Sequence record: NC_052654.1
Length of the DNA: 64,000 bases
Strand: one strand, 5' to 3'
Source of the DNA: Escherichia phage vB_EcoM-Ro121c4YLVW
Part shown: in pieces, positions 1-64,000 of the stretch
Layout: each line of letters starts with the position of its first letter
Numbering within the stretch: the stretch's first letter is position 1
The notes under the pieces: generated by a model
Seen by the model: the letters and a program-made list of their open reading frames with translations, nothing else
Database searches by the model: none
What the model was told of the DNA's origin: nothing
Made by a program: the position numbers and the translations under genes

Positions 1-253
1 CAAAGTAAGGTGTTACCAATTCTAAACGCTTATTCTTAGGGTTGTATTGGTAAATATCCTCTCCCGAATATTCACTAATCTGTTTCCAACCATCTTTTGT
101 AAGATATTCCGTTTCAGCAGAAACACATCCAGCGGCACCACCATAAATCATAACTTCTGGCATTAAATCCATTGCAAGAGTCTGTTTACCTGGTTGAGCC
201 TTTACTTCAATATCTACTCCAGCTAAACTACCTGCTGCCTTTTTCTTTGCCAC
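1..253 (-). CDS. 5' part of a gene continuing beyond the window start; N-terminus has a glycine-rich GGAAG followed by C-V-S-A-E-T (Hint/intein-like block A resemblance)
   Basis: Open minus-strand frame from GTG (253-251) to window edge, SD GGAGGG 3-4 nt upstream; translation (M)AKKKAAGSLAGVDIEVKAQPGKQTLAMDLMPEVMIYGGAAGCVSAETEYLTKDGWKQISEY... Confidence 0.35.
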   Translation of the reverse strand, partial: MAKKKAAGSLAGVDIEVKAQPGKQTLAMDLMPEVMIYGGAAGCVSAETEYLTKDGWKQISEYSGEDIYQYNPKNKRLELVTPYF

Positions 254-262
254 ATTCCCTCC

Positions 263-607
263 TTATTCAGCAATAATACCTTTTTCTTGCAGTGTTTTAA
301 TATATGTTTGTAAACCTAAAACCTTTCGTCTATCTTGCTCCCAAAGAGCGTTGTTTTGAGTTTGGTTGTTAACAACTTCAGATCTACTAACCCCTTTTGC
401 AATTTGATTTTTAGTGTATGGCACAGGTGTCGATACTTTATCCATCAAATCCGAATCTGGACCTTTAACCTTTTCTATGGCTACAGCCTTACACTCATCA
501 ATAAGAACTGGGGAAACTTTTGTTGATGATGAACAACCCGTCATCATTAGGGGCAAAGCAAGACATACTGCCAGAATTAGTTTTTGCATAATTCGTTGTA
601 TCCTCAT
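263..607 (-). CDS. outer-membrane lipoprotein, candidate o-spanin (signal peptide with lipobox-like LMMTGC)
   Basis: ORF track; N-terminal hydrophobic signal ending in Cys; overlaps the 3' end of the upstream TM/coiled-coil gene as in spanin pairs; true start may be the internal Met at 589. Confidence 0.45.
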   Translation of the reverse strand: MRIQRIMQKLILAVCLALPLMMTGCSSSTKVSPVLIDECKAVAIEKVKGPDSDLMDKVSTPVPYTKNQIAKGVSRSEVVNNQTQNNALWEQDRRKVLGLQTYIKTLQEKGIIAE

Positions 608-890
608 TGATCGTTTGTTTCTTCTTCTCTAAATCTGCTTTTAATTGTGCATTGTTTTTAGACAAGTTGTTTATTTGGGTATTTAATAATGCTCTTTCTT
701 CATCTGCTCTTTTTTGAAGAACATCAAAATCCTGTTTTGCTTTTGCTTGGGCTGCTTGATATAATTGCGCTTGATAGGCAACACCATCTTTGTAGCCAGA
801 CTCATGTATCTTGTTATAAGCAAACATTCCGGCAAGAATAAGAACAACAATTAAAACAAAACCTAATACAGTTTTAGTCTTTAGATTCAT
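498..890 (-). CDS. N-terminal transmembrane + coiled-coil protein, candidate i-spanin
   Basis: ORF track; TM helix (VLGFVLIVVLILAGMF) followed by Q/A/K-rich coiled coil; overlaps the lipoprotein gene. Confidence 0.45.
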   Translation of the reverse strand: MNLKTKTVLGFVLIVVLILAGMFAYNKIHESGYKDGVAYQAQLYQAAQAKAKQDFDVLQKRADEERALLNTQINNLSKNNAQLKADLEKKKQTINEDTTNYAKTNSGSMSCFAPNDDGLFIINKSFPSSY

Positions 891-1089
891 TATCTTCTAC
901 TTCCTCATAAAATTTTATTTTAGGAAGAGAAGGGGCGTTGTTAACTATCTTCTTCACTTCCATCGGTTGAGCCTCCACTAGGATCTCTTCCCACGTCTTC
1001 TCTGTCATCATAAAGTTCTTCCTCCAAGTTCCAAGCCCGTGTGTAATCATTCTTTTTATCTTTATGATAAGAAGAACGGTTAAAATCAT
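874..1089 (-). CDS. hypothetical protein
   Basis: ORF track; co-oriented with neighbours. Confidence 0.3.
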   Translation of the reverse strand: MILTVLLIIKIKRMITHGLGTWRKNFMMTEKTWEEILVEAQPMEVKKIVNNAPSLPKIKFYEEVEDNESKD

Positions 1090-1169
1090 TTTTAACTACA
1101 AAATTGCGCATATTTTATCCTCCTCATATCTGATCTTATCACAAAAGTATATACAATTGCAAGCATTAA

Positions 1170-1203
1170 AAATAAAAAGCCCCTAACCTTTCGGAGAGGG
1201 GTG
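1170..1203 (-). terminator. intrinsic terminator (GC hairpin CCCCT..AGGGG followed by T-tract on minus strand)
   Basis: Hairpin and CTTTTTATTTTT read on minus strand immediately downstream of the 1253..1549 gene stop. Confidence 0.45.
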
Positions 1204-1252
1204 TTAAAAATAACAAGGAGGAGGGGGGCAAAGCCCCAAGAGAGGAGAGGGA

Positions 1253-1549
1253 TTAGATTACGATCTTTTTAGGAACGTCATCTGTATTCTGCACGGCAGG
1301 AGTTTCTTCTTCCATAGCTTCATAATGTTCTTCTAACCATTCTTCTACTTGCTCTTTAATAGCTTTAGCTGCTTGGAAGCGGAGAGGTTTTGCTGCATCC
1401 TTATCATTAACAAGTTCAACAATATATCGCATAGCTTCTAAATAATGCTCTGCAAATAATTCTTTTACACTTGCTTGCGCCGCATCCATTGCGTAGATCT
1501 GTTGCATTTCGGCTGTTGGTCTTCCACGACCACGTTTTAGTTTAGGCAT
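1253..1549 (-). CDS. small DNA-binding protein with AT-hook-like motif (KRGRGRP)
   Basis: ORF track; N-terminal PKLKRGRGRPTA matches the AT-hook RGRP core; rest acidic helical. Confidence 0.45.
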   Translation of the reverse strand: MPKLKRGRGRPTAEMQQIYAMDAAQASVKELFAEHYLEAMRYIVELVNDKDAAKPLRFQAAKAIKEQVEEWLEEHYEAMEEETPAVQNTDDVPKKIVI

Positions 1550-1616
1550 AATAAAATCCTCCTAAACTTTATCTTAACATATAAAAAATAATAAGTCAAG
1601 TTTTATTCAATAGATA

Positions 1617-1641
1617 GCAAAAAGCCTCCAATAAGGAGGCT
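1617..1641 (-). terminator. intrinsic terminator closing the tRNA operon (AGCCTCC-aataa-GGAGGCT hairpin + TTTTT on minus strand)
   Basis: Perfect 7-bp inverted repeat followed, on the minus strand, by a T-run; lies downstream of the last tRNA. Confidence 0.55.
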
Positions 1642-1756
1642 AGTAAATACTGTTAAGTTGAAATGCTTTATTATAATTGTGCGTTAATGAGTCGCACCCC
1701 TCCATCTTAGAAGGAACCAGGCAAGGTCTTCAAAGATACCGCTGGCAAGCGATATT

Positions 1757-1835
1757 TGGAGGCGGGAATCGGATTTGAACCGATGATCTCCAGCATATGA
1801 AACTGGCGAGGACGACCAGACTCCTCTATCCCGCT
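1757..1835 (-). tRNA. tRNA with anticodon CAU (Met or Ile2/lysidine)
   Basis: Hand fold: T-arm ATCGG-TTCAAAT-CCGAT, anticodon stem CCAGT/GCTGG, loop TTCATAT, CCA encoded; A1-C72 mismatch at acceptor end. Confidence 0.6.
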
Positions 1836-1841
1836 ATTATG

Positions 1842-1911
1842 TATCCCGTGCTGGATTCGAACCAGCATCACAATAAGCTGTGGAACTCTTATCCTGTAAG
1901 TCTAACGGGAA
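1842..1911 (-). tRNA. tRNA-like gene with non-canonical anticodon arm (4-bp stem CACA/TGTG with 6-nt loop); possible pseudo-tRNA
   Basis: Canonical T-arm GCTGG-TTCGAAT-CCAGC and 6-bp acceptor pairing, but no 5-bp stem / 7-nt loop anticodon arm can be drawn; about 70 nt. Confidence 0.35.
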
Positions 1912-1913
1912 AC

Positions 1914-1987
1914 TGGTTGTTTCGACAAGAATCGAACTTGTGTCTCACGATTATCAGTCGTGGGTTCTACCATTGAACTACGAAACA
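1914..1987 (-). tRNA. tRNA-Ile (anticodon GAU)
   Basis: Hand fold: acceptor TGTTTCG/CGAAACA, D-arm GTTC..GAAC, anticodon stem CACGA/TCGTG, loop CTGATAA, T-loop TTCGATT, CCA encoded. Confidence 0.7.
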
Positions 1988-1993
1988 TTTAAT

Positions 1994-2070
1994 TGGTCGG
2001 GACGGAGTGATTCGAACACTCGACCTCTCGCTCCCAAAGCGAGCGCACTACCAAGCTGTGCTACGTCCCG
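1994..2070 (-). tRNA. tRNA-Pro (anticodon UGG)
   Basis: Hand fold: acceptor CGGGACG/CGTCCCG, anticodon stem CTCGC/GCGAG, loop TTTGGGA, T-arm GAGTG-TTCGAAT-CACTC, CCA encoded. Confidence 0.7.
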
Positions 2071-2163
2071 TGATAACATTCTAAAGGTACACCGCAAAAG
2101 AAAGTGTTCGGCGGCTCCTCGTTTTTAACTTCACACTTAAGGTAGTGACTCACCTTTGTTATA

Positions 2164-2239
2164 TGGCTGGTCTGTCTGGATTTGAACCAAACCTACGACA
2201 GTCAAAGTGTCGTGTGCTACCGGACTACACTACAAACCA
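2164..2239 (-). tRNA. tRNA-Gln (anticodon UUG)
   Basis: Hand fold: acceptor TGGTTTG/CAGACCA, anticodon stem CGACA/TGTCG, loop CTTTGAC, T-loop TTCAAAT, CCA encoded, 76 nt. Confidence 0.65.
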
Positions 2240-2337
2240 ATAAATCATTTAATGAAGGGCAACCAGAAGAAGTGTGAGAGAAGGAGAAAACCATGAGTAA
2301 AAGAGAAAGTTTTCTGGCAACCCTTTATTAAATAATT

Positions 2338-2411
2338 TGGAGCGTTCTACGAGGATCGAACTCGTGCCGCCGACTTGGAAGGACGGAATGCTACCGCTAC
2401 ACCAAGAACGC
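2338..2411 (-). tRNA. tRNA-Gly (anticodon UCC)
   Basis: Hand fold: acceptor GCGTTCT/AGAACGC, T-arm ACGAG-TTCGATC-CTCGT, anticodon loop CTTCCAA (one T-T in stem), CCA encoded. Confidence 0.6.
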
Positions 2412-2422
2412 CATATATATTT

Positions 2423-2452
2423 ACTATACTACATTTTACTATTTGTTGTCAA
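2423..2452 (-). promoter_or_regulatory. sigma70-like promoter inside the tRNA cluster (TTGACA-N18-TATAGT on minus strand)
   Basis: Consensus -35 with near-consensus -10 read on minus strand, directly upstream of tRNA-Gly. Confidence 0.5.
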
Positions 2453-2725
2453 GACTTTTATTGATTGGGACAGTGACGAGTATCCCGTTGGGTGACTAGC
2501 CCTACGTTCGGTAAGCTAACTTAAAATAATACAAAACCAAAGTCAAATATTATTCTTCGTTGCTGTCGATGGGAGAGCCGCTTCTCATTTTGCCCCATCC
2601 AACCCTACTCCGGTCAAGTTTCGGGTGACTCTTTTTGTGATCAACACAATACTAAGAACACTGTCTTTCGAGCAGACCTTGTGCACAGGATACGACGATC
2701 AATCACAGTGCTCTTAATGTTGTGT
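2453..2725 (-). ncRNA. non-tRNA spacer inside tRNA operon; candidate stable small RNA(s)
   Basis: About 270 bp between tRNA-Thr and the internal promoter with no ORF and no T-loop motif; T4 carries non-tRNA stable RNAs in its tRNA region. Confidence 0.25.
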
Positions 2726-2800
2726 TGGTGCTCCCACACTGAATCGAACAGAGATCCACGGATTACAAAACCGTTGTAATAGCCATTATACTATAGGAGC
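2726..2800 (-). tRNA. tRNA-Thr (anticodon UGU)
   Basis: Hand fold: acceptor GCTCCTA/TGGGAGC (one G-U), anticodon stem ACGGT/TCCGT, loop TTTGTAA, T-loop TTCGATT, CCA encoded. Confidence 0.6.
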
Positions 2801-2806
2801 AATGCT

Positions 2807-2884
2807 GGGACTCGGCAGGATTCGATACCTGCAATTCCAGAAGCCTATTGGCGACTGGGGGGTTTACCTTAACTCTACAAGTCC
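2807..2884 (-). tRNA. tRNA-like gene with aberrant D/anticodon region (anticodon not assignable)
   Basis: Good acceptor pairing GGACTTG/CGAGTCC and T-arm GCAGG..CCTGC (8-nt loop TATCGAAT), but the central region (CCCCCC run) does not give a canonical anticodon arm; no CCA encoded. Confidence 0.3.
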
Positions 2885-2891
2885 ATAATTC

Positions 2892-2977
2892 TGGCGATGA
2901 GTATAGGATTCGAACCTATATTGTTCTTTCGAACACGGATTAACAGTCCGCCGCTTAAACCATTCAGCCAACTCATC
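2892..2977 (-). tRNA. type II (long variable arm) tRNA with anticodon GUU (Asn-decoding anticodon on a Tyr-like body)
   Basis: Hand fold: acceptor GATGAGT/ACTCATC, anticodon stem GCGGA/TCCGT, loop CTGTTAA, variable-arm hairpin GTTC-GAAA-GAAC, T-arm ATAGG-TTCGAAT-CCTAT, CCA encoded. Confidence 0.5.
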
Positions 2978-2983
2978 TTAATT

Positions 2984-3071
2984 TGGTGGTGAGTGATGGA
3001 GTCGAACCACCCGAATCGCAATGATAACAGATTTACAGTCTGCCCCGCTACCCCTACGGAATTAACTCACC
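2984..3071 (-). tRNA. tRNA-Tyr (anticodon GUA), type II
   Basis: Hand fold: acceptor GGTGAGT/ACTCACC, anticodon stem GCAGA/TCTGT, loop CTGTAAA, long variable arm, T-loop TTCGACT, CCA encoded. Confidence 0.6.
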
Positions 3072-3201
3072 TAAATACTAATATTTAAATTCTTTTTAAA
3101 ATAGCCAGTGTTCACACCACTAACTATGAGGTATCGGTAAAGTGGTTACCGCCACTTGCCGAAGATTTACTCTGCTAAAGTAAGCTACATTAAAAAGAAC
3201 T

Positions 3202-3287
3202 TGGCGGTAGATGTAGGACTCGAACCTACACGCCGTTTCCGACTACAGTTTAGCAAACTGTCGTGGCTACCATTTCACCAATCTACC
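3202..3287 (-). tRNA. tRNA-Ser (anticodon GCU), type II
   Basis: Hand fold: acceptor GGTAGAT/ATCTACC, anticodon stem ACAGT/ACTGT, loop TTGCTAA, long variable arm, T-arm TGTAGG-TTCGAGT-CCTACA, CCA encoded. Confidence 0.65.
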
Positions 3288-3292
3288 TAATC

Positions 3293-3383
3293 TGGCGGAA
3301 GGAGGGAGAGTCGAACTCCCAAGGCTCTTTCAAGCTCGGCGGTTTTCAAGACCGTTTTCGTCGCCACATCGATTTGCCCTTCC
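3293..3383 (-). tRNA. tRNA-Ser (anticodon UGA), type II
   Basis: Hand fold: acceptor GGAAGGG/TCCTTCC, anticodon stem CGGT/ACCG, loop CTTGAAA, long variable arm, T-arm GGGAG-TTCGACT-CTCCC, CCA encoded. Confidence 0.6.
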
Positions 3384-3617
3384 ATACTTATAATCTAACA
3401 TAAAATAATGTTTGTTGTCAATAGTTTTTTAAAACATTTTACCATGAATGGTGACTCCACCAACCCCCGTTCTCCACGAACGGTGCTCTTCGAGCATTTA
3501 TGTCTTCTAATATAACCGTGGCCTTTGTTTATAATGTCTGACATACTTGCCTCATTCTCTGCCACCATGATCAGTAGTGGGTTCAAATCACTTGAGCTAA
3601 TTCATGTTAAAATGTTC

Positions 3618-3692
3618 TGGTGTCTTTACAAGGAATCGAACCTTGACTAAGAGTTTAGAAGACTCCTGTGCTATCCATTACACCATAAAGAC
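3618..3692 (-). tRNA. tRNA-Arg (anticodon UCU)
   Basis: Hand fold: acceptor GTCTTTA/TAAAGAC, anticodon stem GGAGT/ACTCT, loop CTTCTAA, T-arm CAAGG-TTCGATT-CCTTG, CCA encoded. Confidence 0.7.
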
Positions 3693-3694
3693 TT

Positions 3695-3769
3695 TGGTGG
3701 CCCTGGCTGGTTTCGATCCAGCTACCTATCGGTTATGAGCCGACAGCTCTCCCATTGAGCTACAGGGCC
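3695..3769 (-). tRNA. tRNA with anticodon CAU (Met elongator or Ile2)
   Basis: Hand fold: acceptor GGCCCTG/CAGGGCC, D-arm GCTC-AATGGGAGA-GC, anticodon loop CTCATAA, T-arm GCTGG-ATCGAAA-CCAGC, CCA encoded. Confidence 0.65.
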
Positions 3770-4015
3770 ATAAATGTGGTAACAGAGACGCTGACGATTG
3801 TAGAGAACCGCTACATTCTCTAAGACCAAGCCCAACTTTCAGCGTAAAAGTTCTTGAGCCGAGACTATTCCTTTTCCTCTTTGGTAGCTAACCTCTGAAG
3901 AAGTAGTCTCTAACACTACCGCAGTGCAAGCCCCTCTTAACAAAAGTCAACGACCCTGTTACCACACTTGATGAACGTATCCTAACATATGAAGGATACG
4001 TTTGTCAATAGTTAT

Positions 4016-4264
4016 TTAAGCATATTCTGCTACTTCTTCACTATCTTTCTTTTCCAGAAGAGCAACAACCAAAGCTTCTGCGTTAAAAGTGTTAATTTCA
4101 AGATCCATCTCTCGCATCAGAGCCAAGAAATCAATAACTTTAACATCTTTAGTGATTACAATAGAAGTTGTACCATTGTTTTCAGATGTGTATTTTTCTG
4201 GATGGAAAAGAAAAACTGCATTGCCGTTACCATCTTCAAACACGTGTTTTTCTAATAGAGACAT
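4016..4264 (-). CDS. hypothetical protein
   Basis: ORF track, start moved to internal Met (MSLLEKH) preceded by AGGAGG. Confidence 0.45.
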   Translation of the reverse strand: MSLLEKHVFEDGNGNAVFLFHPEKYTSENNGTTSIVITKDVKVIDFLALMREMDLEINTFNAEALVVALLEKKDSEEVAEYA

Positions 4265-4272
4265 TGTTCCTC

Positions 4273-4524
4273 CTAATCTGTTAGTTGTTCGTCCTCTACC
4301 AAGTTTGACACGAGAACGTCTGTTATACATTGATGCTGATAAACCCTTTCGGGACTATCATCAAAAGCCAAACCTGTGCAAATAGAACAGAGGTCTGATT
4401 CCTTGATGACTCCATTTTTATCACGTCTGGAGTGGTTTGTCAAATGCCTATTACAAGCACGGCACCTAAAATAAAAACTATTTTGCATATATCCTTCGAA
4501 CCCCAAATGGGGAGTGATCGGCAT
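4273..4524 (-). CDS. hypothetical Cys-rich (zinc-binding?) protein
   Basis: ORF track; CxxC...CxxC pattern. Confidence 0.3.
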   Translation of the reverse strand: MPITPHLGFEGYMQNSFYFRCRACNRHLTNHSRRDKNGVIKESDLCSICTGLAFDDSPERVYQHQCITDVLVSNLVEDEQLTD

Positions 4525-4561
4525 CTCCTCACTTCTAGTTTAGCACGAAGGATATCTTAAG

Positions 4562-4747
4562 TCAACTAGGAATAATTTTATCCTTTTTGGTTTCATAACC
4601 AGTCCAATCTAAATCCTCCCAGCCTTCATCATCGTCTAACACATTGTCATCGTCATAAGATGCAATGTTATAAATAGAACGTGGATTACAAGACATACAA
4701 TCTTTAATAGGTACATGATGCCATTTGCACGGATTCTCGCTAATCAT
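4562..4747 (-). CDS. hypothetical acidic protein
   Basis: ORF track; SD GGAGGTG 5 nt upstream of ATG. Confidence 0.45.
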   Translation of the reverse strand: MISENPCKWHHVPIKDCMSCNPRSIYNIASYDDDNVLDDDEGWEDLDWTGYETKKDKIIPS

Positions 4748-4772
4748 TGCACACCTCCATTCTTGTTAAGAT

Positions 4773-4977
4773 GTTCCGTACTGTACTTCATACTGATCTA
4801 TAGATCAAGTATTATTTATAATAATTTATTATTTTATTTTTAATTGATAGAAGTTGATCTGTACGTACCAGTTCTGATACACTGTACCTGTTTGTTAGAT
4901 CTAATAATTATTTATTATTAATATTTAATAATTATTAATCTAGTACGGAGTACAGTACTTGAGTACAGAGTACTACA
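4773..4977. repeat. AT-rich divergent intergenic region flanked by GTAC-rich imperfect inverted repeats (GTACTGTAC / GTACAGTAC) with GATC palindromes
   Basis: Direct reading: ccgtactgtacttcatactg at about 4775 and gtacggagtacagtacttgagtacagagtac at about 4945 flank about 150 bp of more than 85% A+T; sits between minus- and plus-strand gene blocks. Confidence 0.5.
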
Positions 4978-5227
4978 TCAACAACCTAAAACCTTAACTC
5001 GCTGCGCTCGTTAATAGATTTCTAGGGTAGCATACTTCGAACACAAAAGTCAAGAGTTTTATTAAAATTATTTTCTGTGTGCAAAAACCTTGCTTAAACA
5101 GGTAGCAATAGTATAGCCTATAACATAAGCTTCATAAGAGGCTCGTAGAGCAAGTTCACTTACTAGGTAAGGTGATTTATCATCTTATATATAAAAAGTG
5201 CGTCAGAGACGCGTTTAGGAGGCTAGA

Positions 5228-5551
5228 ATGAGATTTACAAGACAAGAGGTAGTTGTGCTGGACGAAGCAATGACAATGATCGTCTTTTACTACGAGGATA
5301 TCTTCTGTGCAGCATATCATTTAAATGACATTCAGATCGAATGGCAGCAGATAGCATTTTTGTTGGACAAGAGTACTCATTTGGATGGCTTTGAGTATTT
5401 GGAATGGGATGGTGCAAAGGAAGTTAAAATTGTAGGGTTAAATCACGATCAGATTGTTGACATGCAATGTAAGTTGTGTCATTATCAGTTCTCAAACAAA
5501 GTCAAACTCGAAAGGCAATTGGAGGTGGTTAAAGATGATAGCACTAATTAG
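5228..5551 (+). CDS. hypothetical protein
   Basis: ORF track; SD AGGAGG upstream. Confidence 0.5.
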   Translation: MRFTRQEVVVLDEAMTMIVFYYEDIFCAAYHLNDIQIEWQQIAFLLDKSTHLDGFEYLEWDGAKEVKIVGLNHDQIVDMQCKLCHYQFSNKVKLERQLEVVKDDSTN

Positions 5552-5651
5552 TGAGAATCCAGTCCTGACAACAATTGTTCTGATTTTTGCCATGTGTGTG
5601 GTTCACGATGTTCTGGTAAGTTATTTTGACAACAAAGGAGGTAAGAAATGA
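5535..5651 (+). CDS. small membrane protein (38 aa)
   Basis: Internal Met of ORF 5454..5651 preceded by GGAGGTGG; hydrophobic helix. Confidence 0.35.
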   Translation: MIALISENPVLTTIVLIFAMCVVHDVLVSYFDNKGGKK

Positions 5652-5842
5652 AAGACGTTATTCAAATGGTATTCCGTGTAACTCTAGATGGTATACACGT
5701 TGTTAAAGGCACACAGAACTACACAGAAGCGAAAGAACACTTCTTAGAGTGGATTGATACACTGAAGACACAAGATGTGTCCTACAGCCGTGTTACGCTT
5801 ACTGGCGACCATACCCCAATCATGGAGTACGTAAAGAAATGA
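5648..5842 (+). CDS. hypothetical protein
   Basis: ORF track; SD AAGGAGG; stop/start overlap with neighbours. Confidence 0.5.
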   Translation: MKDVIQMVFRVTLDGIHVVKGTQNYTEAKEHFLEWIDTLKTQDVSYSRVTLTGDHTPIMEYVKK

Positions 5843-6078
5843 GCAACTATCCAATTACAGGCGTAACCTATTCTTGTGTAGCAAAAGGTGGTTTATATAC
5901 GGTAGTGGAATTTCCAAAACCTGCCGGAATATCTAAAGTGTTTGATCCTGTGGTTATCTATGAAGATCTTAGAACAGGTCAACGTTACTGGAGATTTGTG
6001 AATGACTTTTTAGATCGTATGGAGGTAGTAAGTGGCGAAAACACCGAAGAAGTTATCAAAGCCAAAGAACGTTACTAA
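5839..6078 (+). CDS. hypothetical protein
   Basis: ORF track; start overlaps upstream stop. Confidence 0.45.
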   Translation: MSNYPITGVTYSCVAKGGLYTVVEFPKPAGISKVFDPVVIYEDLRTGQRYWRFVNDFLDRMEVVSGENTEEVIKAKERY

Positions 6079-6385
6079 GAAACCGAAAAACGAGGTTCTC
6101 AAAGTAGCCAAATCAGTTCCTAAGAAAGATAAATTTGATACGGAGGCATTCGTCTTTGACACACCAATCGAGAAGATTGAAGAAGCGTTGCAACGTCTTG
6201 AGGAGCAGGAGGCAGATCCAATGGCTGAACCACTCACGGCAGACCAAATTTATTGGTGGGGAATATGGACTTTGCAACTACCAGAAGCAAAAAGAAGGGG
6301 AATGACTTCGGTTCCTACTTGTGCAAAAGAAGCGGCTGTGTTAGGTTTGTATGAGAAATCTAAAAAGAGGAGCAAAAAGAAATGA
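6032..6385 (+). CDS. hypothetical lysine-rich protein (GTG start)
   Basis: ORF track; GGAGG upstream of GTG; overlaps 3' end of upstream gene by 47 nt. Confidence 0.4.
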   Translation: MAKTPKKLSKPKNVTKKPKNEVLKVAKSVPKKDKFDTEAFVFDTPIEKIEEALQRLEEQEADPMAEPLTADQIYWWGIWTLQLPEAKRRGMTSVPTCAKEAAVLGLYEKSKKRSKKK

Positions 6386-6663
6386 TCAAGACTTTCCTGA
6401 AGTGTGTAAAAGCAACAGATAACGAGTGGTACTCTGGATTATTCACTGCTGGCAAGAAATACGAGATCCTCAACGGGACAGGCAAGAAGTTTTCTCTCGT
6501 TGTAAACGATGAAGGCACGAAGCAAATGGTATTTGCTGAAAGTTCTGTTTATGGTATTTTTGAAGTAGTGCAAGAAGGCTCTCCAATGATTCTGGAATAT
6601 CATGGCACTAATAAACCATATACTACTATGGATGTTATCAACAATAAGAGGAATGCAAAATGA
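6382..6663 (+). CDS. hypothetical protein
   Basis: ORF track; ATGA stop-start overlap. Confidence 0.5.
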   Translation: MIKTFLKCVKATDNEWYSGLFTAGKKYEILNGTGKKFSLVVNDEGTKQMVFAESSVYGIFEVVQEGSPMILEYHGTNKPYTTMDVINNKRNAK

Positions 6664-6842
6664 TTTTACTTTATTCCGGTAAGGCGAAATACATGCAAGG
6701 TGTTAAACGTGTAGAGGTTACTAAGACAGTAACAATCGGAAAATCTTTTATAGTTTATTATTTCATTATTAATGGGAAGGAGTATGCTGTAGCAAAAACC
6801 TTGGTTGATAATGGTAAAACGTGGAAAGTGGAGGCACTATGA
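6660..6842 (+). CDS. hypothetical protein
   Basis: ORF track; ATGA overlap. Confidence 0.45.
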   Translation: MILLYSGKAKYMQGVKRVEVTKTVTIGKSFIVYYFIINGKEYAVAKTLVDNGKTWKVEAL

Positions 6843-7045
6843 TCCCTGTAGCTGGGTGGGTGGTATTGGCAACACTTAATGGGAATGTTACTGTGGAGAC
6901 TAAAACCATCTTCAAAGCACCAGAAGATTGCTATAACTCCTTGGTAACTTGGCCTCGTGATGATGATGATAAGGCAGAGTATCAGTGTTTTTACATTGAG
7001 GGTAATCCTGTAGAATTTGAGGTTAAAGTGAAGGAGGAAAAATGA
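6839..7045 (+). CDS. hypothetical protein
   Basis: Internal Met of ORF 6821..7045 preceded by GGAGG. Confidence 0.45.
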   Translation: MIPVAGWVVLATLNGNVTVETKTIFKAPEDCYNSLVTWPRDDDDKAEYQCFYIEGNPVEFEVKVKEEK

Positions 7046-7512
7046 GAATTAAAGTAACTAAAGCTTACGATGATAACCCGAAGTTTATCTCTTTGAATAA
7101 GAGTTATGGTGTCGAAAACGGCGATGAGTTCGAGGTTATCGATCTTTTTGAGGACCACGGTTATATTGTCAAAGCCCCAATCACAGAGCAGGCTATTATC
7201 ATCTTACGCACAGAGGCTGTTGAGGTAGGTTCTGATGAGCCTCAATATGACAGCCCATACATGACAGAGTGGATCGTAGCTGTGGATGTTGGAGGTATGG
7301 TTTCTGTACTGAAGGCTCCTAATCTCCATCCTAGTTTTACAGAGAACGGTAAGACAGCTTTGGATTATGGGTTGCCAGAAGATGTTGAGAATACACCGCC
7401 AGGTATGTACCGTTGGATTTGCTCTTTCCATGAAGAGAAGGATTGGGAATCAGGGCTTGTTGATGATTGGCATTTTGAAGTGGAAAGTTCTTTTTTAATC
7501 ATGCCAGCTTAA
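7042..7512 (+). CDS. hypothetical protein
   Basis: ORF track; SD GGAGG. Confidence 0.5.
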   Translation: MRIKVTKAYDDNPKFISLNKSYGVENGDEFEVIDLFEDHGYIVKAPITEQAIIILRTEAVEVGSDEPQYDSPYMTEWIVAVDVGGMVSVLKAPNLHPSFTENGKTALDYGLPEDVENTPPGMYRWICSFHEEKDWESGLVDDWHFEVESSFLIMPA

Positions 7513-7522
7513 AGGAGGTTAT

Positions 7523-7867
7523 ATGAAAGTTTGGATAGATGATATGCGGAACCCAGCCGACTATGGACAGGAGGATGCAATTTGGTTTAAAACGTCACAA
7601 GAAGCTATGGCCTTTCTCAACGATCCTGCTAAACTGTATCGAAGAGTAACCGAGTGGTCTTTTGACAATGATTTAGGTATGGAGTCAGACCAAGATGGGT
7701 ATGATGTTTTCCTGTACCTGGAAGAACTTCTGGCGTTTGGTAAACCTTGCTTTGGTTCACCCACCATTTTCGTGCATACTTCTAATCCCGCCGCTGGGGA
7801 TAAATTCATGCTTGCAAAAGAATCTATGCTGCGTTATGGTATTAAAATGATTCGTGTGCACTACTAA
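7523..7867 (+). CDS. hypothetical protein
   Basis: ORF track; SD AGGAGG. Confidence 0.5.
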   Translation: MKVWIDDMRNPADYGQEDAIWFKTSQEAMAFLNDPAKLYRRVTEWSFDNDLGMESDQDGYDVFLYLEELLAFGKPCFGSPTIFVHTSNPAAGDKFMLAKESMLRYGIKMIRVHY

Positions 7868-7876
7868 GGAGAGAAC

Positions 7877-8020
7877 ATGCATCATTCGGTTTGGTCGGAA
7901 CAAGAAGAGGACGAAGGTTACTTTATCTACCGAGAAGAAGAGGATTGGCCCGACACAAGTAATGATCTTTTACTTCCAGACACTAGTTTTTTCGAGGATA
8001 ACTTAAGAGAGGAGGATTAG
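7877..8020 (+). CDS. small acidic hypothetical protein (about 47 aa)
   Basis: ATG after GGAGAG; fills gap between genes. Confidence 0.3.
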   Translation: MHHSVWSEQEEDEGYFIYREEEDWPDTSNDLLLPDTSFFEDNLREED

Positions 8021-8026
8021 GAAACA

Positions 8027-8383
8027 ATGAGTGGTATTGAAAACAATATTTGTTACCAACCTCTTACCTGGATGGGTGAGGGTCATTATGCGCAACGTGT
8101 TATCGTCTGTGCTGCAAATAAGTATATTTTGAATAATGGTGAAGAGTTAATTATTCCTTGTGTTCGACATGCAAATCCTGTACTATATGCACAGTTAAAC
8201 GTGTTGAAAGAAGCAGGTGTAATCAACAAAACTTTGTGCACACCAGATAATCAAGGCTTTATCGATCAGTATTACAATTGGTGGAGTCGTGCGGATGCTT
8301 ACATCATCGCGGAAAATGCTGACCAGATCGACCATGAGCGTAATGGTCACGACCATGAATTATTTAGCGAGGGATTATACTAA
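8027..8383 (+). CDS. hypothetical protein
   Basis: ORF track; SD GGAGGA. Confidence 0.5.
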   Translation: MSGIENNICYQPLTWMGEGHYAQRVIVCAANKYILNNGEELIIPCVRHANPVLYAQLNVLKEAGVINKTLCTPDNQGFIDQYYNWWSRADAYIIAENADQIDHERNGHDHELFSEGLY

Positions 8384-8934
8384 TGTTTATTACAAGCGAT
8401 TTGCATTTTATGCATAAACGTATTCGAGAGTTTGCTCCTGAATATCGTCCGTGGGAAGATATGGACCACATGACAGAAGCCTTGATCGAAGCATGGAACA
8501 AATGTGCTACTACTCCTGGTGTTAAGATGTGGCATTTGGGCGACTTCTGTTTCGGAACTGAAGAAGATACCCGTAAAATTGCTTCTCGTCTCCAAGGAGA
8601 TATCACCTACTGTGTTGGGAACCATGACTACAGCAAACACCGAGAAGTGCTTGCAGAGTATGGTGAAGTGGTGTATTATGACGAAGTGAAATATCAGAAG
8701 CTGTTCTTCGTCTTAAGTCATTACCCTATGGCCTCCTGGAATAAACAAGGTCGTGGATCAATCATGCTACACGGGCATTCCCACGGATCTTTCCCTGATG
8801 AAGCTTATGGTAAAATGTTAGATGTGGGTTGGGATGCACACGGAAAAATCTTGCATTTTGATGAGATAATTTCTATGATGAGTAAACGAGATATCGTGAC
8901 TGTAGACCATCACAAAATAATCAAAGGAGAGTAA
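8383..8934 (+). CDS. calcineurin-like metallophosphoesterase
   Basis: Motifs SDLH, GDFxFG, GNHD, GHSHG (metallophosphatase signature); ATGA overlap with upstream gene. Confidence 0.65.
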   Translation: MFITSDLHFMHKRIREFAPEYRPWEDMDHMTEALIEAWNKCATTPGVKMWHLGDFCFGTEEDTRKIASRLQGDITYCVGNHDYSKHREVLAEYGEVVYYDEVKYQKLFFVLSHYPMASWNKQGRGSIMLHGHSHGSFPDEAYGKMLDVGWDAHGKILHFDEIISMMSKRDIVTVDHHKIIKGE

Positions 8935-8935
8935 T

Positions 8936-9868
8936 GTGACTAAATTTAATTGCGACGATTTGGTTGAAAAAGGTTTAGTTCATAAGAAAACATATAAAGA
9001 AGGAGAGTATTCTGGTCTATCTGTTCTTAAGTATAAGAACAAAGTTTTCTGGGATAACTTATGGAGCATTGATTCTCGTCTTCTAGAATGTCGCGGAATC
9101 GTTGTTGATGCTGATGACAATGTTGTTATTTGGCCTTTCACTAAGATTTTTAATCGTTTTGAGAATGGCACAGATCTACCATTGGATGAACTTGTAGATG
9201 TGGTTCGTAAAGTAAATGGTTTTATGGCCTCTGTAGGTGTATATAAAGGTCAACTTATTGTATCGACAACAGGAAGCCTTGAATCAGATTTTGCAAGTAT
9301 TGCAAAGAATCGTATTGTTTCAGAGTGTGATGACATAGAACATTTCATCAAATGGACAGAGAGTGCAAAAGCAACTTTCCTTTTTGAAATCTGTGATCCT
9401 TCTGATCCGCATATTGTCGAAGAAGAACCAGGTGCATACTTAATTGGTGCCAGAATTCAAAATCCTGATGGGACAAGTTTTATGTTACCTGAAGGTGCTC
9501 TTGATGGAATTGCTTCTGTCACCAAATTTAAGCGTCCTGAAGTTCATCCAATGGTTAAGTTTTCAGATGTTGTTGAAATGTCTAAACATTGTAAACACGA
9601 AGGGTTTGTAGTTCGTGAAACAAACTATCCGTTCAACTTACTTTTAAAAATTAAATCACCACACTATCTTACTAAGAAGTTTCTTATGCGCGGTGGAGAT
9701 AAAAAGTGGGATCTGATTTGGGATAATCCAAAAAATGCCAAACAAATGGTTGACGAAGAATATTACGCTTTGTTAGAATGGATTCGAAATAATTTTACGA
9801 AGACTCAATGGGCTGCTTTAAATCAGCAAGAGCGACGTGAAAAAATCGAAAACTTTTTTGGAGGATAA
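8936..9868 (+). CDS. ligase-family nucleotidyltransferase, RNA-ligase-like (motif I KVNG, motif V EGFVVRE)
   Basis: GTG start; lysine nucleotidyltransferase motifs with Asn in place of Asp in motif I; sits between phosphoesterase and polynucleotide kinase. Confidence 0.45.
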   Translation: MTKFNCDDLVEKGLVHKKTYKEGEYSGLSVLKYKNKVFWDNLWSIDSRLLECRGIVVDADDNVVIWPFTKIFNRFENGTDLPLDELVDVVRKVNGFMASVGVYKGQLIVSTTGSLESDFASIAKNRIVSECDDIEHFIKWTESAKATFLFEICDPSDPHIVEEEPGAYLIGARIQNPDGTSFMLPEGALDGIASVTKFKRPEVHPMVKFSDVVEMSKHCKHEGFVVRETNYPFNLLLKIKSPHYLTKKFLMRGGDKKWDLIWDNPKNAKQMVDEEYYALLEWIRNNFTKTQWAALNQQERREKIENFFGG

Positions 9869-10273
9869 ATGAAACAACTTATCATTTTACGTGGCGTTTC
9901 AGGTGCTGGTAAATCTACAGTAGCAGAAATTATTTCTGAAGGTTATTGGCCTATCTGTGAGGCAGATCAATATCATTACACAGAGAGTGGTGTTTACGAT
10001 TGGAAGCCAGAAAATGTAGGTAAAGCACACGCATGGTGTCAGGGTATTGTTCGTGATGCTATGGCATCTAATCTTAACAAGATTATTGTTTCTAATACTT
10101 CAACCACAGAGAAAGAACTTAAACCTTATCTAGCTCTTGCTGAAGAGTTTGGTTATCAAGTTATCTCTTTAATTGTTGAAAATAGGCACGGTAATGATTC
10201 AATTCACGAGGTTCCACAATATATCCGTGATCAGCAAGAGAAACGTCTTCGTGGTTCACTTAAACTTCAATAA
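9869..10273 (+). CDS. P-loop polynucleotide-kinase-like protein
   Basis: Walker A GVSGAGKST at N-terminus, size and layout like the T4 Pnk kinase domain. Confidence 0.55.
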   Translation: MKQLIILRGVSGAGKSTVAEIISEGYWPICEADQYHYTESGVYDWKPENVGKAHAWCQGIVRDAMASNLNKIIVSNTSTTEKELKPYLALAEEFGYQVISLIVENRHGNDSIHEVPQYIRDQQEKRLRGSLKLQ

Positions 10274-10282
10274 GGAGAAATA

Positions 10283-10609
10283 ATGCAGATTTATACAGAT
10301 GATCGTAAATATGAGACAATTTTAGATGAAGATACTGGACGAATTACCGTTCTCCGTCACGGTGAAGAGTGGCGTGATGAAACGGGAGACAATTATATCT
10401 TGTCTCTGATTCATCTTATTGAACAAATGCGTGATGATTACGCTGAACTGCATTATGAAAATGAGGCTAATAAAGTAAAATTTGAAAATGAATTAGAAGA
10501 GAAAGAATCCGAAATGGTATATCTAAAAGAAGAGATCTCCCGTTTGGAGGAAGAGATTGATGCTCTTCAAGAAGAGATTTACGAACTCAACAACGAACTG
10601 AACGCTTAA
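10283..10609 (+). CDS. hypothetical coiled-coil protein
   Basis: ORF track; E/L-rich heptads. Confidence 0.45.
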   Translation: MQIYTDDRKYETILDEDTGRITVLRHGEEWRDETGDNYILSLIHLIEQMRDDYAELHYENEANKVKFENELEEKESEMVYLKEEISRLEEEIDALQEEIYELNNELNA

Positions 10610-10618
10610 GGAGGGATT

Positions 10619-10810
10619 ATGAAAAAAGATATCGTTGTTGTTGGTTGGCTGACTTGCCCTTGTGGTAGTAATGACATAACTGTAAACACAGAGGGTGATA
10701 AAAATTATTTATTCTACGGGGATAAAATCACTTGCAATACCTGCGGACGTGTTGGTATTATAGAAACCGATGATTGTTGTGCTTTTGAATCTTGGGATGA
10801 AGAAGAATGA
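10619..10810 (+). CDS. small zinc-ribbon protein (CPCG...CNTCG)
   Basis: ORF track; two CxxC pairs. Confidence 0.45.
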   Translation: MKKDIVVVGWLTCPCGSNDITVNTEGDKNYLFYGDKITCNTCGRVGIIETDDCCAFESWDEEE

Positions 10811-11028
10811 GTACTGCATTTTATGTTCGTAGCGGAGACGAGGATTTTCTAGCTACTTTTGATGACGGTGATCTTGAAGATATGTATGAAGATATGCTTG
10901 ACTATGCCAAAGGGCAAGGTTTCACAAGCATTGATTATATGTTGGCAACATCTACAACGTTACTCGACGCAGATTTGGATGAAGTGTGTAACAGATTGAA
11001 AATTTCAGTTTTTAAATGGGAGGACTAA
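10807..11028 (+). CDS. hypothetical acidic protein
   Basis: ORF track. Confidence 0.4.
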   Translation: MSTAFYVRSGDEDFLATFDDGDLEDMYEDMLDYAKGQGFTSIDYMLATSTTLLDADLDEVCNRLKISVFKWED

Positions 11029-12143
11029 TGCAACAAACAAATCAAACGCTGTATGGTAAAGATTCAAAAGGAAAACTTAAACAGTGGACAGTATATACAG
11101 ATGGTGCAGTTGTTACTGTAGCTCATGGAAGAGTAGGTGGAAAGATCACAGAAAAATCTTATACAGCAGAAGCAAAAAACATTGGTCGTTCCAATGAAAC
11201 AACACCGGAAGAACAAGCTGAACTTGAAGCTTTTGCCAAATGGACAAAACAGTTAAAGAATGGCTATTATAAAACAAAAGAAGAAGCTGAAAACCATGTT
11301 CCTTCCACACCAATGAAATGCCAGGATTATAAAGATTATCCTGAAAGGGTTGTGTTCCCTGGTTATGCACAATACAAACTGAACGGGTTACGTTCTATGA
11401 TTAACATGAAAGGGGAGTGTTTATCAAAAGCTGGGGAAGTGTATAACCTGCCACCTCATTGGAAAGGTATTCCAAACTTTATTAGTGAAGTTGTTGGTCA
11501 TCCTCTTGATGGTGAAGTGTTTGCTGGGTTAGGTGTCCTTAGTCTGCAACAAATTAACAGTGCTTGGAAGAAGCATAATGCAAATACACCTTTGCTGAAT
11601 TATTACGTATACGATATTCCAGTTCCAGGTCTACCGTTTGAAAAACGTGTTGATGCTCTTGCTGCTCTTAAGGCAGTAGTTGAAGATTATGGTCTTGACG
11701 AGCTTATTTGTGTAGTTCATACAGAGTATATTGAAAACCAAGAGCAGTTTGACGCTTTCTATGAAAAAGCTTTACTTGAGAAAGCTGAAGGTGTAGTATA
11801 TCGTAATGCTCACGGAGTTTACGAATTTGATAAACGTTCTTATGACGTTATTAAACGTAAGCCTCGCCACACCCTTGAAGTTAAAGTAACAAATTCAAAA
11901 AGCGATAAAAATGGCGATGGAGTGTTGACAGGTGAGATGGAAAATGGTAAAGTAGTCGAATTCTTAATGCGTAAAGATGCTCATGAGACTATCAATTATC
12001 GTAAAGCAGAGAATGCTTCTACCTTGATTAATCAGTTCGTTGAAATAGAGTATGAAGAATTTTCAGATGAAGGTATTCCAACAAAACCTGTTGGTGTTCG
12101 TATTCGAGAAATGATCCTAGGCACTTGGGAACCAGCAGAGTAA
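11016..12143 (+). CDS. ATP-dependent nucleic-acid ligase-like nucleotidyltransferase (motif I KLNGLR, III LDGEV, V EGVVYR) with N-terminal WGR-like domain
   Basis: Covalent nucleotidyltransferase motifs in correct order; motif I Asp replaced by Asn. Confidence 0.5.
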   Translation: MGGLMQQTNQTLYGKDSKGKLKQWTVYTDGAVVTVAHGRVGGKITEKSYTAEAKNIGRSNETTPEEQAELEAFAKWTKQLKNGYYKTKEEAENHVPSTPMKCQDYKDYPERVVFPGYAQYKLNGLRSMINMKGECLSKAGEVYNLPPHWKGIPNFISEVVGHPLDGEVFAGLGVLSLQQINSAWKKHNANTPLLNYYVYDIPVPGLPFEKRVDALAALKAVVEDYGLDELICVVHTEYIENQEQFDAFYEKALLEKAEGVVYRNAHGVYEFDKRSYDVIKRKPRHTLEVKVTNSKSDKNGDGVLTGEMENGKVVEFLMRKDAHETINYRKAENASTLINQFVEIEYEEFSDEGIPTKPVGVRIREMILGTWEPAE

Positions 12144-12152
12144 GGAGGAAAA

Positions 12153-12347
12153 ATGTTCTTAGCCATTTTAATCGTTTTCAGTGTACTTTCTTTTTATTGT
12201 ATGAATGCTTCGGAAAACTTTCCTAAGAATTCAAAGAAAAGAACCGTATGTGTTGTGATTGATTCATGTATGTCTGGAGTTGGGTATGCGGTAGTTTCTT
12301 GTTTCTTAGCTTATCATTGTTCAAAATACCTGGAGGCATTTTTATGA
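12153..12347 (+). CDS. small membrane protein
   Basis: ORF track; SD AGGAGG; two hydrophobic helices. Confidence 0.45.
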   Translation: MFLAILIVFSVLSFYCMNASENFPKNSKKRTVCVVIDSCMSGVGYAVVSCFLAYHCSKYLEAFL

Positions 12348-12526
12348 TAATTTTAGCAACAATTCTTATGATGCTGATAGCAATTGCTATTGTAATTCTG
12401 GCATCTTTTCCAGCGGATAAATGGTATTTCAATATTCCACGTATGCTTGTTTTCGGTTTCGCAGGAATTTACATGGGTGAGACTGTAGTAAATATTAGCA
12501 ACTTTCTAGAAAGCTATTTTAAATAA
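12344..12526 (+). CDS. small membrane protein
   Basis: Internal Met of ORF 12266..12526 after GGAGG; hydrophobic. Confidence 0.4.
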   Translation: MIILATILMMLIAIAIVILASFPADKWYFNIPRMLVFGFAGIYMGETVVNISNFLESYFK

Positions 12527-12535
12527 GGAGTTATA

Positions 12536-13261
12536 ATGATCGAGAATTTTTTTAAAGATATTAAGTTCGATACTGAATTTTTCAAAAATGCAGCGAAGCA
12601 CGTGATTGATTGGAATGCTAAAGCACGAGGTGGTGAACAACCTGAATTCACTCAAGAGCTATTTATGTCCCAAATCGGATTCGTTCGTGAAGAGCTTAAA
12701 GAGTATGAAACAGCCGCGAAAGTAAACGATCATGTAGAACTCTTGGATGCAGCAGCGGATATTTTTGTAGTATCCAGTTATCTGACCTACATGTTCTTTG
12801 GTGAAGAACATACGATGAATTTCTTGGACTATGCTGTAGGCGATGTTTTTACTCCAACTGTGTATACTGATTTTGATGCTTTGGAACAAACATTTACAGA
12901 GCCAGTTCAAATGGCACTAATGGCTGCTGGTATTATGCGTATGTCTCGTGACACTCTAATCCGTTCAAAATATCCAGAAAAGAAAGTTATTAAAGAGGTA
13001 TTGAAAAGTAATGATTCCAAGTATCCAACTAAACAACAGTTGCTGAAAACTTGGAAAACTTCGGATATCGATTCAGCCATTGCACAAGAATGCGCTGCAA
13101 TTGAAGAACGAAATGCCAATCGTCCAGAAGGGGCATACACTGGTGTTCATGCTGTTTATAATGAAAAACAGAAAGTGTATGTGTTCTTTGATGATAAAGG
13201 TAAGATCATGAAACCATCGACCTTTGTCAAACCTAATATTGCAGGTATTATTAACAAGTAA
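12536..13261 (+). CDS. MazG-like nucleotide pyrophosphohydrolase (tentative)
   Basis: All-alpha profile with E-x-x-E...D acidic motif (EELKEYE...DAAADI). Confidence 0.35.
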   Translation: MIENFFKDIKFDTEFFKNAAKHVIDWNAKARGGEQPEFTQELFMSQIGFVREELKEYETAAKVNDHVELLDAAADIFVVSSYLTYMFFGEEHTMNFLDYAVGDVFTPTVYTDFDALEQTFTEPVQMALMAAGIMRMSRDTLIRSKYPEKKVIKEVLKSNDSKYPTKQQLLKTWKTSDIDSAIAQECAAIEERNANRPEGAYTGVHAVYNEKQKVYVFFDDKGKIMKPSTFVKPNIAGIINK

Positions 13262-13317
13262 TGTTGTAAGCCGCCCTTTACGGGCGGTAATGTGAGATGT
13301 ATTAAATAGGAGGAAAC

Positions 13318-14196
13318 ATGTTTGTAAAATCTTTTAAATCCGCTCTGCCTATGGTTGTTGGTGACAATGCTTCTGTAGCATCCCTTAACAGCATTACAGA
13401 TATTCCTCTGGAATTTGTAACAGCAGAAGGCTCCCAGTCACACACTATCGGTCTTGTTCGTTTCGAAGATGACTCTAAATTTGTAAAAGAGTTTTCAGAT
13501 CTTGAACTGCTTAATGTAGGTCAATCTGTGAAGAAGGTAGATAAAAAGAAAGTTAAACGTATTCTGAATGAACGTCTAGAAGAAATGCGTCAGGACATGG
13601 AGAGCGAAGGTAAAGAGTTTTATGTCGATAAAGAAGTAGTCAAAGCAATGAAGGAAGATATTGAATTTGCACTATTGCCTGAAACAGAACCTGAAGATTT
13701 CTTTAACTATGTTGTCTTGGATAAAACTACGAATCTTCTTTATGTTCTTAATGGAAGTAAAAAGGTTGCAGAAGAGATTACTTCTTTCCTCCGTTCCGTT
13801 CTGGGGACTTTCCCTTCGGTAGGTTTTAGTGTGCACGAAGAAGCTATTGTAAAAGGTTTTGGTGAATTGCTGGAGAATCACGAAGCAGATCGTATTACTC
13901 TCGGAAATTATATCAAAATGGAGGATAGCGAGGGCGTTGTTGTTTGGAGTAAAGAATCCCTATACGAGTCTAAAGCTGTCGAACTAAAAGAAGATGGTAA
14001 AGATGTTGTTGCAATCGGTCTTGAATATGACGGTGTTGTAGATTTCGTAGTGGATAAAGAGTTTAAACTTTCTAAACTACGTTTTCCGAAATATTTTGCA
14101 GACGAAGAAGGCAGTATTGAAGCTTCAGTCCTTCTGTGCTTCAATGAGATTCGAGGTCTGATGGAAGATTTAACCAAAGCAACAATCCTTAAATAA
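13318..14196 (+). CDS. rdgC: RdgC-like recombination-associated protein
   Basis: Length about 290 aa and internal block VVLDKTTNLLYVLNGSKKVAEEITSFLRSVLG resembling E. coli RdgC (recalled, not aligned). Confidence 0.45.
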   Translation: MFVKSFKSALPMVVGDNASVASLNSITDIPLEFVTAEGSQSHTIGLVRFEDDSKFVKEFSDLELLNVGQSVKKVDKKKVKRILNERLEEMRQDMESEGKEFYVDKEVVKAMKEDIEFALLPETEPEDFFNYVVLDKTTNLLYVLNGSKKVAEEITSFLRSVLGTFPSVGFSVHEEAIVKGFGELLENHEADRITLGNYIKMEDSEGVVVWSKESLYESKAVELKEDGKDVVAIGLEYDGVVDFVVDKEFKLSKLRFPKYFADEEGSIEASVLLCFNEIRGLMEDLTKATILK

Positions 14197-14200
14197 GTTC

Positions 14201-14229
14201 TTGACTTGCGGGATTAGTTATGATATTAT
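14201..14229 (+). promoter_or_regulatory. sigma70-like promoter TTGACT-N17-TATTAT
   Basis: Direct reading; followed immediately by hairpin 14230-14258. Confidence 0.5.
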
Positions 14230-14258
14230 GCCTACCTACTTAATGAGGTAGGCTTTTT
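14230..14258 (+). terminator. hairpin CCTACCT..AGGTAGG + TTTTT (terminator/attenuator in 5' leader)
   Basis: 7-bp inverted repeat followed by T-run, then SD of next gene. Confidence 0.4.
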
Positions 14259-14268
14259 AGGAGGCGTT

Positions 14269-14478
14269 ATGAAAAAGATTCTGACAGTCGTTCTTTTAGC
14301 TTTTAGTTTCACAGTAGCAGCAGGTCAAATTACTTTAATCTTGTCTGATTCTGAAGTTAATGGCAATACAAAATATTGCTACTATTCTAACGCTAACCAA
14401 GATGAAGTTATAGCAATCCCGAAAAGTCGTCAATGTCCGTATACTAAAACATTCTCAACAGAGGATGACGATGAATAA
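14269..14478 (+). CDS. small secreted protein (signal peptide)
   Basis: ORF track; N-terminal MKKILTVVLLAFSFTVAAGQ. Confidence 0.5.
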   Translation: MKKILTVVLLAFSFTVAAGQITLILSDSEVNGNTKYCYYSNANQDEVIAIPKSRQCPYTKTFSTEDDDE

Positions 14479-14490
14479 TTAGGGGGAAAT

Positions 14491-15609
14491 ATTAGCGGTT
14501 ATATTTTAATTAAACCTGAAGATCTTCATTTATATGTCAACGAAGAAACAATAGCTGCAATTGATTATGATCAGATCGCTTTCCAAGCAGCGTCTGCATT
14601 AGAGAAAAGAACAATCATTGCGAAGCACATCCCTTCAGGTGCTCAAAAGGAATTTAAAAATAAGACAGAGTTTTGGGGTAAAAGCAAGACTAAAATTGGA
14701 GGTTGGCTAGGAGATACAAATGCAGAAAGAGCCTCCAAAAACAAACGTCCCTTCACAAAGGAAGAGTTCGAAATCATTGATAAGCAATACCCGCCAGAAG
14801 ATATCGGACACACCTTCCAAGCAGCTAAAACAAAAGTCTTAGGTATTCTAAAACATCTACGTTTAGAAAAATATTGCGGAGTTATTGGCGTAGGAAAAAC
14901 TTTCAGACACGCCTTCAAAATGCCTGTAGAATATAAGTCTGAACGATTAGATATCAAACCACTTCAGCTTTCAGAAACCAAAGATTATCTTGTGGAGTTC
15001 CACAATGGTGATGTTGTTACTGTAATAGAGGCTGATGATGAGTTAGAGAAGTATGGTTTCCAAGGTTATAAAGATTATAAAAGGACGGGTAAATTTTCTT
15101 ATATCGTAGTGTCTATAGATAAAGATAGTTTACATACTCCTAGTATCCTTTTTAATTTCTACAAAGAGGATGGAGTATTTAAAAATCCAGATATAATTCT
15201 TATTGACGAGTCTATTGGCGATATATGGATCGTAGATAAAGGTAAAAAGAAAGAAGTTAAAGGTTGGGGCAGTTACTGGTTAGCATATCAGATGCTAATG
15301 GGAGATAAAACAGATAGTATCCGACCTTATCAAGATTTTGATATTAAGTTCGGAGATATTACTTGTTTTAATCTTCTTTCAGCTTGTAAAACTCAAGCAG
15401 AACTTTTCCAAACAGTTAAAGATACTTACTACTCATGGTTCCCAGATGGTGTTAATTTTACTTCTTGGGATGGAGAAGAAGTCCATATGACAACAGATGA
15501 ATGGATAGAAACAATTTTCCAGTTGGTATACATGAAACGCTGGGATAATGACGATACAACATTTGAGAGTATGCTTCAGTCATACATCTCGCAACAGGAG
15601 GCAGAGTGA
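14491..15609 (+). CDS. rnh: RNase H / 5'-3' exonuclease (T4 rnh, FEN family), apparently starting at a non-AUG (ATT) codon
   Basis: 147 sense codons upstream of the first ATG (14920); upstream part IAAIDYDQIAFQAA resembles T4 RNase H ICLIDFSQIALSTA; H3TH-like LMGDKTDSIRPY; SD AGGGGG 4 nt before ATT 14491. Confidence 0.6.
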   Translation: MSGYILIKPEDLHLYVNEETIAAIDYDQIAFQAASALEKRTIIAKHIPSGAQKEFKNKTEFWGKSKTKIGGWLGDTNAERASKNKRPFTKEEFEIIDKQYPPEDIGHTFQAAKTKVLGILKHLRLEKYCGVIGVGKTFRHAFKMPVEYKSERLDIKPLQLSETKDYLVEFHNGDVVTVIEADDELEKYGFQGYKDYKRTGKFSYIVVSIDKDSLHTPSILFNFYKEDGVFKNPDIILIDESIGDIWIVDKGKKKEVKGWGSYWLAYQMLMGDKTDSIRPYQDFDIKFGDITCFNLLSACKTQAELFQTVKDTYYSWFPDGVNFTSWDGEEVHMTTDEWIETIFQLVYMKRWDNDDTTFESMLQSYISQQEAE

Positions 15610-16565
15610 GCAGATTAACAGAAGAGCAGAAAGCAGATATCCTTAGTATGAGTGCAGAGGGTATGTCTTCTCGAAATATTGCAGCAATTGTTTTAGGTAG
15701 CCCAACAAGAAAAAGCACAGTAAATGATTTCCTTGCACGTTTCAGTGGAAGTAAACAAGAACCCGTTAAAAAGAAACAACCAGTTATTAAAATTATTGAT
15801 GTTGAAACTGCACCAGAGATTGCATATACTTTCCGTCGATTCAAAGCCTTCATTTCTCCAGACCAGGTGATTCGCAGAGGTTATTTGTTATCCTACTCTT
15901 CTGCTGACCTGTATACTGGTGAAGTGGAAGGTAAGAACTTGTCTTCTTATCCTCTTTTCGATATTGATCATACAGATGATTGGGAGCTTTGCCAAGATCT
16001 TTGGAACCTTCTGAATGAGGCAGATGTAGTTGTGGCACACAACGGATATAAGTTTGACCGTGCATACATTAACCAACGATTTGCATATCACGATATGGCT
16101 CCTCCTTCTAATTATGTAGTCGTTGATACATTGAAGGCAGCTAAGAAACAATTTGCACTTCCTTCCAACTCCCTTAAAGAAATGGGAGCATATTTCGAAA
16201 CAGAAAGTGAAAAACTGGATAACGAGGGGTTCCCTTTATGGAAAGCATGTTGTGAAGGTGATCGTGATGCTTTTGAACGTATGCAGATTTACAATGATGG
16301 CGATGTTGTTTCACTCCGTGATTTGTATATGAAAATCCTTCCGTGGATTCCACAGCATCCTAACTTATCCGCTTATTACCCAGATGAGAAAGTCCGTTGT
16401 TCTCGTTGCGGCAGTGATCATGTTCACGTTGTTACTGGTAAGCAATACCACACTGCGGTAAGTTCTTTCGATATCATTCGTTGTGAATCTTGTGGAGGTT
16501 TGTCACGTAGTAGAGCAAACACCAGATCCAAAGATAAACGAGCAGCAACTATTATTGGAATCTAA
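15606..16565 (+). CDS. DEDD-family (DnaQ-like) 3'-5' exonuclease with C-terminal zinc finger
   Basis: Motifs IIDVETAPE (exo I) and VVAHNGYKFDRAY (exo II/III); C-terminal CSRCG...CESCGG. Confidence 0.55.
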   Translation: MSRLTEEQKADILSMSAEGMSSRNIAAIVLGSPTRKSTVNDFLARFSGSKQEPVKKKQPVIKIIDVETAPEIAYTFRRFKAFISPDQVIRRGYLLSYSSADLYTGEVEGKNLSSYPLFDIDHTDDWELCQDLWNLLNEADVVVAHNGYKFDRAYINQRFAYHDMAPPSNYVVVDTLKAAKKQFALPSNSLKEMGAYFETESEKLDNEGFPLWKACCEGDRDAFERMQIYNDGDVVSLRDLYMKILPWIPQHPNLSAYYPDEKVRCSRCGSDHVHVVTGKQYHTAVSSFDIIRCESCGGLSRSRANTRSKDKRAATIIGI

Positions 16566-16570
16566 TAATC

Positions 16571-16594
16571 AGGGAGCTTATTGCTCCCTTTTTT
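16571..16594 (+). terminator. intrinsic terminator GGGAGC-ttatt-GCTCCC + TTTTTT
   Basis: Direct reading downstream of exonuclease gene. Confidence 0.6.
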
Positions 16595-16623
16595 ATTGAC
16601 AAAAATTTGATATTAGTGTATAC
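16595..16623 (+). promoter_or_regulatory. sigma70-like promoter TTGACA-N17-TATACT
   Basis: Direct reading. Confidence 0.55.
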
Positions 16624-16651
16624 TCTGCTAACCACAATAAAAGGAGGAAAT

Positions 16652-16879
16652 ATGAGCATTACATTAACAGGTAACGAAATTTTTGAACTGTTTGAAATGT
16701 TAGGTTTGAACTATACCATCGAGAAAGACCCAGATTTACTTGATGTTGAAATAACAATTCAAGAAGATACAGCAATCTACAATAATGATGGTGATGTTAT
16801 CTATCAAGGTAGGGTAGCTTATTATACAGACTACCCAGAAGAAGGCGCAGTAGGAATTCAGGAGGAAAATTATGTCTAA
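16652..16879 (+). CDS. hypothetical protein
   Basis: Internal Met of ORF 16607..16879 preceded by AAGGAGG. Confidence 0.45.
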   Translation: MSITLTGNEIFELFEMLGLNYTIEKDPDLLDVEITIQEDTAIYNNDGDVIYQGRVAYYTDYPEEGAVGIQEENYV

Positions 16880-17273
16880 TGCTTTTGATAATCAGGTTGA
16901 CGGTGATCACTACACAAAAATGGCAATGCAACCTATTGAACTAGCTTATTTGGTTGGTGGCACACCTTGTTTTTGCAAATTGGCAAAATACGCAACACGT
17001 ATTAAAGGTGAACGTCAGATTAACCTAGATAAAGCTATTCATTGTATTGAACTAGAAAGAACCCTTATGCAAAATAACACGTATATGGTTCGTGAAAATT
17101 ACCCATCTATGACAAATGCAGCTAAACATGATCAAGCTATGCTTCTTATTGATTTCTTCACAAAAGATCCTTTAATCCGAGTGGCACTGAAACACATGTA
17201 TAACTCTTCTTATGTAGATGCAGTTGAAGCTATTAAACAACTTAAGGAACGTATTAGTGGCGAGCAATACTAA
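16872..17273 (+). CDS. hypothetical protein
   Basis: ORF track. Confidence 0.45.
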   Translation: MSNAFDNQVDGDHYTKMAMQPIELAYLVGGTPCFCKLAKYATRIKGERQINLDKAIHCIELERTLMQNNTYMVRENYPSMTNAAKHDQAMLLIDFFTKDPLIRVALKHMYNSSYVDAVEAIKQLKERISGEQY

Positions 17274-17451
17274 ACAATATGGAGCAGGAGAAGTTTATAA
17301 AATATTCAACCGAAAAGGTGATAAACTTTTACTAACTTTGACTATTCCAGAAACAATGTGCAAGGCGGGGTTAGACCGCCTTTTGTTTTTTAAACACAAT
17401 ATCCCACCAGGGGAATATACAGCTAAAAAGGTGAGCAATATTGGCAGGTGA
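17218..17451 (+). CDS. hypothetical protein (start uncertain; overlaps upstream gene)
   Basis: ORF track. Confidence 0.3.
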   Translation: MQLKLLNNLRNVLVASNTKQYGAGEVYKIFNRKGDKLLLTLTIPETMCKAGLDRLLFFKHNIPPGEYTAKKVSNIGR

Positions 17452-18016
17452 ACCAAAAATAATGTGGGGTGAAGGAACACCCTGGAAAACACAAGCTGAA
17501 TTTTATACTTATCTTAGGGGATGTTTTAGAAAAGCATGGATGAGACACCCTAATAAAATTAAGGTTATCAATGCAAGGCGTTTTAAAGTTGATCGAGTAG
17601 ATAAAGACGGCAATGTGATGATAGACAAGAAAACTGGAAAACCAAAACAAGTTTGGAATTGTGAGTGCGAAATATGTGGACATAGAGGAGGAATGAAAGA
17701 CTTCCAAGTGGATCATATTCACGCAGCAAAACAACTTCAATGTTTTGATGATATTCCTCTTTTTGTTTTCCGTTTAATCTATGTGAAAGAAGAAGATTTG
17801 CGAATGGTTTGTAAATTGTGCAACTCTATTCTTGCTTATGCAGACAAGCAAGGCATATCTTTTGAAGAAGCAAAAGCTGAAAAAGAAGCGATAGCTTTGT
17901 GTAGAGCTAAGAAAGATAAAGCGTGGCTGAAGAAGCGTAAAATAGAACCTGAAAGCACAGTAGCAAAACGCCGTAAACAAATAGTCAAAATCCTATTGCA
18001 GGAAATTGAAAGTTAG
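17441..18016 (+). CDS. HNH-family nuclease
   Basis: CECEICGH...DHIHA motif; TTG start with AAGGTGA SD. Confidence 0.45.
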   Translation: MAGEPKIMWGEGTPWKTQAEFYTYLRGCFRKAWMRHPNKIKVINARRFKVDRVDKDGNVMIDKKTGKPKQVWNCECEICGHRGGMKDFQVDHIHAAKQLQCFDDIPLFVFRLIYVKEEDLRMVCKLCNSILAYADKQGISFEEAKAEKEAIALCRAKKDKAWLKKRKIEPESTVAKRRKQIVKILLQEIES

Positions 18017-18052
18017 TATAAGATAACTATACTGAAAGAGAGAGGAGGTTTT

Positions 18053-18661
18053 ATGCAGATAGTATGTGATTGGGATTTAGTTGTGGCTCCATTAGATGTT
18101 GCTTGGTTAGAATGGTTGAATAAGATTAGTGGACTTGGTGTTAAGATAGATACATTCACAAAAAATGCAGACTATGATCTTACCAACTACTTTCCTGGTT
18201 TCAGGGAGGAGTTCAATATAGATCCTTACGGATTTCTGGATAATCCTCATCTCTATGATACAATGGGTTTTGTTCCAGGTATGCCAGATTTCTTAAAGTA
18301 TGTTTCAAGGAAAGGTAGCAATCTTTTGATCGCAAGTGTGACAAAAGGTGGTCACTTAAGTTCTAAACATAAGCATGTTTTAAGAACGTTAGATACGATT
18401 GATTTTAGCAAAGGATCTGGTAACGGCTTTTTTGCTACGAAAGAAAAATACTTATTGCCTTGTGATATAGCAATAGATGACAGGGCTGATAACCTACTAT
18501 ATTTTCCAGATGAAGTGGTTAAAATATATTTTAATACGCCTTATAAAGATAACCATCTAGAAGAACTAAAGAAAAAACCAAATGTTGTGATCACAGGTTT
18601 AGAAGATCAGTGGCTAACATGTTTGGATGTTTTTAACACTTTGAACAATTTTAAAAACTAA
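18053..18661 (+). CDS. HAD-superfamily 5'(3')-deoxyribonucleotidase-like protein
   Basis: N-terminal DxD (VCDWDLV) and C-terminal IDDR motif typical of NT5C-type nucleotidases. Confidence 0.45.
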   Translation: MQIVCDWDLVVAPLDVAWLEWLNKISGLGVKIDTFTKNADYDLTNYFPGFREEFNIDPYGFLDNPHLYDTMGFVPGMPDFLKYVSRKGSNLLIASVTKGGHLSSKHKHVLRTLDTIDFSKGSGNGFFATKEKYLLPCDIAIDDRADNLLYFPDEVVKIYFNTPYKDNHLEELKKKPNVVITGLEDQWLTCLDVFNTLNNFKN

Positions 18662-18670
18662 GGAGAAAAA

Positions 18671-19669
18671 ATGACAAAACAGATTTCGGCTAGTATTATT
18701 GCGCATTCCATCACTGAAGACGGAAAAGAGATTGTAACTTTCGAACTTGAATATCCACGTATTATTCATTCAGAACTGATGACTCACCGCCTGTTCAGTC
18801 GTAACGCTGCTTCTAGCCGTGCTATACCTGTTAAAACATTGATCGAAATGGTGCGAAATCAGCCTGCTCGTCCTTATCGTTTTGGGGCTAACCAACCTGG
18901 TATGCAGGACAAAGGTGTTGACCATGATGCTCTTATTGATGCAGGTTATACTGCTCAAGAGTGGTGGGATCTTGCCGCGCTTAGTGCAGCACGTTTTGCA
19001 GAAGAATTCTCTTTGGCAGGGTACCACAAACAAGTTGCAAACCGTCTTCTGGAACCTTTCCAACGAATTAAAACAGTTCTGACAGCAACAGAATATGAAA
19101 ATTTCTGGTGGCTACGTGATGACAAAGAAGCCGATCCTACTATCGAAGCTTTGGCTAAAGAGATGCACAAAGAGTATGAAGGATCTACACCAGAAGTGCT
19201 GAAACCAGGGCAATGGCACACACCTTATGTAGACCATTTCTATGATAGTATTGGCACAGAAGGTGACGATCATTTTGTTTTTGGTGGATACTACGTTCAA
19301 GATGAATCTGGAGAAGTTGTTGTGCTTACTTTGGAAGAAGCCAAAGCTATTTCAGCTTCGTGTTGTGCACAGGTTAGCTATCGTCGTTTAAATGCAACTA
19401 AAGATAAAGCTTTAGATATCTATGGTCGTTTGCTGACTGGGCGTAAGGTTCATGCTTCTCCGTTTGAACATCAAGCTACTCCAATGCAAGAAACATGCGA
19501 ACAATATGGAGAGAACTGTTTTGAAGATTTGTTTATCAATGCTCCTTGGGATTTTAACTCTTGGGAACCAGGTATTACCCATGTAGATCGTAATGGTAAG
19601 TTTTGGTCTGGCAATTTCAAAGGCTGGATTCAACATCGTCAACTTTTAACAAATCATACTAAATGGTGA
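18671..19669 (+). CDS. thyX: flavin-dependent thymidylate synthase ThyX
   Basis: ThyX signature RHRLFSRNAASSRA (RHRx7-8S). Confidence 0.8.
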   Translation: MTKQISASIIAHSITEDGKEIVTFELEYPRIIHSELMTHRLFSRNAASSRAIPVKTLIEMVRNQPARPYRFGANQPGMQDKGVDHDALIDAGYTAQEWWDLAALSAARFAEEFSLAGYHKQVANRLLEPFQRIKTVLTATEYENFWWLRDDKEADPTIEALAKEMHKEYEGSTPEVLKPGQWHTPYVDHFYDSIGTEGDDHFVFGGYYVQDESGEVVVLTLEEAKAISASCCAQVSYRRLNATKDKALDIYGRLLTGRKVHASPFEHQATPMQETCEQYGENCFEDLFINAPWDFNSWEPGITHVDRNGKFWSGNFKGWIQHRQLLTNHTKW

Positions 19670-19685
19670 TCTGTTTAAATAGTTA

Positions 19686-19713
19686 TTGACTTTAGTATTA
19701 GTTTTAGTATAAT
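19686..19713 (+). promoter_or_regulatory. sigma70-like promoter TTGACT-N16-TATAAT, followed by leader hairpin GGGAGGA..TCCTCCC
   Basis: Direct reading. Confidence 0.55.
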
Positions 19714-19767
19714 ATAGCACAATACTGGGAGGAGGTGAGTCCTCCCATTCAAAATGAAGGAGAAAAT

Positions 19768-20178
19768 ATGTCATTAGTAAATACTACAACTTGGGCTACC
19801 GTAAGCATGTCTACTGTAATGTCTACCCCTATCTGGAAACTAGAATCAAATAAACACAATGGCAATATCCCACACGAGAAACAAAATGCTGTTATTAGAG
19901 CGTCGCTTGTAATGCTGGGTATGGCTGAAGATTCACACTATTCTGTTGAGCGTAATGTGAATATCCGAAGCAATAACGATAAGCGAGTAGTGTTTGCAAA
20001 TACAACGCTTTTCACTTTCCCTGTTTCACCTAATTGTGGTTTTAAACGAATCTACCAAGAAAATGATATTTTTCATTTTGGTGATGAAGAATTTACAGGT
20101 TGGGGTGCGTCACATATTAAGATGGATGATTTCGGTAACTCTTATGATCCTGCGAAAGCAGATGATACTAATCAATGA
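19768..20178 (+). CDS. hypothetical protein
   Basis: Internal Met of ORF 19735..20178 preceded by GAAGGAG. Confidence 0.45.
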   Translation: MSLVNTTTWATVSMSTVMSTPIWKLESNKHNGNIPHEKQNAVIRASLVMLGMAEDSHYSVERNVNIRSNNDKRVVFANTTLFTFPVSPNCGFKRIYQENDIFHFGDEEFTGWGASHIKMDDFGNSYDPAKADDTNQ

Positions 20179-20429
20179 GAGGGACAATGACTGATAATAA
20201 ATATGAAGGCTGTGAAATCGAAGTCTATTTTGATGAAACTGTTGGTTGTAATGTAACTGTAATTCTAGACACTTCAAAACGTTTATCTCCTAAAAGACAA
20301 GAAGCAGACCGTCGAGCAAAAGCAAAAGGGTTTGATGACATAACTCATTTTGAAGGTTTTCTATATGCTAATGGACTTTTTAATGAAATGAAGTTCGGTT
20401 ATGATGTAGATGTTTTGAATATGCATTAA
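20175..20429 (+). CDS. hypothetical protein
   Basis: ORF track; ATGA overlap. Confidence 0.45.
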   Translation: MRGTMTDNKYEGCEIEVYFDETVGCNVTVILDTSKRLSPKRQEADRRAKAKGFDDITHFEGFLYANGLFNEMKFGYDVDVLNMH

Positions 20430-20445
20430 TAATAGGGAGGAGAAG

Positions 20446-22686
20446 TTGATTCGTTTTGTAACTAAATCTAACGGTAAGACAGAGGAGTTTAATCCAGAAA
20501 AACTTCGTAAGTGGTCTGAATTTGCAGCAGGTAAACTAAACTGGTCTGAAATTGAATTAGAAGCTGTGAAGCGGTGTTATGACGGTGTGTCTACACGTGA
20601 TCTGCATAAAGCAATGATTGCAGCGTGTATTGACAAGAAAACACAAGCTTACAGTGATATGGCAGGAAGACTTCTTCTGGGTATGATTTACAAACAGGCT
20701 CATGGGGGATACCACAGTATCCCTTCACTGAATACCTTTTATCATGATATGGTAGAACGTGGACATTGGGCTAAAATGGATTATACCGATGAAGAGATCA
20801 AAGAAATCGGTAAGATTGTAAAGCATAATAAAAATCTAACTTATGGTTATTCTGTTTTACGTCAGATGGTAGATAAATATCTTATTCGAGATGCAGTAAA
20901 CGATGTGGTGCATGAGTCTCCACAGTTTCTTTTCATTGGTATCGCAATGAAGGTTATGGAGATCCAACCAAAAGAACGCCGTATAGAAGATATTAAAAAA
21001 CTTTATACTTATGTTAGCGATCTTAAGATTAATCTGCCATCGCCGTATCTGACAACTCTACGAACTCCAATCAAAGGAAGTGCGTCTTGTTGTTTATTCC
21101 GTGCAGACGATACGGCAGAGTCTTTAGCCATTGCTAATTACTTAGCTCATGAGTATACGTTGAATAACGCAGGTATTGGTGTTAATCTTCAAACTCGTGC
21201 CACAGGTCAAGGTGTTAAGAATAATCGTATTATTCATGGTGGTCTTCTTCCGTATCTGAAATGGATGGAAGATAGTGTTGGAGCTTCAAAGCAAGCAAGT
21301 CGTGGAGGTAGTGCTACAGTTACCTTTACCATACTTGAACCAGACTTCGACGATCTGATTCGACTGAAGAATCCAACAACACCTATAGATAAACGAGTAG
21401 ACAAACTGGATTATTCTATTGTTGTTAACCGTTCGTTCTTGCGTCGAGCAGCTAAAAACGAAGACTGGATGTTAGTTAGTTGTGATGATGCTCCTGAACT
21501 TTATGAAGCTTTGTATAAAAGTGAAGAAGAGTTTGATGCAGTTTATGACAAAGTAAGCCGACGTCGCATTAAGAAAAAATTCGTCAAGGCTCGTGATCTT
21601 CTTACAGAGATTATTGTTCAACGTGCAGAAACAGGACGTATTTACATGTTCTTTGCTGACAACGTTAACAACCATACACCTTTCTTGGATACGGTGTATC
21701 AATCAAACCTGTGTCAAGAGATCTTCTTACCAACTAAAGCTTTCCACAGTATGCCGGATCTCTTTACTGGTGAAAATACAGAAGATCAAGAATTGGCTTT
21801 ATGTTTCTTATCTTCTATTGTTGCTGGTCGTGTATTACCTGAAGAATATGAGGATGTTGCATACTACACTGTATTGACAATTGACAACGTTATTGAAACA
21901 ATGGATTATCCATTTAAACATAACGAAATAACTGCTAAAGCACGTAGATCTATTGGTGTAGGCATTACAAACTTAGCACATTACTTGGCAAGTAATTTTG
22001 TAAATTATTCAGATGATTATGCTAAAAAATTAATGCATGAACTTGCAGAACGTCATTACTTTTGGTTGGCAAAAGCCTCTTTGCGTCTGGCTAAGGAAAA
22101 AGGTAATGCAGAATGGATCGATAAGACCAAATGGCCTCAAGGTTGGCTACCAATTGACACCTATGCTAAAGCAGTAGATAGTGTCGGTAACTTTGATCTT
22201 AAAATGGACTGGGAAGGTTTACGTGCTGAAATCATTGAACAAGGTGGTATCCGTAATAGTGTCTTGGCTGCTATTGCACCTAATGAGTCCAGCAGTTTGG
22301 TAAGCAATACTACTAACTCTCTGTACCCTGTTCGTGATACTATTATGTATAAACAAAGTCAGAAAGGTAGTGTATTATTTATTGTTCCAGACTACGAAAA
22401 ACTGAAAATGTTCTACCAATCCGCCTGGGATACTCCGGCTAAAGATCTTGCAGAAATGTATGGTATCTTTACCAAGTTTACGGACCAAGGAATTTCTTGT
22501 GATTCTTGGCTAGATTATTCTAAATTGGTAGGTGGACGTTTATCAGTGAAAGCCGAGATGCAGTTTATTCTGAATTTTGCTAGATTGGGTGGCAAGTCAT
22601 TGTATTACCTTAATAGTAGAACAAAATCAGCAGATTCTTTAGCACAAGAAGATTCTGATGGTGGTTGTGAAGCTTGCAAGATGTGA
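20446..22686 (+). CDS. nrdA: ribonucleoside-diphosphate reductase large subunit (class Ia NrdA)
   Basis: N-terminal ATP-cone, active-site NLCQEI, size 746 aa; TTG start after GGGAGGAG. Confidence 0.9.
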   Translation: MIRFVTKSNGKTEEFNPEKLRKWSEFAAGKLNWSEIELEAVKRCYDGVSTRDLHKAMIAACIDKKTQAYSDMAGRLLLGMIYKQAHGGYHSIPSLNTFYHDMVERGHWAKMDYTDEEIKEIGKIVKHNKNLTYGYSVLRQMVDKYLIRDAVNDVVHESPQFLFIGIAMKVMEIQPKERRIEDIKKLYTYVSDLKINLPSPYLTTLRTPIKGSASCCLFRADDTAESLAIANYLAHEYTLNNAGIGVNLQTRATGQGVKNNRIIHGGLLPYLKWMEDSVGASKQASRGGSATVTFTILEPDFDDLIRLKNPTTPIDKRVDKLDYSIVVNRSFLRRAAKNEDWMLVSCDDAPELYEALYKSEEEFDAVYDKVSRRRIKKKFVKARDLLTEIIVQRAETGRIYMFFADNVNNHTPFLDTVYQSNLCQEIFLPTKAFHSMPDLFTGENTEDQELALCFLSSIVAGRVLPEEYEDVAYYTVLTIDNVIETMDYPFKHNEITAKARRSIGVGITNLAHYLASNFVNYSDDYAKKLMHELAERHYFWLAKASLRLAKEKGNAEWIDKTKWPQGWLPIDTYAKAVDSVGNFDLKMDWEGLRAEIIEQGGIRNSVLAAIAPNESSSLVSNTTNSLYPVRDTIMYKQSQKGSVLFIVPDYEKLKMFYQSAWDTPAKDLAEMYGIFTKFTDQGISCDSWLDYSKLVGGRLSVKAEMQFILNFARLGGKSLYYLNSRTKSADSLAQEDSDGGCEACKM

Positions 22687-22692
22687 TGAAAC

Positions 22693-22715
22693 TAGGGGCT
22701 TCGGCCCCTTTTTAT
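22693..22715 (+). terminator. intrinsic terminator AGGGGC-TTCG-GCCCCT + TTTTT
   Basis: Direct reading; same hairpin recurs at 28862 and 40961. Confidence 0.6.
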
Positions 22716-22730
22716 TGAGGAGAATTTTAA

Positions 22731-23816
22731 ATGGCAGCAATTAATTTACACAATGAAGTTTACAAAACAGGAAAATATCCAGTATTTTTAGGGGAACAAT
22801 TAGGGATTTTTGATTCTGTTAACGTAACTTATCCAGAGATGCACAAACTCTACAAACTTCAAAAAGCACAAGATTGGGATGAGAATGAAGTCAATCTGGA
22901 TCAAACACGTAAAGATTTCGTAGCTTGTTCTAAAAACAACTATGATGTTATGATTAAAAACTTATCGTTCCAATGGGAAAATGATTCTCTTGCAAAATCA
23001 ATCATCACTTTGTTCTCTCCATTCTTGAGTAACAATGAAGCCTGTGCTATGATGATGAAGCAGAGTGAAATGGAAGTTCTCCATGCGTTAACGTATTCTG
23101 AAATAATCCGTCAATGTACTCCAGATCCAATCGAAGTCATCAATCAGATTATGATTAATGATAAAATTTTCAATCGTATGGGTATCATTGCTGATATCAT
23201 GGGTCAGTTGGAAGAAGCTGGTCATAAGTATGCTCTAGGATTGATTGAAGCTAACGATGAACTTCGACTGCTGATTCTTAAAGGGATGGTAGCCCTGATT
23301 GGATTAGAAGGTATTCAGTTTATATCTTCCTTCTCTGCTACTTTTGCTATGGCAGAACAACAACTGTTTGTTGGGGCTTGTAAACTGATCCAGAAAATTA
23401 TGCTAGATGAAATCTTGCATGTTAAGATGGATTACGCTGTAATTGATGCATTGATGCATGACCCAATTTGGCGTAAAATTTACGAAGATAATATTGAAGA
23501 GTTGACTTTGATCCTCGACACTGTTGTTGAACAAGAGGAACAGTGGTGTGACTACCTGTTTAGTGAAGGGCGTTTTATTGTAGGTCTTAACGCCGAATTG
23601 TCTAAACAGTGGGTTTATTTCAATGCTGCTCCTATTTATCGTCGATTGAAAATGAAAGCCAAGTTTAAAGCACCTAAACATAGTCCTTTAGCTTGGATGG
23701 AAAAATGGTTGAATCCTGATTTGATTCAGTCAGCAGCCCAAGAGATTCAGTTAACTAATTACAAATTGAATTCAGCTAACAAAGATCTCTCTGATGATGA
23801 GGAGCTTGACTTCTAA
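22731..23816 (+). CDS. nrdB: ribonucleoside-diphosphate reductase small subunit NrdB
   Basis: Size and position after nrdA, ferritin-like helical profile with conserved E/H ligands. Confidence 0.8.
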   Translation: MAAINLHNEVYKTGKYPVFLGEQLGIFDSVNVTYPEMHKLYKLQKAQDWDENEVNLDQTRKDFVACSKNNYDVMIKNLSFQWENDSLAKSIITLFSPFLSNNEACAMMMKQSEMEVLHALTYSEIIRQCTPDPIEVINQIMINDKIFNRMGIIADIMGQLEEAGHKYALGLIEANDELRLLILKGMVALIGLEGIQFISSFSATFAMAEQQLFVGACKLIQKIMLDEILHVKMDYAVIDALMHDPIWRKIYEDNIEELTLILDTVVEQEEQWCDYLFSEGRFIVGLNAELSKQWVYFNAAPIYRRLKMKAKFKAPKHSPLAWMEKWLNPDLIQSAAQEIQLTNYKLNSANKDLSDDEELDF

Positions 23817-24025
23817 TGATTTTGAGATGTGTTGGTATAATCGACACATTCAAAGACGTTTTTGATAAAGGGGCTTCTTATGAAGCCTCTGAAATGAAGA
23901 ATGGTTTTTGTGATGTATTCGGTAAACGCCTGAAGAAAAACGGCGATCCTTGGCTAGGAGTTATGTCTTGTGGTCATATTATTGTAAATGGTGTTGCCAA
24001 ATTTGAAATAATTAAGGAGGAATAG
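23816..24025 (+). CDS. hypothetical protein
   Basis: ORF track; ATGA overlap with nrdB stop. Confidence 0.4.
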   Translation: MILRCVGIIDTFKDVFDKGASYEASEMKNGFCDVFGKRLKKNGDPWLGVMSCGHIIVNGVAKFEIIKEE

Positions 24026-24177
24026 TGGCTGAAAAACTTATTTTTTGTCCTGTGTGCGGTGGGACGGGACAGATGGAAGTGGAAATTATGGTAACATTTC
24101 CTTGCCTGAATTGTCATGGTGAGGGGCGAGTAGTAGTCTTTGAAAAAGAAGGGTTGGAGGTAGAAGATGGAGAGTGA
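24025..24177 (+). CDS. small zinc-ribbon protein (CPVCGG...CLNCHG)
   Basis: GTG after AAGGAGG; two CxxC pairs. Confidence 0.35.
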   Translation: MAEKLIFCPVCGGTGQMEVEIMVTFPCLNCHGEGRVVVFEKEGLEVEDGE

Positions 24178-24331
24178 AAAAGAGTATGTCCGCATTCCAC
24201 GAGAATTAACAGATCACATTGCAGAAGCAATAGCTTTCGAAGCTAGATGTTGTGGAGGTATTGCTTACGATATTTATGAAGCAATTATTAAAGCTGCTCA
24301 AGAAGAGGAGGAGATGAATAATGGGTATTGA
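24167..24331 (+). CDS. small hypothetical protein
   Basis: ATG after GGAGGT; overlaps neighbours at both ends. Confidence 0.3.
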   Translation: MESEKEYVRIPRELTDHIAEAIAFEARCCGGIAYDIYEAIIKAAQEEEEMNNGY

Positions 24332-24647
24332 TATCGAATGGCGTATGTTACAGGGTGCACCATATGATAAATGGAAAGAAATATTTGGAGACGACCCACA
24401 AGTTGAAGACCAGTTCGATGGGGACTTTAATTGGTTTCTCTGCGAAGGTTTGGGCTTGGAAAACATTTCCCCGTGGTACGATGCAGATCCTGAAGATTGT
24501 GTCTTCGGTGTCAAGCTGTGTAGCGGCTGTGGTGCTTGTGCCATAGACCTCACAAGCTTAAATAAAAAAGCGAATGAGATCTATTTTGAACTGCTTAATA
24601 AGTATAATATTGAAACTGAAACATTAGTATCACAAAACGTCTGGTAA
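24321..24647 (+). CDS. hypothetical Cys-containing protein
   Basis: ORF track. Confidence 0.45.
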   Translation: MGIDIEWRMLQGAPYDKWKEIFGDDPQVEDQFDGDFNWFLCEGLGLENISPWYDADPEDCVFGVKLCSGCGACAIDLTSLNKKANEIYFELLNKYNIETETLVSQNVW

Positions 24648-24656
24648 GGAGAACTG

Positions 24657-25649
24657 ATGCGCTATCTGGTAACAGGTGGTCTTGGTTTTATTGGGAGTGC
24701 CGTGGTGCGCTCTCTTTGTCAAGATCCTAATAACGAAGTTTTTGTCGTTGATAAGATGAGCTATGCAGCAGATATTGAGAATGTAGGCGATATCACTCAC
24801 GTTAAACTAAGCATGACAGATTTGGCAAACGAAGCCCAAGTAAAAAGTTTAGTAGTAGAGTGCAATCCCGATTTCATCATTCACTTAGCGGCAGAGAGTC
24901 ATGTGGATAATTCTATCAAGAATCCACGAGTTTTCATCGACTCCAATATTATTGGTACATACAATTTATTGGAAGCTGCAAGGCTCCTCCCAAAGAATAA
25001 ACTGAAGATGTTCGTACACGTCTCCACAGACGAAGTGTACGGCGATATGGCAGACTCTGGCGTTCCCTTTACCGAAGAGACAGCTTATGCCCCTTCAAGC
25101 CCATACAGTGCGTCTAAGGCAGCATCTGACCATCTTGTGAAAGCTTGGCACCGTACCTACGATTTGCCTGTTGTGATAACCAACTGCTCCAATAACTTTG
25201 GACCTTATCAACATCCAGAAAAGCTGATCCCAAAAATCATCACAAGTATTTTGACGAATAAAGAGATTCCGGTGTATGGTAAAGGCGATCAGGTGCGAGA
25301 CTGGCTTTTTGTTGAGGATCATGCGAGAGCTATTCTTCAAGTGGCAACAGGTGGAGAACCAGGCCAAACGTATAACGTTGGAACACGTAATCCCAAAACC
25401 AATATGGAGATCATCTATATGGTTTGTGACTACATGGATGCTGTACATCCAGAAGCAGGAACCTACCCTTCTTCCAACTTGATAACTTTTGTTGAAGATC
25501 GTAAAGGACATGACTTGCGTTATGAAATCAATCCTTCTAAGATAGAGTCTGAACTGGGTTGGAGTGCAAACTCTACATTTGAACAAGATCTCTACTCAAC
25601 GATTGAATGGTACTTAAACAACCCTCAATGGTGGAGTGAGAAGATTTAA
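24657..25649 (+). CDS. rmlB: dTDP-glucose 4,6-dehydratase
   Basis: Rossmann GGLGFIGS, catalytic YxxxK (YSASK), SDR-extended family length. Confidence 0.85.
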
Positions 25650-25657
25650 GGAGGGCT

Positions 25658-26536
25658 ATGAAAGGTATTATTTTGGCTGGAGGAAGTGGAACCCGCCTTC
25701 ATCCGGTAACACGCAGCGTGAGCAAGCAATTGCTCCCTGTGTATGACAAACCCATGATCTACTACCCTTTATCGGTATTGATGTTGGCTGACATTAAGGA
25801 TATCTTAATCATCACCACACCAGGCGATCAGGAAGACTTTGAGTATCTTCTCGGAGATGGGTCTATGTTTGGGATAAAACTCACTTACGCAATCCAATCC
25901 GAGCCACGAGGTCTTGCGGACGCTTTCATCATCGGTAAAGATTTTATCGGAGAAGACTCTGTTGCTCTTATTTTAGGTGACAACCTATTCTTCGGACAAA
26001 GCTTTGGTAAACTACTGATTAACGCCAGTGAGATGGTAGATGTTTGGGGCGGAGCTTGTATCTTCGGGTATTTGGTGAAAGATCCTGAACGATTCGGTGT
26101 GGTTGAATTTGGGAGTAATCGTCAAGCTATTTCTATTGAAGAGAAACCTGAAAATCCTAAATCAGATTACGCTGTCACAGGTTTGTATTTCTATGATAAC
26201 TCTGTTGTTCAACGTGCATTAGAAGTAACCCCTTCCGCGCGTGGAGAACTGGAGATCACAGATATCAATCGCAGCTACCTCGAAGACAGGAAGTTACAAG
26301 TGGAAGTTCTCGGACGAGGATTTACTTGGCTTGACACAGGAACACACGCCAGTCTGATGGAAGCTGGTCAATTCGTGCAGACTATTGAGAACCGGCAAGG
26401 ATTGAAGATTGCGTGCCTGGAAGAAATTGCTTTCAAAAAAGGGTGGATTTCTTTAGAGACTTTGGTGTATCATGGAAACTCACTGAAGAAAACAGAATAC
26501 GGGCAATACCTACTCAAATTAGCGGAGAGAAAATGA
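25658..26536 (+). CDS. rmlA: glucose-1-phosphate thymidylyltransferase
   Basis: N-terminal [16 protein letters not shown] nucleotidyltransferase signature; 292 aa. Confidence 0.85.
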
Positions 26537-27099
26537 AAGTAGAAAAAACAAAAATTGAAGGTGCGGTAATTATCAAACCAGACGTTTATAAAGATGATCG
26601 TGGTTTCTTTTTAGAAACATATAATGAACAAAAATACGAAGATATTATTGGTAGACAAACTTTCGTTCAAGATAACATGTCTAAATCAAACTTCGGTGTT
26701 TTGCGAGGAATGCACTTTCAAACAAATAATCCGCAAGGTAAGCTTGTTCGTTGTGTAAGTGGGGAAGTATTGGATTTCGCTGTAGACCTACGTAAAGATA
26801 GTCCTACTTACGGTGCTTGGGACGGTGTTGTTCTTCGTGCACGACACCATACACAGTTCTGGCTTCCACCTGGTTTGGCACATGGTTTTATAGTGTTGAG
26901 TATGGATGCTATCTTCGAATACAAATGCACAACTCCATACGACCCTTCCAGCGAACAAAGTTTACGTTGGGATGATCCTGATATAGGGATTGATTGGGGC
27001 TTCGATATGATTTTTGACGAAGATTTTAAACCTATCTTATCAACAAAAGATGCAATGGCTAAGTCTTTTCAACAGCTACGTAGCGAGGGTGTATGCTAA
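26533..27099 (+). CDS. rmlC: dTDP-4-dehydrorhamnose 3,5-epimerase
   Basis: Cupin-type RmlC (about 188 aa) beginning [14 protein letters not shown]; ATGA overlap with rmlA. Confidence 0.8.
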
Positions 27100-27935
27100 C
27101 ATATCTGGTATTGGGCGGTAATGGACAACTGGGACAAGCTTTACGTAAAGTGGCTCCTTCAAATGTATCTTTAATTTATCCTAAAGAACGTGTAGATATT
27201 ACAAATTTTGAAGCTGTGCGAAACGCTATTGTTGAAGATTATGTAGATGGTGTTATTAATTGCGCTGCTTATACGGCTGTAGATAAAGCAGAACATGATT
27301 TTGCTACTGCTTTGGCTGTTAATTCCTACGGCCCTGCAAACATTGCAGCAGTGTGCAGTAAACTTAAAATTGATTTTGTGCATATTTCTACAGACTATAT
27401 TTTTAATTACTCTCATCCTATTTTTGAAGATACTACACCTAACCCAATAAACAATTATGGGTATACGAAAGAACTTGGTGAAAAAATGGTGCGAGGAGTT
27501 AACCCAAATGCATATATTATTCGAACAGCCTCGGTATATAGCGAATTTGGAAATAACTTTCTAAAAACCATGTTGTCTCGCTATAATGATGGACAACGTG
27601 ATTTTATTATTGTTGCTGATCAGTTCTCTTGTCCAACATATGCTCCAGATTTAGCAGAAGCTATTTTTGAAGTATTAAAAACAGGTTGGTCAAGGTCTGT
27701 TAAGACTTACCATTTTGCAGGAAGCCATCTTATTTCTTGGGCGGAGTTTGCGGAAAAGATCTTGACACAGATGCCAGAACCTGTTAAGATATCGGCGGTA
27801 TCAGCTTCAACCTATAATGCTCCAGCAGCACGTCCGGTGAAGTCACAATTAGTAACCAGTCACTATCTTACAAAATCAGATTTAAATAAAGGTATTGAAC
27901 GGTCTTTAGCAGTATTACTTAATAAGGAGAGGTAA
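27093..27935 (+). CDS. rmlD: dTDP-4-dehydrorhamnose reductase
   Basis: Rossmann LVLGGNGQLG; completes the B-A-C-D operon. Confidence 0.75.
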   Translation: MLTYLVLGGNGQLGQALRKVAPSNVSLIYPKERVDITNFEAVRNAIVEDYVDGVINCAAYTAVDKAEHDFATALAVNSYGPANIAAVCSKLKIDFVHISTDYIFNYSHPIFEDTTPNPINNYGYTKELGEKMVRGVNPNAYIIRTASVYSEFGNNFLKTMLSRYNDGQRDFIIVADQFSCPTYAPDLAEAIFEVLKTGWSRSVKTYHFAGSHLISWAEFAEKILTQMPEPVKISAVSASTYNAPAARPVKSQLVTSHYLTKSDLNKGIERSLAVLLNKER

Positions 27936-28195
27936 TGGAATTTGTAATTTTTGGTAAACCTAACTGTCAATTTTGCGAAATGTCAAAACAACTATTAACC
28001 ATGCGCAATAAACAGTTTGAATATTTAAGTCTTGACCAAGACTACGATTTAGAATCAATGACTAAAACAGTTGTTGATCTTACCGGAGTTCCTCCACGCA
28101 CATTTCCACAAATTCTGTCTGAAGTGAACGGGGAGGTAACATACGTAGGCGGTTTTACCGAACTGCGTGATCTCATGGCTCAAATTGCGGAGTAA
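27935..28195 (+). CDS. glutaredoxin/NrdH-like thioredoxin-fold protein (CQFC)
   Basis: CxxC after beta-strand near N-terminus; 86 aa. Confidence 0.55.
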   Translation: MEFVIFGKPNCQFCEMSKQLLTMRNKQFEYLSLDQDYDLESMTKTVVDLTGVPPRTFPQILSEVNGEVTYVGGFTELRDLMAQIAE

Positions 28196-28199
28196 CACT

Positions 28200-28349
28200 T
28201 ATGAAAAGTAAACAGAAACGTAAGATCTTTTCTCGTGCTTTGGCAAATGAGCTGAAGTCCAACATAAAGAAAACGAAACCAAAACGTGAAACTTCTCCAG
28301 AACATCTGTTGTTTAATGAGTTGGATCACGGAGTAGGAGACGACGAATA
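28200..28349 (+). CDS. small basic hypothetical protein
   Basis: Short ORF filling gap. Confidence 0.25.
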
Positions 28350-28357
28350 GGAAGTAA

Positions 28358-28858
28358 ATGGCTAAAGTAGTAGATGAGTTTGATATGCTACGAGTCGATG
28401 AAGGACTGAAGCTTACTGTTTATCAAGACCATCTTGGTTATTGGACAGTCGGCATAGGACACCTTCTGACTAAAATAAAAGATAAAGCAAAGGCTATTCA
28501 AATCTTAGATAATCTCCTTGGTCGTAAGACCAATGGAGTTATCACAGAAAAAGAAGCCCGTCAAATCTTTGCTGACGATGTTGCAAAAGTGAAGAGAGAC
28601 ATAAAAAACAGTGCTATCTTATCACCAATCTATGATAAGGTGAGTGATACTCGTAAATTGGGAATAATCAACATGGTTTTCCAGTTGGGGTTAAAAGGTG
28701 CTGAAGGGTTTAAAAATAGCTTGACTTTAATCAGCAATGCATATTATACTCAAGCAGGTAAAAACATGCGTAAAAGCCGATGGTATAGCCAGACGCCAAA
28801 CCGTGCTGAACGAGTAATTAAAGTTCTGACTTCTGGAACTTTAGATGCTTACAACTAA
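28358..28858 (+). CDS. e: T4-type lysozyme (endolysin, gene e homolog)
   Basis: EMLRVDEGLKLTVYQD..GYWTVGIGHLLTK matches T4 lysozyme catalytic region (Glu, Asp, Thr). Confidence 0.9.
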   Translation: MAKVVDEFDMLRVDEGLKLTVYQDHLGYWTVGIGHLLTKIKDKAKAIQILDNLLGRKTNGVITEKEARQIFADDVAKVKRDIKNSAILSPIYDKVSDTRKLGIINMVFQLGLKGAEGFKNSLTLISNAYYTQAGKNMRKSRWYSQTPNRAERVIKVLTSGTLDAYN

Positions 28859-28860
28859 TA

Positions 28861-28880
28861 AAGGGGCTTCGGCCCCTTCT
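28861..28880 (+). terminator. hairpin AGGGGC-TTCG-GCCCCT
   Basis: Direct reading. Confidence 0.45.
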
Positions 28881-28895
28881 AAAAGGAGTGCTACT

Positions 28896-29654
28896 ATGGG
28901 AAATAAAACCGCAGCTAAAACACAACGGCAGAAACTGGCTAATTCAGCAAAGATTGAAAGCCGTTATGCAGCAAAAGCGGTAGGTAATGACGATTACCGT
29001 TTAGATGAATTTATGCCTGAAGGGGACCAAAATAAGATTGTTCAAAGCATGATTTGGAATGATCTGACTGTTGTAAATGCTCCGGCAGGGACTGGTAAAA
29101 CCTCTGTTGCTTTATGGAAAGCTTTGCAGATGCTTCGTTCAGGAGACTTCCGTAAACTACTTTTTATCAAGAACCCTACTGAAGTCGGAGATGACCAGAT
29201 TGGTTTCTTGTCTGGGGATAAAACAGATAAACTAGCAGCACACTATGAATCTACAAAACGTATTTTCCAGCAATTCATGACAGCCAACAAATTGGAAAAC
29301 GATATTGGATCAGGTAAGATCGAATTGAATATTCCTAACTATTTGTTGGGGGCTACCCTGGATAATACAATCGTCATTATTGACGAAGCACAACTCATGT
29401 CAACAGAAACACTTAAACTTCTTATTGAACGTGCAGGTATTAATACGCATGTTATTGTATTAGGCGATGTTCGCCAGACATATGCAATTAAAAAACGTAG
29501 CAATGGTCTGCATCAAATTTTGGAACTTTTATATCCAGAAAATGAAGAAGGTGTTCGTGAGCCAATTGTAGATTTTATTGGATACGTTGAACTGACAACG
29601 GACGATAATAAACGTGGACGTTTGTCTAAACTGATTACTGAAGTGTTTATTTAA
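28896..29654 (+). CDS. phoH: PhoH-like ATPase
   Basis: Walker A NAPAGTGKTS; start moved to Met after AAAAGGAG. Confidence 0.75.
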   Translation: MGNKTAAKTQRQKLANSAKIESRYAAKAVGNDDYRLDEFMPEGDQNKIVQSMIWNDLTVVNAPAGTGKTSVALWKALQMLRSGDFRKLLFIKNPTEVGDDQIGFLSGDKTDKLAAHYESTKRIFQQFMTANKLENDIGSGKIELNIPNYLLGATLDNTIVIIDEAQLMSTETLKLLIERAGINTHVIVLGDVRQTYAIKKRSNGLHQILELLYPENEEGVREPIVDFIGYVELTTDDNKRGRLSKLITEVFI

Positions 29655-29686
29655 TAATGTGGCAGGGAAGCCATTTATAAGGAGGA

Positions 29687-30190
29687 TTGATGGGTGTAGC
29701 AACAATAGCTATCGGAAGAAGCGGTATAGATGAGTGCTATCAAACGGGACTCGTAAAACCTAACGAATTTCGTCAAATTTGTGTAAACCATATTGAAAAA
29801 GAGATTGCTCTTACTTTAGAGAATATGACCCTCCGAGATAAACTGGAAATGTTTAAATGTTGGTGTCTAGGAGAAGATTGGCTTTTAAACCATTTTCAAG
29901 AACTTTCTGATAGTAAAGAAAGCTTGTTTGATTGTATAATAGGAATAGCTGGCTCCGATCCTAGCCTTCTGCACATAACAGAAGAAGAGGCGAAGTTACT
30001 GTTCTTAAGTAATTTGTTTAATAAGAAAGCACTGCTTGTTCGTGATTGTAGTGATCTTCTTAATAACCCGCTCGCAACGTCTGATCAAATTTTTGTTGAC
30101 AAAGAGACACTACGTGCGATAGAATACATCTGCAAATATGTGAATGGCGGGAAAGCGGTTCTTAAAACATTAACAGAGGAGGAAGAATAG
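29687..30190 (+). CDS. hypothetical protein
   Basis: ORF track. Confidence 0.45.
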   Translation: MMGVATIAIGRSGIDECYQTGLVKPNEFRQICVNHIEKEIALTLENMTLRDKLEMFKCWCLGEDWLLNHFQELSDSKESLFDCIIGIAGSDPSLLHITEEEAKLLFLSNLFNKKALLVRDCSDLLNNPLATSDQIFVDKETLRAIEYICKYVNGGKAVLKTLTEEEE

Positions 30191-30882
30191 TGACGACAAT
30201 TATTGCAACCAAAAATAAGATTTTGAGTGACGGTAAGGTAACTTTTGGTGGACGTGTAGATTCTATTAATTTCAAAAAGGTCCGAAAAATTGGAGATTAC
30301 CTTGTAGGTGGTGCTGGTCGTCTGACCTCCGTGCTTTCTTTCTTTCAATGGTTTGAACAAAATCTACAGTGCGAAGCAGCACGTGATGCTGTCCCTGGTT
30401 TGATGATTCACTCTGATCCAGATAAAGAAGATGAAGAGTTTATTGCACTTGTTGTTCATCCAGACGGACGTATTTTCCTGCACGAAGGTAATAACCCAAC
30501 ACGTGCATATCCGATTGATGAAGAATATTATGCGGTAGGAAGCGGGTCAGACTTTGCTTTAGCTGCTCTTGATGCAGGGGCAACACCAGAACAGGCTATG
30601 GAAGTAGCTAAAAAGCGAGATGCTTTTTCTGGTGGTGAAACATTTATTGAAGAACAAGACGAGATTATTGAATTAACAGATGATGATTTAGAAAACTTCT
30701 CCAAAGAAGAATTGATCAATCTTTTGAAATTCGGTAATCCCTACGGTGAAGAAGAACCTCGTAACGTGGCAGGTAACGAGGCGGATACTGAAGAAAAATC
30801 TGTTGCAGAAAACAACTTGACTTCTAAATCTGAAAATATTAATCTCGTAAATGTGGCGGATTTCGAAGGAACCGCTATTTAA
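30190..30882 (+). CDS. HslV-like Ntn-hydrolase peptidase
   Basis: N-terminal MTTIIAT (Thr nucleophile after Met), GG and AVGSGSDFALAA blocks; acidic C-terminal extension. Confidence 0.5.
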   Translation: MTTIIATKNKILSDGKVTFGGRVDSINFKKVRKIGDYLVGGAGRLTSVLSFFQWFEQNLQCEAARDAVPGLMIHSDPDKEDEEFIALVVHPDGRIFLHEGNNPTRAYPIDEEYYAVGSGSDFALAALDAGATPEQAMEVAKKRDAFSGGETFIEEQDEIIELTDDDLENFSKEELINLLKFGNPYGEEEPRNVAGNEADTEEKSVAENNLTSKSENINLVNVADFEGTAI

Positions 30883-30887
30883 CAAAC

Positions 30888-30908
30888 TGCCCCTTCGGGG
30901 GCATTTCT
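30888..30908 (+). terminator. intrinsic terminator GCCCC-TTCG-GGGGC + TTTCTT
   Basis: Direct reading. Confidence 0.5.
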
Positions 30909-30927
30909 TAAACATAGGAGATTAATA

Positions 30928-31362
30928 ATGTTACAAGTTCCTGCTAAGTTTGTTGAAGGCGCTATCCACTCTTACCGTCAAACATGTAAGAGGGCAAGAA
31001 ACTGTTTAGATGGTCTGGTGGCAAAAACCTATACTGTTGAAAAGAAGAAACGTTGGTTTGGCAAAGATGTTTACGAAGTTAATATTTTTGGTGAACATAA
31101 ACTAAACCACGATACTCCTGAAAACATGTTAGAAATATTTCTAAGAGATGACAAAATATCTCCTATGGATTACCAACTTTTAAAATTTTATGATTCTTCT
31201 TTGGCTATTGATAAGTTTGTTGAAGATATTCTGTCTAGAAAAACAGATAAAAACACTTATCCTCTAGAGGCTGATCAAATAGGATTATTAAACGAGATTT
31301 CATCCTTTAAAGAGTTGGATAATATTACAAAAGAGGAGATTTTAGATGGCATTAGATTATGA
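30928..31362 (+). CDS. hypothetical protein
   Basis: ORF track. Confidence 0.45.
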   Translation: MLQVPAKFVEGAIHSYRQTCKRARNCLDGLVAKTYTVEKKKRWFGKDVYEVNIFGEHKLNHDTPENMLEIFLRDDKISPMDYQLLKFYDSSLAIDKFVEDILSRKTDKNTYPLEADQIGLLNEISSFKELDNITKEEILDGIRL

Positions 31363-31855
31363 TCGCCCAACGAGCGATTATTATCCGACACCGCAAAAAG
31401 CAATCAATAGTTTGTTTAGTGTTATAGATTTCAAAAATCTAAAGGAAGAAGGTTGGGTTTTTGCAGAACCTTGCAGAGGTGAAGCTGAAGCGATTTATCG
31501 CCATTTTCCTGAAGGTTCAGAATATTGCGAACTTGAAGAAGGTAAAGATTATTTTAGTCATGAATGGGAAAATCGTCCCGACATTATAATCACAAATCCT
31601 CCATTTAAGTTAGCAATGGAGTTCTTGGAAAAGAGCTTAAAAGAGGCGGATGTTTGTATTTATCTTCTTCGGTTGGGCTTCTTGGAGTCAAAGAAACGAC
31701 GAGAGTTCCATCAAAAGAATCCACCAACAAACCTTATAGTCCTTTCAGAACGGCCTTCGTTTGTTGCAGGTGGAACAGATAAGACAGCATACGCTTGGTA
31801 TGTATACGACCCAAAGAATCGTTTGGGCCTCTCTCAACCATTTTATTTTGTTTAA
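31346..31855 (+). CDS. phage Dam-type N6-adenine DNA methyltransferase (small, NPPF motif)
   Basis: IIITNPPF catalytic motif in about 170-aa protein. Confidence 0.5.
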   Translation: MALDYDRPTSDYYPTPQKAINSLFSVIDFKNLKEEGWVFAEPCRGEAEAIYRHFPEGSEYCELEEGKDYFSHEWENRPDIIITNPPFKLAMEFLEKSLKEADVCIYLLRLGFLESKKRREFHQKNPPTNLIVLSERPSFVAGGTDKTAYAWYVYDPKNRLGLSQPFYFV

Positions 31856-31867
31856 GGAGTGTGAACT

Positions 31868-32104
31868 ATGGGTAAACTAATTATGACAGTGGCTATTGAT
31901 TTTGATGAAGTAGATGAAAGCCTCAACCTTTCACTTTCTACTGACGTAGATGGCGAAATGGATAATATTGAAGCAGCTACTGCTCTTTTCTTCAAAAAAG
32001 CCATTGAAGTTTATGCCGAACATGCTGCAAATCAGGCAGTAGATTACGGTGGTATCGTGCGAGCTTTAGTTCACTCTACCGAGGGCAATGACTGGGAAGA
32101 TTAA
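31868..32104 (+). CDS. hypothetical acidic protein
   Basis: ORF track. Confidence 0.4.
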   Translation: MGKLIMTVAIDFDEVDESLNLSLSTDVDGEMDNIEAATALFFKKAIEVYAEHAANQAVDYGGIVRALVHSTEGNDWED

Positions 32105-32307
32105 TGGCTTACAATTATTACTGCATTTATGCACATGAAAAGAAAAAAGGTGACACTGGGACTAACGTTTATGCAGAGTCCGAATCTCATGCAAAAGAGA
32201 TTGGTGCTATCCTTTTATCACGCTGGACTGGAAATAATTACAGTGCAGAAGATATGTTTGCAGAAGTGGATTCTAGTATCCAAGAAGACAACATAACAAC
32301 TACGTGA
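32104..32307 (+). CDS. hypothetical protein
   Basis: ORF track. Confidence 0.4.
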   Translation: MAYNYYCIYAHEKKKGDTGTNVYAESESHAKEIGAILLSRWTGNNYSAEDMFAEVDSSIQEDNITTT

Positions 32308-32352
32308 TATACTTATACTCCCTTTTCGGAGGGAGTATTTTAAGGAGGGATT

Positions 32353-32547
32353 ATGCAGAGCGGAGAAGAACTTTTAGAGAAACAATTCTCAACGCGTCAA
32401 CAAGCTTTAAGTTATATGGTTTTTCTAAGCAATCTTGATGTGAATGAGATACTTTTACGGCGCGAAGGTAATTTCTGGAGCGTTAAATATCATGCAACAA
32501 GGTCTGTAATCTACCTGGAAGAGGCGGAATTCTCTTTGGTAGAATGA
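32353..32547 (+). CDS. hypothetical protein
   Basis: ORF track; SD AAGGAGGG. Confidence 0.45.
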   Translation: MQSGEELLEKQFSTRQQALSYMVFLSNLDVNEILLRREGNFWSVKYHATRSVIYLEEAEFSLVE

Positions 32548-33134
32548 TCCGAGGAGTAGTTATGCGTTCAACTTTCACTGGCAAAATAAATGCTGGTTTG
32601 ATTTTTACAGCAGTAAGCATTCTTAGCAAAAAGTTTAAAGTTGTTAACTTACCTGTGTGTGTCGATTTCGATCATGTTTTTGATCCTTCGAACCCCACTC
32701 GTTGCATAGTAAGGAGTAATGTTGAAAACCCAACAGAAAATCTTTTTTATGTAACAAAACCATCTCAAAGCATACTTAACCAGGTTGAGGCGAAATTGAT
32801 ACCTAACGGTAAATATTACTCCTTTTTACCTTGTAAGTCGGTTGAAGTAGAGAATAGCAATACTTTCGCTAATAACTTGTCTGTATTCGTTTTCTTTGTT
32901 TCACAGGAAGACGAAACAGATGAAATGGTAGCAACAGTGAGATCACTTTATGACTCTTTAGGGGTTGTTTATAGTCAACAGGTGTGCGAAAATAATAAAT
33001 CCTGTGTAGATTTCATTATCAACGGTATTTGTGTTTGTAGAGTAGAATCTTTTTGGCTGCACGATACATATGTGACTGTAGCAGAGGTTATATCTGAACC
33101 AAGATTTAGTCATGCGGTTTCGTTAATAATTTGA
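32544..33134 (+). CDS. hypothetical protein
   Basis: ORF track. Confidence 0.45.
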   Translation: MIRGVVMRSTFTGKINAGLIFTAVSILSKKFKVVNLPVCVDFDHVFDPSNPTRCIVRSNVENPTENLFYVTKPSQSILNQVEAKLIPNGKYYSFLPCKSVEVENSNTFANNLSVFVFFVSQEDETDEMVATVRSLYDSLGVVYSQQVCENNKSCVDFIINGICVCRVESFWLHDTYVTVAEVISEPRFSHAVSLII

Positions 33135-33144
33135 GGAGGAAGGA

Positions 33145-33474
33145 ATGGAAATTACTACAGAACAAGCCCTTATCGACGAGGGTCGTAAAATCTTAGAAAA
33201 GTATTTAGGGGAGATTCATAAAACCCCTGGCTATTTGGGTTGGAGAATTGTTGAAGCTGTAGATTTCCTTCCTCGTAACAGTAAAAGCGTCGAAATGCGA
33301 TCTCTTTTCTTATTAGTAAAGGTGGACGGGGATACACCTTTTAAAGATGCCGCAGAACATATTGAAAAAGTTGAAGAGAAAGCTTATGCAGAATTTGCCG
33401 ATCTTGTTTTAGAACAAGAGATTGAAGGAAAGGTGAATATTTTTATTTTCTTAGATTTTGAGGAGGATAAGTGA
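33145..33474 (+). CDS. hypothetical protein
   Basis: ORF track. Confidence 0.45.
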   Translation: MEITTEQALIDEGRKILEKYLGEIHKTPGYLGWRIVEAVDFLPRNSKSVEMRSLFLLVKVDGDTPFKDAAEHIEKVEEKAYAEFADLVLEQEIEGKVNIFIFLDFEEDK

Positions 33475-34214
33475 TCATACACAGAGAAATTACTGTTAAA
33501 AGCGATCAAGATCTTTTTATAATTGGAGATCTACACGGTTGTTATAATTTGTATGAAAAAGGAAAGGCAAAGTTAGGTATCCGAGATACAGATGTGGTTG
33601 TATCTCTAGGAGATCTTACTGACCGTGGAAAGCAAAACTTTCGTTGTGTTTTAGAATTTACTCGTAAACACAATCGCTACGCTATTCGTGGCAATCATGA
33701 AGACATGATGATTAAAGGTATGCTGGAAGGAGATCGTAGCTACTACGAGTGTTGGTATCAAAATGGAGGATATACGGTCTTTGAAGAATGTGGTGAAGAA
33801 GGAGCTACAGCCTTAGCAATGATGACAGAAGATTTACCTGTTGTTCTCATTGTTAACTACAGAGGCATGAAACTTGCGTTTATTCATGGTGGGTATCCAT
33901 CTTCTTTGGAATATCTCCCTGTAACAGATATTCCAGAATACATTTCGAAGATGACAAAAACACAGGAAAACCGTTTTGCTGAAGCACTTATGTGGGACAG
34001 AGATATGGTAGACTGTGCTAAAGAGGGAATGAAACTTCCTGTTGTGATGGGTGTGGATTATGTGTTTCATGGACACTCTTATGTAAAAACACCTATTATC
34101 AATGCGAATCGTGTTTATATGGATACTGGATCTGTGTTCAATAATAACTTAACATTTGCTTATTTCGATATGGACGGTGGTCTTCAATTTTATTCAACTC
34201 TTGAGGAGGATTAA
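33471..34214 (+). CDS. PPP-family Ser/Thr protein phosphatase (lambda-phosphatase-like)
   Basis: GDLHG, GDLTDRG, GNHE metallophosphatase motifs. Confidence 0.7.
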   Translation: MIIHREITVKSDQDLFIIGDLHGCYNLYEKGKAKLGIRDTDVVVSLGDLTDRGKQNFRCVLEFTRKHNRYAIRGNHEDMMIKGMLEGDRSYYECWYQNGGYTVFEECGEEGATALAMMTEDLPVVLIVNYRGMKLAFIHGGYPSSLEYLPVTDIPEYISKMTKTQENRFAEALMWDRDMVDCAKEGMKLPVVMGVDYVFHGHSYVKTPIINANRVYMDTGSVFNNNLTFAYFDMDGGLQFYSTLEED

Positions 34215-34522
34215 TGTATAAGATTACAATTATTCAAAGTGTAGGTAATATCCGTAAAGAAGTTATCTTAGAAACAGAAGATGTTAATCTTGTTCGTGAG
34301 ATTGTTCTTAAGGAAGATAACCTGCAAGCTGTAGAATCAGATGCACCGAATCTTATGGTGGATCAAGAATATTCTGAACTTCGTCGTATTTTTGAAGAGA
34401 TTCAGAAGAAAGAAACACAACCTACCATAAAACCTTTTGGCCCTTATGATCCGAGCAATCCTAGCAGTCCTTGGATCATGAGAAATACGGAACCCTATAC
34501 ACCTTTTGAAATTACTTGTTGA
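34214..34522 (+). CDS. hypothetical protein
   Basis: ORF track. Confidence 0.4.
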   Translation: MYKITIIQSVGNIRKEVILETEDVNLVREIVLKEDNLQAVESDAPNLMVDQEYSELRRIFEEIQKKETQPTIKPFGPYDPSNPSSPWIMRNTEPYTPFEITC

Positions 34523-34529
34523 GGTGATT

Positions 34530-35111
34530 ATGGCAGAACTGTTCTATACGGGAGTTGGAAGTAGAGACATATCCGAAGAAGAGTGGGCTTTGATGGTAGG
34601 CATAGGGAAATGGCTTTCAAACCTTGGGTTTAAATTAAGGTCTGGGAAGGCAGAGGGTAGTGATTCTGCTTTTGAAACAGGTGTCCAAGAGTCTGAAAAT
34701 CCTACTAACAAGGAGATTTATGTTCCTTGGGAAAATTTCAAAGGTAATCAGATTCCAGGGGATGTTATTGTTCTTGCAAAACCAGATACAATGAACTATG
34801 CTATCTCTGTGCAATGGATCAAAGATGTTCACCCAGCCTATGAAAAGCTTAAGCAGGGTGCTAGAAAATTGCACCAACGTAATGTGCATCAAGTGTTAGG
34901 TAGAGATTTGGAGAATCCTGCTCCATCATGTTTCTTGTTGGCTTGTGCTAATACTGATAAACATGGAGATGCAAAAGGTGGAACAGCTACGGCTTGGAAG
35001 ATAGCTAAAGCCAATAATGTTCCTTGTTTAAACATTCGTGGGAAAACAAAACAAGAGATTTACGATTTTCTACGACCTTTGGTAATGAGGGCAATAACAA
35101 GTGATTCCTAA
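34530..35111 (+). CDS. Rossmann-like SLOG/DprA-like nucleotide-binding protein (tentative)
   Basis: GVGSR...SGKAEGSD glycine-rich pattern; start moved to Met after GAGGTG. Confidence 0.3.
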   Translation: MAELFYTGVGSRDISEEEWALMVGIGKWLSNLGFKLRSGKAEGSDSAFETGVQESENPTNKEIYVPWENFKGNQIPGDVIVLAKPDTMNYAISVQWIKDVHPAYEKLKQGARKLHQRNVHQVLGRDLENPAPSCFLLACANTDKHGDAKGGTATAWKIAKANNVPCLNIRGKTKQEIYDFLRPLVMRAITSDS

Positions 35112-35613
35112 ACGTAAACGTGGTGAACAAAGAACAAACTTGGCAGAAATCTTAGATTACAACATGGTTAATGATGTGACAAAAGAAATTCTGCCTGTTG
35201 TAGAAGATATTCTTCAAAGAGGGTTACGATTCTGCTCGGATCGGGTGCATTTCATGTGGACACATAAAAGTGACTCCGCTTTGAATTTCTATCCTTTGGA
35301 TTATACTCTGAACAATACAGAGATGAAAGATATCAACAAATACTTAATGGGATATAAAGATATAACCGAAACCGTTCTTGGAGAATTGGCAGAAATCTTG
35401 GCTAACGATATCCTTAGAAATATTAATAAGGCTCTTGACAGAAGCCCAGCAGGAGTAGTAGTATCTTTTGCTGTGCCAGATATGGTTAAATATGAGTCTA
35501 CAATACCTAATAAAGCTTATGCCTTTCTTCGGAGAGACGTTCGTGGAAATGTGTTGGAGATGGAGTCAAACTACAAGATTGAGGAGGTTTTATGGCAGAG
35601 TTCGGATCAGTAA
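35101..35613 (+). CDS. hypothetical protein (GTG start)
   Basis: ORF track. Confidence 0.4.
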   Translation: MIPKRKRGEQRTNLAEILDYNMVNDVTKEILPVVEDILQRGLRFCSDRVHFMWTHKSDSALNFYPLDYTLNNTEMKDINKYLMGYKDITETVLGELAEILANDILRNINKALDRSPAGVVVSFAVPDMVKYESTIPNKAYAFLRRDVRGNVLEMESNYKIEEVLWQSSDQ

Positions 35614-35882
35614 CAAGTTTTGAAAGTAACTTCGTTACCGCTTGGGAAGCTTGGGATGAAATGGGTGTTGGGGAACTTTATTTTTACAATGTAACACTAC
35701 GTCCAGAGTATGCTTACCTGGTACCAGAAGGAACAGTTCAAATTGGCATGTATCTGTCTTCTCAAGACGGTGTTGTTCAATTTGAGTTTTATTCAAACAC
35801 AACGGACAACGAATTTACATATCGTGCATTTCATGTCAACATGTCTTTAGGAGAGGAGAAATTTTATGACGACCAAGTTTAA
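35592..35882 (+). CDS. hypothetical protein
   Basis: ORF track. Confidence 0.4.
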   Translation: MAEFGSVTSFESNFVTAWEAWDEMGVGELYFYNVTLRPEYAYLVPEGTVQIGMYLSSQDGVVQFEFYSNTTDNEFTYRAFHVNMSLGEEKFYDDQV

Positions 35883-36063
35883 AACAGTAGAAGAAGCCGT
35901 AAAAGCAGCTTATGAGGCTTTAGCGGAAGCAGAGCAGTTAGCAGATGAGACTGGTAAAGGTTTCCGTTTCTCCCCTGAATATGGGATGGGTGGCTATTAT
36001 GATCCAGAAGATGAAAATGAGAATACTGGAACAAATTGGCATCCATCTTCTTTAAGTTGTTAA
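35866..36063 (+). CDS. small protein, C-terminal W-H-P-S-S-L-S-C family member 1
   Basis: ORF track; shares C-terminal WxSSxC tail with two downstream genes. Confidence 0.45.
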   Translation: MTTKFKTVEEAVKAAYEALAEAEQLADETGKGFRFSPEYGMGGYYDPEDENENTGTNWHPSSLSC

Positions 36064-36074
36064 TAGGAGGTAGA

Positions 36075-36350
36075 GTGGGAATCGAAGATATCAAAGGTTA
36101 TAAGGCGCATACTGACGATAAGATTGGCAAGGTTAACGCTATTAAAGATGCAGAAGAGCGTTTAGGTTTAATCTTCAAAGCTTTAGAGGAAGAGTATTGT
36201 GAAGCATATCATGGGTCTTTTGACGGCACAGAAAAAGAATTAGGTCTTGCATACGAACGTATTGATCAAATCCGTTGTGCTATTAGACATTTAAAAGAAG
36301 CTAGTATGTGGGCTTGTCGTTCAGTTTTCCAACCAGAGGAGAAATACTAA
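36075..36350 (+). CDS. hypothetical protein (GTG start)
   Basis: GTG after AGGAGG within ORF 36036..36350. Confidence 0.4.
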   Translation: MGIEDIKGYKAHTDDKIGKVNAIKDAEERLGLIFKALEEEYCEAYHGSFDGTEKELGLAYERIDQIRCAIRHLKEASMWACRSVFQPEEKY

Positions 36351-36568
36351 TGAGTGATCGTAATGTTGAAGAATTAACTGAAAAAGCCCAAGCTATTATG
36401 GCTTTAGTGGACGAACTTACAAAAGAAGCTGAAGATGCTGGTTTTGGTCTTAGTTTAGAAAATGACGCAATCTGTTTTGAAGATTGGCAATCCTCTTCTT
36501 GTTATGGTGAAGGTGATGATGGTTTCGTCGTTAATTCTCAAGGTGTTTGGCACAGTAGTAGCTGTTAA
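36350..36568 (+). CDS. small protein, C-terminal W-H-S-S-S-C family member 2
   Basis: Internal Met after GAGGAG. Confidence 0.45.
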   Translation: MSDRNVEELTEKAQAIMALVDELTKEAEDAGFGLSLENDAICFEDWQSSSCYGEGDDGFVVNSQGVWHSSSC

Positions 36569-36577
36569 GGAGAGATT

Positions 36578-36850
36578 GTGGAGTCTGAAGGCGAACTGCT
36601 GATAAAAAAGAAAGTTAAAGAGATGGAACAAGCACAAAGAAAGTTTCGTAAGGAGATTGAAGAACTTTGTGAACAGTTTCAGGAACAAGCTTGGATAGGT
36701 GACTACGGTAACGGAGAAACTTATTACCCTACAGGAACGCCAGCCGCAGATCACTATATTGATTTCATTTGTGAAGATTATGGTGTAGAGTTGGATGAAA
36801 ATGGTTTAACCACAAGAGGTGTTTGGATCTCTTCTTCCTCAATGTGTTAG
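36578..36850 (+). CDS. small protein, C-terminal W-I-S-S-S-S-M-C family member 3
   Basis: ORF track; GTG start after AAGGAGAG. Confidence 0.45.
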   Translation: MESEGELLIKKKVKEMEQAQRKFRKEIEELCEQFQEQAWIGDYGNGETYYPTGTPAADHYIDFICEDYGVELDENGLTTRGVWISSSSMC

Positions 36851-36858
36851 TAAATAAT

Positions 36859-36881
36859 AACCCGCTTCGGCGGGTTTTTTA
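36859..36881 (+). terminator. intrinsic terminator ACCCGC-TTCG-GCGGGT + TTTTTT
   Basis: Direct reading. Confidence 0.6.
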
Positions 36882-36910
36882 TTGACAGGAATCTGGAAGC
36901 TTGATAAACT
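36882..36910 (+). promoter_or_regulatory. sigma70-like promoter TTGACA-N17-TAAACT
   Basis: Direct reading. Confidence 0.45.
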
Positions 36911-36940
36911 TAACCTATCAACCAATAGAGGAGAAATATT

Positions 36941-37882
36941 ATGGTGTTAATTGGTAGCCGTGCATTGCAAATTCATGCTATGGACATGGGAAAAGACTTG
37001 TATCGCCCTTGTGTAGATTTAGATTACCTGTGTACAGAACAAGAGTGGGAAGAATTATCAAAAATGTTCTCTCAAGAGGAGTTTGTTGAACTTGTAGAAC
37101 GTAAAGGAAACAAAGGCCATGTCAAAATGATAGCTGGTGCACATTTGGAATACGATATTGCTTCTCAAGGAGATAGCACAGAAGCTTTGATTAGTTATTG
37201 TGAAGATTCTGATGATGTTCGTCGAACTTACGCTGGACATGTTGTTGCTCCTTTAGATGTGCTCTACCTTCTTAAAATGAGTCATCGTTTTAAAAAGGAT
37301 AGTCCTCACTTCTTTAAAACTATGAAAGATATTCATTTCATGCGGTCACTGGGCGCAAAGATCCCAGAAAATCTTAAGAGTATTTATGAGTTGCGTGAGA
37401 AAGAAACATACACTTACTCTCATCCGAACTTAAACGTAAAAAGTAAAGACTTTTTTAAAGGTGATGAGGTTCCGTATGTTTATGATCATGATTCTATCCA
37501 TGAAGCAATCGCGGTAATGGATGCTCCGGCATATAAATCTTATATGAAAGATGGAAGTGAAGTTATGACCAGCAAAGAAAAGTTTTTTGCTCAACCAAAA
37601 CATGTGCGCCTGTTAGGTGTTTATGAAGAAGCGTGTGTTTTGGCTTTGGAACGTTCACAAATTCCTTTCGGTGGAGAGATCGGAGGTCCAACCCCTAAGC
37701 AAAGTTTTATAATGGCTTTATCTAAAGTCTGCACATCCATCACTAGTGGTTGGTTTAGGGAATATGCTTGGGAAAACTTTTATGTTGTTATTAAGCTATA
37801 TGAAAACATGGGCGAAAACGACTATGTTGAACGTTTTAAAGCTAATCAACATGTAGTAAAGCCTTTTGAAGGAGGTTATTAA
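36941..37882 (+). CDS. hypothetical protein (313 aa)
   Basis: ORF track. Confidence 0.5.
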   Translation: MVLIGSRALQIHAMDMGKDLYRPCVDLDYLCTEQEWEELSKMFSQEEFVELVERKGNKGHVKMIAGAHLEYDIASQGDSTEALISYCEDSDDVRRTYAGHVVAPLDVLYLLKMSHRFKKDSPHFFKTMKDIHFMRSLGAKIPENLKSIYELREKETYTYSHPNLNVKSKDFFKGDEVPYVYDHDSIHEAIAVMDAPAYKSYMKDGSEVMTSKEKFFAQPKHVRLLGVYEEACVLALERSQIPFGGEIGGPTPKQSFIMALSKVCTSITSGWFREYAWENFYVVIKLYENMGENDYVERFKANQHVVKPFEGGY

Positions 37883-37883
37883 T

Positions 37884-38279
37884 ATGTGTGGATATCTTTC
37901 AGAAAGTTATTTCAAAGTGACGCACGAGGATTTAGAAAAAGCACGATTGAAACTGACAGCTATTATTGAATACTCTAATACTGTTGATCACAGATTAAAG
38001 ACTACTAAAGTATCTGTTCCTTGTTGGTTAGGTTTACGGCATAAAATAATGTCTCAACATGACCATGTTGTTCGAGAGATGCATGGTTGGTGTTGGTTTC
38101 ACGATGTGGCTCTGCATTTTGGTTATATTACAGAAGAAGAGCATAGATTCTGTGAACTAACATATCGTATTCCAACCCTTCACGATTTAGATTTGTGGAA
38201 GAAAGCAAACGAGATTTTTCTTACAGAAAGTGATTGGCGTAAAGTTATGGCTTGTCTTGAATGGAGGGGTAATGAGTAA
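37884..38279 (+). CDS. hypothetical protein
   Basis: Internal Met of ORF 37866..38279 after GGAGG. Confidence 0.45.
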   Translation: MCGYLSESYFKVTHEDLEKARLKLTAIIEYSNTVDHRLKTTKVSVPCWLGLRHKIMSQHDHVVREMHGWCWFHDVALHFGYITEEEHRFCELTYRIPTLHDLDLWKKANEIFLTESDWRKVMACLEWRGNE

Positions 38280-38955
38280 AACAGTTTTGTCTATGTTTGA
38301 CGGATCTGGGATCATGGTGTTACGTTATGCCGAAGCAGGTCACAAGTGTTTTTGTGTAAACGCTGATGAAGGGGATCACGGTAAATACGAGGTTAGGATG
38401 GAGCACCCAAACATAACCTATGTGAATGCCTGGATAGATTCTACATTCAACCCTGAAGATCATGGGATACCTAAACCCGATATTATTTTTGGATTTCCAC
38501 CTTGCACTATGTTAGCAGGTAGTGGTAGCAAACACGAACGCAGCACAGAGGAATTGGATGAAGCTTTAGCTAATATTCGTGTAGTGGAAGCTTTGGGTAA
38601 CAAATATAATGTTCCTTGGATGATTGAGAACCCAGTAGGTAAACTTTCAACCTTATGGCGTAAACCCGATTTTTACTTTGATCCTTATGAGTATGGTGGG
38701 TATTTGTTTGAAGAGGAAGGAAGCTTTCATCCTAAAATGCCTACCCGTGATGGGTATACAAAGAAAACTTGTATTTGGCACGGCAATGGTTTTGTTCAAC
38801 CAGTGAAGAAACCAGTAGATCATATAGGCTGCTTCTGGGGTTGGAAAAGCTTAGGTGGAGCTAGTGCAAAAACAAAACAACTTAGATCACTAACCGCACG
38901 TGGTTTTGCTCGTGCAGTGTTTTTGTCTAACAATCTTCTAGATAAGGAGAAATAA
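38272..38955 (+). CDS. C5-cytosine-methyltransferase-like SAM-dependent enzyme (tentative)
   Basis: Motif order FDGSG (I), GFPPC (IV, PC), ENP (VI-like), R-rich C-terminus; short for a complete Dcm. Confidence 0.4.
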   Translation: MSKTVLSMFDGSGIMVLRYAEAGHKCFCVNADEGDHGKYEVRMEHPNITYVNAWIDSTFNPEDHGIPKPDIIFGFPPCTMLAGSGSKHERSTEELDEALANIRVVEALGNKYNVPWMIENPVGKLSTLWRKPDFYFDPYEYGGYLFEEEGSFHPKMPTRDGYTKKTCIWHGNGFVQPVKKPVDHIGCFWGWKSLGGASAKTKQLRSLTARGFARAVFLSNNLLDKEK

Positions 38956-39608
38956 TGTTAAATTCAAAACCAGTGGTTGCTTATCAAGTAGATCGTAATG
39001 ATGGTGAAGGAAGTGTTGTTATTTTCAGTACACACGGTCTTGAGGCTCGTCGAAAAGGTGCATATCGTTTAGAATGTGAGTTTGAAGACTGCACAAGCCA
39101 CCGTGTCAAACAATTCGATCAATATGCTGATAAAGGCTTCGTCCCTATCAAAGCGTTACTGGAAGATGGTTGGTGGGTATATTCTGCTTTTGATTACTCA
39201 AAACTGGAGGAGTCAGCTTCGTGCGCCTCCGAGATCGAATATGATGATTACTATGACACTCTATACCTTCCAGAATGGCTTGTCTTTTCTCCTGATGAGA
39301 GAAGTGTCTGGAAAACGTGGGAAGAAATGGAGAGACATGCGTATAGCATCAATGAAGCTTTAGATCGTAAAACTTGGTTTATTGAGGCAGTAAAGGCGGC
39401 ATACCCCCAATTCTCATTCTGTGATTTCACTGGCGGCCCAGGATACATTACACATACAGCCTCTTTTGAGTTTCCTGGTTCACGTTATAAGGGTAATGTT
39501 TATTGGGACTGGGATGAAAATAAACAACCTTCGGCTCAAGACTTCCGTTGCTATGTTTGTCAAGGCGATCAAGAAGCCCTTGACAAATACCTACAAAATC
39601 TGGTATAG
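38955..39608 (+). CDS. hypothetical protein
   Basis: ORF track. Confidence 0.45.
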   Translation: MLNSKPVVAYQVDRNDGEGSVVIFSTHGLEARRKGAYRLECEFEDCTSHRVKQFDQYADKGFVPIKALLEDGWWVYSAFDYSKLEESASCASEIEYDDYYDTLYLPEWLVFSPDERSVWKTWEEMERHAYSINEALDRKTWFIEAVKAAYPQFSFCDFTGGPGYITHTASFEFPGSRYKGNVYWDWDENKQPSAQDFRCYVCQGDQEALDKYLQNLV

Positions 39609-39624
39609 TGCCAGCATCTGAACA

Positions 39625-39653
39625 AAGCCTCCTGTTTCAGGGGGCTTTTCTTT
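39625..39653 (+). terminator. intrinsic terminator AGCCTCCTG-tttc-AGGGGGCT + TTTTCTTTT
   Basis: Direct reading. Confidence 0.55.
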
Positions 39654-39666
39654 TATAGGAGGGAAT

Positions 39667-40152
39667 ATGTTTCAAGTAAATGTCAATGTGCATAATAGTT
39701 ACTCTGATTGTGAAACGTGTGGCTATAATTCATCTAATGTTATTCGTATTAGTGGCGATTTAGGAGAAGCTTCTTTTGGAGAAGAAGCAAGTTGCTTTAG
39801 TGGTATGGATGCAGAATGGAATGATATTGCACATTGGTTAGTGAGCAAACTAAAAGAAAAAGAGAAACCATTTCCTACTCTGCTTGATCGTTCTCTTGTG
39901 GAAGATGCAGGTAAAGCATATGCAGACTATGCGTATGCAGACGGGAAATATTTGGAAGATGATAAGGCTAACCATTTGCTTTATGTTTACTATGAAGCTG
40001 AATCTGCCTACGATAATTATTACAGCATGTCTAACATCCTACGTCTGTTTGCAGAGTTTGATATTTATTTCGAAGTAGAATTTTCAGAAGATGATACTTA
40101 CGAGTACAATTCTTATGATCCATTTGAGGAGGAAGAATGCCAAGACGAGTGA
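39667..40152 (+). CDS. hypothetical acidic protein
   Basis: ORF track. Confidence 0.45.
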   Translation: MFQVNVNVHNSYSDCETCGYNSSNVIRISGDLGEASFGEEASCFSGMDAEWNDIAHWLVSKLKEKEKPFPTLLDRSLVEDAGKAYADYAYADGKYLEDDKANHLLYVYYEAESAYDNYYSMSNILRLFAEFDIYFEVEFSEDDTYEYNSYDPFEEEECQDE

Positions 40153-40952
40153 TTTTTGTAAGCGGTGCAGGTTTAAGTGCAGACAGTGGGATTCGAACAT
40201 TTAGAACAGACACAGATAGTGGTCGTGCTTTATGGGAAGAATATGATTTAGAAGAGGTCTGCGATATTGGAGCTTTCCAAGCAGGTTATCGTGTTAGAAC
40301 ATCTCCAGATCTTCCAGTGGTCGGTGGTGTAGACGAGAACGGTATGGATTTGTATGCCAAAACACACGAATTTTATAACAAAAGACGTGTTGAGCTTAAA
40401 GATGTACAACCTAATGCTGCACATATTCAAATAGCAAAGTGGTTTAAGGAATATCCTAACCAAATAGTAAACTTGACAACAAACGTTGATGATCTACTAG
40501 AGCGAGCAGGTGTAGACAGAGATTCTGTTATTCACGTACACGGATATCTTCCTGAAGTAGTTTACCGTATGCATCCCGGAGATTACAAAACACTGGTAGA
40601 TATTGGTTACAATAGTATAAACATAGATGATTATAACTGGGTGAAGCCTAATGTTGTATTTTTTGGTGAGGCTGCACCTTTGTATGCAGATATGGCTCAC
40701 TTGTTCGATACTTTGACCATGCAAGATTTGGTTGTAGTAGTAGGATGTTCAAACCAAGTTATCAATTTTAATTGGGAATTATTTCCTGCACTTAGTATGG
40801 GTACAAAAATGGTTGTAGTTAACCCTGGAGTTAATTACGAAGAAACACTTCTCTATGAAGATCGTGGAGTTTTTGTTTACCGAGAAAAAGCTGCAACAGC
40901 CTTCAGCAATGAAGGTTTCATTAAAATGGTCGAAGACCACTTAAACAAATAA
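40137..40952 (+). CDS. Sir2-family (sirtuin-like) NAD-dependent protein
   Basis: N-terminal FVSGAGLSADSGIRTFR matches sirtuin NAD-binding signature; VHVHGYL catalytic His region. Confidence 0.65.
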   Translation: MPRRVIFVSGAGLSADSGIRTFRTDTDSGRALWEEYDLEEVCDIGAFQAGYRVRTSPDLPVVGGVDENGMDLYAKTHEFYNKRRVELKDVQPNAAHIQIAKWFKEYPNQIVNLTTNVDDLLERAGVDRDSVIHVHGYLPEVVYRMHPGDYKTLVDIGYNSINIDDYNWVKPNVVFFGEAAPLYADMAHLFDTLTMQDLVVVVGCSNQVINFNWELFPALSMGTKMVVVNPGVNYEETLLYEDRGVFVYREKAATAFSNEGFIKMVEDHLNK

Positions 40953-40960
40953 ACCACTCA

Positions 40961-40983
40961 AGGGGCTTCGGCCCCTTTCTTAT
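40961..40983 (+). terminator. intrinsic terminator AGGGGC-TTCG-GCCCCT + TTTCTT
   Basis: Direct reading. Confidence 0.55.
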
Positions 40984-40995
40984 TAGGAGAATAAA

Positions 40996-41268
40996 ATGAC
41001 TGAAGAAATCCGTGATTACTACCTTGCACATTACGTTTACTACTTTGCCAATGCTACACAAAAAGGGGAAGGTAATCTTTACTTGGCAACAGGACATGGA
41101 ACAGGCGTTAGGAAATCAAATATTGATAATGCCTTGGCTCAAGTGGCTGCGGGGCTAGAAGATAAACTTCAAACACCTGTAGTTGTAGTGATGCAAAATA
41201 TAAATTACCTAGCAAGTTGTACTGAAACCGAATTTAACGCGTCTGAGACGCAATCTAACGAAGAATAA
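40996..41268 (+). CDS. hypothetical protein
   Basis: ORF track; SD AGGAGAA. Confidence 0.45.
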   Translation: MTEEIRDYYLAHYVYYFANATQKGEGNLYLATGHGTGVRKSNIDNALAQVAAGLEDKLQTPVVVVMQNINYLASCTETEFNASETQSNEE

Positions 41269-41282
41269 AACAAAGGCACCCA

Positions 41283-41312
41283 AGTGGGTGCCTTTTCTAT
41301 TTTAGAGCGTCT
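41283..41312. terminator. bidirectional terminator between convergent gene blocks (GGCACCC-aagt-GGGTGCC flanked by T/A runs)
   Basis: Direct reading. Confidence 0.55.
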
Positions 41313-41337
41313 CTGTTCGATTTAGGTGGGTTCTAGC

Positions 41338-41568
41338 TTACTTGTGTAGTGCTCTCTCGTATAACTCAATGATCAATTCATCCTCTACTGTAATACGCGC
41401 CATTTGATCCGTCTTAAGTATTGTTGGTTGGTAGTGGTGCATTTCACTATTGATACTACAATCCCATTCGTCATAACCTAAATACTCTCCTACATGGACC
41501 TTAACCATAAAGGGAAACGGGTTATCTACCAAAAATGCCATACAACCTTCTTCGATTTTATTTAACAC
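41338..41568 (-). CDS. hypothetical protein
   Basis: ORF track. Confidence 0.4.
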   Translation of the reverse strand: MLNKIEEGCMAFLVDNPFPFMVKVHVGEYLGYDEWDCSINSEMHHYQPTILKTDQMARITVEDELIIELYERALHK

Positions 41569-41596
41569 ACGACCTCCTATTGCTACAGATATGAAA

Positions 41597-41620
41597 AAAC
41601 CCGCCGAAGCGGGTTCTATT
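41597..41620 (-). terminator. intrinsic terminator ACCCGC-TTCG-GCGGGT + TTTTTT (minus strand), flanked by 10-bp direct repeat ctattgctac
   Basis: Direct reading. Confidence 0.5.
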
Positions 41621-41659
41621 GCTACGATAGGATCACTATCCTATAGTATTGTTTCTGTG

Positions 41660-41941
41660 TCAAGCCTTAGCGTAGAAAAACTTCTCATATTCAGATTTTG
41701 TTACGATTGTGGGGCAATCTTTTGTTCCATCCTCGATAACAGGGGCTTCTACCATTCTGGTGTTGAATAAGCAATAAGTTCCACGCATGTAAATACCCAG
41801 TTTTGTTTCTACGATGTGCTCTTTACTTACGCTTGAAAACTTAATCTCACCATCGGAGTCTCTTATAGCAATAAGCGCATGTTCGGGCCAATCTTTTCCT
41901 TTTGCTCCTAAAGCATTATACAATTCTTGAACGAGTTCCAT
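41660..41941 (-). CDS. hypothetical protein
   Basis: ORF track. Confidence 0.4.
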   Translation of the reverse strand: MELVQELYNALGAKGKDWPEHALIAIRDSDGEIKFSSVSKEHIVETKLGIYMRGTYCLFNTRMVEAPVIEDGTKDCPTIVTKSEYEKFFYAKA

Positions 41942-41953
41942 ATGACCTCCTTA

Positions 41954-42127
41954 TTAAATAACAAATTTTTCTTCTTCTGGCTTATCGTAATCTGGAGAAT
42001 AAACATGTGCGGGATTAAAACCTTTAAAATTTCCGCGACCTTTACGTGGACAGTTGAATGTGCGAGCTTGATGATCCCCAAAAGATTTCCCACAATGCAT
42101 ACATTTAAAATCAGTGCGTTTAGTCAT
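41954..42127 (-). CDS. small zinc-finger protein
   Basis: Internal Met (MTKRTDFKCMHCG) after AAGGAG; CxxC...C motif. Confidence 0.4.
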   Translation of the reverse strand: MTKRTDFKCMHCGKSFGDHQARTFNCPRKGRGNFKGFNPAHVYSPDYDKPEEEKFVI

Positions 42128-42182
42128 GCCATATCTCCTTTTAAAAGGCTGCACCTATTGAAGATGCAGCTTTGATAGATTA

Positions 42183-42284
42183 TTTAGATGAGTCTAAAAT
42201 GTCTTTTACTTTTGCCGTGATAACGTCTTGATATTTGTTAATAAGATAGCCTACAACTACACCTACGATAAATGAAACCATTAT
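42183..42284 (-). CDS. small membrane peptide (about 33 aa)
   Basis: ATG after AAGGAGAAATA; single hydrophobic helix. Confidence 0.25.
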
Positions 42285-42290
42285 TTCTCC

Positions 42291-42899
42291 TTATTTAAGT
42301 GGTGAGAGAACAATCTCTCGGTTTTTTAAGAACCAAAGCACGTCATCTTGATCATAGTCTGATCCCTCTGTAGTAGAATTTTTGATAGAATCAAAAAACC
42401 AACGAGGTATACCAAAACAACTTCCAGATGACTGCATGTCTTTCTGCGACATTTTAAATGTGATTGGAAAATCACAATTATCAATCTCTCGGATATCTGC
42501 TGAAGATAAGATTGTAACTTCAACCAGTTCGTCGTTAGATGTAGTATCGTTGTCTTCCTGAATAATGTCAAATGCTTTTTGCACATCTTTTGCATCTAAT
42601 GTTAAACCTGTGGCTTTCTGAAAAGCCGAAACAAAAATTAGAGCTTCTTCAGAGCAAGGGGCTTCCAGCAAATGAGCCATAATAGGTGACAAGCAAATGT
42701 TAAGATCTTTGTCATACCAACGAACAATCCACACAGGCGTTGCTCCGTTTTGTTTGTCACGAGCCAAAATTGTAACGTGCTGACCTTCTTCTGGTATATG
42801 ATACAAACCAGAAAAACCAGGACCTGTAGTAGATTTTTTGACACGCGCTACGTGTCCAACTTCTAAAGGATCTTTACCATCCCAAATCTTCTCTTCCAT
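42291..42899 (-). CDS. hypothetical protein (202 aa)
   Basis: ORF track. Confidence 0.45.
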   Translation of the reverse strand: MEEKIWDGKDPLEVGHVARVKKSTTGPGFSGLYHIPEEGQHVTILARDKQNGATPVWIVRWYDKDLNICLSPIMAHLLEAPCSEEALIFVSAFQKATGLTLDAKDVQKAFDIIQEDNDTTSNDELVEVTILSSADIREIDNCDFPITFKMSQKDMQSSGSCFGIPRWFFDSIKNSTTEGSDYDQDDVLWFLKNREIVLSPLK

Positions 42900-42907
42900 A
42901 TAACCTC

Positions 42908-43171
42908 CTAAATAACATCTTTGAAATAGTGAATCACTTCAATATTATGGTACAAAGTGCTTCGCTCTTTTGTGTACTCTGTTTTAGTAACAAACACTTT
43001 TGCAATACCGTACTTATGCGCTGGTAGGCTTGGATTGGTTTGCATAATTTCTTTCACTACACTTATAGTTTCGTGCTCGGATTCCCAATAAGTGAAGTAA
43101 CCCTCACCATCAACGATTAAAGACTCGTTTTCAAGATCTACAAAACAGAAAAATATTGACGGATGGCTCAT
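42908..43171 (-). CDS. hypothetical protein
   Basis: ORF track. Confidence 0.4.
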   Translation of the reverse strand: MSHPSIFFCFVDLENESLIVDGEGYFTYWESEHETISVVKEIMQTNPSLPAHKYGIAKVFVTKTEYTKERSTLYHNIEVIHYFKDVI

Positions 43172-43335
43172 TCTTTTTCTTCAACCTTCCTCAAAGCTTT
43201 TTGATCGAATATGGCGTGTTGCAATTCCCCGTTTTCATCGAACCAAGTTACTTTACAAGATTCACCATAACTTTCTATTACTGTCATTTGTTTGTTTGCA
43301 CCTTTAAGGCAAACCACATCACCTACTTGCATCAT
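43168..43335 (-). CDS. small hypothetical protein (about 55 aa)
   Basis: ATGA stop-start coupling at both ends. Confidence 0.3.
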   Translation of the reverse strand: MMQVGDVVCLKGANKQMTVIESYGESCKVTWFDENGELQHAIFDQKALRKVEEKE

Positions 43336-43781
43336 GATTGAGTTCCTTTTTGTTTTTCAATAGCTGCACGAATTTCTGCTAAAGGTTCTGCTACCAAGTC
43401 TTCAACTTCTTGGATTTGTTCATTCATCACATCACGAACCATTTGAATACGCTCTTCAAGGGAAACAGCAAGTTCATCTGCATAAGCCATATTAAGAACG
43501 TGGTAGAAATTTTCTTGTGCACTTAAAGCACCAGATAACAAATAATCCTGATCTTCCTCTGGTAAAAGCATGTGTTGCTCATATTCAGCAAAAGTGTTTT
43601 TGTTAATCTCAAGCAAAGCACCCATCATAACATCATACTGATAATCTTTATGACCAGGGTTGTTTAAAATAACATCTTCAAAAATATTAAGAAGAATCTT
43701 AGTAACAAAAGCATTGTTTTCGGCACCTTCCATCTGACGGATTACCGTGATTACTTCTTTTTCTTTAGCGTTTTGGCTCAT
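43332..43781 (-). CDS. hypothetical protein
   Basis: ORF track. Confidence 0.45.
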   Translation of the reverse strand: MSQNAKEKEVITVIRQMEGAENNAFVTKILLNIFEDVILNNPGHKDYQYDVMMGALLEINKNTFAEYEQHMLLPEEDQDYLLSGALSAQENFYHVLNMAYADELAVSLEERIQMVRDVMNEQIQEVEDLVAEPLAEIRAAIEKQKGTQS

Positions 43782-43971
43782 AGTGTTTCTCCTCTGATTC
43801 TATTTGGATATAACCTGTGGTTTTGCACGGGTTACACTCGTAAATTTGACCTACGTCCGCCATAACATATCCTGCACCACCACAATAGGGGCAAGGCATA
43901 GGAGGACAAGGTATGGACGTAGTGATTGTTACGACATTATCAATTTCCAACATTTTCGCCATTACTACCAT
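43765..43971 (-). CDS. small zinc-ribbon protein
   Basis: ORF track; CPYCGG...CNPCK. Confidence 0.4.
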   Translation of the reverse strand: MVVMAKMLEIDNVVTITTSIPCPPMPCPYCGGAGYVMADVGQIYECNPCKTTGYIQIESEEKHYEPKR

Positions 43972-44213
43972 TCCGCTATTAACGTCAAACCAAGTGCATC
44001 GTTAAAACGCTCAACATTTGAGTATAGGTATGGAGGGGTTATTTGCTCTAAAATTTGTGCTGCTTCCACTTGGTGTTCTATGTTTTGAGAAGTTCGGGCA
44101 TAAACTAAGACACCCATTTTATTCAAAATAAAAACAGAATCAGACCCATCCAGCTTATCAACGGCTGCATACATTTTAGTCATATTTTCTCCTGGATTAC
44201 CATTCAGCAACAA
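43965..44213 (-). CDS. hypothetical protein
   Basis: ORF track. Confidence 0.4.
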   Translation of the reverse strand: MLLNGNPGENMTKMYAAVDKLDGSDSVFILNKMGVLVYARTSQNIEHQVEAAQILEQITPPYLYSNVERFNDALGLTLIAEW

Positions 44214-44412
44214 GACTAGGATTCATAGCAAAAGCTTTGAAAGTTGTTATGTCATGACTAACATTAAAACTAACACCTTTTACTTTCTCTAGTATTTGAA
44301 CTTTTGTCTCTCCGTCCCACGGTAGGATGATAACACCATCTCCTGTGATCAACCACCAATGGTTCTCTCCATCTCGTGAATCTTTTGCTTTGTATAGAAA
44401 ATTGGAACTCAT
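44197..44412 (-). CDS. hypothetical protein
   Basis: ORF track; SD AGGAGGAAG. Confidence 0.45.
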   Translation of the reverse strand: MSSNFLYKAKDSRDGENHWWLITGDGVIILPWDGETKVQILEKVKGVSFNVSHDITTFKAFAMNPSLVAEW

Positions 44413-44450
44413 TCTTCCTCCTGTTCGGTATTATTCACCTGTGAGACACA

Positions 44451-44479
44451 ATGTAACACAAGCTTTGTGAGTTTGTCAA
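44451..44479 (-). promoter_or_regulatory. sigma70-like promoter TTGACA-N17-TTACAT (minus strand)
   Basis: Direct reading within 360-bp intergenic region with short direct repeats (TTGATAGGT x2, ACTATAGG x2). Confidence 0.4.
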
Positions 44480-44772
44480 GGATCTAATTACATTCTACAG
44501 AAGAAGAGGGTTAATAACTATAGGAATAGTCTTACTATAGGTGCAATACTAGTTAAGACTTAGATTGATAGGTAAGACTTATCTTAAACAGATAATTGAT
44601 AGGTGAATCAGCATTGACTTTTTCAAAAAAATATGGTACCCTAAACATATGTTTACGAGCGATAGCGAGTAGTAGATTTCTATATAATAATGTTTCATGT
44701 TACTCACGATAGTGAGGTATGAAACGTAAGTGAAGGTAGATAAACTATGATCATCTATCTACCATCTATTAA

Positions 44773-44982
44773 TCAGTATAGATCCAATGTTAGACTAACA
44801 GTTATCCAACAAACAATAACAGTCCATATAACAAGTAATGATCTACAAACTACATCCCATTCAAATACATTGTATGTTAACCATTCTCCCATCACAACAC
44901 AAGAACCTAACCAACATCCAACAATAACTATAATCCAATAAAAGAATCCTACAGTAGAGTATATAGCAAAAGCTTTTAACAT
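44773..44982 (-). CDS. small membrane protein
   Basis: ORF track; SD GGAGGAAAG; two TM helices. Confidence 0.45.
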   Translation of the reverse strand: MLKAFAIYSTVGFFYWIIVIVGCWLGSCVVMGEWLTYNVFEWDVVCRSLLVIWTVIVCWITVSLTLDLY

Positions 44983-45395
44983 CTTTCCTCCAGAAGTTGT
45001 TCAACAGTTTGACGAGTATGATTGTCCCAGTAAACCTTAGTGAAGTCAAGAGTCCCTTGTTCGTTTCTCTTAGTTTCGAAGAAGTATCCGCCTTCTCTTT
45101 CTACTCTGTCTCTAATGTGCTCTATAAGGTGCTTTTTACAAGATGCTGATAAACAATAGTCATACTCCCCACGAAGCAATGCTATAGCTGCAAGCCTGTT
45201 ATCACCAACTTGAGATATTGTCCAAGAAAGCATACTACCTTTTATACCTAAAGGTGTTTGTCGAATGGAATATCCACCATGCCGACTGATAGAAATTATG
45301 GCAAGTGGTTCTCCTGTTAGGGATCTTCCTAATGCACCTTCTGTTGGACTTCCTTCAATAACACGTTTGAAAAAAGCTTTGATCTTACCTAACAT
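44976..45395 (-). CDS. hypothetical protein
   Basis: ORF track. Confidence 0.45.
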   Translation of the reverse strand: MLGKIKAFFKRVIEGSPTEGALGRSLTGEPLAIISISRHGGYSIRQTPLGIKGSMLSWTISQVGDNRLAAIALLRGEYDYCLSASCKKHLIEHIRDRVEREGGYFFETKRNEQGTLDFTKVYWDNHTRQTVEQLLEERC

Positions 45396-45413
45396 AAGTC
45401 CCCCTTAAAAACT

Positions 45414-45548
45414 TACTTGTTTAAAGTATCTCTTACTTGTTCTGCTTGACGTTTAGTAATAAAAGTCCCAACCGAAACGTTAAATTCATTGACTACAGAG
45501 AACGATCCATCACGATTCTCACGAATATTAAACAATTTCTTACTCATT
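45414..45548 (-). CDS. small hypothetical protein (about 44 aa)
   Basis: ATG after GGAGGTAGAA. Confidence 0.25.
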
Positions 45549-45743
45549 TCTACCTCCTTCGATGCTTTGTGCCGTACCATCCCAAGCCATTAGAATATTT
45601 GCCAATAGTTCACGAGGCTCTTTAAACCAAACTTCCATTTCATCAAGAATCTCGTCCGTGTCGTAAGTATAACCTGGAACACCAAGTTCGCATTTCTTAA
45701 GATAGCTTTCTAACCAGCGGTGATAATTCTTAACCCCATTCAT
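45540..45743 (-). CDS. hypothetical protein
   Basis: ORF track. Confidence 0.4.
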   Translation of the reverse strand: MNGVKNYHRWLESYLKKCELGVPGYTYDTDEILDEMEVWFKEPRELLANILMAWDGTAQSIEGGRNE

Positions 45744-46068
45744 ACTGTGCTACCTTTTCTTTTACCCAATCTACACGATCTTTATCATAATGTTGAGTGC
45801 CAAGGAAAAGACCATTGTGGAAACTTTCCTCACCGAAAGGATAAATCGGATCTAAACCATCTTCTTCAAATAACATTTTTAGTCTCTGTGATGTAGATTT
45901 CTTAGTTTCTGAGTTGTAGTTTGTGGTTATAAGCCAATCTTCCAAACAACGACACAAACCTTGACGAGAATCCCAAGGAAAAACACAATCTCCGACAGGA
46001 GCTTGTTCAGCCCATTTCAACCAGCCTTTAAAAAAGTTATACAGTATGTAGTCTTCAGTGTAATACAT
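45730..46068 (-). CDS. paralogous family A member (GLCxCL / PF(N,G) / R-x-x-WVKDR motifs)
   Basis: Start moved to Met after AAGGAGGAG; shares motifs with five other ORFs in this block. Confidence 0.5.
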   Translation of the reverse strand: MYYTEDYILYNFFKGWLKWAEQAPVGDCVFPWDSRQGLCRCLEDWLITTNYNSETKKSTSQRLKMLFEEDGLDPIYPFGEESFHNGLFLGTQHYDKDRVDWVKEKVAQYEWG

Positions 46069-46119
46069 TATCTCCTCCTTTACGTATACAATAACACCCC
46101 GAAGAACGGGGTGCAACTG

Positions 46120-46731
46120 TTATTTAATCTGTTTGAAAATTTCGTTTGGAACGGTACCGTTTAAAATACCTTCTACGATCTCCTGTGCAGACGTGTAAGA
46201 GAGTCCAAAAGAAGCTACGCCTAAAATTGCCTCCTTCAAAGGATCTGGCAGGGGTTCAAAATTACCTGCAACAAAGCCACCTGCACAAGCAGCGCCTTCA
46301 TCATCCCAGAAAACAACTGCTACATCGTTACCATGCGAAGTTGTGCGATGTGCAATAACTTCAACTTCTGTTCCTTCTTTAGGAACAGAATAAGAACTGT
46401 CCCAAGAATATCTTTCCAAATCAGGAACAAAGATAACCTTTTCACCTACTGGCGGCAGTTCACAACGATAATACCAAGAATTTTTTTCGTTCATTGTTTT
46501 ATTTTCCTCCACGTCTTCAAAAGTAACGATCCAATCGTAGCCGTAAGAAAACGGATATTTTAGATCTAAAGAATAAGTTTGACCTAGATCGTCCTCAACA
46601 AGAACCATCCTGTCAAAGTTTGCGATGTTAGGATTATGTTTAATGATAGGGTATGTTTCCCCTACAGTAAATTGCCCCAAATGGTAAAGTTCATCTCTCC
46701 AAGTAATTTGGATATGAGTGCATTGAATCAT
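46120..46731 (-). CDS. hypothetical protein (203 aa)
   Basis: ORF track. Confidence 0.45.
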   Translation of the reverse strand: MIQCTHIQITWRDELYHLGQFTVGETYPIIKHNPNIANFDRMVLVEDDLGQTYSLDLKYPFSYGYDWIVTFEDVEENKTMNEKNSWYYRCELPPVGEKVIFVPDLERYSWDSSYSVPKEGTEVEVIAHRTTSHGNDVAVVFWDDEGAACAGGFVAGNFEPLPDPLKEAILGVASFGLSYTSAQEIVEGILNGTVPNEIFKQIK

Positions 46732-46735
46732 AAAA

Positions 46736-47008
46736 TCACCCCCAAGAAATATTTATATATCTTACAATGTTTGCACTGTCTAAAGCCATGTTTGCACCAC
46801 ACCCACGCTCGCGCCAGTAACTAACAATACCTTCACAGATACTCTCTTGTATCTTCTTATCACTTGGCATTTCTAGTATAAGACTTGGATTGTGGATGTT
46901 TATGTTATAATATCCTTCCTCTGCGGCTTGAGCTACCAATTTACTTACTTTTTCAAAGTACGGGGAATTAGTGGCATCTGCCATTGTTTTTAAGGTTTGT
47001 CTATCCAT
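46736..47008 (-). CDS. hypothetical protein
   Basis: ORF track. Confidence 0.4.
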   Translation of the reverse strand: MDRQTLKTMADATNSPYFEKVSKLVAQAAEEGYYNINIHNPSLILEMPSDKKIQESICEGIVSYWRERGCGANMALDSANIVRYINISWG

Positions 47009-47373
47009 TATTCTGCCTCATCATAGAAGAAATCCAACTCTTGTTCCAGTTGTTTAACTCGATCCTTAACCCACTGTACACGTTTTTCATTAAACATGCA
47101 ACGTTTTTCCTTACACTCTTGCTCAAAAGATTTTGCTGTGTTAAACGGGAAAGTTGTATCTAAACCAGCATTTTCAAAACTGGCTAATTGCATACCATAA
47201 ACAGAATATGCTAAAGAATGATCGGCTCGAAATTCATCACTTATATACATACGTAGACCTCGGCATAAGCCAACATCAGCGTAACCACTTTCTCGTGGAA
47301 AGAGACGGAGGTGTTCTAACCAATTATTATAGAAATCTAAAAGAATCCTCTTACACTTCAAATCAATTGTCAT
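47008..47373 (-). CDS. paralogous family A member
   Basis: Start moved to Met after GAAGGAGAAAC; motifs FYNNWL, GLCRGL, FPFN, VQWVKDRV. Confidence 0.5.
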   Translation of the reverse strand: MTIDLKCKRILLDFYNNWLEHLRLFPRESGYADVGLCRGLRMYISDEFRADHSLAYSVYGMQLASFENAGLDTTFPFNTAKSFEQECKEKRCMFNEKRVQWVKDRVKQLEQELDFFYDEAE

Positions 47374-47773
47374 AAAAAGTTTCTCCTTCATCGAACAAGT
47401 TGGCAAGATTGTTCACCGCAATTTGGGTGGAAAGAAGACAACTGTTTGCAGACACATAAGCACGGGCTATTTTGTAAACATAAGCTTTCGTATTGCAATC
47501 TTCTAAAATCGGAAGACTTTCATCGATAGCATCTATAACACTAAACATTACATCTAAAACTTTAATGGTGAGTGTTGTATTTGTATCTTCGTAACCTTTT
47601 TCAATCCGACCTGAATAGAAAGTATAGTCCTCAACAGTTCGTCGTTTAAATTGGCGCATAAAATCAGAACCATCTGTAGCAGAATTGAACAAATTTTCAA
47701 AAAATACCTCCCATCCGGCAAAAAGGGCTGACAGCATGATTAAGTGGTCTACAGATTCATTTTCTTGTTTCAT
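47363..47773 (-). CDS. hypothetical protein
   Basis: ORF track. Confidence 0.4.
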   Translation of the reverse strand: MKQENESVDHLIMLSALFAGWEVFFENLFNSATDGSDFMRQFKRRTVEDYTFYSGRIEKGYEDTNTTLTIKVLDVMFSVIDAIDESLPILEDCNTKAYVYKIARAYVSANSCLLSTQIAVNNLANLFDEGETFYDN

Positions 47774-47781
47774 ATCCTCTC

Positions 47782-48459
47782 CTATTTAATGTTCAATCTA
47801 GCACACAAGCGAGAAACAGTTTTAGCATCCCACTTACCACCACGTGCTGTTGCGATTTTCTTACTATTGAATTTTTCAGCAATAGTTTTGTAAGGTGTAT
47901 TTAAATCTCTAAGGATCTCCAAGCGTTCACGGAATGTCTCTGCAAAAGCGTCTGCTTTAACAGAATTGTATTCCATTTTTCCTTTTCTACGTGCAGCGGC
48001 AGTTTTAGGATTAGCACTGCCTAATAAAACACCTTTGCTTTTTGCTACAGCAAGACCCTTTTTAATACGATCAGCAATACCTCTGACTTCTTGTTCAGCC
48101 AGAACAGACAGAAGCTGTATAACCATTTTATCTGCATCTGGCATGATGGCTATCTTAACATCGATCATTTCTAGAAGAGTTGCTACGGAGGCGTTGTTAC
48201 GACCCAAGCGGTCAACTTTAGCTACCAATAAAGTTGCTCCGGTAGCTTTACACATTTCAACCGCTTTGACCAGTTCCTTACGTTGCTTCCAATCGCCCTT
48301 ACCCGAATAGTATTCAGAAAATTGACCAATAACTTCAGCATCAGGCACAGAGTCTAAGAAGTAACGGATATCGTTCTCTTGGCTCTCCATACCATATTGT
48401 GCCTCACCTTTTTTCTGTTTAGAAAGACGACTGTAAACAACAAACTTTTTCATAACCAC
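47782..48459 (-). CDS. small serine recombinase (resolvase/invertase family)
   Basis: N-terminal VYSRLSKQKK (catalytic Ser region), LLVAKVDRLGRN, C-terminal HTH-like basic tail; 225 aa. Confidence 0.7.
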   Translation of the reverse strand: MVMKKFVVYSRLSKQKKGEAQYGMESQENDIRYFLDSVPDAEVIGQFSEYYSGKGDWKQRKELVKAVEMCKATGATLLVAKVDRLGRNNASVATLLEMIDVKIAIMPDADKMVIQLLSVLAEQEVRGIADRIKKGLAVAKSKGVLLGSANPKTAAARRKGKMEYNSVKADAFAETFRERLEILRDLNTPYKTIAEKFNSKKIATARGGKWDAKTVSRLCARLNIK

Positions 48460-48482
48460 TCCTAAACCATTGCTGTATTCTC

Positions 48483-48511
48483 ACTTTACAAAACGAATAA
48501 ACACTTGTCAA
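48483..48511 (-). promoter_or_regulatory. sigma70-like promoter TTGACA-N17-TAAAGT driving the recombinase gene
   Basis: Direct reading on minus strand. Confidence 0.45.
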
Positions 48512-48523
48512 GGTATTTATTAT

Positions 48524-48736
48524 TTACAGCCATTCTACTTTTAAGCAGTATTCTTCGACATGTTGTTTACGCTTGTTTTTGTCTATGTAAGTGTATTCAA
48601 CAAATGTCCCAAGATAATCCTTGTCCACATTGTGTTGGCTATTAATTGGACATTTAGTACGACAAACCCGTTGCCACTGACGAAGAATTACGGCTTTGTT
48701 TTTAGGATCAAAGGGATGAGGGTAATGTGCCTTCAT
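48524..48736 (-). CDS. hypothetical protein
   Basis: ORF track. Confidence 0.4.
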   Translation of the reverse strand: MKAHYPHPFDPKNKAVILRQWQRVCRTKCPINSQHNVDKDYLGTFVEYTYIDKNKRKQHVEEYCLKVEWL

Positions 48737-49060
48737 TCACGCCTCCTGTTTTAGTCGAAAAATATTTTGAATAACTAGAGATGTATAGTTATCACTTAGT
48801 CCCATAAGTTCTACTTCCAAGTTTCGAATATCTTCCACCGTAGGAGGATATGTTGGTAAAAATGCTTGAGCATTGCCAGATCCGACCTCATTGCTGTAAG
48901 CAGTTGTAAAATTGTAAGATACAAAACATGAAACACCTTTTTGTCGGTACCCGATTAATCGACGAATACACCAGATAAGAGCCAAACCTATGAGAACACC
49001 TCCTAAACCAGCCAACAAGAAGGATAAGTTCATAATAGCTTCGTTAACAACTGCTTGCAT
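48737..49060 (-). CDS. membrane protein
   Basis: ORF track; TM helix. Confidence 0.4.
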   Translation of the reverse strand: MQAVVNEAIMNLSFLLAGLGGVLIGLALIWCIRRLIGYRQKGVSCFVSYNFTTAYSNEVGSGNAQAFLPTYPPTVEDIRNLEVELMGLSDNYTSLVIQNIFRLKQEA

Positions 49061-49070
49061 TCTTTTCTCC

Positions 49071-49418
49071 TTAGTTATGTAAACCCAAATGTGCTACAAC
49101 TTCTCTACGATAAGATAACTGCATAGCGATTTTATAGCCAGGATGAAAACCATTTACATCAATGTCATCAAACCAAACCTCAAACGAACCGTGCTTAAGG
49201 GTCATTAAGTTGATATACCATTCGATAGTATAATGATCGTTAGCAATACCTTCGATGTAAAACTCTCGGCAACAATGAGATAAATCTTCACTTGTTTCAC
49301 GTTTCCAGTCTTTGATAGCACCCTTCTCTTTAGCTTTATTCAGAATGTGGATCAGGTCTTCAACTTGCATATTCTCTCCTTTAGTTCCAACTAATAACGA
49401 TGTGTTTGATAATCCCAA
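49071..49418 (-). CDS. hypothetical protein
   Basis: ORF track. Confidence 0.4.
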   Translation of the reverse strand: MGLSNTSLLVGTKGENMQVEDLIHILNKAKEKGAIKDWKRETSEDLSHCCREFYIEGIANDHYTIEWYINLMTLKHGSFEVWFDDIDVNGFHPGYKIAMQLSYRREVVAHLGLHN

Positions 49419-49935
49419 AAATACTGTGCTCTGCGGTTGCCAATGTTACATCCAAACCTTTTGCACGTAGCATTGTAGCTACAACATTTGCCCCTCTTTT
49501 CTGTTCACTTATCTGTTCATAAGAAGAAGGGTTATTGCACAAACCAAAACTGGAAGGTTCAAAGTATTTTTCAAACTTCCCTTGTTCTGCACAATCTTCA
49601 ATCTCTAATAGAACGGCGTCTACCATTTCAGTAAAATGGGAATTTGCTTGCAGTGCTTTATTACGCAGTTTATCACGTAAACTTCCCGTAGATTCTTCCT
49701 GCTCTTCTGTCTGTCCATCTTCACAGAAAGGATGAAGTTCAGCCCAGTCCCAAGCATCTCCTTCTAAAGCAAATGGAGTGTTGTAATTGAAGAAAGTGCA
49801 GCGCGGATATTCCCCGTTGAAAGAATCTTTCAGCAGAATATATTTCTTACCGTTTGCATGGAAGAGTTCTCCTTTGATAACCTTACCTACAAGGATATCA
49901 CTGTTAGTGGAACGGGTGCAAATAAATTTTTTCAT
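49381..49935 (-). CDS. hypothetical protein
   Basis: ORF track. Confidence 0.4.
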   Translation of the reverse strand: MKKFICTRSTNSDILVGKVIKGELFHANGKKYILLKDSFNGEYPRCTFFNYNTPFALEGDAWDWAELHPFCEDGQTEEQEESTGSLRDKLRNKALQANSHFTEMVDAVLLEIEDCAEQGKFEKYFEPSSFGLCNNPSSYEQISEQKRGANVVATMLRAKGLDVTLATAEHSIFGIIKHIVISWN

Positions 49936-49997
49936 GATTTTCTCCTCTTTGTTTCGATGAGATGATTATGACAAAGACAGATCCTTCTGTCAACTAT

Positions 49998-50219
49998 TTA
50001 TTTCCATTCCCCTTGGTGTTCTTTGATCTCATAAGAGTAGTATTCGAACATGCTCATACAAACCACACCAGACATTTCTAAACAAAGAGGTTTACTATTA
50101 TAAAAGGCACTTATCATTCTTCCAGCTTTATCTGCTGACTCTTTAGTATCACATCCGCAAACTGTTCTCACCCAAGGATTAGGGCCATCATACTTAAGAC
50201 GCACAATCCACATGATCAT
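49998..50219 (-). CDS. hypothetical protein
   Basis: ORF track. Confidence 0.4.
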   Translation of the reverse strand: MIMWIVRLKYDGPNPWVRTVCGCDTKESADKAGRMISAFYNSKPLCLEMSGVVCMSMFEYYSYEIKEHQGEWK

Positions 50220-50443
50220 TCTTCCATCTCAAACCATTCAGGGAACACTTTGCGGAAGACCCGCGTGTTTTCTAAGAGAAATTCCAACTCTTTTTCCAAA
50301 TCTGCGTTCCAACCGTTTATTTTAACACGGATTGCCAATGCACTTGCACGGCGACTCAATTCTTGACAGATTGGATCACGCAGAACTATTGAGTCATAAA
50401 ACTGACAAACAGCCTCAAGTTCATACCAGTTATAATCCGACAT
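50216..50443 (-). CDS. hypothetical protein
   Basis: ORF track. Confidence 0.4.
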   Translation of the reverse strand: MSDYNWYELEAVCQFYDSIVLRDPICQELSRRASALAIRVKINGWNADLEKELEFLLENTRVFRKVFPEWFEMEE

Positions 50444-50769
50444 TATTCATCCTCCTCTGCAATACGATCTCTTACCCAATTAATCCTGTCCACGTTCAGG
50501 TGACATACCTCTGCATCTGATTCTAAGATATATGCATCGTAGTTCTCATTGAAAGGGAGTGCTTGACTCAACCCTTTGTGGTAAAACTGTGCGTGCATTT
50601 CATCTGACAAGATTGTTATAATGGGGTTGTAATTACCTCTGTGCACATAATCGAACAAGTTGGCACACAAACCACAATCCCGCCGAAAAGGTTTACCATC
50701 AGGAGCACCAACATCAATCCATGCTAGATAAATTTTATAAAACTCCATCAACCTTGTGCTTGTTTTCAT
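50443..50769 (-). CDS. paralogous family A member
   Basis: SD GAGGTGG; motifs FYKIYLAWI, GLCANL, LPFN, INWVRDRI. Confidence 0.5.
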   Translation of the reverse strand: MKTSTRLMEFYKIYLAWIDVGAPDGKPFRRDCGLCANLFDYVHRGNYNPIITILSDEMHAQFYHKGLSQALPFNENYDAYILESDAEVCHLNVDRINWVRDRIAEEDE

Positions 50770-51007
50770 TTAGCCACCTCGTTAGTTTTTCTTGCTCTTT
50801 GTTTGCGCGTTCTAAGCTTCTGAACTTTAAACAGAGGGAACGAGAATCCCTACCCATGCACAAGCTTTCATCTAAGCTGTGCTCCCCAACCAACCAAAGA
50901 GAGTATGTTTGAACATCTAACCCATAGTTTCTGTCTTTCCATAATCTCACCCCAAGAACATCAAAAGGAGCTTCCGCGACTAAAGAAAGAAACCGATCTT
51001 TATTCAT
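50735..51007 (-). CDS. hypothetical protein
   Basis: ORF track. Confidence 0.35.
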   Translation of the reverse strand: MNKDRFLSLVAEAPFDVLGVRLWKDRNYGLDVQTYSLWLVGEHSLDESLCMGRDSRSLCLKFRSLERANKEQEKLTRWLNENKHKVDGVL

Positions 51008-51069
51008 ATTACACCACCTTGCTCACGTTGATAATGTATGTATACCATACATAAAATAAATGTCAAGGC

Positions 51070-51270
51070 TTATCGACACAGATAGTTGTAACGATCTGCT
51101 TTATCCTCGGCTTCAGCAAAGTCAGCAATCAAGGAAGTTTTGAGTTCTTCCAACTCTTTCACCCAAGAGTCGTAATCGTTCTGTGTTTCTCCAATAGTTT
51201 GGAGAAAACAATCGTCGTAGCCAATAGACATGGCTAACTCGATAATACGTTCCAGTTTTTCTTCCATCAC
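51070..51270 (-). CDS. hypothetical protein
   Basis: ORF track. Confidence 0.4.
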   Translation of the reverse strand: MMEEKLERIIELAMSIGYDDCFLQTIGETQNDYDSWVKELEELKTSLIADFAEAEDKADRYNYLCR

Positions 51271-51629
51271 TTCTCTCCTTCTACAGACTTCTGTTTAACA
51301 TAAAAGTAAGCACCACGAGCAAGATACAAATCATGTTCAATATCGCTCACAGGAAAACCATCTGGATTTTTAAAACCGTCTTCTACAGCCAAAATGAGAG
51401 ATCGTAAACTGATAGCTAACAACTCCATTTGATCTTGTAGTTTTCTATTTTCTGCATAAAGGTTTTTGCATTTTTGTTCTGCATTTTTCCATTGTTCTAA
51501 TGCATGATCATAGTTTCGCATAAGGATAGCTTTTTCTTGTTCACGTTTAAAAGTTTCTTCACAAATGAAACCCGTGCCTAAACCAGTTTCTTCATCTTTG
51601 ACAAACACTTCAACAAAATCTTTAGACAT
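51267..51629 (-). CDS. hypothetical coiled-coil protein
   Basis: Start moved to internal Met after AGGAGATAAT. Confidence 0.4.
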   Translation of the reverse strand: MSKDFVEVFVKDEETGLGTGFICEETFKREQEKAILMRNYDHALEQWKNAEQKCKNLYAENRKLQDQMELLAISLRSLILAVEDGFKNPDGFPVSDIEHDLYLARGAYFYVKQKSVEGEK

Positions 51630-51630
51630 A

Positions 51631-51894
51631 TTATCTCCTATTTGCTTTTGGATACTCCCAACCCTCTGGGAGATCTTCTTTACACATCCACTCAAAAGGC
51701 CAGCGACAATAACTGTGCCACTTTCCATCGAGATACAAGCAATCTTCATCCACTGGTCCACAAGGGTTGATAACTACAACACACCCTTTTGCTCGCCAAT
51801 ATTGAACTATTTCAGGGTAAAAACAAGAAACGTCGGTCCACTCCCAAATACGTTCATCATTCAAACGGTATGCTGCTGGCAATGTCTCTTTCAT
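51631..51894 (-). CDS. Cys/Trp-rich hypothetical protein
   Basis: ORF track. Confidence 0.4.
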   Translation of the reverse strand: MKETLPAAYRLNDERIWEWTDVSCFYPEIVQYWRAKGCVVVINPCGPVDEDCLYLDGKWHSYCRWPFEWMCKEDLPEGWEYPKANRR

Positions 51895-51898
51895 ATTA

Positions 51899-52345
51899 TT
51901 AAACCTCTGTCAAAGAGAAACGCCAATCCTTACTACTACCTACACCAAGGAAGATATAGTCTCCGGTACTAACGGAATATCTCCAAGCGGGAATCCAATC
52001 AGGAATCTCTGGCTTATGGCTGTAGCCATAACGCTCGCCACTCGAATCTGTTGCAATATAATTAACAAATTCAGGAACCTCTAAAGTTTCACCTTGATAC
52101 TCTACACGCTTGAAGCCATCTTCCACTTCTTTCTCACCTTCTACCAGAAGGGCAAGAAATTTGATGTGAGGGCAAGTGAAATCTTGTCCTGGATAACGTG
52201 AACGGATATCTGTTAACAATGCGACTACAGCATCCGATAACTCTTTATAATCCTCATATCTTACAAATGTGCCTTCTGTCGGATCATCAGGACACAAACG
52301 CCAAACATCGTTGCAGTTTACAGCGTAATGTCTCATTTTAGTCAT
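51899..52345 (-). CDS. hypothetical protein
   Basis: ORF track. Confidence 0.45.
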   Translation of the reverse strand: MTKMRHYAVNCNDVWRLCPDDPTEGTFVRYEDYKELSDAVVALLTDIRSRYPGQDFTCPHIKFLALLVEGEKEVEDGFKRVEYQGETLEVPEFVNYIATDSSGERYGYSHKPEIPDWIPAWRYSVSTGDYIFLGVGSSKDWRFSLTEV

Positions 52346-52354
52346 AAATCCCCC

Positions 52355-52753
52355 TTATCGTTGCGTACAATCAGCTTCTAGAGTAAGAACATTCGTTATT
52401 GTTTTATCATTTTTTAGAAATGCAAACCAAGCCAAAGTGTCTCGATACTCTGTGCGCATCATTACTACTTCAGTAGTGCCAATAAATTGTTGTGAACCGT
52501 ACATAGCACTACCATCTTTACTTTTTTCTCCTGTGTATTGCAGAATGCCACTCATCAAAGCACCACCTGAATTTTTAAGGATAAAGGAGTTATCTTTATT
52601 AATGACAACAGAAGCCATTTTCTTAGGACCAGAAATCACTTCACCTTTCAGATTTTTAACAACCACATCTGACACACACTCATAAACTTGAGACGCATTT
52701 GCTGTTCCAAGTGATGCAACGAGTAGCAATAAACCTACAATGATCTTTTTCAT
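52355..52753 (-). CDS. secreted protein (signal peptide)
   Basis: ORF track; N-terminal MKKIIVGLLLLVASLGTANA. Confidence 0.45.
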   Translation of the reverse strand: MKKIIVGLLLLVASLGTANASQVYECVSDVVVKNLKGEVISGPKKMASVVINKDNSFILKNSGGALMSGILQYTGEKSKDGSAMYGSQQFIGTTEVVMMRTEYRDTLAWFAFLKNDKTITNVLTLEADCTQR

Positions 52754-52848
52754 ATAAACTCTCCTCTTTATTTACCCGACGCGCCCCTGTTGGGCGGAAA
52801 GGGTTGTACGCAAAATTTTTAGCTCCAATCGTCGGGTGTCCCGACTCC

Positions 52849-53055
52849 TTACGCTTTTAATGTTTTAACAGAATGACAAGCTTTGCAAACCATAACCGGA
52901 ACAAGTTCATCTCCATTATCCGCATAAATCACTGTTTTCTTCATTCTGCCACCGCATGAACAATACTCTGTATGATCCGCAGGAATATTAAATATTCCGT
53001 AATCACTTTCATACTGTTTCTTACATATGGACACTGCTTTCGTAAAACAAGACAT
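52849..53055 (-). CDS. small zinc-ribbon protein
   Basis: ORF track; CxC...CxxC. Confidence 0.4.
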   Translation of the reverse strand: MSCFTKAVSICKKQYESDYGIFNIPADHTEYCSCGGRMKKTVIYADNGDELVPVMVCKACHSVKTLKA

Positions 53056-53057
53056 GC

Positions 53058-53279
53058 CTACTCCGCAAGAACCTTCACTTCGTCAGAGAAGAATACGTAA
53101 TCACAACCTTCCCAAACATCTTCTTCAAACCACTCCCATCCCTCGACTTTGGACATTTCTTCTATCGTAACAAAGAATGTTGTCATATCCTCACTAACAA
53201 GATGTGCTTCAACAACAAAAGGAATCTGAACATTCTCAAAACCAACATAACCCAATACATCACAAACTCTAATTTTCAT
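53058..53279 (-). CDS. paralogous family B member (MKIR..., W-x-W-F-E-E, DYVFF)
   Basis: ORF track; similar to 56571..56792. Confidence 0.45.
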   Translation of the reverse strand: MKIRVCDVLGYVGFENVQIPFVVEAHLVSEDMTTFFVTIEEMSKVEGWEWFEEDVWEGCDYVFFSDEVKVLAE

Positions 53280-53280
53280 A

Positions 53281-53481
53281 TTATGCTCCTTTGTAGATTA
53301 TGTTGGTGCGTTCACACTCTGCCACCAGCAAGCGATTAGCAATGTTGTCCATAGGAACATCAATCTCTACGCTCCAAGCGTTGATATACACTTCTTCAAT
53401 CTTTGCTCCAAGCATTTGTGCGATCAGAGCAACAGCGCCAGCATACTCAAGTTTAATCTCAATTACCATTTTGCACCTCAA
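53281..53481 (-). CDS. hypothetical protein
   Basis: ORF track. Confidence 0.4.
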   Translation of the reverse strand: MRCKMVIEIKLEYAGAVALIAQMLGAKIEEVYINAWSVEIDVPMDNIANRLLVAECERTNIIYKGA

Positions 53482-53483
53482 GG

Positions 53484-53720
53484 TTATTTGTCTTGCTTGT
53501 ATCTTACAAGGCGATCACACTCCAGGTCAAGAAATTTCTCCGCATTTCGTTCATGTTTGAGCACAATACATTGTTCTTTCCAGTCTGTAGCTCTTTGCTG
53601 CGCTGCTCCTGGGTCAAAATCCCAAAGCCATGCCGCGAAAAGAACAACCATAACAATTACCAAGAAACTAAACACTATTGGCATTGCACATCCTCCTGTG
53701 TAGCATGATCTTTTACCCAT
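53484..53720 (-). CDS. small membrane protein
   Basis: ORF track; TM helix. Confidence 0.4.
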   Translation of the reverse strand: MGKRSCYTGGCAMPIVFSFLVIVMVVLFAAWLWDFDPGAAQQRATDWKEQCIVLKHERNAEKFLDLECDRLVRYKQDK

Positions 53721-53989
53721 TTTATACGGGCAGCATTCAAATGCAATAGCCCGTTTCTTTGTGCAAAATCATATTTAAACCAGTCTCCGTCATCAAACGG
53801 GTATTCTTCAGACAATCCTGCTTCTCGAAATTGCATTTGCATTTCATAATTTAGGTCATCATAACCACCAGACCAAAGATAGAGGCAACTGCACAAACCT
53901 TTATCGTGCCAGAAAGGATTATTATCTGGAGCACCAGCTAACAGCCAATTATGATAGGCTTGATAAAATTCTTTAAGTTCTTCTGACAT
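53675..53989 (-). CDS. paralogous family A member
   Basis: SD AGGGGG; motifs FYQAYHNWL, GLCSCL, YPFD, IKWVKDH. Confidence 0.5.
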   Translation of the reverse strand: MSEELKEFYQAYHNWLLAGAPDNNPFWHDKGLCSCLYLWSGGYDDLNYEMQMQFREAGLSEEYPFDDGDWFKYDFAQRNGLLHLNAARIKWVKDHATQEDVQCQ

Positions 53990-54187
53990 TTAACCCCCTG
54001 TGTACAGTGTTGAAAGATACACAGCAAAAGCATTCTCGGCTGTTTTAACCTCCTCTTCAAGATCTTCACGCTCTGCTGGCGTTAGCGCATTTCGCACAGC
54101 AGCGTCTGCTTCTCGGATTTTTCTTACTAAACGTGAAACATCTTTCAGTTGTTGAAAAGTAGCCATAATCTTCCTCCTTTTAGTCAA
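53990..54187 (-). CDS. hypothetical protein
   Basis: ORF track. Confidence 0.4.
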   Translation of the reverse strand: MTKRRKIMATFQQLKDVSRLVRKIREADAAVRNALTPAEREDLEEEVKTAENAFAVYLSTLYTGG

Positions 54188-54479
54188 ACCAGTTGTATTC
54201 GGAAGGGTAACGAGCGTAGTTTGGCTTGTACCCCAGTCTTTTCATCTTAACAGACATACGAGTGAAGCCAAAGGTTGTTTTGCCCTTAGACATAAACTTC
54301 TTCCCACTCTTCATTGGCTTCTTAGGGTTTTTGATCGTCTGGTGTAACGCTCGCGCAAGCCACAAAGTGTATGCGCTCGGCACTTGATTAACTTTCATCT
54401 TGTTACCTTTCATCGAAACCTCCTCAGTGAACTTCGTGCCAAGTGCCAAACTCTTCTGCTGATACTTTAGGAACGGCAT
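54180..54479 (-). CDS. hypothetical basic protein
   Basis: ORF track. Confidence 0.4.
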   Translation of the reverse strand: MPFLKYQQKSLALGTKFTEEVSMKGNKMKVNQVPSAYTLWLARALHQTIKNPKKPMKSGKKFMSKGKTTFGFTRMSVKMKRLGYKPNYARYPSEYNWFD

Positions 54480-54651
54480 GAGTTTCTCGGTATTTGTTTA
54501 AAGCTTTCTCAATGGCTGTAGCAAAAACATCTTGTGATTTATAAGGCATATAATAAGAGCGTCCCATGTATGCCACTGCATCACGTAATTCTTCTGCTTG
54601 CTCTTGTGTAACTGTCAATGTGATAGTAACCATTATTTCACCTCCGACCAA
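54424..54651 (-). CDS. hypothetical protein
   Basis: ORF track. Confidence 0.35.
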   Translation of the reverse strand: MVGGEIMVTITLTVTQEQAEELRDAVAYMGRSYYMPYKSQDVFATAIEKALNKYRETHAVPKVSAEEFGTWHEVH

Positions 54652-54932
54652 TCAATAGTGATCCACTCGTATGCCCCGTTCAGATCCATTTCTTTATAAA
54701 CAATAAGCCCACGCTCACGAAGAATTGCTACTGCTTCATCCATCCACTTCACCTGATTGTAGATCTCCCCTGGGTGGGTAGGGGAATTATCCAGACCAAA
54801 ATCAGATGGCGTGAAATTTCTTGAAGAGTTTCCCGCTCGTGCTTCAGCAAAACATGTCTCGATCACTTCTTCAACAGGGAAGTTGAAGGAAGCTTCTTTT
54901 GCAATACGGCGTAACTGTTCGGTCAGATTCAT
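54633..54932 (-). CDS. hypothetical protein
   Basis: ORF track. Confidence 0.4.
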   Translation of the reverse strand: MNLTEQLRRIAKEASFNFPVEEVIETCFAEARAGNSSRNFTPSDFGLDNSPTHPGEIYNQVKWMDEAVAILRERGLIVYKEMDLNGAYEWITIDWSEVK

Positions 54933-54959
54933 TTTATTCTCCTTTCGTTGTGCGAAACA

Positions 54960-55397
54960 TTACAGCAGATCTAATGCTTTCAACTCTTCTTTCAATGATT
55001 CAGGCAGGTCACATTCAATGTCAATCAGAGATAACAAGTGACCAACAATGCCTTCCAGATGTTGATACTCACTATAACTTATAAATTCAGAATTGTAAAC
55101 AGAAACATCCTTAGTTTCTTTCACAACTTCCCCCGCAGACACGCACATAAAAAAGTTACGCTCTCCGCGAGCTAACAATATCTCCCAACTTCTGAACGGA
55201 TACTGTCCAGCTTCAATAATATCTCCGCTGTCCAATAAGGTCAATGAGCAAACAGACCCTGATTCACTAACATCTTCGACGCGGAAACAAGACCCTTCAA
55301 TCAAAGCTGCCATTTTGAAATTTTCATCAGAGATCATAGAGAAAGCTTCACATGCAGCTTTGCTTTTGAAACAGTAAACAGCATTAATTTTAAACAT
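54960..55397 (-). CDS. hypothetical protein
   Basis: ORF track. Confidence 0.45.
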   Translation of the reverse strand: MFKINAVYCFKSKAACEAFSMISDENFKMAALIEGSCFRVEDVSESGSVCSLTLLDSGDIIEAGQYPFRSWEILLARGERNFFMCVSAGEVVKETKDVSVYNSEFISYSEYQHLEGIVGHLLSLIDIECDLPESLKEELKALDLL

Positions 55398-55409
55398 AAC
55401 ATTCTCCTT

Positions 55410-55868
55410 TTAAACAAAAGATACGCCGATGGTAGCAACAACCAAACGTTTATAAACTTCAACCTCTTCTGTAGGATTAGCCATTTTATGCTCCGCTGCT
55501 TCTTTCAAAGCTTCTTCATAATTTTGAGATCCAGAAATACAGGTGTCACCAGTCATTACAACATACCACTCTTCTTTTGTTGTATCAACAGGTTCTTCTT
55601 GGGGTTTTCCACGACCACCACGAACACCACCGTCAACAAAATAATCTATATGAGCAGAATTGATTATGTAACGATCCCCATCACCAGCAGTGATAATACC
55701 ATCTCTCATACCTATTACAACCATTGACAAGATATTACCATTTGCATCAGTGCTCAACACCTCGAAAAAATTCTCTCCAATGATAGCCGCAATACTGTTA
55801 TCAAAGGTAGAATATAGTCGCATATAATCCTCATCCTGGAAACGGTAGACATGACCTTCTTTAAACAT
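55410..55868 (-). CDS. hypothetical protein
   Basis: ORF track. Confidence 0.45.
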   Translation of the reverse strand: MFKEGHVYRFQDEDYMRLYSTFDNSIAAIIGENFFEVLSTDANGNILSMVVIGMRDGIITAGDGDRYIINSAHIDYFVDGGVRGGRGKPQEEPVDTTKEEWYVVMTGDTCISGSQNYEEALKEAAEHKMANPTEEVEVYKRLVVATIGVSFV

Positions 55869-56322
55869 TGCTCTCTCCTCCTAGTTCATCATACCATTTC
55901 AAAGCGTCTTTTGGAAGCATACCAAAATCTTCTTTTAGCTCTTTTTCAATCTCTTCTTGCATTTCCATCAGCATTTTCAATTGACGGACTTTTTTGTGCA
56001 TAGCCACATTCCTTTCATTAAGGTTTGTCACTACATTATTTGCACGACTCGGTGGAAACGACAAAGGTTTCACGGGAAGATAATCTTCGATATTATCTAG
56101 TGCGTTACGAAAATTATGATCCAAGAAACGCACATCTACACGATTGTAATCGGCAGCTACAACAGTGAACACTTTAAACGGCACATTGGATAAAGTATGT
56201 TGCACACAGACAGTACCCATATTACCTTCAATTTTACTGGTAACTTCCAGCACACCTGTATGAGCACTAACATAATCGTGAACACATTGCACATAGGCTG
56301 CCAGTATAGTGAATTGTCTCAT
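55861..56322 (-). CDS. hypothetical protein
   Basis: ORF track. Confidence 0.45.
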   Translation of the reverse strand: MRQFTILAAYVQCVHDYVSAHTGVLEVTSKIEGNMGTVCVQHTLSNVPFKVFTVVAADYNRVDVRFLDHNFRNALDNIEDYLPVKPLSFPPSRANNVVTNLNERNVAMHKKVRQLKMLMEMQEEIEKELKEDFGMLPKDALKWYDELGGESNV

Positions 56323-56567
56323 TTTCTACCTCCCCATAATGCTAACATTTTATTGAAAATGGAAACGCGTCGTGCGCGAGATGCCATATCATAATTCATT
56401 CTTTCCGTCTCTGCAAGAAATTGATCTACGGTAATCAACGCTTTTGTCTTCTCTTTCAGAGTTTGCATATTCATCCATTCACATTCAGAGTACCAATTAT
56501 CGAAATACAAACTATCGAGAAGATCCATTGCTGCTTCATTCTGTTGTGGTGTGATCATTGCACACAA
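56319..56567 (-). CDS. hypothetical protein
   Basis: ORF track. Confidence 0.4.
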   Translation of the reverse strand: MCAMITPQQNEAAMDLLDSLYFDNWYSECEWMNMQTLKEKTKALITVDQFLAETERMNYDMASRARRVSIFNKMLALWGGRK

Positions 56568-56570
56568 CCC

Positions 56571-56792
56571 TTAATAGACAATTTCATATTCGTGAGGAAA
56601 GAAAACATAATCTTCCCCTTCTCGTGCATCTATCTCGTCCCAAAACCATTCCTGCACTTCCATCATCTTCGAGAATCGCACATGAGCAAGCCCACTGTAT
56701 TCCACCGTAGCTTCCAACACAAGTGGGAATTTTGCACGGGTAAGTCCTTTATAACCACCATCATTCTCAATACGAATTTTCATGCGTTTCAT
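56571..56792 (-). CDS. paralogous family B member
   Basis: ORF 56571..56801 with probable start at second Met; MKIRIENDGG...VQEWFWDEID...DYVFF. Confidence 0.45.
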   Translation of the reverse strand: MKRMKIRIENDGGYKGLTRAKFPLVLEATVEYSGLAHVRFSKMMEVQEWFWDEIDAREGEDYVFFPHEYEIVY

Positions 56793-56793
56793 G

Positions 56794-57003
56794 TTATGCA
56801 TCCTTCAGACCCTTAATAAAGTAACGACCAACCGGATTCCCTCGGAAGTATTCGTTAATGAAATCGATAACACACGTTTCACTGCCTGTCACAACGGACG
56901 GCTTAAAGTTTTGGAATTCTACAGCTACACGGCTGGCTTTAGCCAGTGCTTGCACACGTGTAGGATCAGTCAAGAACATTGTGACAGTTTTCAAATTCTT
57001 CAT
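56794..57003 (-). CDS. hypothetical protein
   Basis: ORF track. Confidence 0.4.
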   Translation of the reverse strand: MKNLKTVTMFLTDPTRVQALAKASRVAVEFQNFKPSVVTGSETCVIDFINEYFRGNPVGRYFIKGLKDA

Positions 57004-57052
57004 TTCATCTCCTCATTGGCTATCTGCTATGTCATCCATTATACAAACATCT

Positions 57053-57436
57053 TTATTCAATGCAAGCATTATTTGCATCTTCAATGCGATCTTTCACCCA
57101 TTGCACACGAAACTTGTTGGTATGACACGCTAAAGCTATACACTCTGAAAGGTAATCCATGCAATCTGCATTGAACGGAAGATTGTAGTCCAGCCCTGCA
57201 CATGTAAATTGTTTCCTCATTTCATATTTCAAACGGTCTAACAAATGATCACGCCATCTTCTATCTTCTTCTCTAGTTGTCTCACCAACAAAATCATCTA
57301 CATAGTCTACCAGACAACCACATAAGCCACTCGTTGTGCGATTCATTGCAGGATAGTTGGCAATCCATGCTTTATAGAAGCGAAGCAATGTTGCACTACT
57401 CAACGGAATACTATTTGTCATTTTTCTCTCCTTCAT
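57053..57436 (-). CDS. paralogous family A member
   Basis: SD AAGGAGAG; motifs FYKAWI, GLCGCL, LPFN, VQWVKDRI. Confidence 0.5.
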   Translation of the reverse strand: MKERKMTNSIPLSSATLLRFYKAWIANYPAMNRTTSGLCGCLVDYVDDFVGETTREEDRRWRDHLLDRLKYEMRKQFTCAGLDYNLPFNADCMDYLSECIALACHTNKFRVQWVKDRIEDANNACIE

Positions 57437-57755
57437 AATCTTGAATTCTATCTAGCACCCATTGTATACGATGTTTGTTTTTATGGCAAATATGTTTTTT
57501 ATGTTCGAAGGTGTATTCCTCATAACCACCTTCATTAAACGGGAAATTGTAATCCAATCCTGCACCAATAAACTGTGATTTCATCTCCTGTTGTAGACGA
57601 GGTAACAGTTCATCAGGATATGTTCCCTCTACATACTTAATCAAACATATGCACAAACCACTCGTTGTGTGACCTTCTACCTCACCAGCAAGCCAAGCTT
57701 TGTAAAACTTCATTAGACGTAAACTGCTCAACGGAACATTTTTACTCTTTTGCAT
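57411..57755 (-). CDS. paralogous family A member
   Basis: SD GAGGAGA; motifs FYKAWL, GLCICL, FPFN, IQWVLDRI. Confidence 0.5.
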   Translation of the reverse strand: MQKSKNVPLSSLRLMKFYKAWLAGEVEGHTTSGLCICLIKYVEGTYPDELLPRLQQEMKSQFIGAGLDYNFPFNEGGYEEYTFEHKKHICHKNKHRIQWVLDRIQDYEGEKNDK

Positions 57756-57759
57756 GACA

Positions 57760-59270
57760 ATCTCCTCTCATCGTTAGCCATCTTTCATGGCAATCATCAA
57801 TCACCAACATCATACGATCAATCTTAGGGAATTACAATCGAATTATCATAGGGGATTCCTATCAATTATCCCATATATACCGATTATTTTTGACACCCCA
57901 CTCTTGTATAAAAAGTAACCCAAAATATCTACGGGGAGAGATTATTTCGGGACACCCTGTTTCATAGCAATCATGGCAAGAATATCTAATAGAATCAATA
58001 TGATATGGCAAAAATCATGGCGCATACGTAAGAAGTGCTTAACGCGAATTTTCGGGCCGTCAGGTCCACGCAGCGACAATTCCCAAATATCATGCGAATG
58101 AGAATAATTATCATTCGTATTCAATGACTTATGCAAGGCTCATGCCAACATAGCGACAAGGTGGGCCACTTGATTATAAATCACACAAACACTTATTTAT
58201 CAATGGTTTGGCAACTTCATCATATGACGGAACAATGTCAACTGATCCCGCTCATGACAAGCAGACTATTATTTATATGAGAATGATTATTATTTAAACG
58301 TTTATTAACATATAAACTAAAATAAATCAAGAATTTTCTGATTTTATTTACGTTTAAGAGAAGGTGCTCAACATATCGCTACGCGATAGTATTCGCCCCC
58401 AAAAGATTAGCCTTTATTTTCTTGTATGTTTATACACTGCGTGTACATCTATGTGCACACTATGCAACCTGTCGCTATTCGCTCATGTTGCTACGTGCAA
58501 TTATTCATCTTGCTAATGATTTCATATTGTAACTATTACAATGACTATTGTTATTGCGCTAATGTTATGATCTTGGTAATTACATATAATGCTAATAATA
58601 AGCCAGCGCAATAAGTGTAAGCGTCATTACGCTTGCAATTATTGCAAGCTACGCAGTAACAAGAAATAACCGTCACCGATGGTTATGATTGTTGGGGTGT
58701 AGTTGGCTTATTATTAGCTCGCTATGTGTCCGGCATAGCGTGCTAATGATGACTCTGTGAATGATTCGTTTTGTAATGATTTCATTCAGGCACTATTTTG
58801 CTAATAGTTATTATTTTAATGGTTTCGTTTGTTATTGTTCGTTAGTTGGTTGTTTTGTCGTGTTATCGTTATCTTGCTTAGTATTCATCATGGTTTGATT
58901 GTTTGTCATTATCAATCATCTTGCTATTATTCCTTTGATTATGATTAGTTTGCTTATTGTTTTAGGTTGTTGGTTGGTTAGTTGTTGCGAACTATTATCA
59001 ACATTATAGTTATGCACTTATATTGCATAGATAAACATGGATAGATGATAATGGTTATCATTGCACCAGAAAGGAGGTAAAAGGGTGTTTTTGATGGTTT
59101 GTTGTTGGTTGTTGATCGATTTTAACCGCTTTAAATGGCTCTCTAACAGCCTGTTACCCTGGGAGGTATGGTTATTCATTTAATGGTTGATTAGCTTGAT
59201 ACCACTATTTATTCAGTTTTGTTCTGTGTCGGTTTTCCATAGGCGGAATCTATCAACATTGTTCGGGCAA
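57760..59270. repeat. 1.5-kb non-coding, repeat-rich region (GCTAAT-type short direct repeats, palindromes, G+T-skewed tract)
   Basis: No credible ORF; repeated gctaatg / gtaatgatttcat / ttgttattg motifs; palindromes aagcgtcattacgctt and cttgcaattattgcaag; long GT-rich tract 58800-59000. Confidence 0.5.
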
Positions 59271-59297
59271 AAAGAAAGGGCGCTTGGTGCGCCCCTT
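59271..59297 (-). terminator. intrinsic terminator GGGCGC-ttggt-GCGCCC + TTTCTTT (minus strand)
   Basis: Direct reading. Confidence 0.55.
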
Positions 59298-59310
59298 GTT
59301 TTGTTGTCGA

Positions 59311-59730
59311 TTATAACGCTTCATAGATTGAGTAGATCCGGTTTGCCAGGTCATTACGAAAGCGGAATTTTTCATCACGTTTAATCATCAGATCCTTAAA
59401 ACCGCATTCTTTCAAGGCTTCATTAACTTTATGGCGGCAAACGTTCATATTATCCTGCGCGTCACCAATAAACTTATTACTGTGATGCATTGCTTTGATC
59501 TCTTCCTCTAATACCAGGGCAACTACACGGACCGGATCAAGCTGATATGCGGTAACATCCATGCGGCATTGTAAACGGCTTTTAACATCGTTTACAGGAT
59601 ACACTGCAACCTCTTCCCCGTCAACGTTCACGATAACCAATTTACCATCGATTTCGAAGCCTTTGGCGGCGCTACCGTGACAAAAAGCGTTATCGAAGGA
59701 GTAAGCTGGATTATTTGATTTAATGTTCAT
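59311..59730 (-). CDS. hypothetical protein
   Basis: ORF track; own promoter and terminator. Confidence 0.5.
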   Translation of the reverse strand: MNIKSNNPAYSFDNAFCHGSAAKGFEIDGKLVIVNVDGEEVAVYPVNDVKSRLQCRMDVTAYQLDPVRVVALVLEEEIKAMHHSNKFIGDAQDNMNVCRHKVNEALKECGFKDLMIKRDEKFRFRNDLANRIYSIYEAL

Positions 59731-59775
59731 GATGTTGTCCTTTGTTTCGTTTCGTTGTTTGCTGCCAGTAAGTTA

Positions 59776-59804
59776 AATATAATATAACGCCGATCCCCTG
59801 TCAA
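59776..59804 (-). promoter_or_regulatory. sigma70-like promoter TTGACA-N17-TATATT (minus strand)
   Basis: Direct reading. Confidence 0.55.
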
Positions 59805-59837
59805 TAGGGGATAGCGCATTATTTACATTTCTTTACG

Positions 59838-59865
59838 TTAAAGGGCGCTTAGTGCGCCCTTGTAT
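59838..59865 (-). terminator. hairpin GGGCGC-ttagt-GCGCCC (terminator between monocistronic units)
   Basis: Direct reading. Confidence 0.45.
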
Positions 59866-59869
59866 AATC

Positions 59870-60238
59870 TTACTTTGTGCTGTTGTAAACGTTATCGCGT
59901 TCAACCATCAGGGCAAGGCGGATCAGTTGATCAGTTGTATCGCTTAAGCTTTTAGGCCATGTTTTACTGTTCCAGCTATCAAGATTAGATTGAATATATG
60001 TATCAATGGCTTGATCCATGTTGTCAAACAAGTTTTCTTCTAAGCTCTCGGCTGTTTCACACTGGAAAGCATTAGCCACACTATTAATCAGTAAGCAAGC
60101 CAGTAAATCAGCGTTACGCCAATTTTTACGGATAGTTTCATCTGTCAGATAACCAACGAGATTAACCTTTGCGCCAGTGGTGGACGTTGCGATCACTTCT
60201 TGCGCTTTTTCAACTGCTTTAATTGCTGATTTGCTCAT
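59870..60238 (-). CDS. hypothetical protein
   Basis: ORF 59870..60316 with start moved to Met after AGAGGAAAATAAA; upstream part overlaps promoter. Confidence 0.45.
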   Translation of the reverse strand: MSKSAIKAVEKAQEVIATSTTGAKVNLVGYLTDETIRKNWRNADLLACLLINSVANAFQCETAESLEENLFDNMDQAIDTYIQSNLDSWNSKTWPKSLSDTTDQLIRLALMVERDNVYNSTK

Positions 60239-60287
60239 TTTATTTTCCTCTTTGTGGGCTTGCTGTATTGCTTGCCCTACGAGATAA

Positions 60288-60316
60288 ATAATAATATAAG
60301 GGTGATCCGGTGTCAA
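60288..60316 (-). promoter_or_regulatory. sigma70-like promoter TTGACA-N17-TATTAT (minus strand)
   Basis: Direct reading. Confidence 0.55.
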
Positions 60317-60490
60317 TAGGTAGAATTGTAAAGATTCGATAGTTTATCTCTTTGATGTTTTGTTGTTTGATAGGTGTTAGCTATCAATATATAGCGGGGT
60401 CGTCCGGTGATTATCTTCCCTGTTGCCAGTGCCGCCCGTTCAATAAGCATAACAAAAAACAGGACAAAAACAAGCCCTGTTTTGTAAAGA

Positions 60491-60694
60491 TTAGATGATC
60501 TGCATATCCTCCACGATAATTTCTAATTTCCAAACAAGATGATCTAAGCTCCCTGATAAAAATGATTCCGATACATAACCGCCATCGGATACCGTAGCAA
60601 GGATCTCGCCATTTGCTTGCTCTTTGATTTGAACATCCAGGCGGTTAGCCTTTGCTTTATTCAGGACGGCGATCAGGCGGTTAGCTGTAGTCAT
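60491..60694 (-). CDS. hypothetical protein
   Basis: ORF 60491..60745; first 17 codons are translation of the leader hairpin repeat, so start moved to internal Met. Confidence 0.4.
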   Translation of the reverse strand: MTTANRLIAVLNKAKANRLDVQIKEQANGEILATVSDGGYVSESFLSGSLDHLVWKLEIIVEDMQII

Positions 60695-60699
60695 GGTGT

Positions 60700-60728
60700 T
60701 TCCTTCCAGTGGTGAGCGGCACCATTGC
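60700..60728 (-). repeat. GC-rich 5'-leader hairpin repeat (GTAGGGCGGCAATGGTGCCGCTCAC family), copy 1
   Basis: Near-identical copies at about 62040, 63285 and 63650, each 10-30 nt upstream of a minus-strand start codon. Confidence 0.55.
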
Positions 60729-60777
60729 CGCCCTACAAAACACATCTTACACTATCCGGCACATTGTGCAAGCTATT

Positions 60778-60969
60778 TTAAATCTTATCGCCAATATAAT
60801 CTGATCTGTTCTTCTCTGTCATGCGCTTTAATAATTCTTGCATATTGCTTATAGCTTGCAAGGTGTCTTCTTCCAGACTTGAATCAACATAATCAGGATC
60901 ATTCTTCACCTTGCTATAGTTGTGATAGCGTAACGCTGCTAATACCTTTCTAACTTGTTCCACGTTCAT
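60778..60969 (-). CDS. hypothetical protein
   Basis: ORF track. Confidence 0.4.
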   Translation of the reverse strand: MNVEQVRKVLAALRYHNYSKVKNDPDYVDSSLEEDTLQAISNMQELLKRMTEKNRSDYIGDKI

Positions 60970-61115
60970 AATGTACCCTTAAAATAGTGTGCCGATGGAA
61001 GATAGCAGGTCACTAACAACTAAAACCAGATCTACTATCACATATCTAATCAGGAAGGGGATAAGCGCCAGCGTCGCTACTATGATCCCCATTGTGATGA
61101 TCACCTTTCTCATCG

Positions 61116-61400
61116 TTAGCGGCTTACGTAGGCTTTACCGTTTACGGTCATCGGTATGGCTTCAAGGTCTGGATCTTCCTTAAGGTCGCGTGCAAGCTCA
61201 CCGCAGCGGATACCCTCGAATCCGTGATATTCTGTTACACCGTCGTTAAATGTTTTAGCGGCAAGGCATAGGCGATAATTAACGCCGATCCGGTTTATTG
61301 CGTTGATATCGGTTAGCGTGATGGATTCTGGCAACTCATTAGCCAGTACAGGCGCGTTAATACCAACAACCAGGGCAACTACTGCGATCATCTTTTTCAT
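61116..61400 (-). CDS. secreted protein (signal peptide)
   Basis: ORF track; MKKMIAVVALVVGINAPVLA. Confidence 0.45.
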   Translation of the reverse strand: MKKMIAVVALVVGINAPVLANELPESITLTDINAINRIGVNYRLCLAAKTFNDGVTEYHGFEGIRCGELARDLKEDPDLEAIPMTVNGKAYVSR

Positions 61401-61454
61401 GTGTCTATCCTCTTCCTATTGCGTTTAATGGGGCGTTACCGCCCCGCTTATGGT

Positions 61455-61691
61455 TTATTGATTGATGTTATGATGAAAGTTATTTTCTTCAATAGCTTTT
61501 AAAATAAAAGCCGTGATCGCTTTCGTGTCTACTTGTTCGAACGTATCAGAATAAGCCCAATAATAATCATCCCCTACTTTCGGCGGGTAAACCTGGACAA
61601 GGAGATCGCCACCTGGTTGATCTATAAGCTCAACATGCAAGCCGGATGATTCAGCGGTTTTAACGGCGTTTAATACTGTTGCAATACTCAT
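61455..61691 (-). CDS. hypothetical protein
   Basis: ORF track. Confidence 0.4.
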   Translation of the reverse strand: MSIATVLNAVKTAESSGLHVELIDQPGGDLLVQVYPPKVGDDYYWAYSDTFEQVDTKAITAFILKAIEENNFHHNINQ

Positions 61692-61735
61692 AATCTTTCC
61701 CTTTCTGATGTGGGGCGTTGCCGCCCCTTTGTTGA

Positions 61736-62035
61736 TTAGATCGCTGTTTCCAGTAGTTCGGCTAACGTCTTACCGCCTGATAGTTGGTCTAACGTTTGCT
61801 CTTCTGGCAAGAAATTAGCTGATATTAATCCGACTTGATTTCCTTTGTGCCAATTAGCTTGACGGATGATTCCATCCTTTAAAGATTTTACCGCCATTGT
61901 GCAACCGTCGCCAAATGATTCATTTTTATGATCCATTACTTCATAAGCGCCCAGCTTGCTGCTGTTAGGCACCATTAATGCGAATACATCACCAACAACC
62001 AGTTTTTCTACGGTAACAATAGCGATAGTTTCCAT
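61736..62035 (-). CDS. hypothetical protein
   Basis: ORF track. Confidence 0.4.
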   Translation of the reverse strand: METIAIVTVEKLVVGDVFALMVPNSSKLGAYEVMDHKNESFGDGCTMAVKSLKDGIIRQANWHKGNQVGLISANFLPEEQTLDQLSGGKTLAELLETAI

Positions 62036-62116
62036 TTTACTTTCCTCATTATCGGCGGCACCATTGCCGCCCTACGTGGTAAATATTAGCACACTGGCGA
62101 TCTGTGTCAATACTTT

Positions 62117-62503
62117 TTATTCAATATAAATCAAATTATCTTCACCAATGTAAGCCGACACGTTCGGCATAAACTTAGCTGCATTGGTTAGGCGGTTCGC
62201 CGTGTTAGTGGTGTATATTTCAGGGCGATCCCAAAAGCCTACGCCGTGACTGTTACGGGTAAAATGTAAATCATTCCCGATCTGGTTGGCTGTTGCGCCG
62301 TCGCTCATTGCCTCAGAGATAGCGGCATTATTGGCATCACAAAACGCCGCCACGTCACGTATGATCCGCTGATGGGCTTGATCTGAAAATTCATAATCAG
62401 TCATGTCATCTATAAAATTACCTTCATGATCCCTTGCGGATTCAGCAAAAATAAAGGCTTCTTTATAACCGTTGATGATTTCAATAATGATTTCTGTTTT
62501 CAT
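62117..62503 (-). CDS. hypothetical protein
   Basis: ORF track. Confidence 0.45.
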   Translation of the reverse strand: MKTEIIIEIINGYKEAFIFAESARDHEGNFIDDMTDYEFSDQAHQRIIRDVAAFCDANNAAISEAMSDGATANQIGNDLHFTRNSHGVGFWDRPEIYTTNTANRLTNAAKFMPNVSAYIGEDNLIYIE

Positions 62504-62724
62504 GCTGTACGCTCGACAATAATAATGGTTTGCGGTATCTCGTTTTCTACTACTAATAAGGCTTTTTTCTGCGTGATAGATATTTTAACACGTTGTAAAG
62601 TAGCGGTAAAATCTTTCATTTCATTATGCGCGGATTTAGTGCAATGCCAGATCTCAGGCTTACCTATTTGCAAGCCGCGTAAAAATTCTGTTTTACCTGT
62701 CTTATTCGTGATCATTTGATTCAC
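62500..62724 (-). CDS. hypothetical protein
   Basis: ORF track; ATGA overlap. Confidence 0.4.
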   Translation of the reverse strand: MNQMITNKTGKTEFLRGLQIGKPEIWHCTKSAHNEMKDFTATLQRVKISITQKKALLVVENEIPQTIIIVERTA

Positions 62725-62902
62725 CTTAACCGATACCGTGGGAAGATAGGATCATATTAGCCATAGTTGCAACCACTCCAACCGATAACGCCAGGCCCAC
62801 TATTACAACCGTGAAAATTTTCTCTAACATGATTCTACCCTCATTAATGGGCGTTGCCTTATTGCCCCGCCCTACGAAATACATTCTATCAGATAACAAA
62901 TT

Positions 62903-63049
62903 ATCGTCAAGATTTATTTTTTACTTCCCAAACGGAAAATTCGCTGCCTGTTGGGATCATCTTTTTAATCTTGTTTGCTGCCGCTACCAGGTCAACGGCT
63001 TGCACTGTAATAATATAACCAATTGTCGAGGCTGTTGCGTTGAAAGTTT
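62903..63049 (-). CDS. small hypothetical protein (about 48 aa)
   Basis: Minus-strand ATG downstream of hairpin GGCGGGA-TTAA-TCCCGCC. Confidence 0.25.
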
Positions 63050-63097
63050 TCATTATATTACCCTTTAATACAGGCGGGATTAATCCCGCCTTGTTGA

Positions 63098-63268
63098 TTA
63101 CTCTTCATCGTCGCCGTTATAGTATTCAATGCCATTTTCATCGGTTACGGTGATGTTAACGCCACCGATAGCAACACGATCACGGGCAAACGTCATGGCT
63201 TCATTTAAATCTTCAGACCAAAAAATATTGTGACCTTTGCGCGATACATAAAACATAGTCGGGATCAT
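63098..63268 (-). CDS. hypothetical protein
   Basis: ORF 63098..63352 with start moved to internal Met (upstream codons are the hairpin repeat). Confidence 0.35.
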   Translation of the reverse strand: MIPTMFYVSRKGHNIFWSEDLNEAMTFARDRVAIGGVNITVTDENGIEYYNGDDEE

Positions 63269-63353
63269 GATTTGTTTCTCTTCTGTTGTGAGCGGTGGAC
63301 CATTCCGCCGCCCTATGTGGTAAACTTTACTACGTTGTTTGCGTGCTGTCAAA

Positions 63354-63638
63354 TTATTTTTTAATGTTTTGCCCTACAAAATTAATCATTTCCTTAAGCT
63401 GTCTCTCTGTCATGATCGTACCTGGTAACTCTTCTTTAATTTCTTCCGGTAAATAAATATTACCGCGCCAGGTTAACAAACAACCGTTTTGATCTTCGCA
63501 GATAGAATAGGAAAACATCCACTCGCAATCATTTTCAAGCTCCCAAAAACACAAAAAGTCTTCTTTCCCTAAGTTTTCAACGGTTAAACATAATCCGCGA
63601 CGTGCTGCATAATTAGTTAGGCTTTTTGTGATTTTCAT
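63354..63638 (-). CDS. hypothetical protein
   Basis: ORF 63354..63689 with start moved to internal Met (MKITKSL). Confidence 0.4.
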   Translation of the reverse strand: MKITKSLTNYAARRGLCLTVENLGKEDFLCFWELENDCEWMFSYSICEDQNGCLLTWRGNIYLPEEIKEELPGTIMTERQLKEMINFVGQNIKK

Positions 63639-63717
63639 GATTTTTCTCTCTTCTTGTGAGCGGCACCATTGCCGCCCTACAAGATACATATTACCAGACT
63701 AAGCCGACTTGTCAAAC

Positions 63718-63828
63718 TATTTTTTCTTTTTCTTTGCTTCCAACCGTCTAAGGTTACGGCTTGACTTATTGCGCAAGGCGCTTAGATCGTCGTACCCTTT
63801 CCATGCTTGCATATCTTTCGGATTCATG
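63718..63828 (-). CDS. small basic hypothetical protein (about 36 aa)
   Basis: ATG after AAGGGGATAAC. Confidence 0.2.
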
Positions 63829-63840
63829 TTATCCCCTTAC

Positions 63841-63957
63841 TTGTTAGCCGGATTATATGCCAGGACCGCGCCGCTTGCTTTCACGCTTTCCGCTTCATAG
63901 TTGCGCAGATCGTTTTCTGTAAGGTTGAGCGCGATCACTTCCTCGATCTCAACGTCA
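63841..63957 (-). CDS. small hypothetical protein, may extend beyond the window
   Basis: Minus-strand ORF at window edge. Confidence 0.2.
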
Positions 63958-64000
63958 GCGGCAAGGGCGATCTCTTTGATAATGTCTGCTGTTTTCATAG

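Follow-up and report, generated by a model that had tools for sequence, protein, structure and literature searches.

The phage DNA analysed here, a stretch of 64,000 nucleotides that we refer to as the window, encodes a serine recombinase which, as judged from its sequence, is a member of an uncharacterised clade of small serine recombinases and which, being predicted to be catalytically competent, is almost certainly active. Comparison of phage genomes shows the gene to be an old, vertically kept and fixed trait of lytic myoviruses of the phAPEC8/phi92 type; the enzyme is of an ordinary kind, and it is its location that has drawn little notice. As to its function, we tentatively favour a reaction of the resolvase type, carried out early in infection on a site that each phage genome has once.

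A recombinase gene in the early block of a Phapecoctavirus

The region of the recombinase shares 99.2% identity with Escherichia phage phAPEC8_ev052 (LR597654.1) and 97-99% with some 60 further Phapecoctavirus genomes. The host phage, which a preliminary description of this DNA had regarded as T4-like, is on the strength of the former match a phAPEC8-like Phapecoctavirus of the Stephanstirmvirinae. The members of this genus are virulent myoviruses of ~150 kb. Their short direct terminal repeat measures 328 bp in Schickermooser (PMC6563267) and 342 bp in BME3 (PMC12210895), and their DNA is packaged from concatemers (PMC6563267, PMC12210895). As the Schickermooser repeat maps to positions 58040-58368, that is, inside the window, the window spans the joined genome ends, and the recombinase lies ~9.6 kb from the left genome end, in a long run of small co-oriented early ORFs. 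Its neighbours in the window are without Pfam match, the sole exception being an upstream ORF of 70 aa that matches DUF7202.

The coding sequence occupies positions 47782..48453 on the minus strand, with the stop codon at 47782-47784. In the ORF list, a longer version extends to a GTG (47782..48459, minus strand) and counts 225 aa, the length previously assigned. Because the ATG at 48453 lies 5 nt past a Shine-Dalgarno sequence that is directly readable on the minus strand (AGGAG, 48459..48463) and overlaps the alternative GTG, this ATG is most likely the true start and the product most likely 223 aa long. The identification of the ORF as a serine recombinase stands, with a corrected start codon. 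Identical boundaries carry the label 'resolvase' in the GenBank record of phage Ro121lw (MH160766.1), and an index of public assemblies contains the exact protein in 884 blocks.

Directly upstream of the gene, where it had been described, we found the sigma-70-type promoter TTGACA-N17-TAAAGT (48511..48483 on the minus strand), which scored 10/12 matches in a consensus scan. The region is AT-rich, and promoter-like matches across 8 kb of it occur at chance level (23 observed against 21.6 expected). A sigma-70-like promoter is nevertheless present at the equivalent upstream position of the homolog in 11/11 lineages examined, preceded by a terminator in several of them. Given that the next ORF begins only 8 nt past the recombinase stop codon, the promoter probably drives the downstream genes as well.

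Domains, active site and fold

The resolvase domain that had been proposed was detected by HMM search, with Pfam Resolvase (PF00239) matching at 65.9 bits against a cutoff of 23.3 (E 5.4e-18). Both motifs on which the proposal was based, VYSRLSKQKK and LLVAKVDRLGRN, are present in the protein. Across an alignment of 38 homologs, reaching down to 31% identity, residues Y7, R9, S11, Q25, R58, D81, R82 and R85 are invariant, and VAKVDRLGRN corresponds in alignment to the LDRLGR motif found in Tn3 and gamma-delta resolvase. The invariant residues include what we take to be, also from the Tn3/gamma-delta alignment, the nucleophilic serine and the Arg/Asp/Arg active site. An AlphaFold (AF2) model built from the same 38-homolog alignment reached a mean pLDDT of 89.5. 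With a Foldseek probability of 1.00, the model matched Sin, gamma-delta, TP901-1 and Bxb1 in their catalytic domains, the best match being Bxb1 integrase (9iu2_A) with 259 aligned columns. In the model, the catalytic domain comprises residues 1-105 with a beta-alpha core (48139..48453, minus strand; Ser11 codon at 48421-48423). It is followed by a long alpha-E-like helix, assigned by DSSP to residues 109-139 (48037..48129, minus strand), which aligns to the E-helix region of Tn3/gamma-delta resolvase.

The remainder of the protein forms a putative DNA-binding domain of ~75 residues (residues 149-219; 47797..48009, minus strand), delimited from the AF2 model, PF07508 and Foldseek and modelled as four helices (149-172, 175-183, 188-197 and 210-219). 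An HTH_7 domain had been expected here; no match to HTH_7, the C-terminal helix-turn-helix of the Tn3/gamma-delta/Hin/Gin subfamily, was obtained from Pfam even at E<=1. Instead, residues 189-218 gave a sub-threshold match to PF07508 'Recombinase' (18.2 bits against 21.1), spanning only profile positions 19-48 of 102, and precomputed matches to PF07508 lie above threshold in several relatives. Considering these relatives together with the four modelled helices, the C-terminal domain appears to resemble the first part of the 'recombinase domain' of large serine recombinases rather than HTH_7.

To which functional class the protein belongs is not evident from its catalytic domain. In a profile search against solved structures, the matches ended at about residue 150-170 and scored almost equally for Gin (1e-17) and Tn3/gamma-delta (about 1e-16), so that similarity in this domain does not separate resolvases from invertases. 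In PHROGs the protein is assigned to phrog_125, labelled 'DNA invertase', and none of the NCBIfam serine-recombinase equivalogs (YneB, XisF, Mpi, CcrB) scored above cutoff, the best match being YneB-like at 32.5 bits against 175. The protein likewise differs from the IS607 type, in which the DNA-binding domain is N-terminal, as its catalytic domain begins at residue 1, and with 223 aa from large serine recombinases, which exceed 400 aa and carry a zinc ribbon and a coiled coil.

The recombinase is a fixed gene under purifying selection

Using tblastn, we found the recombinase in 166 phage records, 61 of them at an identity of at least 99%. Identity falls to 73% in the phiWec group, 57% in Justusliebigvirus/phi92 and 52-55% in Klebsiella relatives, and remoter copies occur in some marine Shewanella and Vibrio myoviruses (35-38%) and in some ICP1 isolates (30%). 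Within the genus, ~63 records match a 3.5-kb region at 95% identity or more and 63 carry the protein at 80% or more; with these equal counts, no Phapecoctavirus devoid of the recombinase was seen among the ~63 records. A site-specific recombinase had been viewed as an oddity for such a phage, and it turned out to be universal in the phage's own subfamily. No Vequintavirus (rV5 group) appears among the 60 recombinase matches listed, and judging by the counts per organism, this group can hardly occur among the others.

Comparison with two other Phapecoctavirus genomes yielded a dN/dS of about 0.02, based on 15 synonymous changes and 1 nonsynonymous change relative to nieznany and 11 synonymous and 0 nonsynonymous changes relative to iGC_PHA_EC001. 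Such a low ratio, combined with the conserved deep synteny described below, indicates a selected phage function. One copy departs from this picture: in Schickermooser, the first 300 nt are riddled with small deletions, amounting to 23 gap positions in 750 bp. The broken copy could be a real pseudogene or could reflect a local sequence-quality problem; if the disruption is real, the recombinase would be dispensable in culture.

Gene order differs between lineages. Phapecoctavirus and the phiWec-like locus L008 hold the recombinase in the left-end early block among paralogs. In Justusliebigvirus-like lineages, PhoH, HslV, a phosphatase and a DprA-like gene lie near it, and the order PhoH-HslV-...-recombinase-x-DprA is common to Justusliebigvirus and Shewanella phage 1/40. 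The use of different blocks implies that the gene moved between transcription blocks at some point. Immediately before the recombinase, the Justusliebigvirus-like loci L002, L009, L012, L013 and L015 carry an N6-adenine methyltransferase and a small acidic ORF, and a small ORF also precedes it in the partial FBKp34 locus. We considered this triad as a conserved accessory set and rejected it, as it is kept only in Justusliebigvirus-like lineages; no partner ORF is conserved across all lineages and genera. Further afield, two ICP1 records have the recombinase within a run of several genes without the legacy gene numbers of that phage, and the recombinase gene is variable among ICP1 isolates. Distant homologs were found at the edge of a P. 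aeruginosa prophage and in a P4-like element beside the small terminase, while other relatives sit directly upstream of terminase genes in temperate-looking contigs. The earlier suggestion that the gene marks a mobile insertion accordingly fails for the genus, in which the gene keeps one position and one set of neighbours, and agrees only loosely with the deeper record, namely the separate Justusliebigvirus block and the variability in ICP1.

Colinearity of the locus across genomes

A six-copy paralogous family had been described on both sides of the recombinase, from which an inversion or shufflon-like switch among the copies was proposed. The family is real, with members at 45745-46116, 47011-47406, 50446-50769, 53690-53986, 57077-57436 and 57426-57728, sharing only 27-40% amino-acid identity. 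All six are encoded on the minus strand, and since they are co-oriented, recombination among them could delete but not invert. We rebuilt a Phapecoctavirus genome of 146.9 kb from the window and two further pieces of sequence and compared it with itself: terminator hairpins aside, no inverted-repeat pair exceeded 22 nt, and a complete Justusliebigvirus genome of 144.8 kb likewise had no inverted pair beyond terminator hairpins (up to about 32 nt). No pair of inverted crossover sites bounding an invertible segment was found in either genome.

The arrangement of the locus was equally uniform. A 25-kb query around the gene matched ~60 genomes at one place and on one strand, with two match places where record ends fall inside the query and 11 places in WPEC2, an unusually long assembly. 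In 14 independent loci of +-10 kb, 10 of which came from metagenome and run assemblies and were picked for differing neighbours, all matches were colinear with 0 inverted HSPs, and the three ORFs on either side of the recombinase were an identical set in 14/14. Isolates do differ by many indels of small ORFs, with breakpoints at stop-RBS-ATG junctions and overlaps of 5-21 bp. We considered these breakpoints as recombinase sites and discarded them: they share no common site, none falls in the paralogs, and they correspond to the usual microhomology mosaicism. With co-oriented copies, no inverted sites and no inversion in ~60 genomes and 14 loci, switching among the paralogs found no backing.

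A resolvase-type reaction is the tentative reading

Full-length homologs of the recombinase, with 35-40% identity over 95-99% of the protein, are carried by plasmids of 5.8-7.3 kb that are non-mobilizable. A serine recombinase that occurs alone on a plasmid of this kind is usually a multimer resolvase. In pMaD11 of Marinovum algicola, the homolog adjoins ParA behind about 680 bp of non-coding DNA, and on a 5.8-kb Klebsiella plasmid a 34-bp palindrome, TATCATTTGTTTGCCG-AA-CGGCAAATTTATGATA, lies 34-67 bp upstream of the homolog. The plasmid homologs are putative multimer resolvases, and their plasmid setting, the ParA neighbour and the palindrome would favour a resolvase-type reaction for the phage enzyme. 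The plasmid 'recombinase family proteins' (pMaD11, Klebsiella plasmids of 5.8-6.5 kb) have the same architecture and are lone recombinases with a long non-coding leader, whereas the phage gene resides on a lytic phage and is without a comparable upstream palindrome. Among the functions proposed earlier, genome-multimer resolution survives by analogy with these plasmids as a candidate option.

Following the chemistry of this enzyme family, the recombinase would make concerted double-strand cuts with a 2-nt stagger, followed by subunit rotation and religation. Each phage genome would have the site only once and recombination would involve two copies of it; a single site per genome would imply a resolvase-type reaction, that is, resolution or circularisation. 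The substrate would be replicating or multimeric phage DNA early in infection, and no inversion or cassette-shuffling switch should result. Early expression is suggested by the upstream promoter in 11 lineages and by the position of the gene in the left-end block of small ORFs. One site per genome is consistent with the lack of rearrangement and of any repeated site at the gene's surroundings: scans of the window and of the 146.9-kb and 144.8-kb genomes gave no direct or inverted repeat involving the recombinase region, the repeats recovered being terminator hairpins, a family of early promoter/5'-UTR hairpins and motifs near the terminal repeat. Our confidence in a resolvase-type reaction is limited because no site was found and because the benefit to a concatemer-packaging phage is not obvious; resolving multimers could be of little use to such a phage and could be harmful late in infection.

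When compared to known systems, the phage enzyme shares with Tn3/gamma-delta resolvase and Sin the R-S ... D-R-x-x-R active site, the long E helix, a length of about 200 aa and a promoter of its own directly upstream of the gene. It differs from them in sequence (~20-25% identity), in its ~75-aa C-terminal domain that is not HTH_7, and in that neither a res-like region of three subsites nor a transposon or plasmid context was found. Like Gin, Cin, Hin and Pin, it is a phage-borne small serine recombinase, with a Gin profile match and an invertase label in PHROGs; unlike them, it belongs to a virulent phage, and no inverted crossover sites of ~26 bp, invertible segment or HTH_7 domain were found. 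Similarity to Bxb1, phiC31, A118 and TP901-1 lies in the C-terminal helices, which resemble the start of the 'recombinase domain', and in the top rank of Bxb1 in Foldseek. These large integrases, however, are 450-600 aa long as compared to 223 aa, and the phage protein has neither their zinc ribbon and coiled coil nor the remainder of the recombinase domain; it also shows no lysogeny and no attP/attB match in E. coli genomes. A functional parallel is Cre-loxP of the temperate phage P1, a tyrosine recombinase with one site per genome that circularises incoming DNA and resolves dimers. This is a functional analogy only, as the enzyme families are unrelated and no element of the 328-bp repeat is tied to the phage recombinase.

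Candidate recombination sites

Upstream of the gene, repeated half-sites of the res type did not exceed shuffled expectation in any of 11 lineages; this search and that for dyads would overlook a diverged single site. The best dyad near the gene, AATAATAAATACCTTGACAAGTGTTTATTCGT (48493..48524, minus strand), lies over the -35 box of the promoter with 10/14 arm matches and may be regarded as a candidate operator or site, its strength being at chance level (0.53 expected per 100 bp) and not significant. Upstream dyads were not enriched family-wide either, when 71 loci were compared with 530 control intergenic regions (p = 0.33). Strong dyads do occur just upstream of the gene in loci L009, L016 and L032, where they fold as mRNA hairpins; those of L009 and L032, and a weaker hairpin in L010, cover the RBS (z -3.0 to -3.3). 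We dismissed the dyads of L009, L016 and L032 as recombination sites, as they are RNA hairpins and absent from the window, where the recombinase leader forms no RBS-covering structure (z +1.2).

The non-coding DNA conserved between the two genera is made up of tRNAs, terminators, early promoters that come with a hairpin in the 5'-UTR, and elements in the vicinity of the terminal repeat. Two of these elements were considered as targets and set aside. The first, GAKAATRATTATCATT, is a Fur-box-like dyad present in two copies in each terminal repeat; it also occurs in the Vequintavirus slur16, and no Vequintavirus is among the recombinase matches listed. The second is a 41-bp hairpin ~370 bp before the terminal repeat, single-copy in 125 records of E. 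coli Stephanstirmvirinae, whose co-occurrence with the recombinase in all of these phages may reflect shared ancestry. In slur16, the corresponding region carries another hairpin. Either element is at least as likely to serve packaging or replication as to be a target of the recombinase.

Alternative functions

If the target is not on the phage genome, it might be in the host. According to this explanation, which we consider doubtful, the early recombinase rearranges or breaks host, prophage or defence-island DNA at a host site during takeover. The host-type promoter, the location in an early host-takeover block and the failure to find a target on the phage genome are compatible with such an activity. 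The hosts, however, comprise E. coli, Klebsiella, Shewanella and Vibrio, so that a shared site would need to be highly conserved, and the recombinase matched no PADLOC or anti-defence family. To our knowledge, there is no precedent for a host-directed phage serine recombinase.

An integrase, or a gene that drives or once drove a self-mobilising cassette acquired by these phages, would account for the presence of the gene and its promoter in different transcription blocks in Phapecoctavirus and Justusliebigvirus, for the ICP1 copies in a stretch without legacy gene numbers, and for the distant homologs at the P. aeruginosa prophage edge and in the P4-like element. A small serine integrase has been described for the Ralstonia phage phiRSM. 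We nevertheless judge this improbable. When positions 46800-49300 were compared by blastn with 5,426 complete E. coli genomes, only chance matches were returned (best E = 9), which indicates that these genomes contain neither a prophage copy nor a core of more than about 25 bp in common with the phage; an integrase role thus has no support in E. coli genomes. Moreover, the position and immediate neighbours of the gene are invariant in all Phapecoctavirus contexts, flanking repeats and a second copy were not detected, and the dN/dS and deep synteny point to a selected phage function.

Resolvases repress their own promoters, and the phage protein could in principle have lost recombination and act solely as a site-specific DNA-binding repressor. 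A regulator would fit the weak dyad over the -35 box in the window and, in L009, L016 and L032, the stronger dyads or hairpins sequestering the RBS that immediately precede the gene. All catalytic residues, however, are invariant and would be unneeded for pure DNA binding, and the dyads show no sequence conservation and no enrichment across the family, which makes a regulator-only function highly improbable.

Finally, an invertase like Gin, Cin or Hin that switches expression by flipping DNA among the paralogs or in the tail-fibre genes is largely refuted by the genome comparisons and in our view scarcely credible: the phage-encoded small serine recombinase, its 'DNA invertase' label, the slightly better profile match to Gin than to resolvases and a weak inverted repeat of 38 nt (74% complementary; 46753-46790 and 48889-48926) that brackets the gene are opposed by the single strand of all six paralogs, by longest inverted pairs that are terminator hairpins (at most 22 nt in Phapecoctavirus), by the uniform colinearity over 25 kb and in the 14 loci, and by the lack of an HTH_7 match. 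The 38-nt repeat itself was rejected, as it is coding DNA and not conserved, one of its ORFs having no homolog in the 75%-identical L008, and the segment that it brackets was never inverted in 130 records.

Significance for virulent phages and their annotation

Having weighed these alternatives against a resolvase-type reaction, we consider what the recombinase may do for its phages. A strictly lytic lineage that packages by terminal repeats might keep a plasmid-type recombinase for a step of lytic genome processing so far undescribed in virulent phages, be it site-specific circularisation or multimer resolution of early replicating DNA or rearrangement of host DNA, a proposal that we put forward as speculative and rather unlikely. 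In any case, a recombinase with a dN/dS of about 0.02 in virulent phages represents an unexplained and directly testable function. The matter is also of practical relevance. Phages of the phAPEC8 and phi92 types are widely proposed for the therapy of E. coli and Klebsiella infections, and safety screens take any site-specific recombinase as a lysogeny marker, with a recombinase present in every such genome. Our analysis helps the reading of these screens, as it describes a genuine, selected recombinase with no sign of integration in E. coli or of an invertible switch.

We found no functional study of this recombinase in the literature searched, and two papers on these phages state that no site-specific recombinase is present (PMC5374246, PMC10269720). 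The gene is already in GenBank, for instance as 'similar to Phi92_gp052; putative recombinase, resolvase family', and several records label it resolvase or invertase. In some records it is mislabelled as 'methionine ABC transporter ATP-binding protein'.

Dyads and repeated elements around the genome ends

The direct terminal repeat of phage Schickermooser, 328 bp long, has its match at window positions 58040-58368, so the window spans the joined physical genome ends; the left-end early region lies below 58040, and that of the right end occupies 58369-64000. About 370 bp ahead of the terminal repeat lies a single-copy hairpin or dyad of 41 bp (58710-58750; core CTATGCCGGACACATAG at 58722-58738), whose 7-nt centre, CCGGACA, is invariant and whose arms show paired compensatory changes between Phapecoctavirus and Justusliebigvirus. 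Searching phage records returned this element in 125 of them, one copy per record and in every case in unannotated DNA close to the right end.

Another dyad, the Fur-box-like GAKAATRATTATCATT, gave four matches in the 64-kb window against 0.49 expected, and was confined there to the terminal repeat and adjoining DNA (58097-58115, 58279-58294 and 59047-59062). The terminal repeat of Justusliebigvirus has kept it too, as has one Vequintavirus; matches were located at 53-71, 251-266, 1162-1180 and 1220-1235 in phage BME3, and at 1793-1826 in Vequintavirus slur16. The dyad may serve as a binding site for host Fur, or else as a packaging or replication signal.

Many small early ORFs are preceded by a repeated module that joins a promoter to a 5'-UTR stem-loop (GTAGGGCGGCAATGGTGCCGC), as at window positions 60691-60756, 62055-62095, 63296-63336 and 63635-63700. 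Roughly ten further copies were present in sequence L093, and the module occurs in Justusliebigvirus and Vequintavirus slur16 as well. It had no match in Rfam. Promoter-early-stem-loop cassettes have been described in T4-type phages, and the module resembles them.

Two identical copies of a 22-nt hairpin, AACCCGCTTCGGCGGGTTTTTT, lying 4.7 kb apart in opposite orientation (36859-36880 and 41594-41615), make up the genome's longest perfect inverted pair. We read these hairpins as terminators, one of them standing at the convergent junction that follows a Sir2-like gene. Justusliebigvirus has this hairpin as well.

The recombinase gene and its leader in other lineages

In four other lineages, including the Justusliebigvirus-like L009, the leader of the serine recombinase mRNA folds into a stable hairpin (L009, 5966-5995; L010, 5970-5995; L016, 5947-5980; L032, 4114-4147). 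The ribosome-binding site lies inside the hairpin in L009, L010 and L032, and z ranges from -3.0 to -3.3 in L009, L016 and L032. These leader hairpins suggest that the recombinase is under tight translational control in the lineages that carry them; the Phapecoctavirus leader lacks the hairpin seen in these four.

Within positions 11000-11750 of Schickermooser (NC_048196.1), many deletions of 1-5 nt add up to 23 gap positions that affect the recombinase gene as well as the end of the preceding ORF, with the remainder of the gene being ~98% identical. The gaps mean either that the gene is truly a pseudogene or that assembly quality is poor at this spot. Within 4359-5892 of an alphaproteobacterial, temperate-looking contig (L021), a recombinase homolog adjoins, in divergent orientation, a DprA-like ORF and a ComF-like phosphoribosyltransferase ORF, which were named from reading their translations rather than by domain search. 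This arrangement echoes the proximity of recombinase and DprA in Justusliebigvirus and Shewanella phage 1/40.

Gene turnover and further genes in the window

Directly upstream of the recombinase, a 70-aa DUF7202 ORF (48524-48736, minus strand; E 1.8e-37) shares 78-81% nucleotide identity with a T4-like phage gene (tk.3 region of AR1). Some records label this ORF or the recombinase 'ABC transporter ATP-binding protein'.

Recurrent hot spots for extra or alternative small ORFs in other isolates lie at window positions 49385-49721, 50000-50184, 52343-52355, 54174-54184, 54631-54637, 55389-55409 and 55874-55879. Because most of the junctions fall on stop-RBS-ATG sequences, with overlaps of 5-21 bp, the pattern points to microhomology-driven turnover of gene cassettes.

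A 91-aa ORF with an Acb2/Tad1 hairpin domain (36075-36350, plus strand; E 5.8e-17) likely encodes a cyclic-nucleotide sponge, predicted to counter CBASS or Thoeris defence. On the minus strand, 10-11 tRNA genes are clustered at positions 1757-3769 (Met twice, Ile, Pro, Gln, Gly, Thr, Asn, Ser and Arg), with one additional weak Rfam match at 2987-3071.

Follow-up and report, generated by a model that had tools for sequence, protein, structure and literature searches.

Two small genes in a minus-strand block of an Escherichia phage raise the question of whether their resemblance reflects common descent, how old the pair is, and what it may do for the phage. The window, meaning the whole 64,000-nt stretch of vB_EcoM-Ro121c4YLVW (NC_052654.1; Phapecoctavirus, phAPEC8-like) that was analyzed, shares ~98% identity with deposited Phapecoctavirus genomes. 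Taken together, the analysis indicates that the two genes, here called B1 and B2 (Table 1), are probably anciently diverged members of a phage-specific ~70-aa beta-domain family, for which an early accessory role is proposed.

Table 1. Positions of the two genes and their ribosome-binding sites in the window
Feature	Position	Strand	Description
B1	53058..53279	-	73-aa protein, 8.6 kDa, pI 4.05, net charge ~-13; PHROG 15322
B2	56571..56792	-	73-aa protein, pI 5.09, net charge ~-4; PHROG 15322
B1 Shine-Dalgarno AAAGGAG	53286..53292	-	6 nt 5' of ATG; read off the sequence
B2 Shine-Dalgarno-like GAAGGA	56801..56806	-	8 nt 5' of ATG at 56792; read off the sequence

Homology and coding status of the two genes

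Both reading frames that the first-pass annotation had paired on the minus strand are present, as are the motifs it listed for them, namely MKIR(V/I), P-x-V-(V/L)-EA, V-(E/Q)-(G/E)-W-(E/F)-W-(F/D)-E-(E/I)-D, and DYVFF-x-x-E; only the EM described as common to the two is confined to the first protein, the second having KM. BLASTP aligned B1 and B2 with 26 identical residues out of 71 (37%), 54% positives, and a single 2-aa gap (E = 5e-13). The alignment was significant when tested by shuffling, as the Smith-Waterman score of 110 compares with 25.3 ± 4.8 for shuffled sequences (z = 17.6) and was reached by none of the 5000 shuffles. In a phmmer search of the 865 six-frame ORFs of the window, B1 and B2 matched only each other (E ~5e-10), so that the window holds exactly two members of this family. 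B1 and B2 are homologous, and this is confirmed.

The start of B2 was placed at 56792, which is M4 of the longest ORF (56571-56801, 76 aa), has the best Shine-Dalgarno spacing, and gives the 222-nt CDS annotated in phAPEC8_ev052 (LR597654); the domain proper begins at M7 (56783). Packing is tight at both loci, with the stop codon of the upstream gene lying 1 nt before the B1 ATG and the TAA of the gene upstream of B2 (56796-56794) ending 1 nt before its ATG. Both are genuine protein-coding genes and evolve under purifying selection, with dN/dS values of 0.04-0.24 for B1 and 0.16-0.41 for B2. The idea that the likeness stems from chance or composition, or that the ORFs are not genes, has a practically negligible probability, as only the shortness of the ORFs speaks for it, and it is refuted by the shuffles, the full-length PHROG matches (E ~1e-41 to 1e-43), and dN/dS far under 1, with the Shine-Dalgarno sites before both genes and the confident predicted fold also against it. 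The antisense ORFs match each other as well, a by-product of the sense-strand homology.

A known family of modular phage proteins

Searches with HMMs of phage families assigned both proteins to PHROG 15322, a family annotated as "unknown function", with B1 matching at E = 2.7e-43 (residues 1-73 on profile positions 1-73 of 73) and B2 at E = 3.3e-41 (residues 4-73 on positions 1-72 of 73). Both also matched PHROG 13367 more weakly. In addition, the pVOG label VOG6032 is carried by the records of orthologues, from which this assignment is taken, i.e., gp125 of phage anhysbys (B1 orthologue, 96% identical) and gp129 of phage alia (B2-type). Both proteins are identical or near-identical to deposited hypothetical proteins, and their counterparts in related genomes are likewise annotated as hypothetical. 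The family was thus already known from public catalogues, which group both proteins, and in this respect the finding is an ordinary one.

Pfam and NCBIfam searches with B1 and B2 gave no match, a PDB sequence search gave no relative, and no enzyme-like family was matched in any of the three. The family is small, as a search of 1.84 billion representatives at E<=1e-3 gave just 50 clusters, and among cultured phages it is nearly confined to the lineage of this phage. Little was gained from a word-indexed protein search using the family profile, which turned up few further members and none with a name.

The domain behaves as a module, being found by itself, as tandem copies, or joined to a helical domain at the C-terminus, and many relatives carry such an extension or tandem domains. 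In two-domain relatives, the N-terminal domain is homologous to the B proteins and the C-terminal helical domain, ending in ...KMIEEGV, shows a sub-threshold similarity to Pfam DUF7438 and relates to PHROG 26590/25740. This architecture was found in the nearest relatives of B1 outside Phapecoctavirus (P0013 and CDS0010 of Klebsiella phage phi1_175008), whereas the window proteins lack the extension. B1 itself bears the signature of its clade, a 2-residue insertion (TTFFV) and DVWEGC. An HMM of the extension recovered Klebsiella phage proteins at E = 4e-31 to 4e-12, and no stand-alone extension was found with it in the window (best E = 0.44, an unrelated plus-strand ORF). Gene fission, in which B2 and the downstream 82-aa gene with "YSECEW" would correspond to two-domain relatives with "YESECGS", was considered and rejected, because this HMM hit neither the 82-aa ORF nor any other ORF of the window at E<0.4.

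Predicted structure

The fold was modelled on B1, with which B2 aligns along its full length. AlphaFold2 with a 45-sequence alignment predicted a small five-stranded beta domain (pLDDT 95.6, pTM 0.83); an earlier model from 11 close sequences (pLDDT 52.7) was set aside as poor. A conserved aromatic/acidic loop, GW-W..ED..EG.DY, is seen in the B1 model. Like the SH3-like small beta-barrels (SH3, Tudor, PRC-barrel, and Sm-like), the model is five-stranded, all-beta, and ~70 residues long, but two of its loops (residues 6-20 and 43-59) are long, in contrast to the canonical SH3 loop pattern. A Foldseek search of the PDB returned nothing significant, the best matches being SH3 domains (E>=0.36, query TM<=0.49, rmsd 5-7 Å); with TM = 0.49 and E = 0.36 at best, the model falls short of an SH3 fold as defined by TM>0.5 and a significant Foldseek E-value. 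Numerous uncharacterised small phage proteins matched the B1 model at TM 0.68-0.83, and one PRC-barrel phage protein was among the BFVD matches. A confidently predicted fold without a solved counterpart that is shared across many phage groups is of modest added value.

Genomic context of the block

B1 and B2 lie in a long minus-strand array of tightly packed, co-directional small genes at ~41-58 kb, which converges with a nucleotide-metabolism operon on a bidirectional terminator. A consensus promoter scan of the block gave sites at chance level, and an Rfam scan of 52-60 kb gave no match. Further paralogs occur in the block, comprising family A with six members and two additional pairs. Family A (PHROG 2510), an example of the multi-copy small-gene families in the early regions of large virulent phages, likewise consists of several diverged copies in the co-directional array; it is unrelated in sequence to the B family, which has only two copies here. 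In unrelated phages, B-family members have an early-operon context, in which a divergent HTH repressor lies a few genes upstream of them and replication genes (PDDEXK nuclease, ssDNA-binding protein, and DNA polymerase) follow shortly after.

Age and origin of the pair

Several lines of evidence bear on the age of the pair. The codon alignment of B1 and B2 has 50% nucleotide identity with saturated dS, and their flanking genes show no homology (z<0), on which ground a segmental duplication of an A-x-B unit was rejected. Moreover, B1 and B2 are not sisters in the family tree, where B1 joins other-phage proteins with the C-terminal extension (bootstrap 90) and B2 weakly joins other lineages (bootstrap 55% on a 70-residue alignment). 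The saturated dS, the non-homologous flanks, and the closer affinity of either copy to proteins of other phages mark the split between B1 and B2 as ancient. The pair may have arisen from one old duplication or from an old recombinational gain of a second allele, and its origin would long predate the divergence of the sequenced Phapecoctavirus genomes.

Comparison of relatives revealed how the locus varies. Family copy number ranges from 1 to 3 across genomes. Phage anhysbys lacks B2 through a clean deletion, Justusliebigvirus has one family copy, and P0006 and P0011 carry frameshifted B2 variants, so that each gene is individually dispensable among Stephanstirmvirinae. In phAPEC8_ev052, two ~750 bp cassettes are inserted between the paralogs. 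In ZCKP1, the B2 region has undergone allele replacement (71% identical, against 96% for the flanks); this phage also has a tandem pair of B2-type genes that are 53% identical to each other, the second being nearer the Justusliebigvirus gene (59%) than its own neighbour. Gene-cassette indels and allele replacement, not recent duplication, thus account for the recent change in the block, and the locus serves as an illustration of this mode of early-block change.

Of the two old origins, a xenologous one, with the second copy recombined in from a phage with a diverged allele, is a credible possibility, if not the favoured one. It fits the separate placement of B1 and B2 among relatives in other phages, their non-homologous flanks, the visible mosaicism of the block (the ZCKP1 replacement and the cassette indels), and the affinity of the second ZCKP1 copy to Justusliebigvirus. 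Against it, a B1-type gene and a second family member lie one gene apart in Klebsiella phage phi1_175008 (unclassified Stephanstirmvirinae), an arrangement consistent with a tandem pair that arose long ago and later moved apart, albeit with a partner of a third clade and not B2; the near restriction of the family to this lineage among cultured phages also weighs against it.

The first-pass annotation had concluded from the pair, together with family A, that duplication and divergence are shaping the block. This interpretation is partly supported: B1 and B2 are indeed homologous and are not the only paralogs present, but they do not show that such a process is now under way in the block. An ongoing, recent duplication is very improbable for them: the several paralog families and the ZCKP1 tandem pair are in its favour, yet it is already contradicted by the nucleotide identity, the saturated dS, and the copies in relatives. 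Near-identical copies are absent from all of the ~110-115 phage records that gave a match, copies within one genome are at most ~53% identical among the fetched loci compared, and even the ZCKP1 tandem genes reach only that level. Neither the nucleotide identity nor homologous flanks nor a sister relationship that would mark a recent tandem or segmental duplication was found. An anciently diverged pair remains the preferred reading.

Putative roles

B1 and B2 may be early-expressed accessory proteins. Their small size, lack of catalytic motifs, and modularity led us to infer that they would act by binding a macromolecule of the host or the phage and not by catalysis, presumably in host takeover or counter-defence. 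The copies may also have diverged to different partners or specificities, as their net charges (-13 versus -4) hint. A literature search retrieved no transcriptome, essentiality, or functional data for the B family or Phapecoctavirus early genes; the only transposon map retrieved is that of the Vequintavirinae phage Bas54, for which the searches gave no link to the family.

Alternatively, the two proteins could serve the phage's own programme, for instance as cofactors in transcription or replication or as chaperones in assembly. The position of members just upstream of replication genes in unrelated phages and the purifying selection on both proteins are consistent with this role, but it is rather unlikely given that each copy is absent from some otherwise similar genomes, that copy number varies, and that frameshifted alleles exist. 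An accessory binding role is thus preferred.

A bolder and quite tentative proposal is that the family represents a widespread phage-only fold, without a solved representative, whose conserved aromatic/acidic loop would act at an early stage of infection to inhibit a factor of host defence or housekeeping, with the paralogs and the C-terminal helical module of relatives tuning specificity and with B1 as a potential nucleic-acid mimic. The strong acidity of B1 is only suggestive of a likeness to known anti-defence proteins or DNA mimics (such as Ocr, ArdA, and Arn); the PDB sequence search gave no hit, and the PDB fold search gave no significant one. The pair carries little weight alone; the domain, being modular and individually dispensable, can reasonably be entered into screens for accessory or counter-defence genes of phages.

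B1 and B2 form a genuine homologous pair

The minus-strand ORFs B1 and B2, which the first-pass annotation had proposed as a small paralog pair (family B), encode proteins sharing 37% identity over 71 residues (BLASTP, E=5e-13), and their similarity remained significant after shuffling (Smith-Waterman score of 110 against 25.3 +/- 4.8 in 5000 shuffles; z=17.6). Searched against the window's six-frame ORFs (865 in all), each protein matched only the other (E ~5e-10). The motifs quoted for the pair were accurate, except that "EM" reads "KM" in B2. Shine-Dalgarno sites were identified at both genes, and the stop of the preceding gene lies 1 nt before each start. The pair was thus noted correctly and its similarity is highly significant, although it is an ordinary finding. 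The weak mutual match (34%, E=2e-4) of the antisense ORFs 53046-53336(+) and 56346-56813(+) is an artefact of sense-strand homology and does not point to genes there.

The HMM check against the phage family catalogue placed both proteins, at full length, in PHROG 15322 (E=2.7e-43 for B1 and 3.3e-41 for B2), with weaker matches to PHROG 13367, both families being listed as "unknown function". The pVOG label VOG6032 is attached to orthologues in annotated genomes, and in phAPEC8_ev052 each ORF is a 222-nt hypothetical-protein gene. B1 and B2 are already present in deposited records and in public family catalogues, which group them without assigning a function. No match was found in Pfam, NCBIfam, or PDB sequences, and only 50 clusters reached E<=1e-3 when 1.84 billion representative proteins were searched with the profile.

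A compact and modular domain

The B domain (~70 aa; consensus MKIRLLNDGGYxGLxxVxFPVxVEA...V....M..hPGW....D...G..YxF...ExEVVE) has an invariant P20, with K2, V37, Y61, F63, and E67 conserved at >=90%. Many relatives also carry a C-terminal helical domain of ~55 aa, ending ...EEEKRLLKEIIKMIEEGV, which matches PHROGs 26590 and 25740 and, below threshold, Pfam DUF7438. This fusion was found in two more distant Stephanstirmvirinae phages, at 3596-3964 and 4317-4775 of Klebsiella phage phi1_175008 (L004) and at 4443-4847 of L006; in the former, a B1-type gene and a third-clade member are separated by one gene. Three relatives from the protein searches (P0041, P0043, and P0031) contain two tandem B domains.

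AlphaFold2 performed poorly with 11 close sequences (pLDDT 52.7), and a 45-sequence domain alignment was used instead, yielding a pLDDT of 95.6 and a pTM of 0.83. The predicted domain has strands at 2-5, 21-24, 34-38, 60-64, and 68-72. Residues 39-42 form a short helix, and the conserved aromatic and acidic residues are carried by a long loop (43-59) that was placed with confidence. Foldseek against the PDB returned only insignificant SH3-like matches (E>=0.36, TM<=0.49), and against predicted viral structures it recovered the homologue of Klebsiella phage ZCKP1 (TM 0.83), many uncharacterised small proteins of RB49, Sf20, VpV262, Merlin, CS01, and others (TM 0.68-0.8), and a pSf-1 protein (TM 0.67). 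Thus, the predicted B fold is phage-wide and lacks a solved representative.

Age and origin of the split

Family B occurs in ~110-115 cultured-phage records (tblastn), and the records examined came from Stephanstirmvirinae or phages close to them. Both genes are present in most Phapecoctavirus genomes, with three copies in ZCKP1 and Shigella phage SF1-1 and a single copy in Justusliebigvirus. Orthologue dN/dS was 0.04-0.24 for B1 and 0.16-0.41 for B2; between B1 and B2, dS was saturated and nucleotide identity was 50%. In the NJ tree, B1 grouped with the relative P0013 and the upstream gene of phi1_175008 (bootstrap 90), both with a C-terminal extension, and B2 joined the Justusliebigvirus gene, the ZCKP1 copies, and several proteins from metagenomes with weak support (bootstrap 55); falling in separate groups, they are not mutual closest relatives. 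No homology was detected between the genes flanking B1 and those flanking B2. The paralogy is ancient, arising either from an old in-lineage duplication or from a second allele gained through recombination.

ZCKP1 carries tandem B2-type genes (6001-6231 and 6221-6439; 11-nt overlap, 53% identical), the second being 59% identical to the Justusliebigvirus copy, exceeding its identity to its neighbour. An old tandem duplication followed by differential loss would account for this arrangement, as would acquisition through recombination.

In this region, E. coli Stephanstirmvirinae phages are also matched by records that bear other host names: Acinetobacter phage vB_AbaM_ABPW7 (95.6% DNA identity), Pseudomonas phage PsgM04F (~72% DNA identity), and the Campylobacter phage records A150, A110a, and A145, whose B proteins show the same identity as that of Justusliebigvirus. 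These host labels may merit scrutiny.

Dynamics of the small-gene block

Family A is far more expanded than family B, with six paralogs at 28-46% identity (E from 5e-31 to 5e-5); all three scanned matched PHROG 2510 ("unknown function"), and counterparts in relatives are labelled pVOG VOG7392. In a further pair, the 99-aa protein aligns in full with the C-terminal portion of its 184-aa partner. The adjacent PHROG 3710 paralogs are "goF / RNA metabolism modulator"-like in one relative's record, and phAPEC8_ev052 has an additional 786-nt gene between their counterparts.

In phage anhysbys, B2 alone is cleanly deleted (8 bp there correspond to window positions 56799 to 56563), and phAPEC8_ev052 has two ~750-bp insertions between B1 and B2. 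In ZCKP1, the B2 region is 71% identical and the DNA directly downstream ~96% identical. Frameshifted B2 variants (P0006 and P0011) have tails fitting a +1 G insertion in a GGGG run. From families A and B, the block had been described as evolving by duplication and divergence; this is only partly right, as the split between the paralogs is ancient and the present dynamics are cassette gain and loss with allele exchange.

Features of the window in and around the small-gene block
Feature	Coordinates	Strand	Description or evidence
B1	53058-53279	-	ORF, 73 aa
B2	56571-56792	-	ORF, 73 aa; longest ORF to 56801
Family A paralogs (six)	57411-57755, 57053-57436, 53675-53989, 50443-50769, 47008-47406, 45730-46116	-	BLASTP
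Adjacent paralogs	54960-55397, 55410-55868	-	Smith-Waterman z=6.2; both match PHROG 3710
Further paralog pair	49381-49935, 54633-54932	-	30% identity over 110 aa, E=9e-8
B1 neighbour	52355-52753	-	132 aa, apparent signal peptide (MKKIIVGLLLLVASLGTANA)
B1 neighbour	52849-53055	-	68 aa, CxC...CxxC zinc-ribbon-like pattern; PHROG match listed "unknown function"
B1 neighbour	53484-53720	-	78 aa, one hydrophobic transmembrane-like segment
Plus-strand block	~6-41 kb	+	Nucleotide metabolism and replication: ribonucleotide reductase, thymidylate synthase, ligases, PhoH, Sir2-like
Small-gene array	~41-58 kb	-	Tightly packed; converges with plus-strand block
Bidirectional terminator	41272-41295		Meeting point of the two blocks
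Strong terminator	59297-59275	-	ORF-poor stretch 57756-59275 lies downstream

Potential role of family B

B1 and B2 are homologous, selected, and individually dispensable; each encodes a compact beta domain that is modular and specific to phages. On metagenomic contigs, two distant members occupy the early operon of phages that are otherwise unrelated, 3-4 genes downstream of an HTH repressor transcribed in the opposite direction. One of the two is directly upstream of genes for a PDDEXK nuclease, an ssDNA-binding protein, and DNA polymerase A. Given that they are small, show no enzyme-like signature, have invariant residues that look structural, and belong to a domain fused to other modules, B1 and B2 may be early accessory proteins that bind a macromolecule of the host or of the phage. 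Their differing net charges (-13.4 for B1 vs -4.3 for B2) suggest that they have diverged in specificity.

Genome setting

The 4.3 kb around B1 and B2 is 95-98% identical to >50 deposited Phapecoctavirus genomes (phAPEC8-like, Stephanstirmvirinae; e.g., ESCO25 and phAPEC8_ev052). A switch in the sign of GC skew coincides with the bidirectional terminator. An AT-rich stretch of ~1.5 kb with few ORFs lies directly upstream of the small-gene block's first gene; it gave no hit to Rfam, and its repeats are short and scattered. A similar unannotated gap occupies the same place in five relatives' loci (L001 9529-11072, L002, from ZCKP1, 3644-5186, L003 3852-5673, L005 939-2549, and L009 4395-5977), and the stretch could be an early promoter/regulatory region or an origin. 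Ten tRNA genes (two for Met and one each for Ile, Pro, Gln, Gly, Thr, Asn, Ser, and Arg) are also clustered at 1757-3769 (-).

Follow-up and report, generated by a model that had tools for sequence, protein, structure and literature searches.

What is the role of the stretch of about 1.5 kb that separates two minus strand genes in this phage genome? The DNA analysed, 64 kb in all and referred to here as the window, belongs to a Phapecoctavirus (a phAPEC8-like myovirus of the Stephanstirmvirinae) and, around this stretch, shares 96-97% identity with phAPEC8-type phages. The original prediction offered three candidate functions: a packaging or terminus-proximal region, a replication origin with iterons, or a long structured non-coding RNA. 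We conclude that the region is real, non-coding, and functional. Very probably, it is the genome-end region of a Phapecoctavirus with the two ends joined, and comprises a copy of the direct terminal repeat (DTR) with its flanks. Since a terminal repeat and concatemer junction are already known for close relatives, this main identity is ordinary. What is new is a Y-shaped fold, three conserved Fur-box-like palindromes, and a C-poor tract of about 500 nt that ends at a bidirectional terminator. The surrounding anatomy (a shared edge motif, the fold, the Fur-box-like sites, and the C-poor tract) is not described in the literature searched. All features are listed in Table 1.

Table 1. Features of the gene-free gap and its borders, numbered as in the window
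Feature	Position	Strand	Remark
Gene left of the gap, first of the left-hand block	57411..57755	minus	
Unique sequence between DTR and first gene of left block	57756..58039	-	
SD GAGGAG, after leader	about 57763-57768	-	left flank
Candidate early promoter	-35 TTGTAA 57837-57832, 17 nt, -10 TATGAT 57814-57809	-	putative function
Tandem repeat, 24-bp x2.1	57821-57870		TRF
Cross-genus conserved block	57840-57935		left flank
Outer DTR edge motif AAGAAGTGCT^TAACGCG	58030..58046	+	record ends of three independently sequenced phages
DTR, single collapsed copy, 328-329 bp	58040..58368		exact end repeats in two relatives
Palindrome 1, core TGAGAATAATTATCA at 58099-58113	58092..58120		1 mismatch to TGATAATNATTATCA
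Palindrome 2, TGAGAATGATTATTA	58278..58292		2 mismatches; about 80 bp from inner edge
Inner DTR edge motif AGAGAAGGTGCT^CAACAT	58358..58374	+	direct repeat of outer motif
GC hairpin TATCGC-TAC-GCGATA	58374-58388	+	5 nt past inner DTR edge
GC hairpin with following TTCGCCCCCAAAAG	58374..58405	+	
Variable spacer with TGCTAAT / CGCTAAT repeats (58511, 58557, 58590)	58389..58590	+	
Conserved Y-shaped fold, 150 nt	58591..58740	+	covariation
P1, closing stem of 15 bp	58591-58605 / 58704-58718		
Arm A, P2	58608-58614 / 58639-58645		
Arm A, P3	58616-58624 / 58629-58637		
Arm B	58648-58703		apical hairpin 58666-58686
3' hairpin P5	58720-58740		
C-poor tract (G+T-rich in Phapecoctavirus)	58745..59270	+	conserved sequence blocks
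Palindrome 3, TGATAATGGTTATCA at 59046-59060	59032..59061	+	1 mismatch
Intrinsic terminator of gene 59311..59730	59275..59297	-	9 pairs, then CTTTTTGCCC
Gene right of the gap, last right-end gene	59311..59730	minus	

The gap is conserved among related phages

A megablast search with 1.6 kb around the locus matched 74 phage records, all of them phAPEC8-like, with 96-97% identity at best. In phAPEC8, genes 0018 and 0017 flank the homologous stretch. A terminator is the one feature that the curated records of phAPEC8 and ASO2A show in the gap. A gap of 1.5-2.0 kb, free of genes, occupies the same position in Phapecoctavirus, the phiWec group, Justusliebigvirus, and the Klebsiella phage phi1_175008, which is classified at subfamily level only. 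Comparison with related phages had been proposed as a check, and the gap has indeed been kept in at least four related lineages. The landmarks follow one order: outer DTR edge, about 340 nt, inner edge, 313-514 nt, fold, 528-707 nt, terminator. This order and spacing are retained wherever a contig reaches the landmarks, metagenomic relatives included. Note that 70 pattern matches in metagenomes were mostly due to chance, and that eight of these are homologous (L036, L039, L050, L052, L060, L073, L077, and L078).

Conservation is uneven along the gap. The right flank is 90-100% identical to phiWec phages, and so better conserved than the terminal repeat. For comparison, phiWec phages have about 80% identity, over 69% coverage, to their closest Phapecoctavirus match (PMC12695924). 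The least conserved part is the spacer at 58389-58590, with many indels and identities of 0.48-0.84 even within the genus. Such variability is what a non-functional spacer, or a set of decayed genes, might leave behind. Against this, at least four genera have kept the gap itself, the landmark order, and several motifs, and the right part is highly similar between Phapecoctavirus and phiWec phages. Furthermore, the fold described below carries compensatory changes, which show selection. We consider decay or mere spacing extremely improbable.

The gap is unlikely to encode proteins

The original prediction saw no credible ORF here, and we agree. The longest ORF in 57756-59310 has 64 codons' worth of protein (64 aa), compared with 69.7 +/- 16.5 aa in shuffles of the region. 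Of the 17 ORFs of at least 30 aa, not one is intact across genera, and within the genus several are already disrupted. In alignments, indels in the region have lengths that are not multiples of three. Ten translations from the region matched no family in Pfam or PHROG, and a tRNA/tmRNA search of the region found none. Automated annotation of relatives suggests otherwise: the gap holds seven plus strand CDS (36-69 aa) in the ETEC-TG record and several in the FKP3 record. One 32-aa ORF, at 59085-59183, follows a conserved promoter-like site and has a strong SD, but this frame is interrupted in Schickermooser, AV126, phiWec phages, and Justusliebigvirus. Taken with the lack of frames open across genera, the shuffle-level ORF lengths, and the empty Pfam and PHROG searches, this leads us to reject small-protein genes. 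We give almost no credence to the idea that the gap encodes several small proteins.

The gap contains a direct terminal repeat with fixed ends

In a sensitive search, several independent phage records started or stopped inside the region at the same base. The Schickermooser record has an exact 329-bp repeat at both ends, equal to window positions 58040-58368. Its first 700 bp correspond to window positions 58368-57669, and its last 1,400 bp to 59451-58040. The authors of that genome report a terminal repeat of 328 bp (PMC6563267). In the Mt1B1_P17 record, which runs the other way round, both ends carry an exact repeat of 328 bp, equal to 58041-58368. The same sequence at both ends, as in DTRs of the T7 type, is therefore found in two close relatives, and the window holds the collapsed copy. 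For the Justusliebigvirus BME3, DTRs of 342 bp were called with PhageTerm (PMC12210895). The BME3 record opens with AACGCGA (preceded by ..GGTGCTT) and closes with ..GTAGGCT (followed by CAAC), and both positions are homologous to the repeat edges in the window. More widely, genomes of Stephanstirmvirinae end in direct terminal repeats (PMC12695924).

The ends are fixed rather than permuted, and agree within 1 nt in Schickermooser, Mt1B1_P17, and, at the homologous position, BME3. At the outer edge, the virion DNA end falls at 58039/58040 or 58040/58041, a difference of 1 nt between records. Both edges have the form ..TGCT^YAAC, and occur homologously in two genera as GCT(T)^AAC. The outer edge carries GCTTAACGCGA in all lineages except Wec188, which has GCTGAACGCGA. 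The inner edge can also be written AGAAGGTGCT^CAACAT, and shares with the outer edge the core GCT-Y-AAC. Almost all lineages examined have this core at both edges; in one phiWec phage, the outer edge reads GCTGAAC instead. At the inner edge, GCTCAAC is invariant in all lineages. The interior of the DTR has only about 60% identity between genera.

The ends of the window phage are inferred from these relatives, which are 91-97% identical. On this evidence, 58040-58368 is the collapsed DTR copy and the region is the junction of two physical genome ends; in virions, the DTR would be expected at both ends. Containing the repeat and both cut sites, the region bears out the packaging or terminus-proximal option of the original prediction. 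In replicating concatemers, one 329-bp copy would lie between successive genomes. Terminase would then cut at two copies of ..AGARG(N)TGCT^YAAC, one per repeat edge, and the repeat would be copied, giving a DTR at both ends of each virion DNA as in T7-type phages. Note that cutting at both motif copies, and duplication of the repeat during packaging, are suggested by analogy with those phages.

The two gene blocks probably sit at opposite ends of the genome

On such a map, the 284 bp to the left of the DTR would supply the promoter and leader for the gene block at one physical end. Alignments place the candidate early promoter of this flank at one shared position in Phapecoctavirus, phiWec, and Justusliebigvirus. 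To the right of the DTR, roughly 900 bp would form the non-coding tail of the other physical end. The gene block beyond this tail has many host-type promoters, with perfect TTGACA elements, followed by a 22-nt stem-loop motif in three copies. The claim that a different regulatory grammar applies to the right of the gap is thus confirmed, and the abundance of host-type promoters fits the two blocks being separate ends. The reported change in base composition is also real, and modest: GC content rises from 0.39-0.41 on the left to 0.41-0.43 on the right. For AT skew, a value of about -0.02 left of the gap contrasts with -0.12 to -0.14 right of it. These changes in composition and regulatory style would arise because the blocks sit at opposite physical ends of a linear genome.

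Three conserved palindromes resemble Fur boxes

Matches to TGATAATNATTATCA, with up to two mismatches, number five in the 64 kb against 0.78 expected. Three of these five are in the 1.5-kb gap. Read as a 7-1-7 Fur consensus, the match has one mismatch at 58099, two at 58278, and one at 59046. Palindromes 1 and 2 are within the DTR, roughly 60-90 bp from each edge; the former is inside an inverted repeat of 14+14 nt, about 60 bp from the DNA end. Both are conserved in Phapecoctavirus, phiWec, and Justusliebigvirus, and the homologue of palindrome 2 is a perfect TGATAATGATTATCA in muut and inny. Palindrome 3 is recognisable in four groups, with no more than two mismatches in Justusliebigvirus and phi1_175008. 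It overlaps TAAACA, 18 nt, TATCAT, which is the only promoter-like site conserved in all four groups. A promoter-like site also overlaps palindrome 1. Vequintavirus has similar palindromes, in tandem.

The E. coli Fur operator has the consensus GATAATGATAATCATTATC, or TGATAATnATTATCA in the 7-1-7 reading. The three phage sites match 12-13 of 14 core positions, the muut homologue is perfect, and two overlap promoter-like hexamers, as Fur sites do. What sets them apart is that they are in a virulent phage and that two of them are inside a terminal repeat. No mention of Fur sites in this phage group was found in the literature searched. The three palindromes probably bind a protein. The ligand could be host Fur or, equally well, a phage protein.

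A covarying Y-shaped fold follows a variable spacer

Immediately beyond the inner DTR edge is a short GC hairpin. Of 15 distinct lineages, 11 have a hairpin of unrelated sequence here, followed by a (T)n-GCCCCCAAA-like motif. Taken alone, each such hairpin scores only modestly better than shuffles, and the T-run is weak. The variable spacer comes next, and then the fold.

The fold was aligned using window positions 58586-58750 and 21 other distinct sequences (22 in total), giving a consensus of 48 pairs and 1,056 cells. Pairing is retained in 98.8% of these cells, and 12 pairs have changed on both sides. In control alignments, none of 500 shuffles reached four of the five measures used; the fifth, further pair types, was reached by 2 of 500. 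When pairing partners were slid, pairing fell to 22-52%. The fold thus carries compensatory changes beyond the controls, the generic mark of a structured RNA. Moving a single gap leaves 153 of 154 cells paired in helix P2. The palindromes aagcgtcattacgctt and cttgcaattattgcaag, noted earlier, are present at 58619-58648 and, given this pairing, are halves of one long covarying hairpin. Two separate hairpins (P2/P3) had also been considered for them; single-sequence folds and pair counts replaced these with one long arm.

Several observations bear on which strand folds. The pair cells include 109 G.T on the plus strand versus one A.C. Hence, the plus strand alone keeps all pairs, which points to it as the folding strand. 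The window copy has a minimum free energy of -76.4 kcal/mol (z = -8.8) on the plus strand, and -56.5 on the minus strand. A covariance model of the fold scores 185.9 bits on the plus strand and at most 23 on the minus strand, with one match in the window. Note that the minus strand, too, can fold through the inverted repeats (z = -6.5), so the element may instead have a role at the DNA level.

The fold was found in 131 phage records, in one copy each, except for a duplicated stretch in the BME3 record. It is unannotated in most of the records listed. A search of 5,426 E. coli genomes and 72,556 plasmids found no match, and a host or plasmid origin was rejected on this basis. With the gathering thresholds of Rfam 15, only tRNAs pass in the window. 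At relaxed thresholds, the top score in the region is 22.7 bits, where 90 would be required, and no family corresponds to the fold.

A C-poor tract leads from the fold to a terminator

The C-poor tract, and then the terminator, come after the fold. Across the lineages compared, C makes up 6-15% of the plus strand of this tract, and GC skew ranges from +0.10 to +0.46. What is conserved downstream of the fold is the poverty in C; richness in T is particular to Phapecoctavirus and the phiWec group. The tract is 90-100% identical to that of phiWec phages, which is above the rest of the region. RNAalifold detected no conserved secondary structure in the tract, on either strand, other than the terminator. 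The pattern fits a plus strand transcript and would favour an RNA-DNA hybrid.

The strand skew reported earlier is real, and the tract is larger than the 200 bp or so first described. From about 58550 to 59300, GC skew is +0.21 to +0.30 and AT skew is -0.17 to -0.46, and the effect is strongest at 58700-59150. Elsewhere in the window, skew follows the coding strand, and is therefore no guide to the place of an origin.

At 59275-59297, the DNA encodes a GC-rich hairpin followed by a U-tract, and is thus an intrinsic terminator on the minus strand. The hairpin can form on both strands and the U-tract is conserved for the minus strand only. In Phapecoctavirus, there is also a plus strand terminator at 59278-59305. 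Of the 18 lineages aligned, 17 retain the AAAAAGAAAGGGCGC of the terminator, and the terminator is annotated in phAPEC8, ASO2A, and Schickermooser.

The fold may be part of a non-coding RNA

We infer that the fold is transcribed. Most likely, it would be an RNA made inward from the genome end and antisense to the neighbouring genes. The earlier suggestion of a long structured non-coding RNA survives in part: there is a covarying, strand-specific fold, and its core is only about 150 nt (58591-58740), with no conserved structure in the rest. No transcriptome for this phage group was found in the literature searched.

Could a trans-acting non-coding RNA be the main product of the region? Such a product could consist of just the Y-shaped fold, or be as long as 1.2 kb with its start in the repeat. 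The covariation, the restriction of G.U pairs to one strand, and the single, mostly unannotated copy per genome are consistent with such an RNA. So are a likely counterpart of the fold at the same relative position in Vequintavirus, the promoter-like sites that overlap palindromes 1 and 3, and the plus strand terminator in Phapecoctavirus. However, no conserved sigma-70 promoter was found directly upstream of the fold, the terminator's plus strand U-tract is not kept beyond the genus, and conserved structure is absent downstream of 58745. In addition, a terminator-like hairpin stands between the DTR and the fold. We view a trans-acting RNA as a tentative proposal, more doubtful than not. The same goes for its further details, namely that the incoming DNA end would be the template, that the RNA would target the host or packaging, and that it would respond to iron via the Fur-box-like sites.

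A more specific version seems less probable still. Here, the Stephanstirmvirinae, and probably the Vequintavirinae, would encode, beside one genome end, an undescribed Y-shaped non-coding RNA that is transcribed inward from the DTR, is controlled by host Fur at the operator-like palindromes in the DTR, and starts replication or marks the junction. Such an RNA might act in cis or in trans, and might do so through an R-loop over the C-poor tract or as a packaging mark.

A replication origin is unlikely

The original prediction of an origin with iterons was not supported. A repeat search and TRF found no regular iteron array in the region, only short or two-copy families, and there is no set of at least three direct repeats of about 17-22 bp with regular spacing. 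In the region, TRF reported only a 7-bp repeat (x3.3) and a 24-bp repeat (x2.1), at 57791-57870. No exact DnaA box, TTATNCACA, occurs in the region, and no initiator gene was recognised among the flanking genes, which encode small proteins of unknown function. The repeats themselves are partly as described. TAATGATTTCAT is enriched, with 2 copies versus 0.05 expected, and TGCTAAT is clustered, with four exact copies within 300 bp (58511-58805), all on the plus strand. Window-wide, TGCTAAT is not enriched (13 copies in 64 kb is the chance level), and the four copies are spaced irregularly, by 79, 151, and 58 nt.

An origin need not depend on iterons. The region might be, or contain, an origin at which a plus strand transcript, structured in its 5' part, runs into the tract where G far exceeds C and forms a stable RNA-DNA hybrid that primes the Pol A-type polymerase of the phage, in a manner comparable to ColE1 RNA II, T4 oriF/oriG, and the T7 primary origin. 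An initiator would be bound at the TGCTAAT repeats or at the palindromes. The strand-specific fold is followed, in every lineage, by 500-700 nt with positive GC skew. TGCTAAT is clustered on one strand, 58250-58550 is AT-rich (GC 0.32), and the skew of minus strand genes differs across the gap (-0.22 vs -0.07 to -0.12). These points are offset by the lack of regular iterons and of an exact DnaA box. Moreover, skew varies just as much among blocks that share a strand, and a skew step is expected anyway where physical ends are joined. Skew changes in rV5 were likewise found to track the direction of transcription (PMC3606486). Since skew elsewhere follows the coding strand, and the ends are joined here, the compositional step needs no origin. 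We think a transcript-primed origin unlikely, and initiator binding at the repeats or palindromes no more probable. A genome-end junction is the reading we prefer.

Comparison with known systems

Phages like phAPEC8, phi92, and rV5 are among the coliphages of broadest host range and are widely used in therapy cocktails. To our knowledge, hardly any work exists on their genome ends, packaging signals, origin, or early regulation. Precise placement of the DTR and cut motifs allows assemblies of the group to be oriented correctly, and accounts for the conserved 'non-coding box', known since rV5. As for the Y-shaped fold, with its 131 records, it lends itself to testing as a candidate new RNA or DNA element of phages. 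If Fur does bind the sites in the DTR, host iron status would be linked to the first events of infection or to packaging.

Outside the subfamily, a close comparison is with rV5 and other Vequintavirus phages. There, a terminator and then a long gene-free stretch, of 2.46 kb in WalterGehring, come after the same 139-aa gene, which is about 90% identical. This stretch is the 'non-coding' box of rV5 (PMC3606486). Also shared are copies of ATGAGAATAnnTATCATT, a very stable Y-shaped fold, and a GC hairpin with a UCCG loop. The Vequintavirus fold, in the corresponding place and orientation, has a free energy of -75.2 kcal/mol (z = -9.5). Unlike the features, the sequences have nearly no nucleotide similarity to the region in the window, and the covariance-model match is weak (22-24 bits). 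Homology of the two folds is likely but unproven.

Transcript-primed origins include ColE1 RNA II, T4 oriF/oriG, and the T7 primary origin. Like these, the region would have a promoter-proximal structured RNA, followed by a tract in which the RNA-like strand is G-rich and C-poor. The phage also has a Pol A-type polymerase, as reported for rV5 (PMC3606486). Differences are the lack of homology and the position of the element, within 1.3 kb of a DNA end. The phi29 pRNA, a packaging RNA (Rfam RF00044), is also a structured RNA, of about 150-170 nt, encoded beside a genome end. In contrast, our fold has no Rfam match, and phi29 ends are protein-primed and without terminal repeats.

A close parallel for the junction is found in T7 and T3. 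The short DTRs and concatemer junction of this type are said to have been described by Dunn & Studier in 1983, Chung, Nardone & Hinkle in 1990, and Fujisawa & Morita in 1997. Unlike T7 and T3, the phage studied here is a 150-kb myovirus, with a much longer non-coding flank (about 900 bp), the same short motif at both repeat edges, and no sequence similarity to either. In other respects, the arrangements are alike. Each has a short exact repeat at both ends (329 bp here and 160 bp in T7), with fixed, sequence-specific termini. Joined DNA has one repeat copy per junction, promoters are close to an end, and the repeat is adjoined by unique non-coding sequence with short repeats and hairpins.

Comparison of the gene-free stretch and its borders with relatives

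At its left end, the gene-free stretch carries a promoter segment almost identical to that of the Justusliebigvirus muut (L006). Only one difference separates the two phages across 57756-57839, whereas the remainder of the region is only ~60% identical. This contrast suggests that the segment was exchanged recently between genera. Further right, a GC hairpin lies just past the inner edge of the collapsed direct terminal repeat, and is followed by a motif resembling TTCGCCCCCAAA. GC hairpins occupy homologous positions in other lineages (L004, L012, L016, L017, L032, L050, L060, L077 and L078). Here, position is fixed and the hairpin sequences are unrelated. In several lineages, the hairpin and motif module is present twice.

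Downstream of palindrome 3, a site resembling a Fur box, we found a hydrophobic ORF of 32 aa (see table). The frame is intact in some Phapecoctavirus only, and broken in Schickermooser, AV126, the phiWec phages and Justusliebigvirus. The 139-aa protein bordering the gene-free stretch is ~90% identical to its counterpart in Vequintavirus (rV5-like). Note that few proteins are common to the two subfamilies. In both, this gene is the last before a long gene-free stretch.

Features and their coordinates
Feature	Position	Strand	Remark
tRNA cluster	1757-3769
Eleventh tRNA	2987-3071	minus	39 bits (Rfam)
Near-identity to muut	57756-57870
GC hairpin, TTCGCCCCCAAA-like motif	58374-58405
32-aa ORF	59085-59183	plus	strong SD, AAAGGAGGT
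139-aa protein	59311-59730	minus
22-nt motif GTAGGGCGGCAATGGTGCCGCC	60715-60736, 62054-62075, 63659-63680	minus	three copies

Two sets of database records warrant comment. The BME3 record (PP239276.1; L010/L011) contains Ns, and an internal 788-bp duplication, adjoining the terminal repeat, that is probably a junction assembly artefact. The MG0656xx entries carry the label 'Campylobacter phage'. Coliphages of the genera Phapecoctavirus, Justusliebigvirus and Vequintavirus match them at 90-95% or more, and the host label is doubtful.

Features elsewhere in the window

Inside the tRNA cluster, Rfam detected an extra tRNA, not reported there by ARAGORN. In the right-hand block, GTAGGGCGGCAATGGTGCCGCC occurs three times, against an expectation of zero. 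TTGACA promoters lie directly upstream of at least two of the three copies (those at 62054 and 63659). The annotated 'PHIRE promoters' of phAPEC8 look like leader stem-loops, situated behind host-type promoters.
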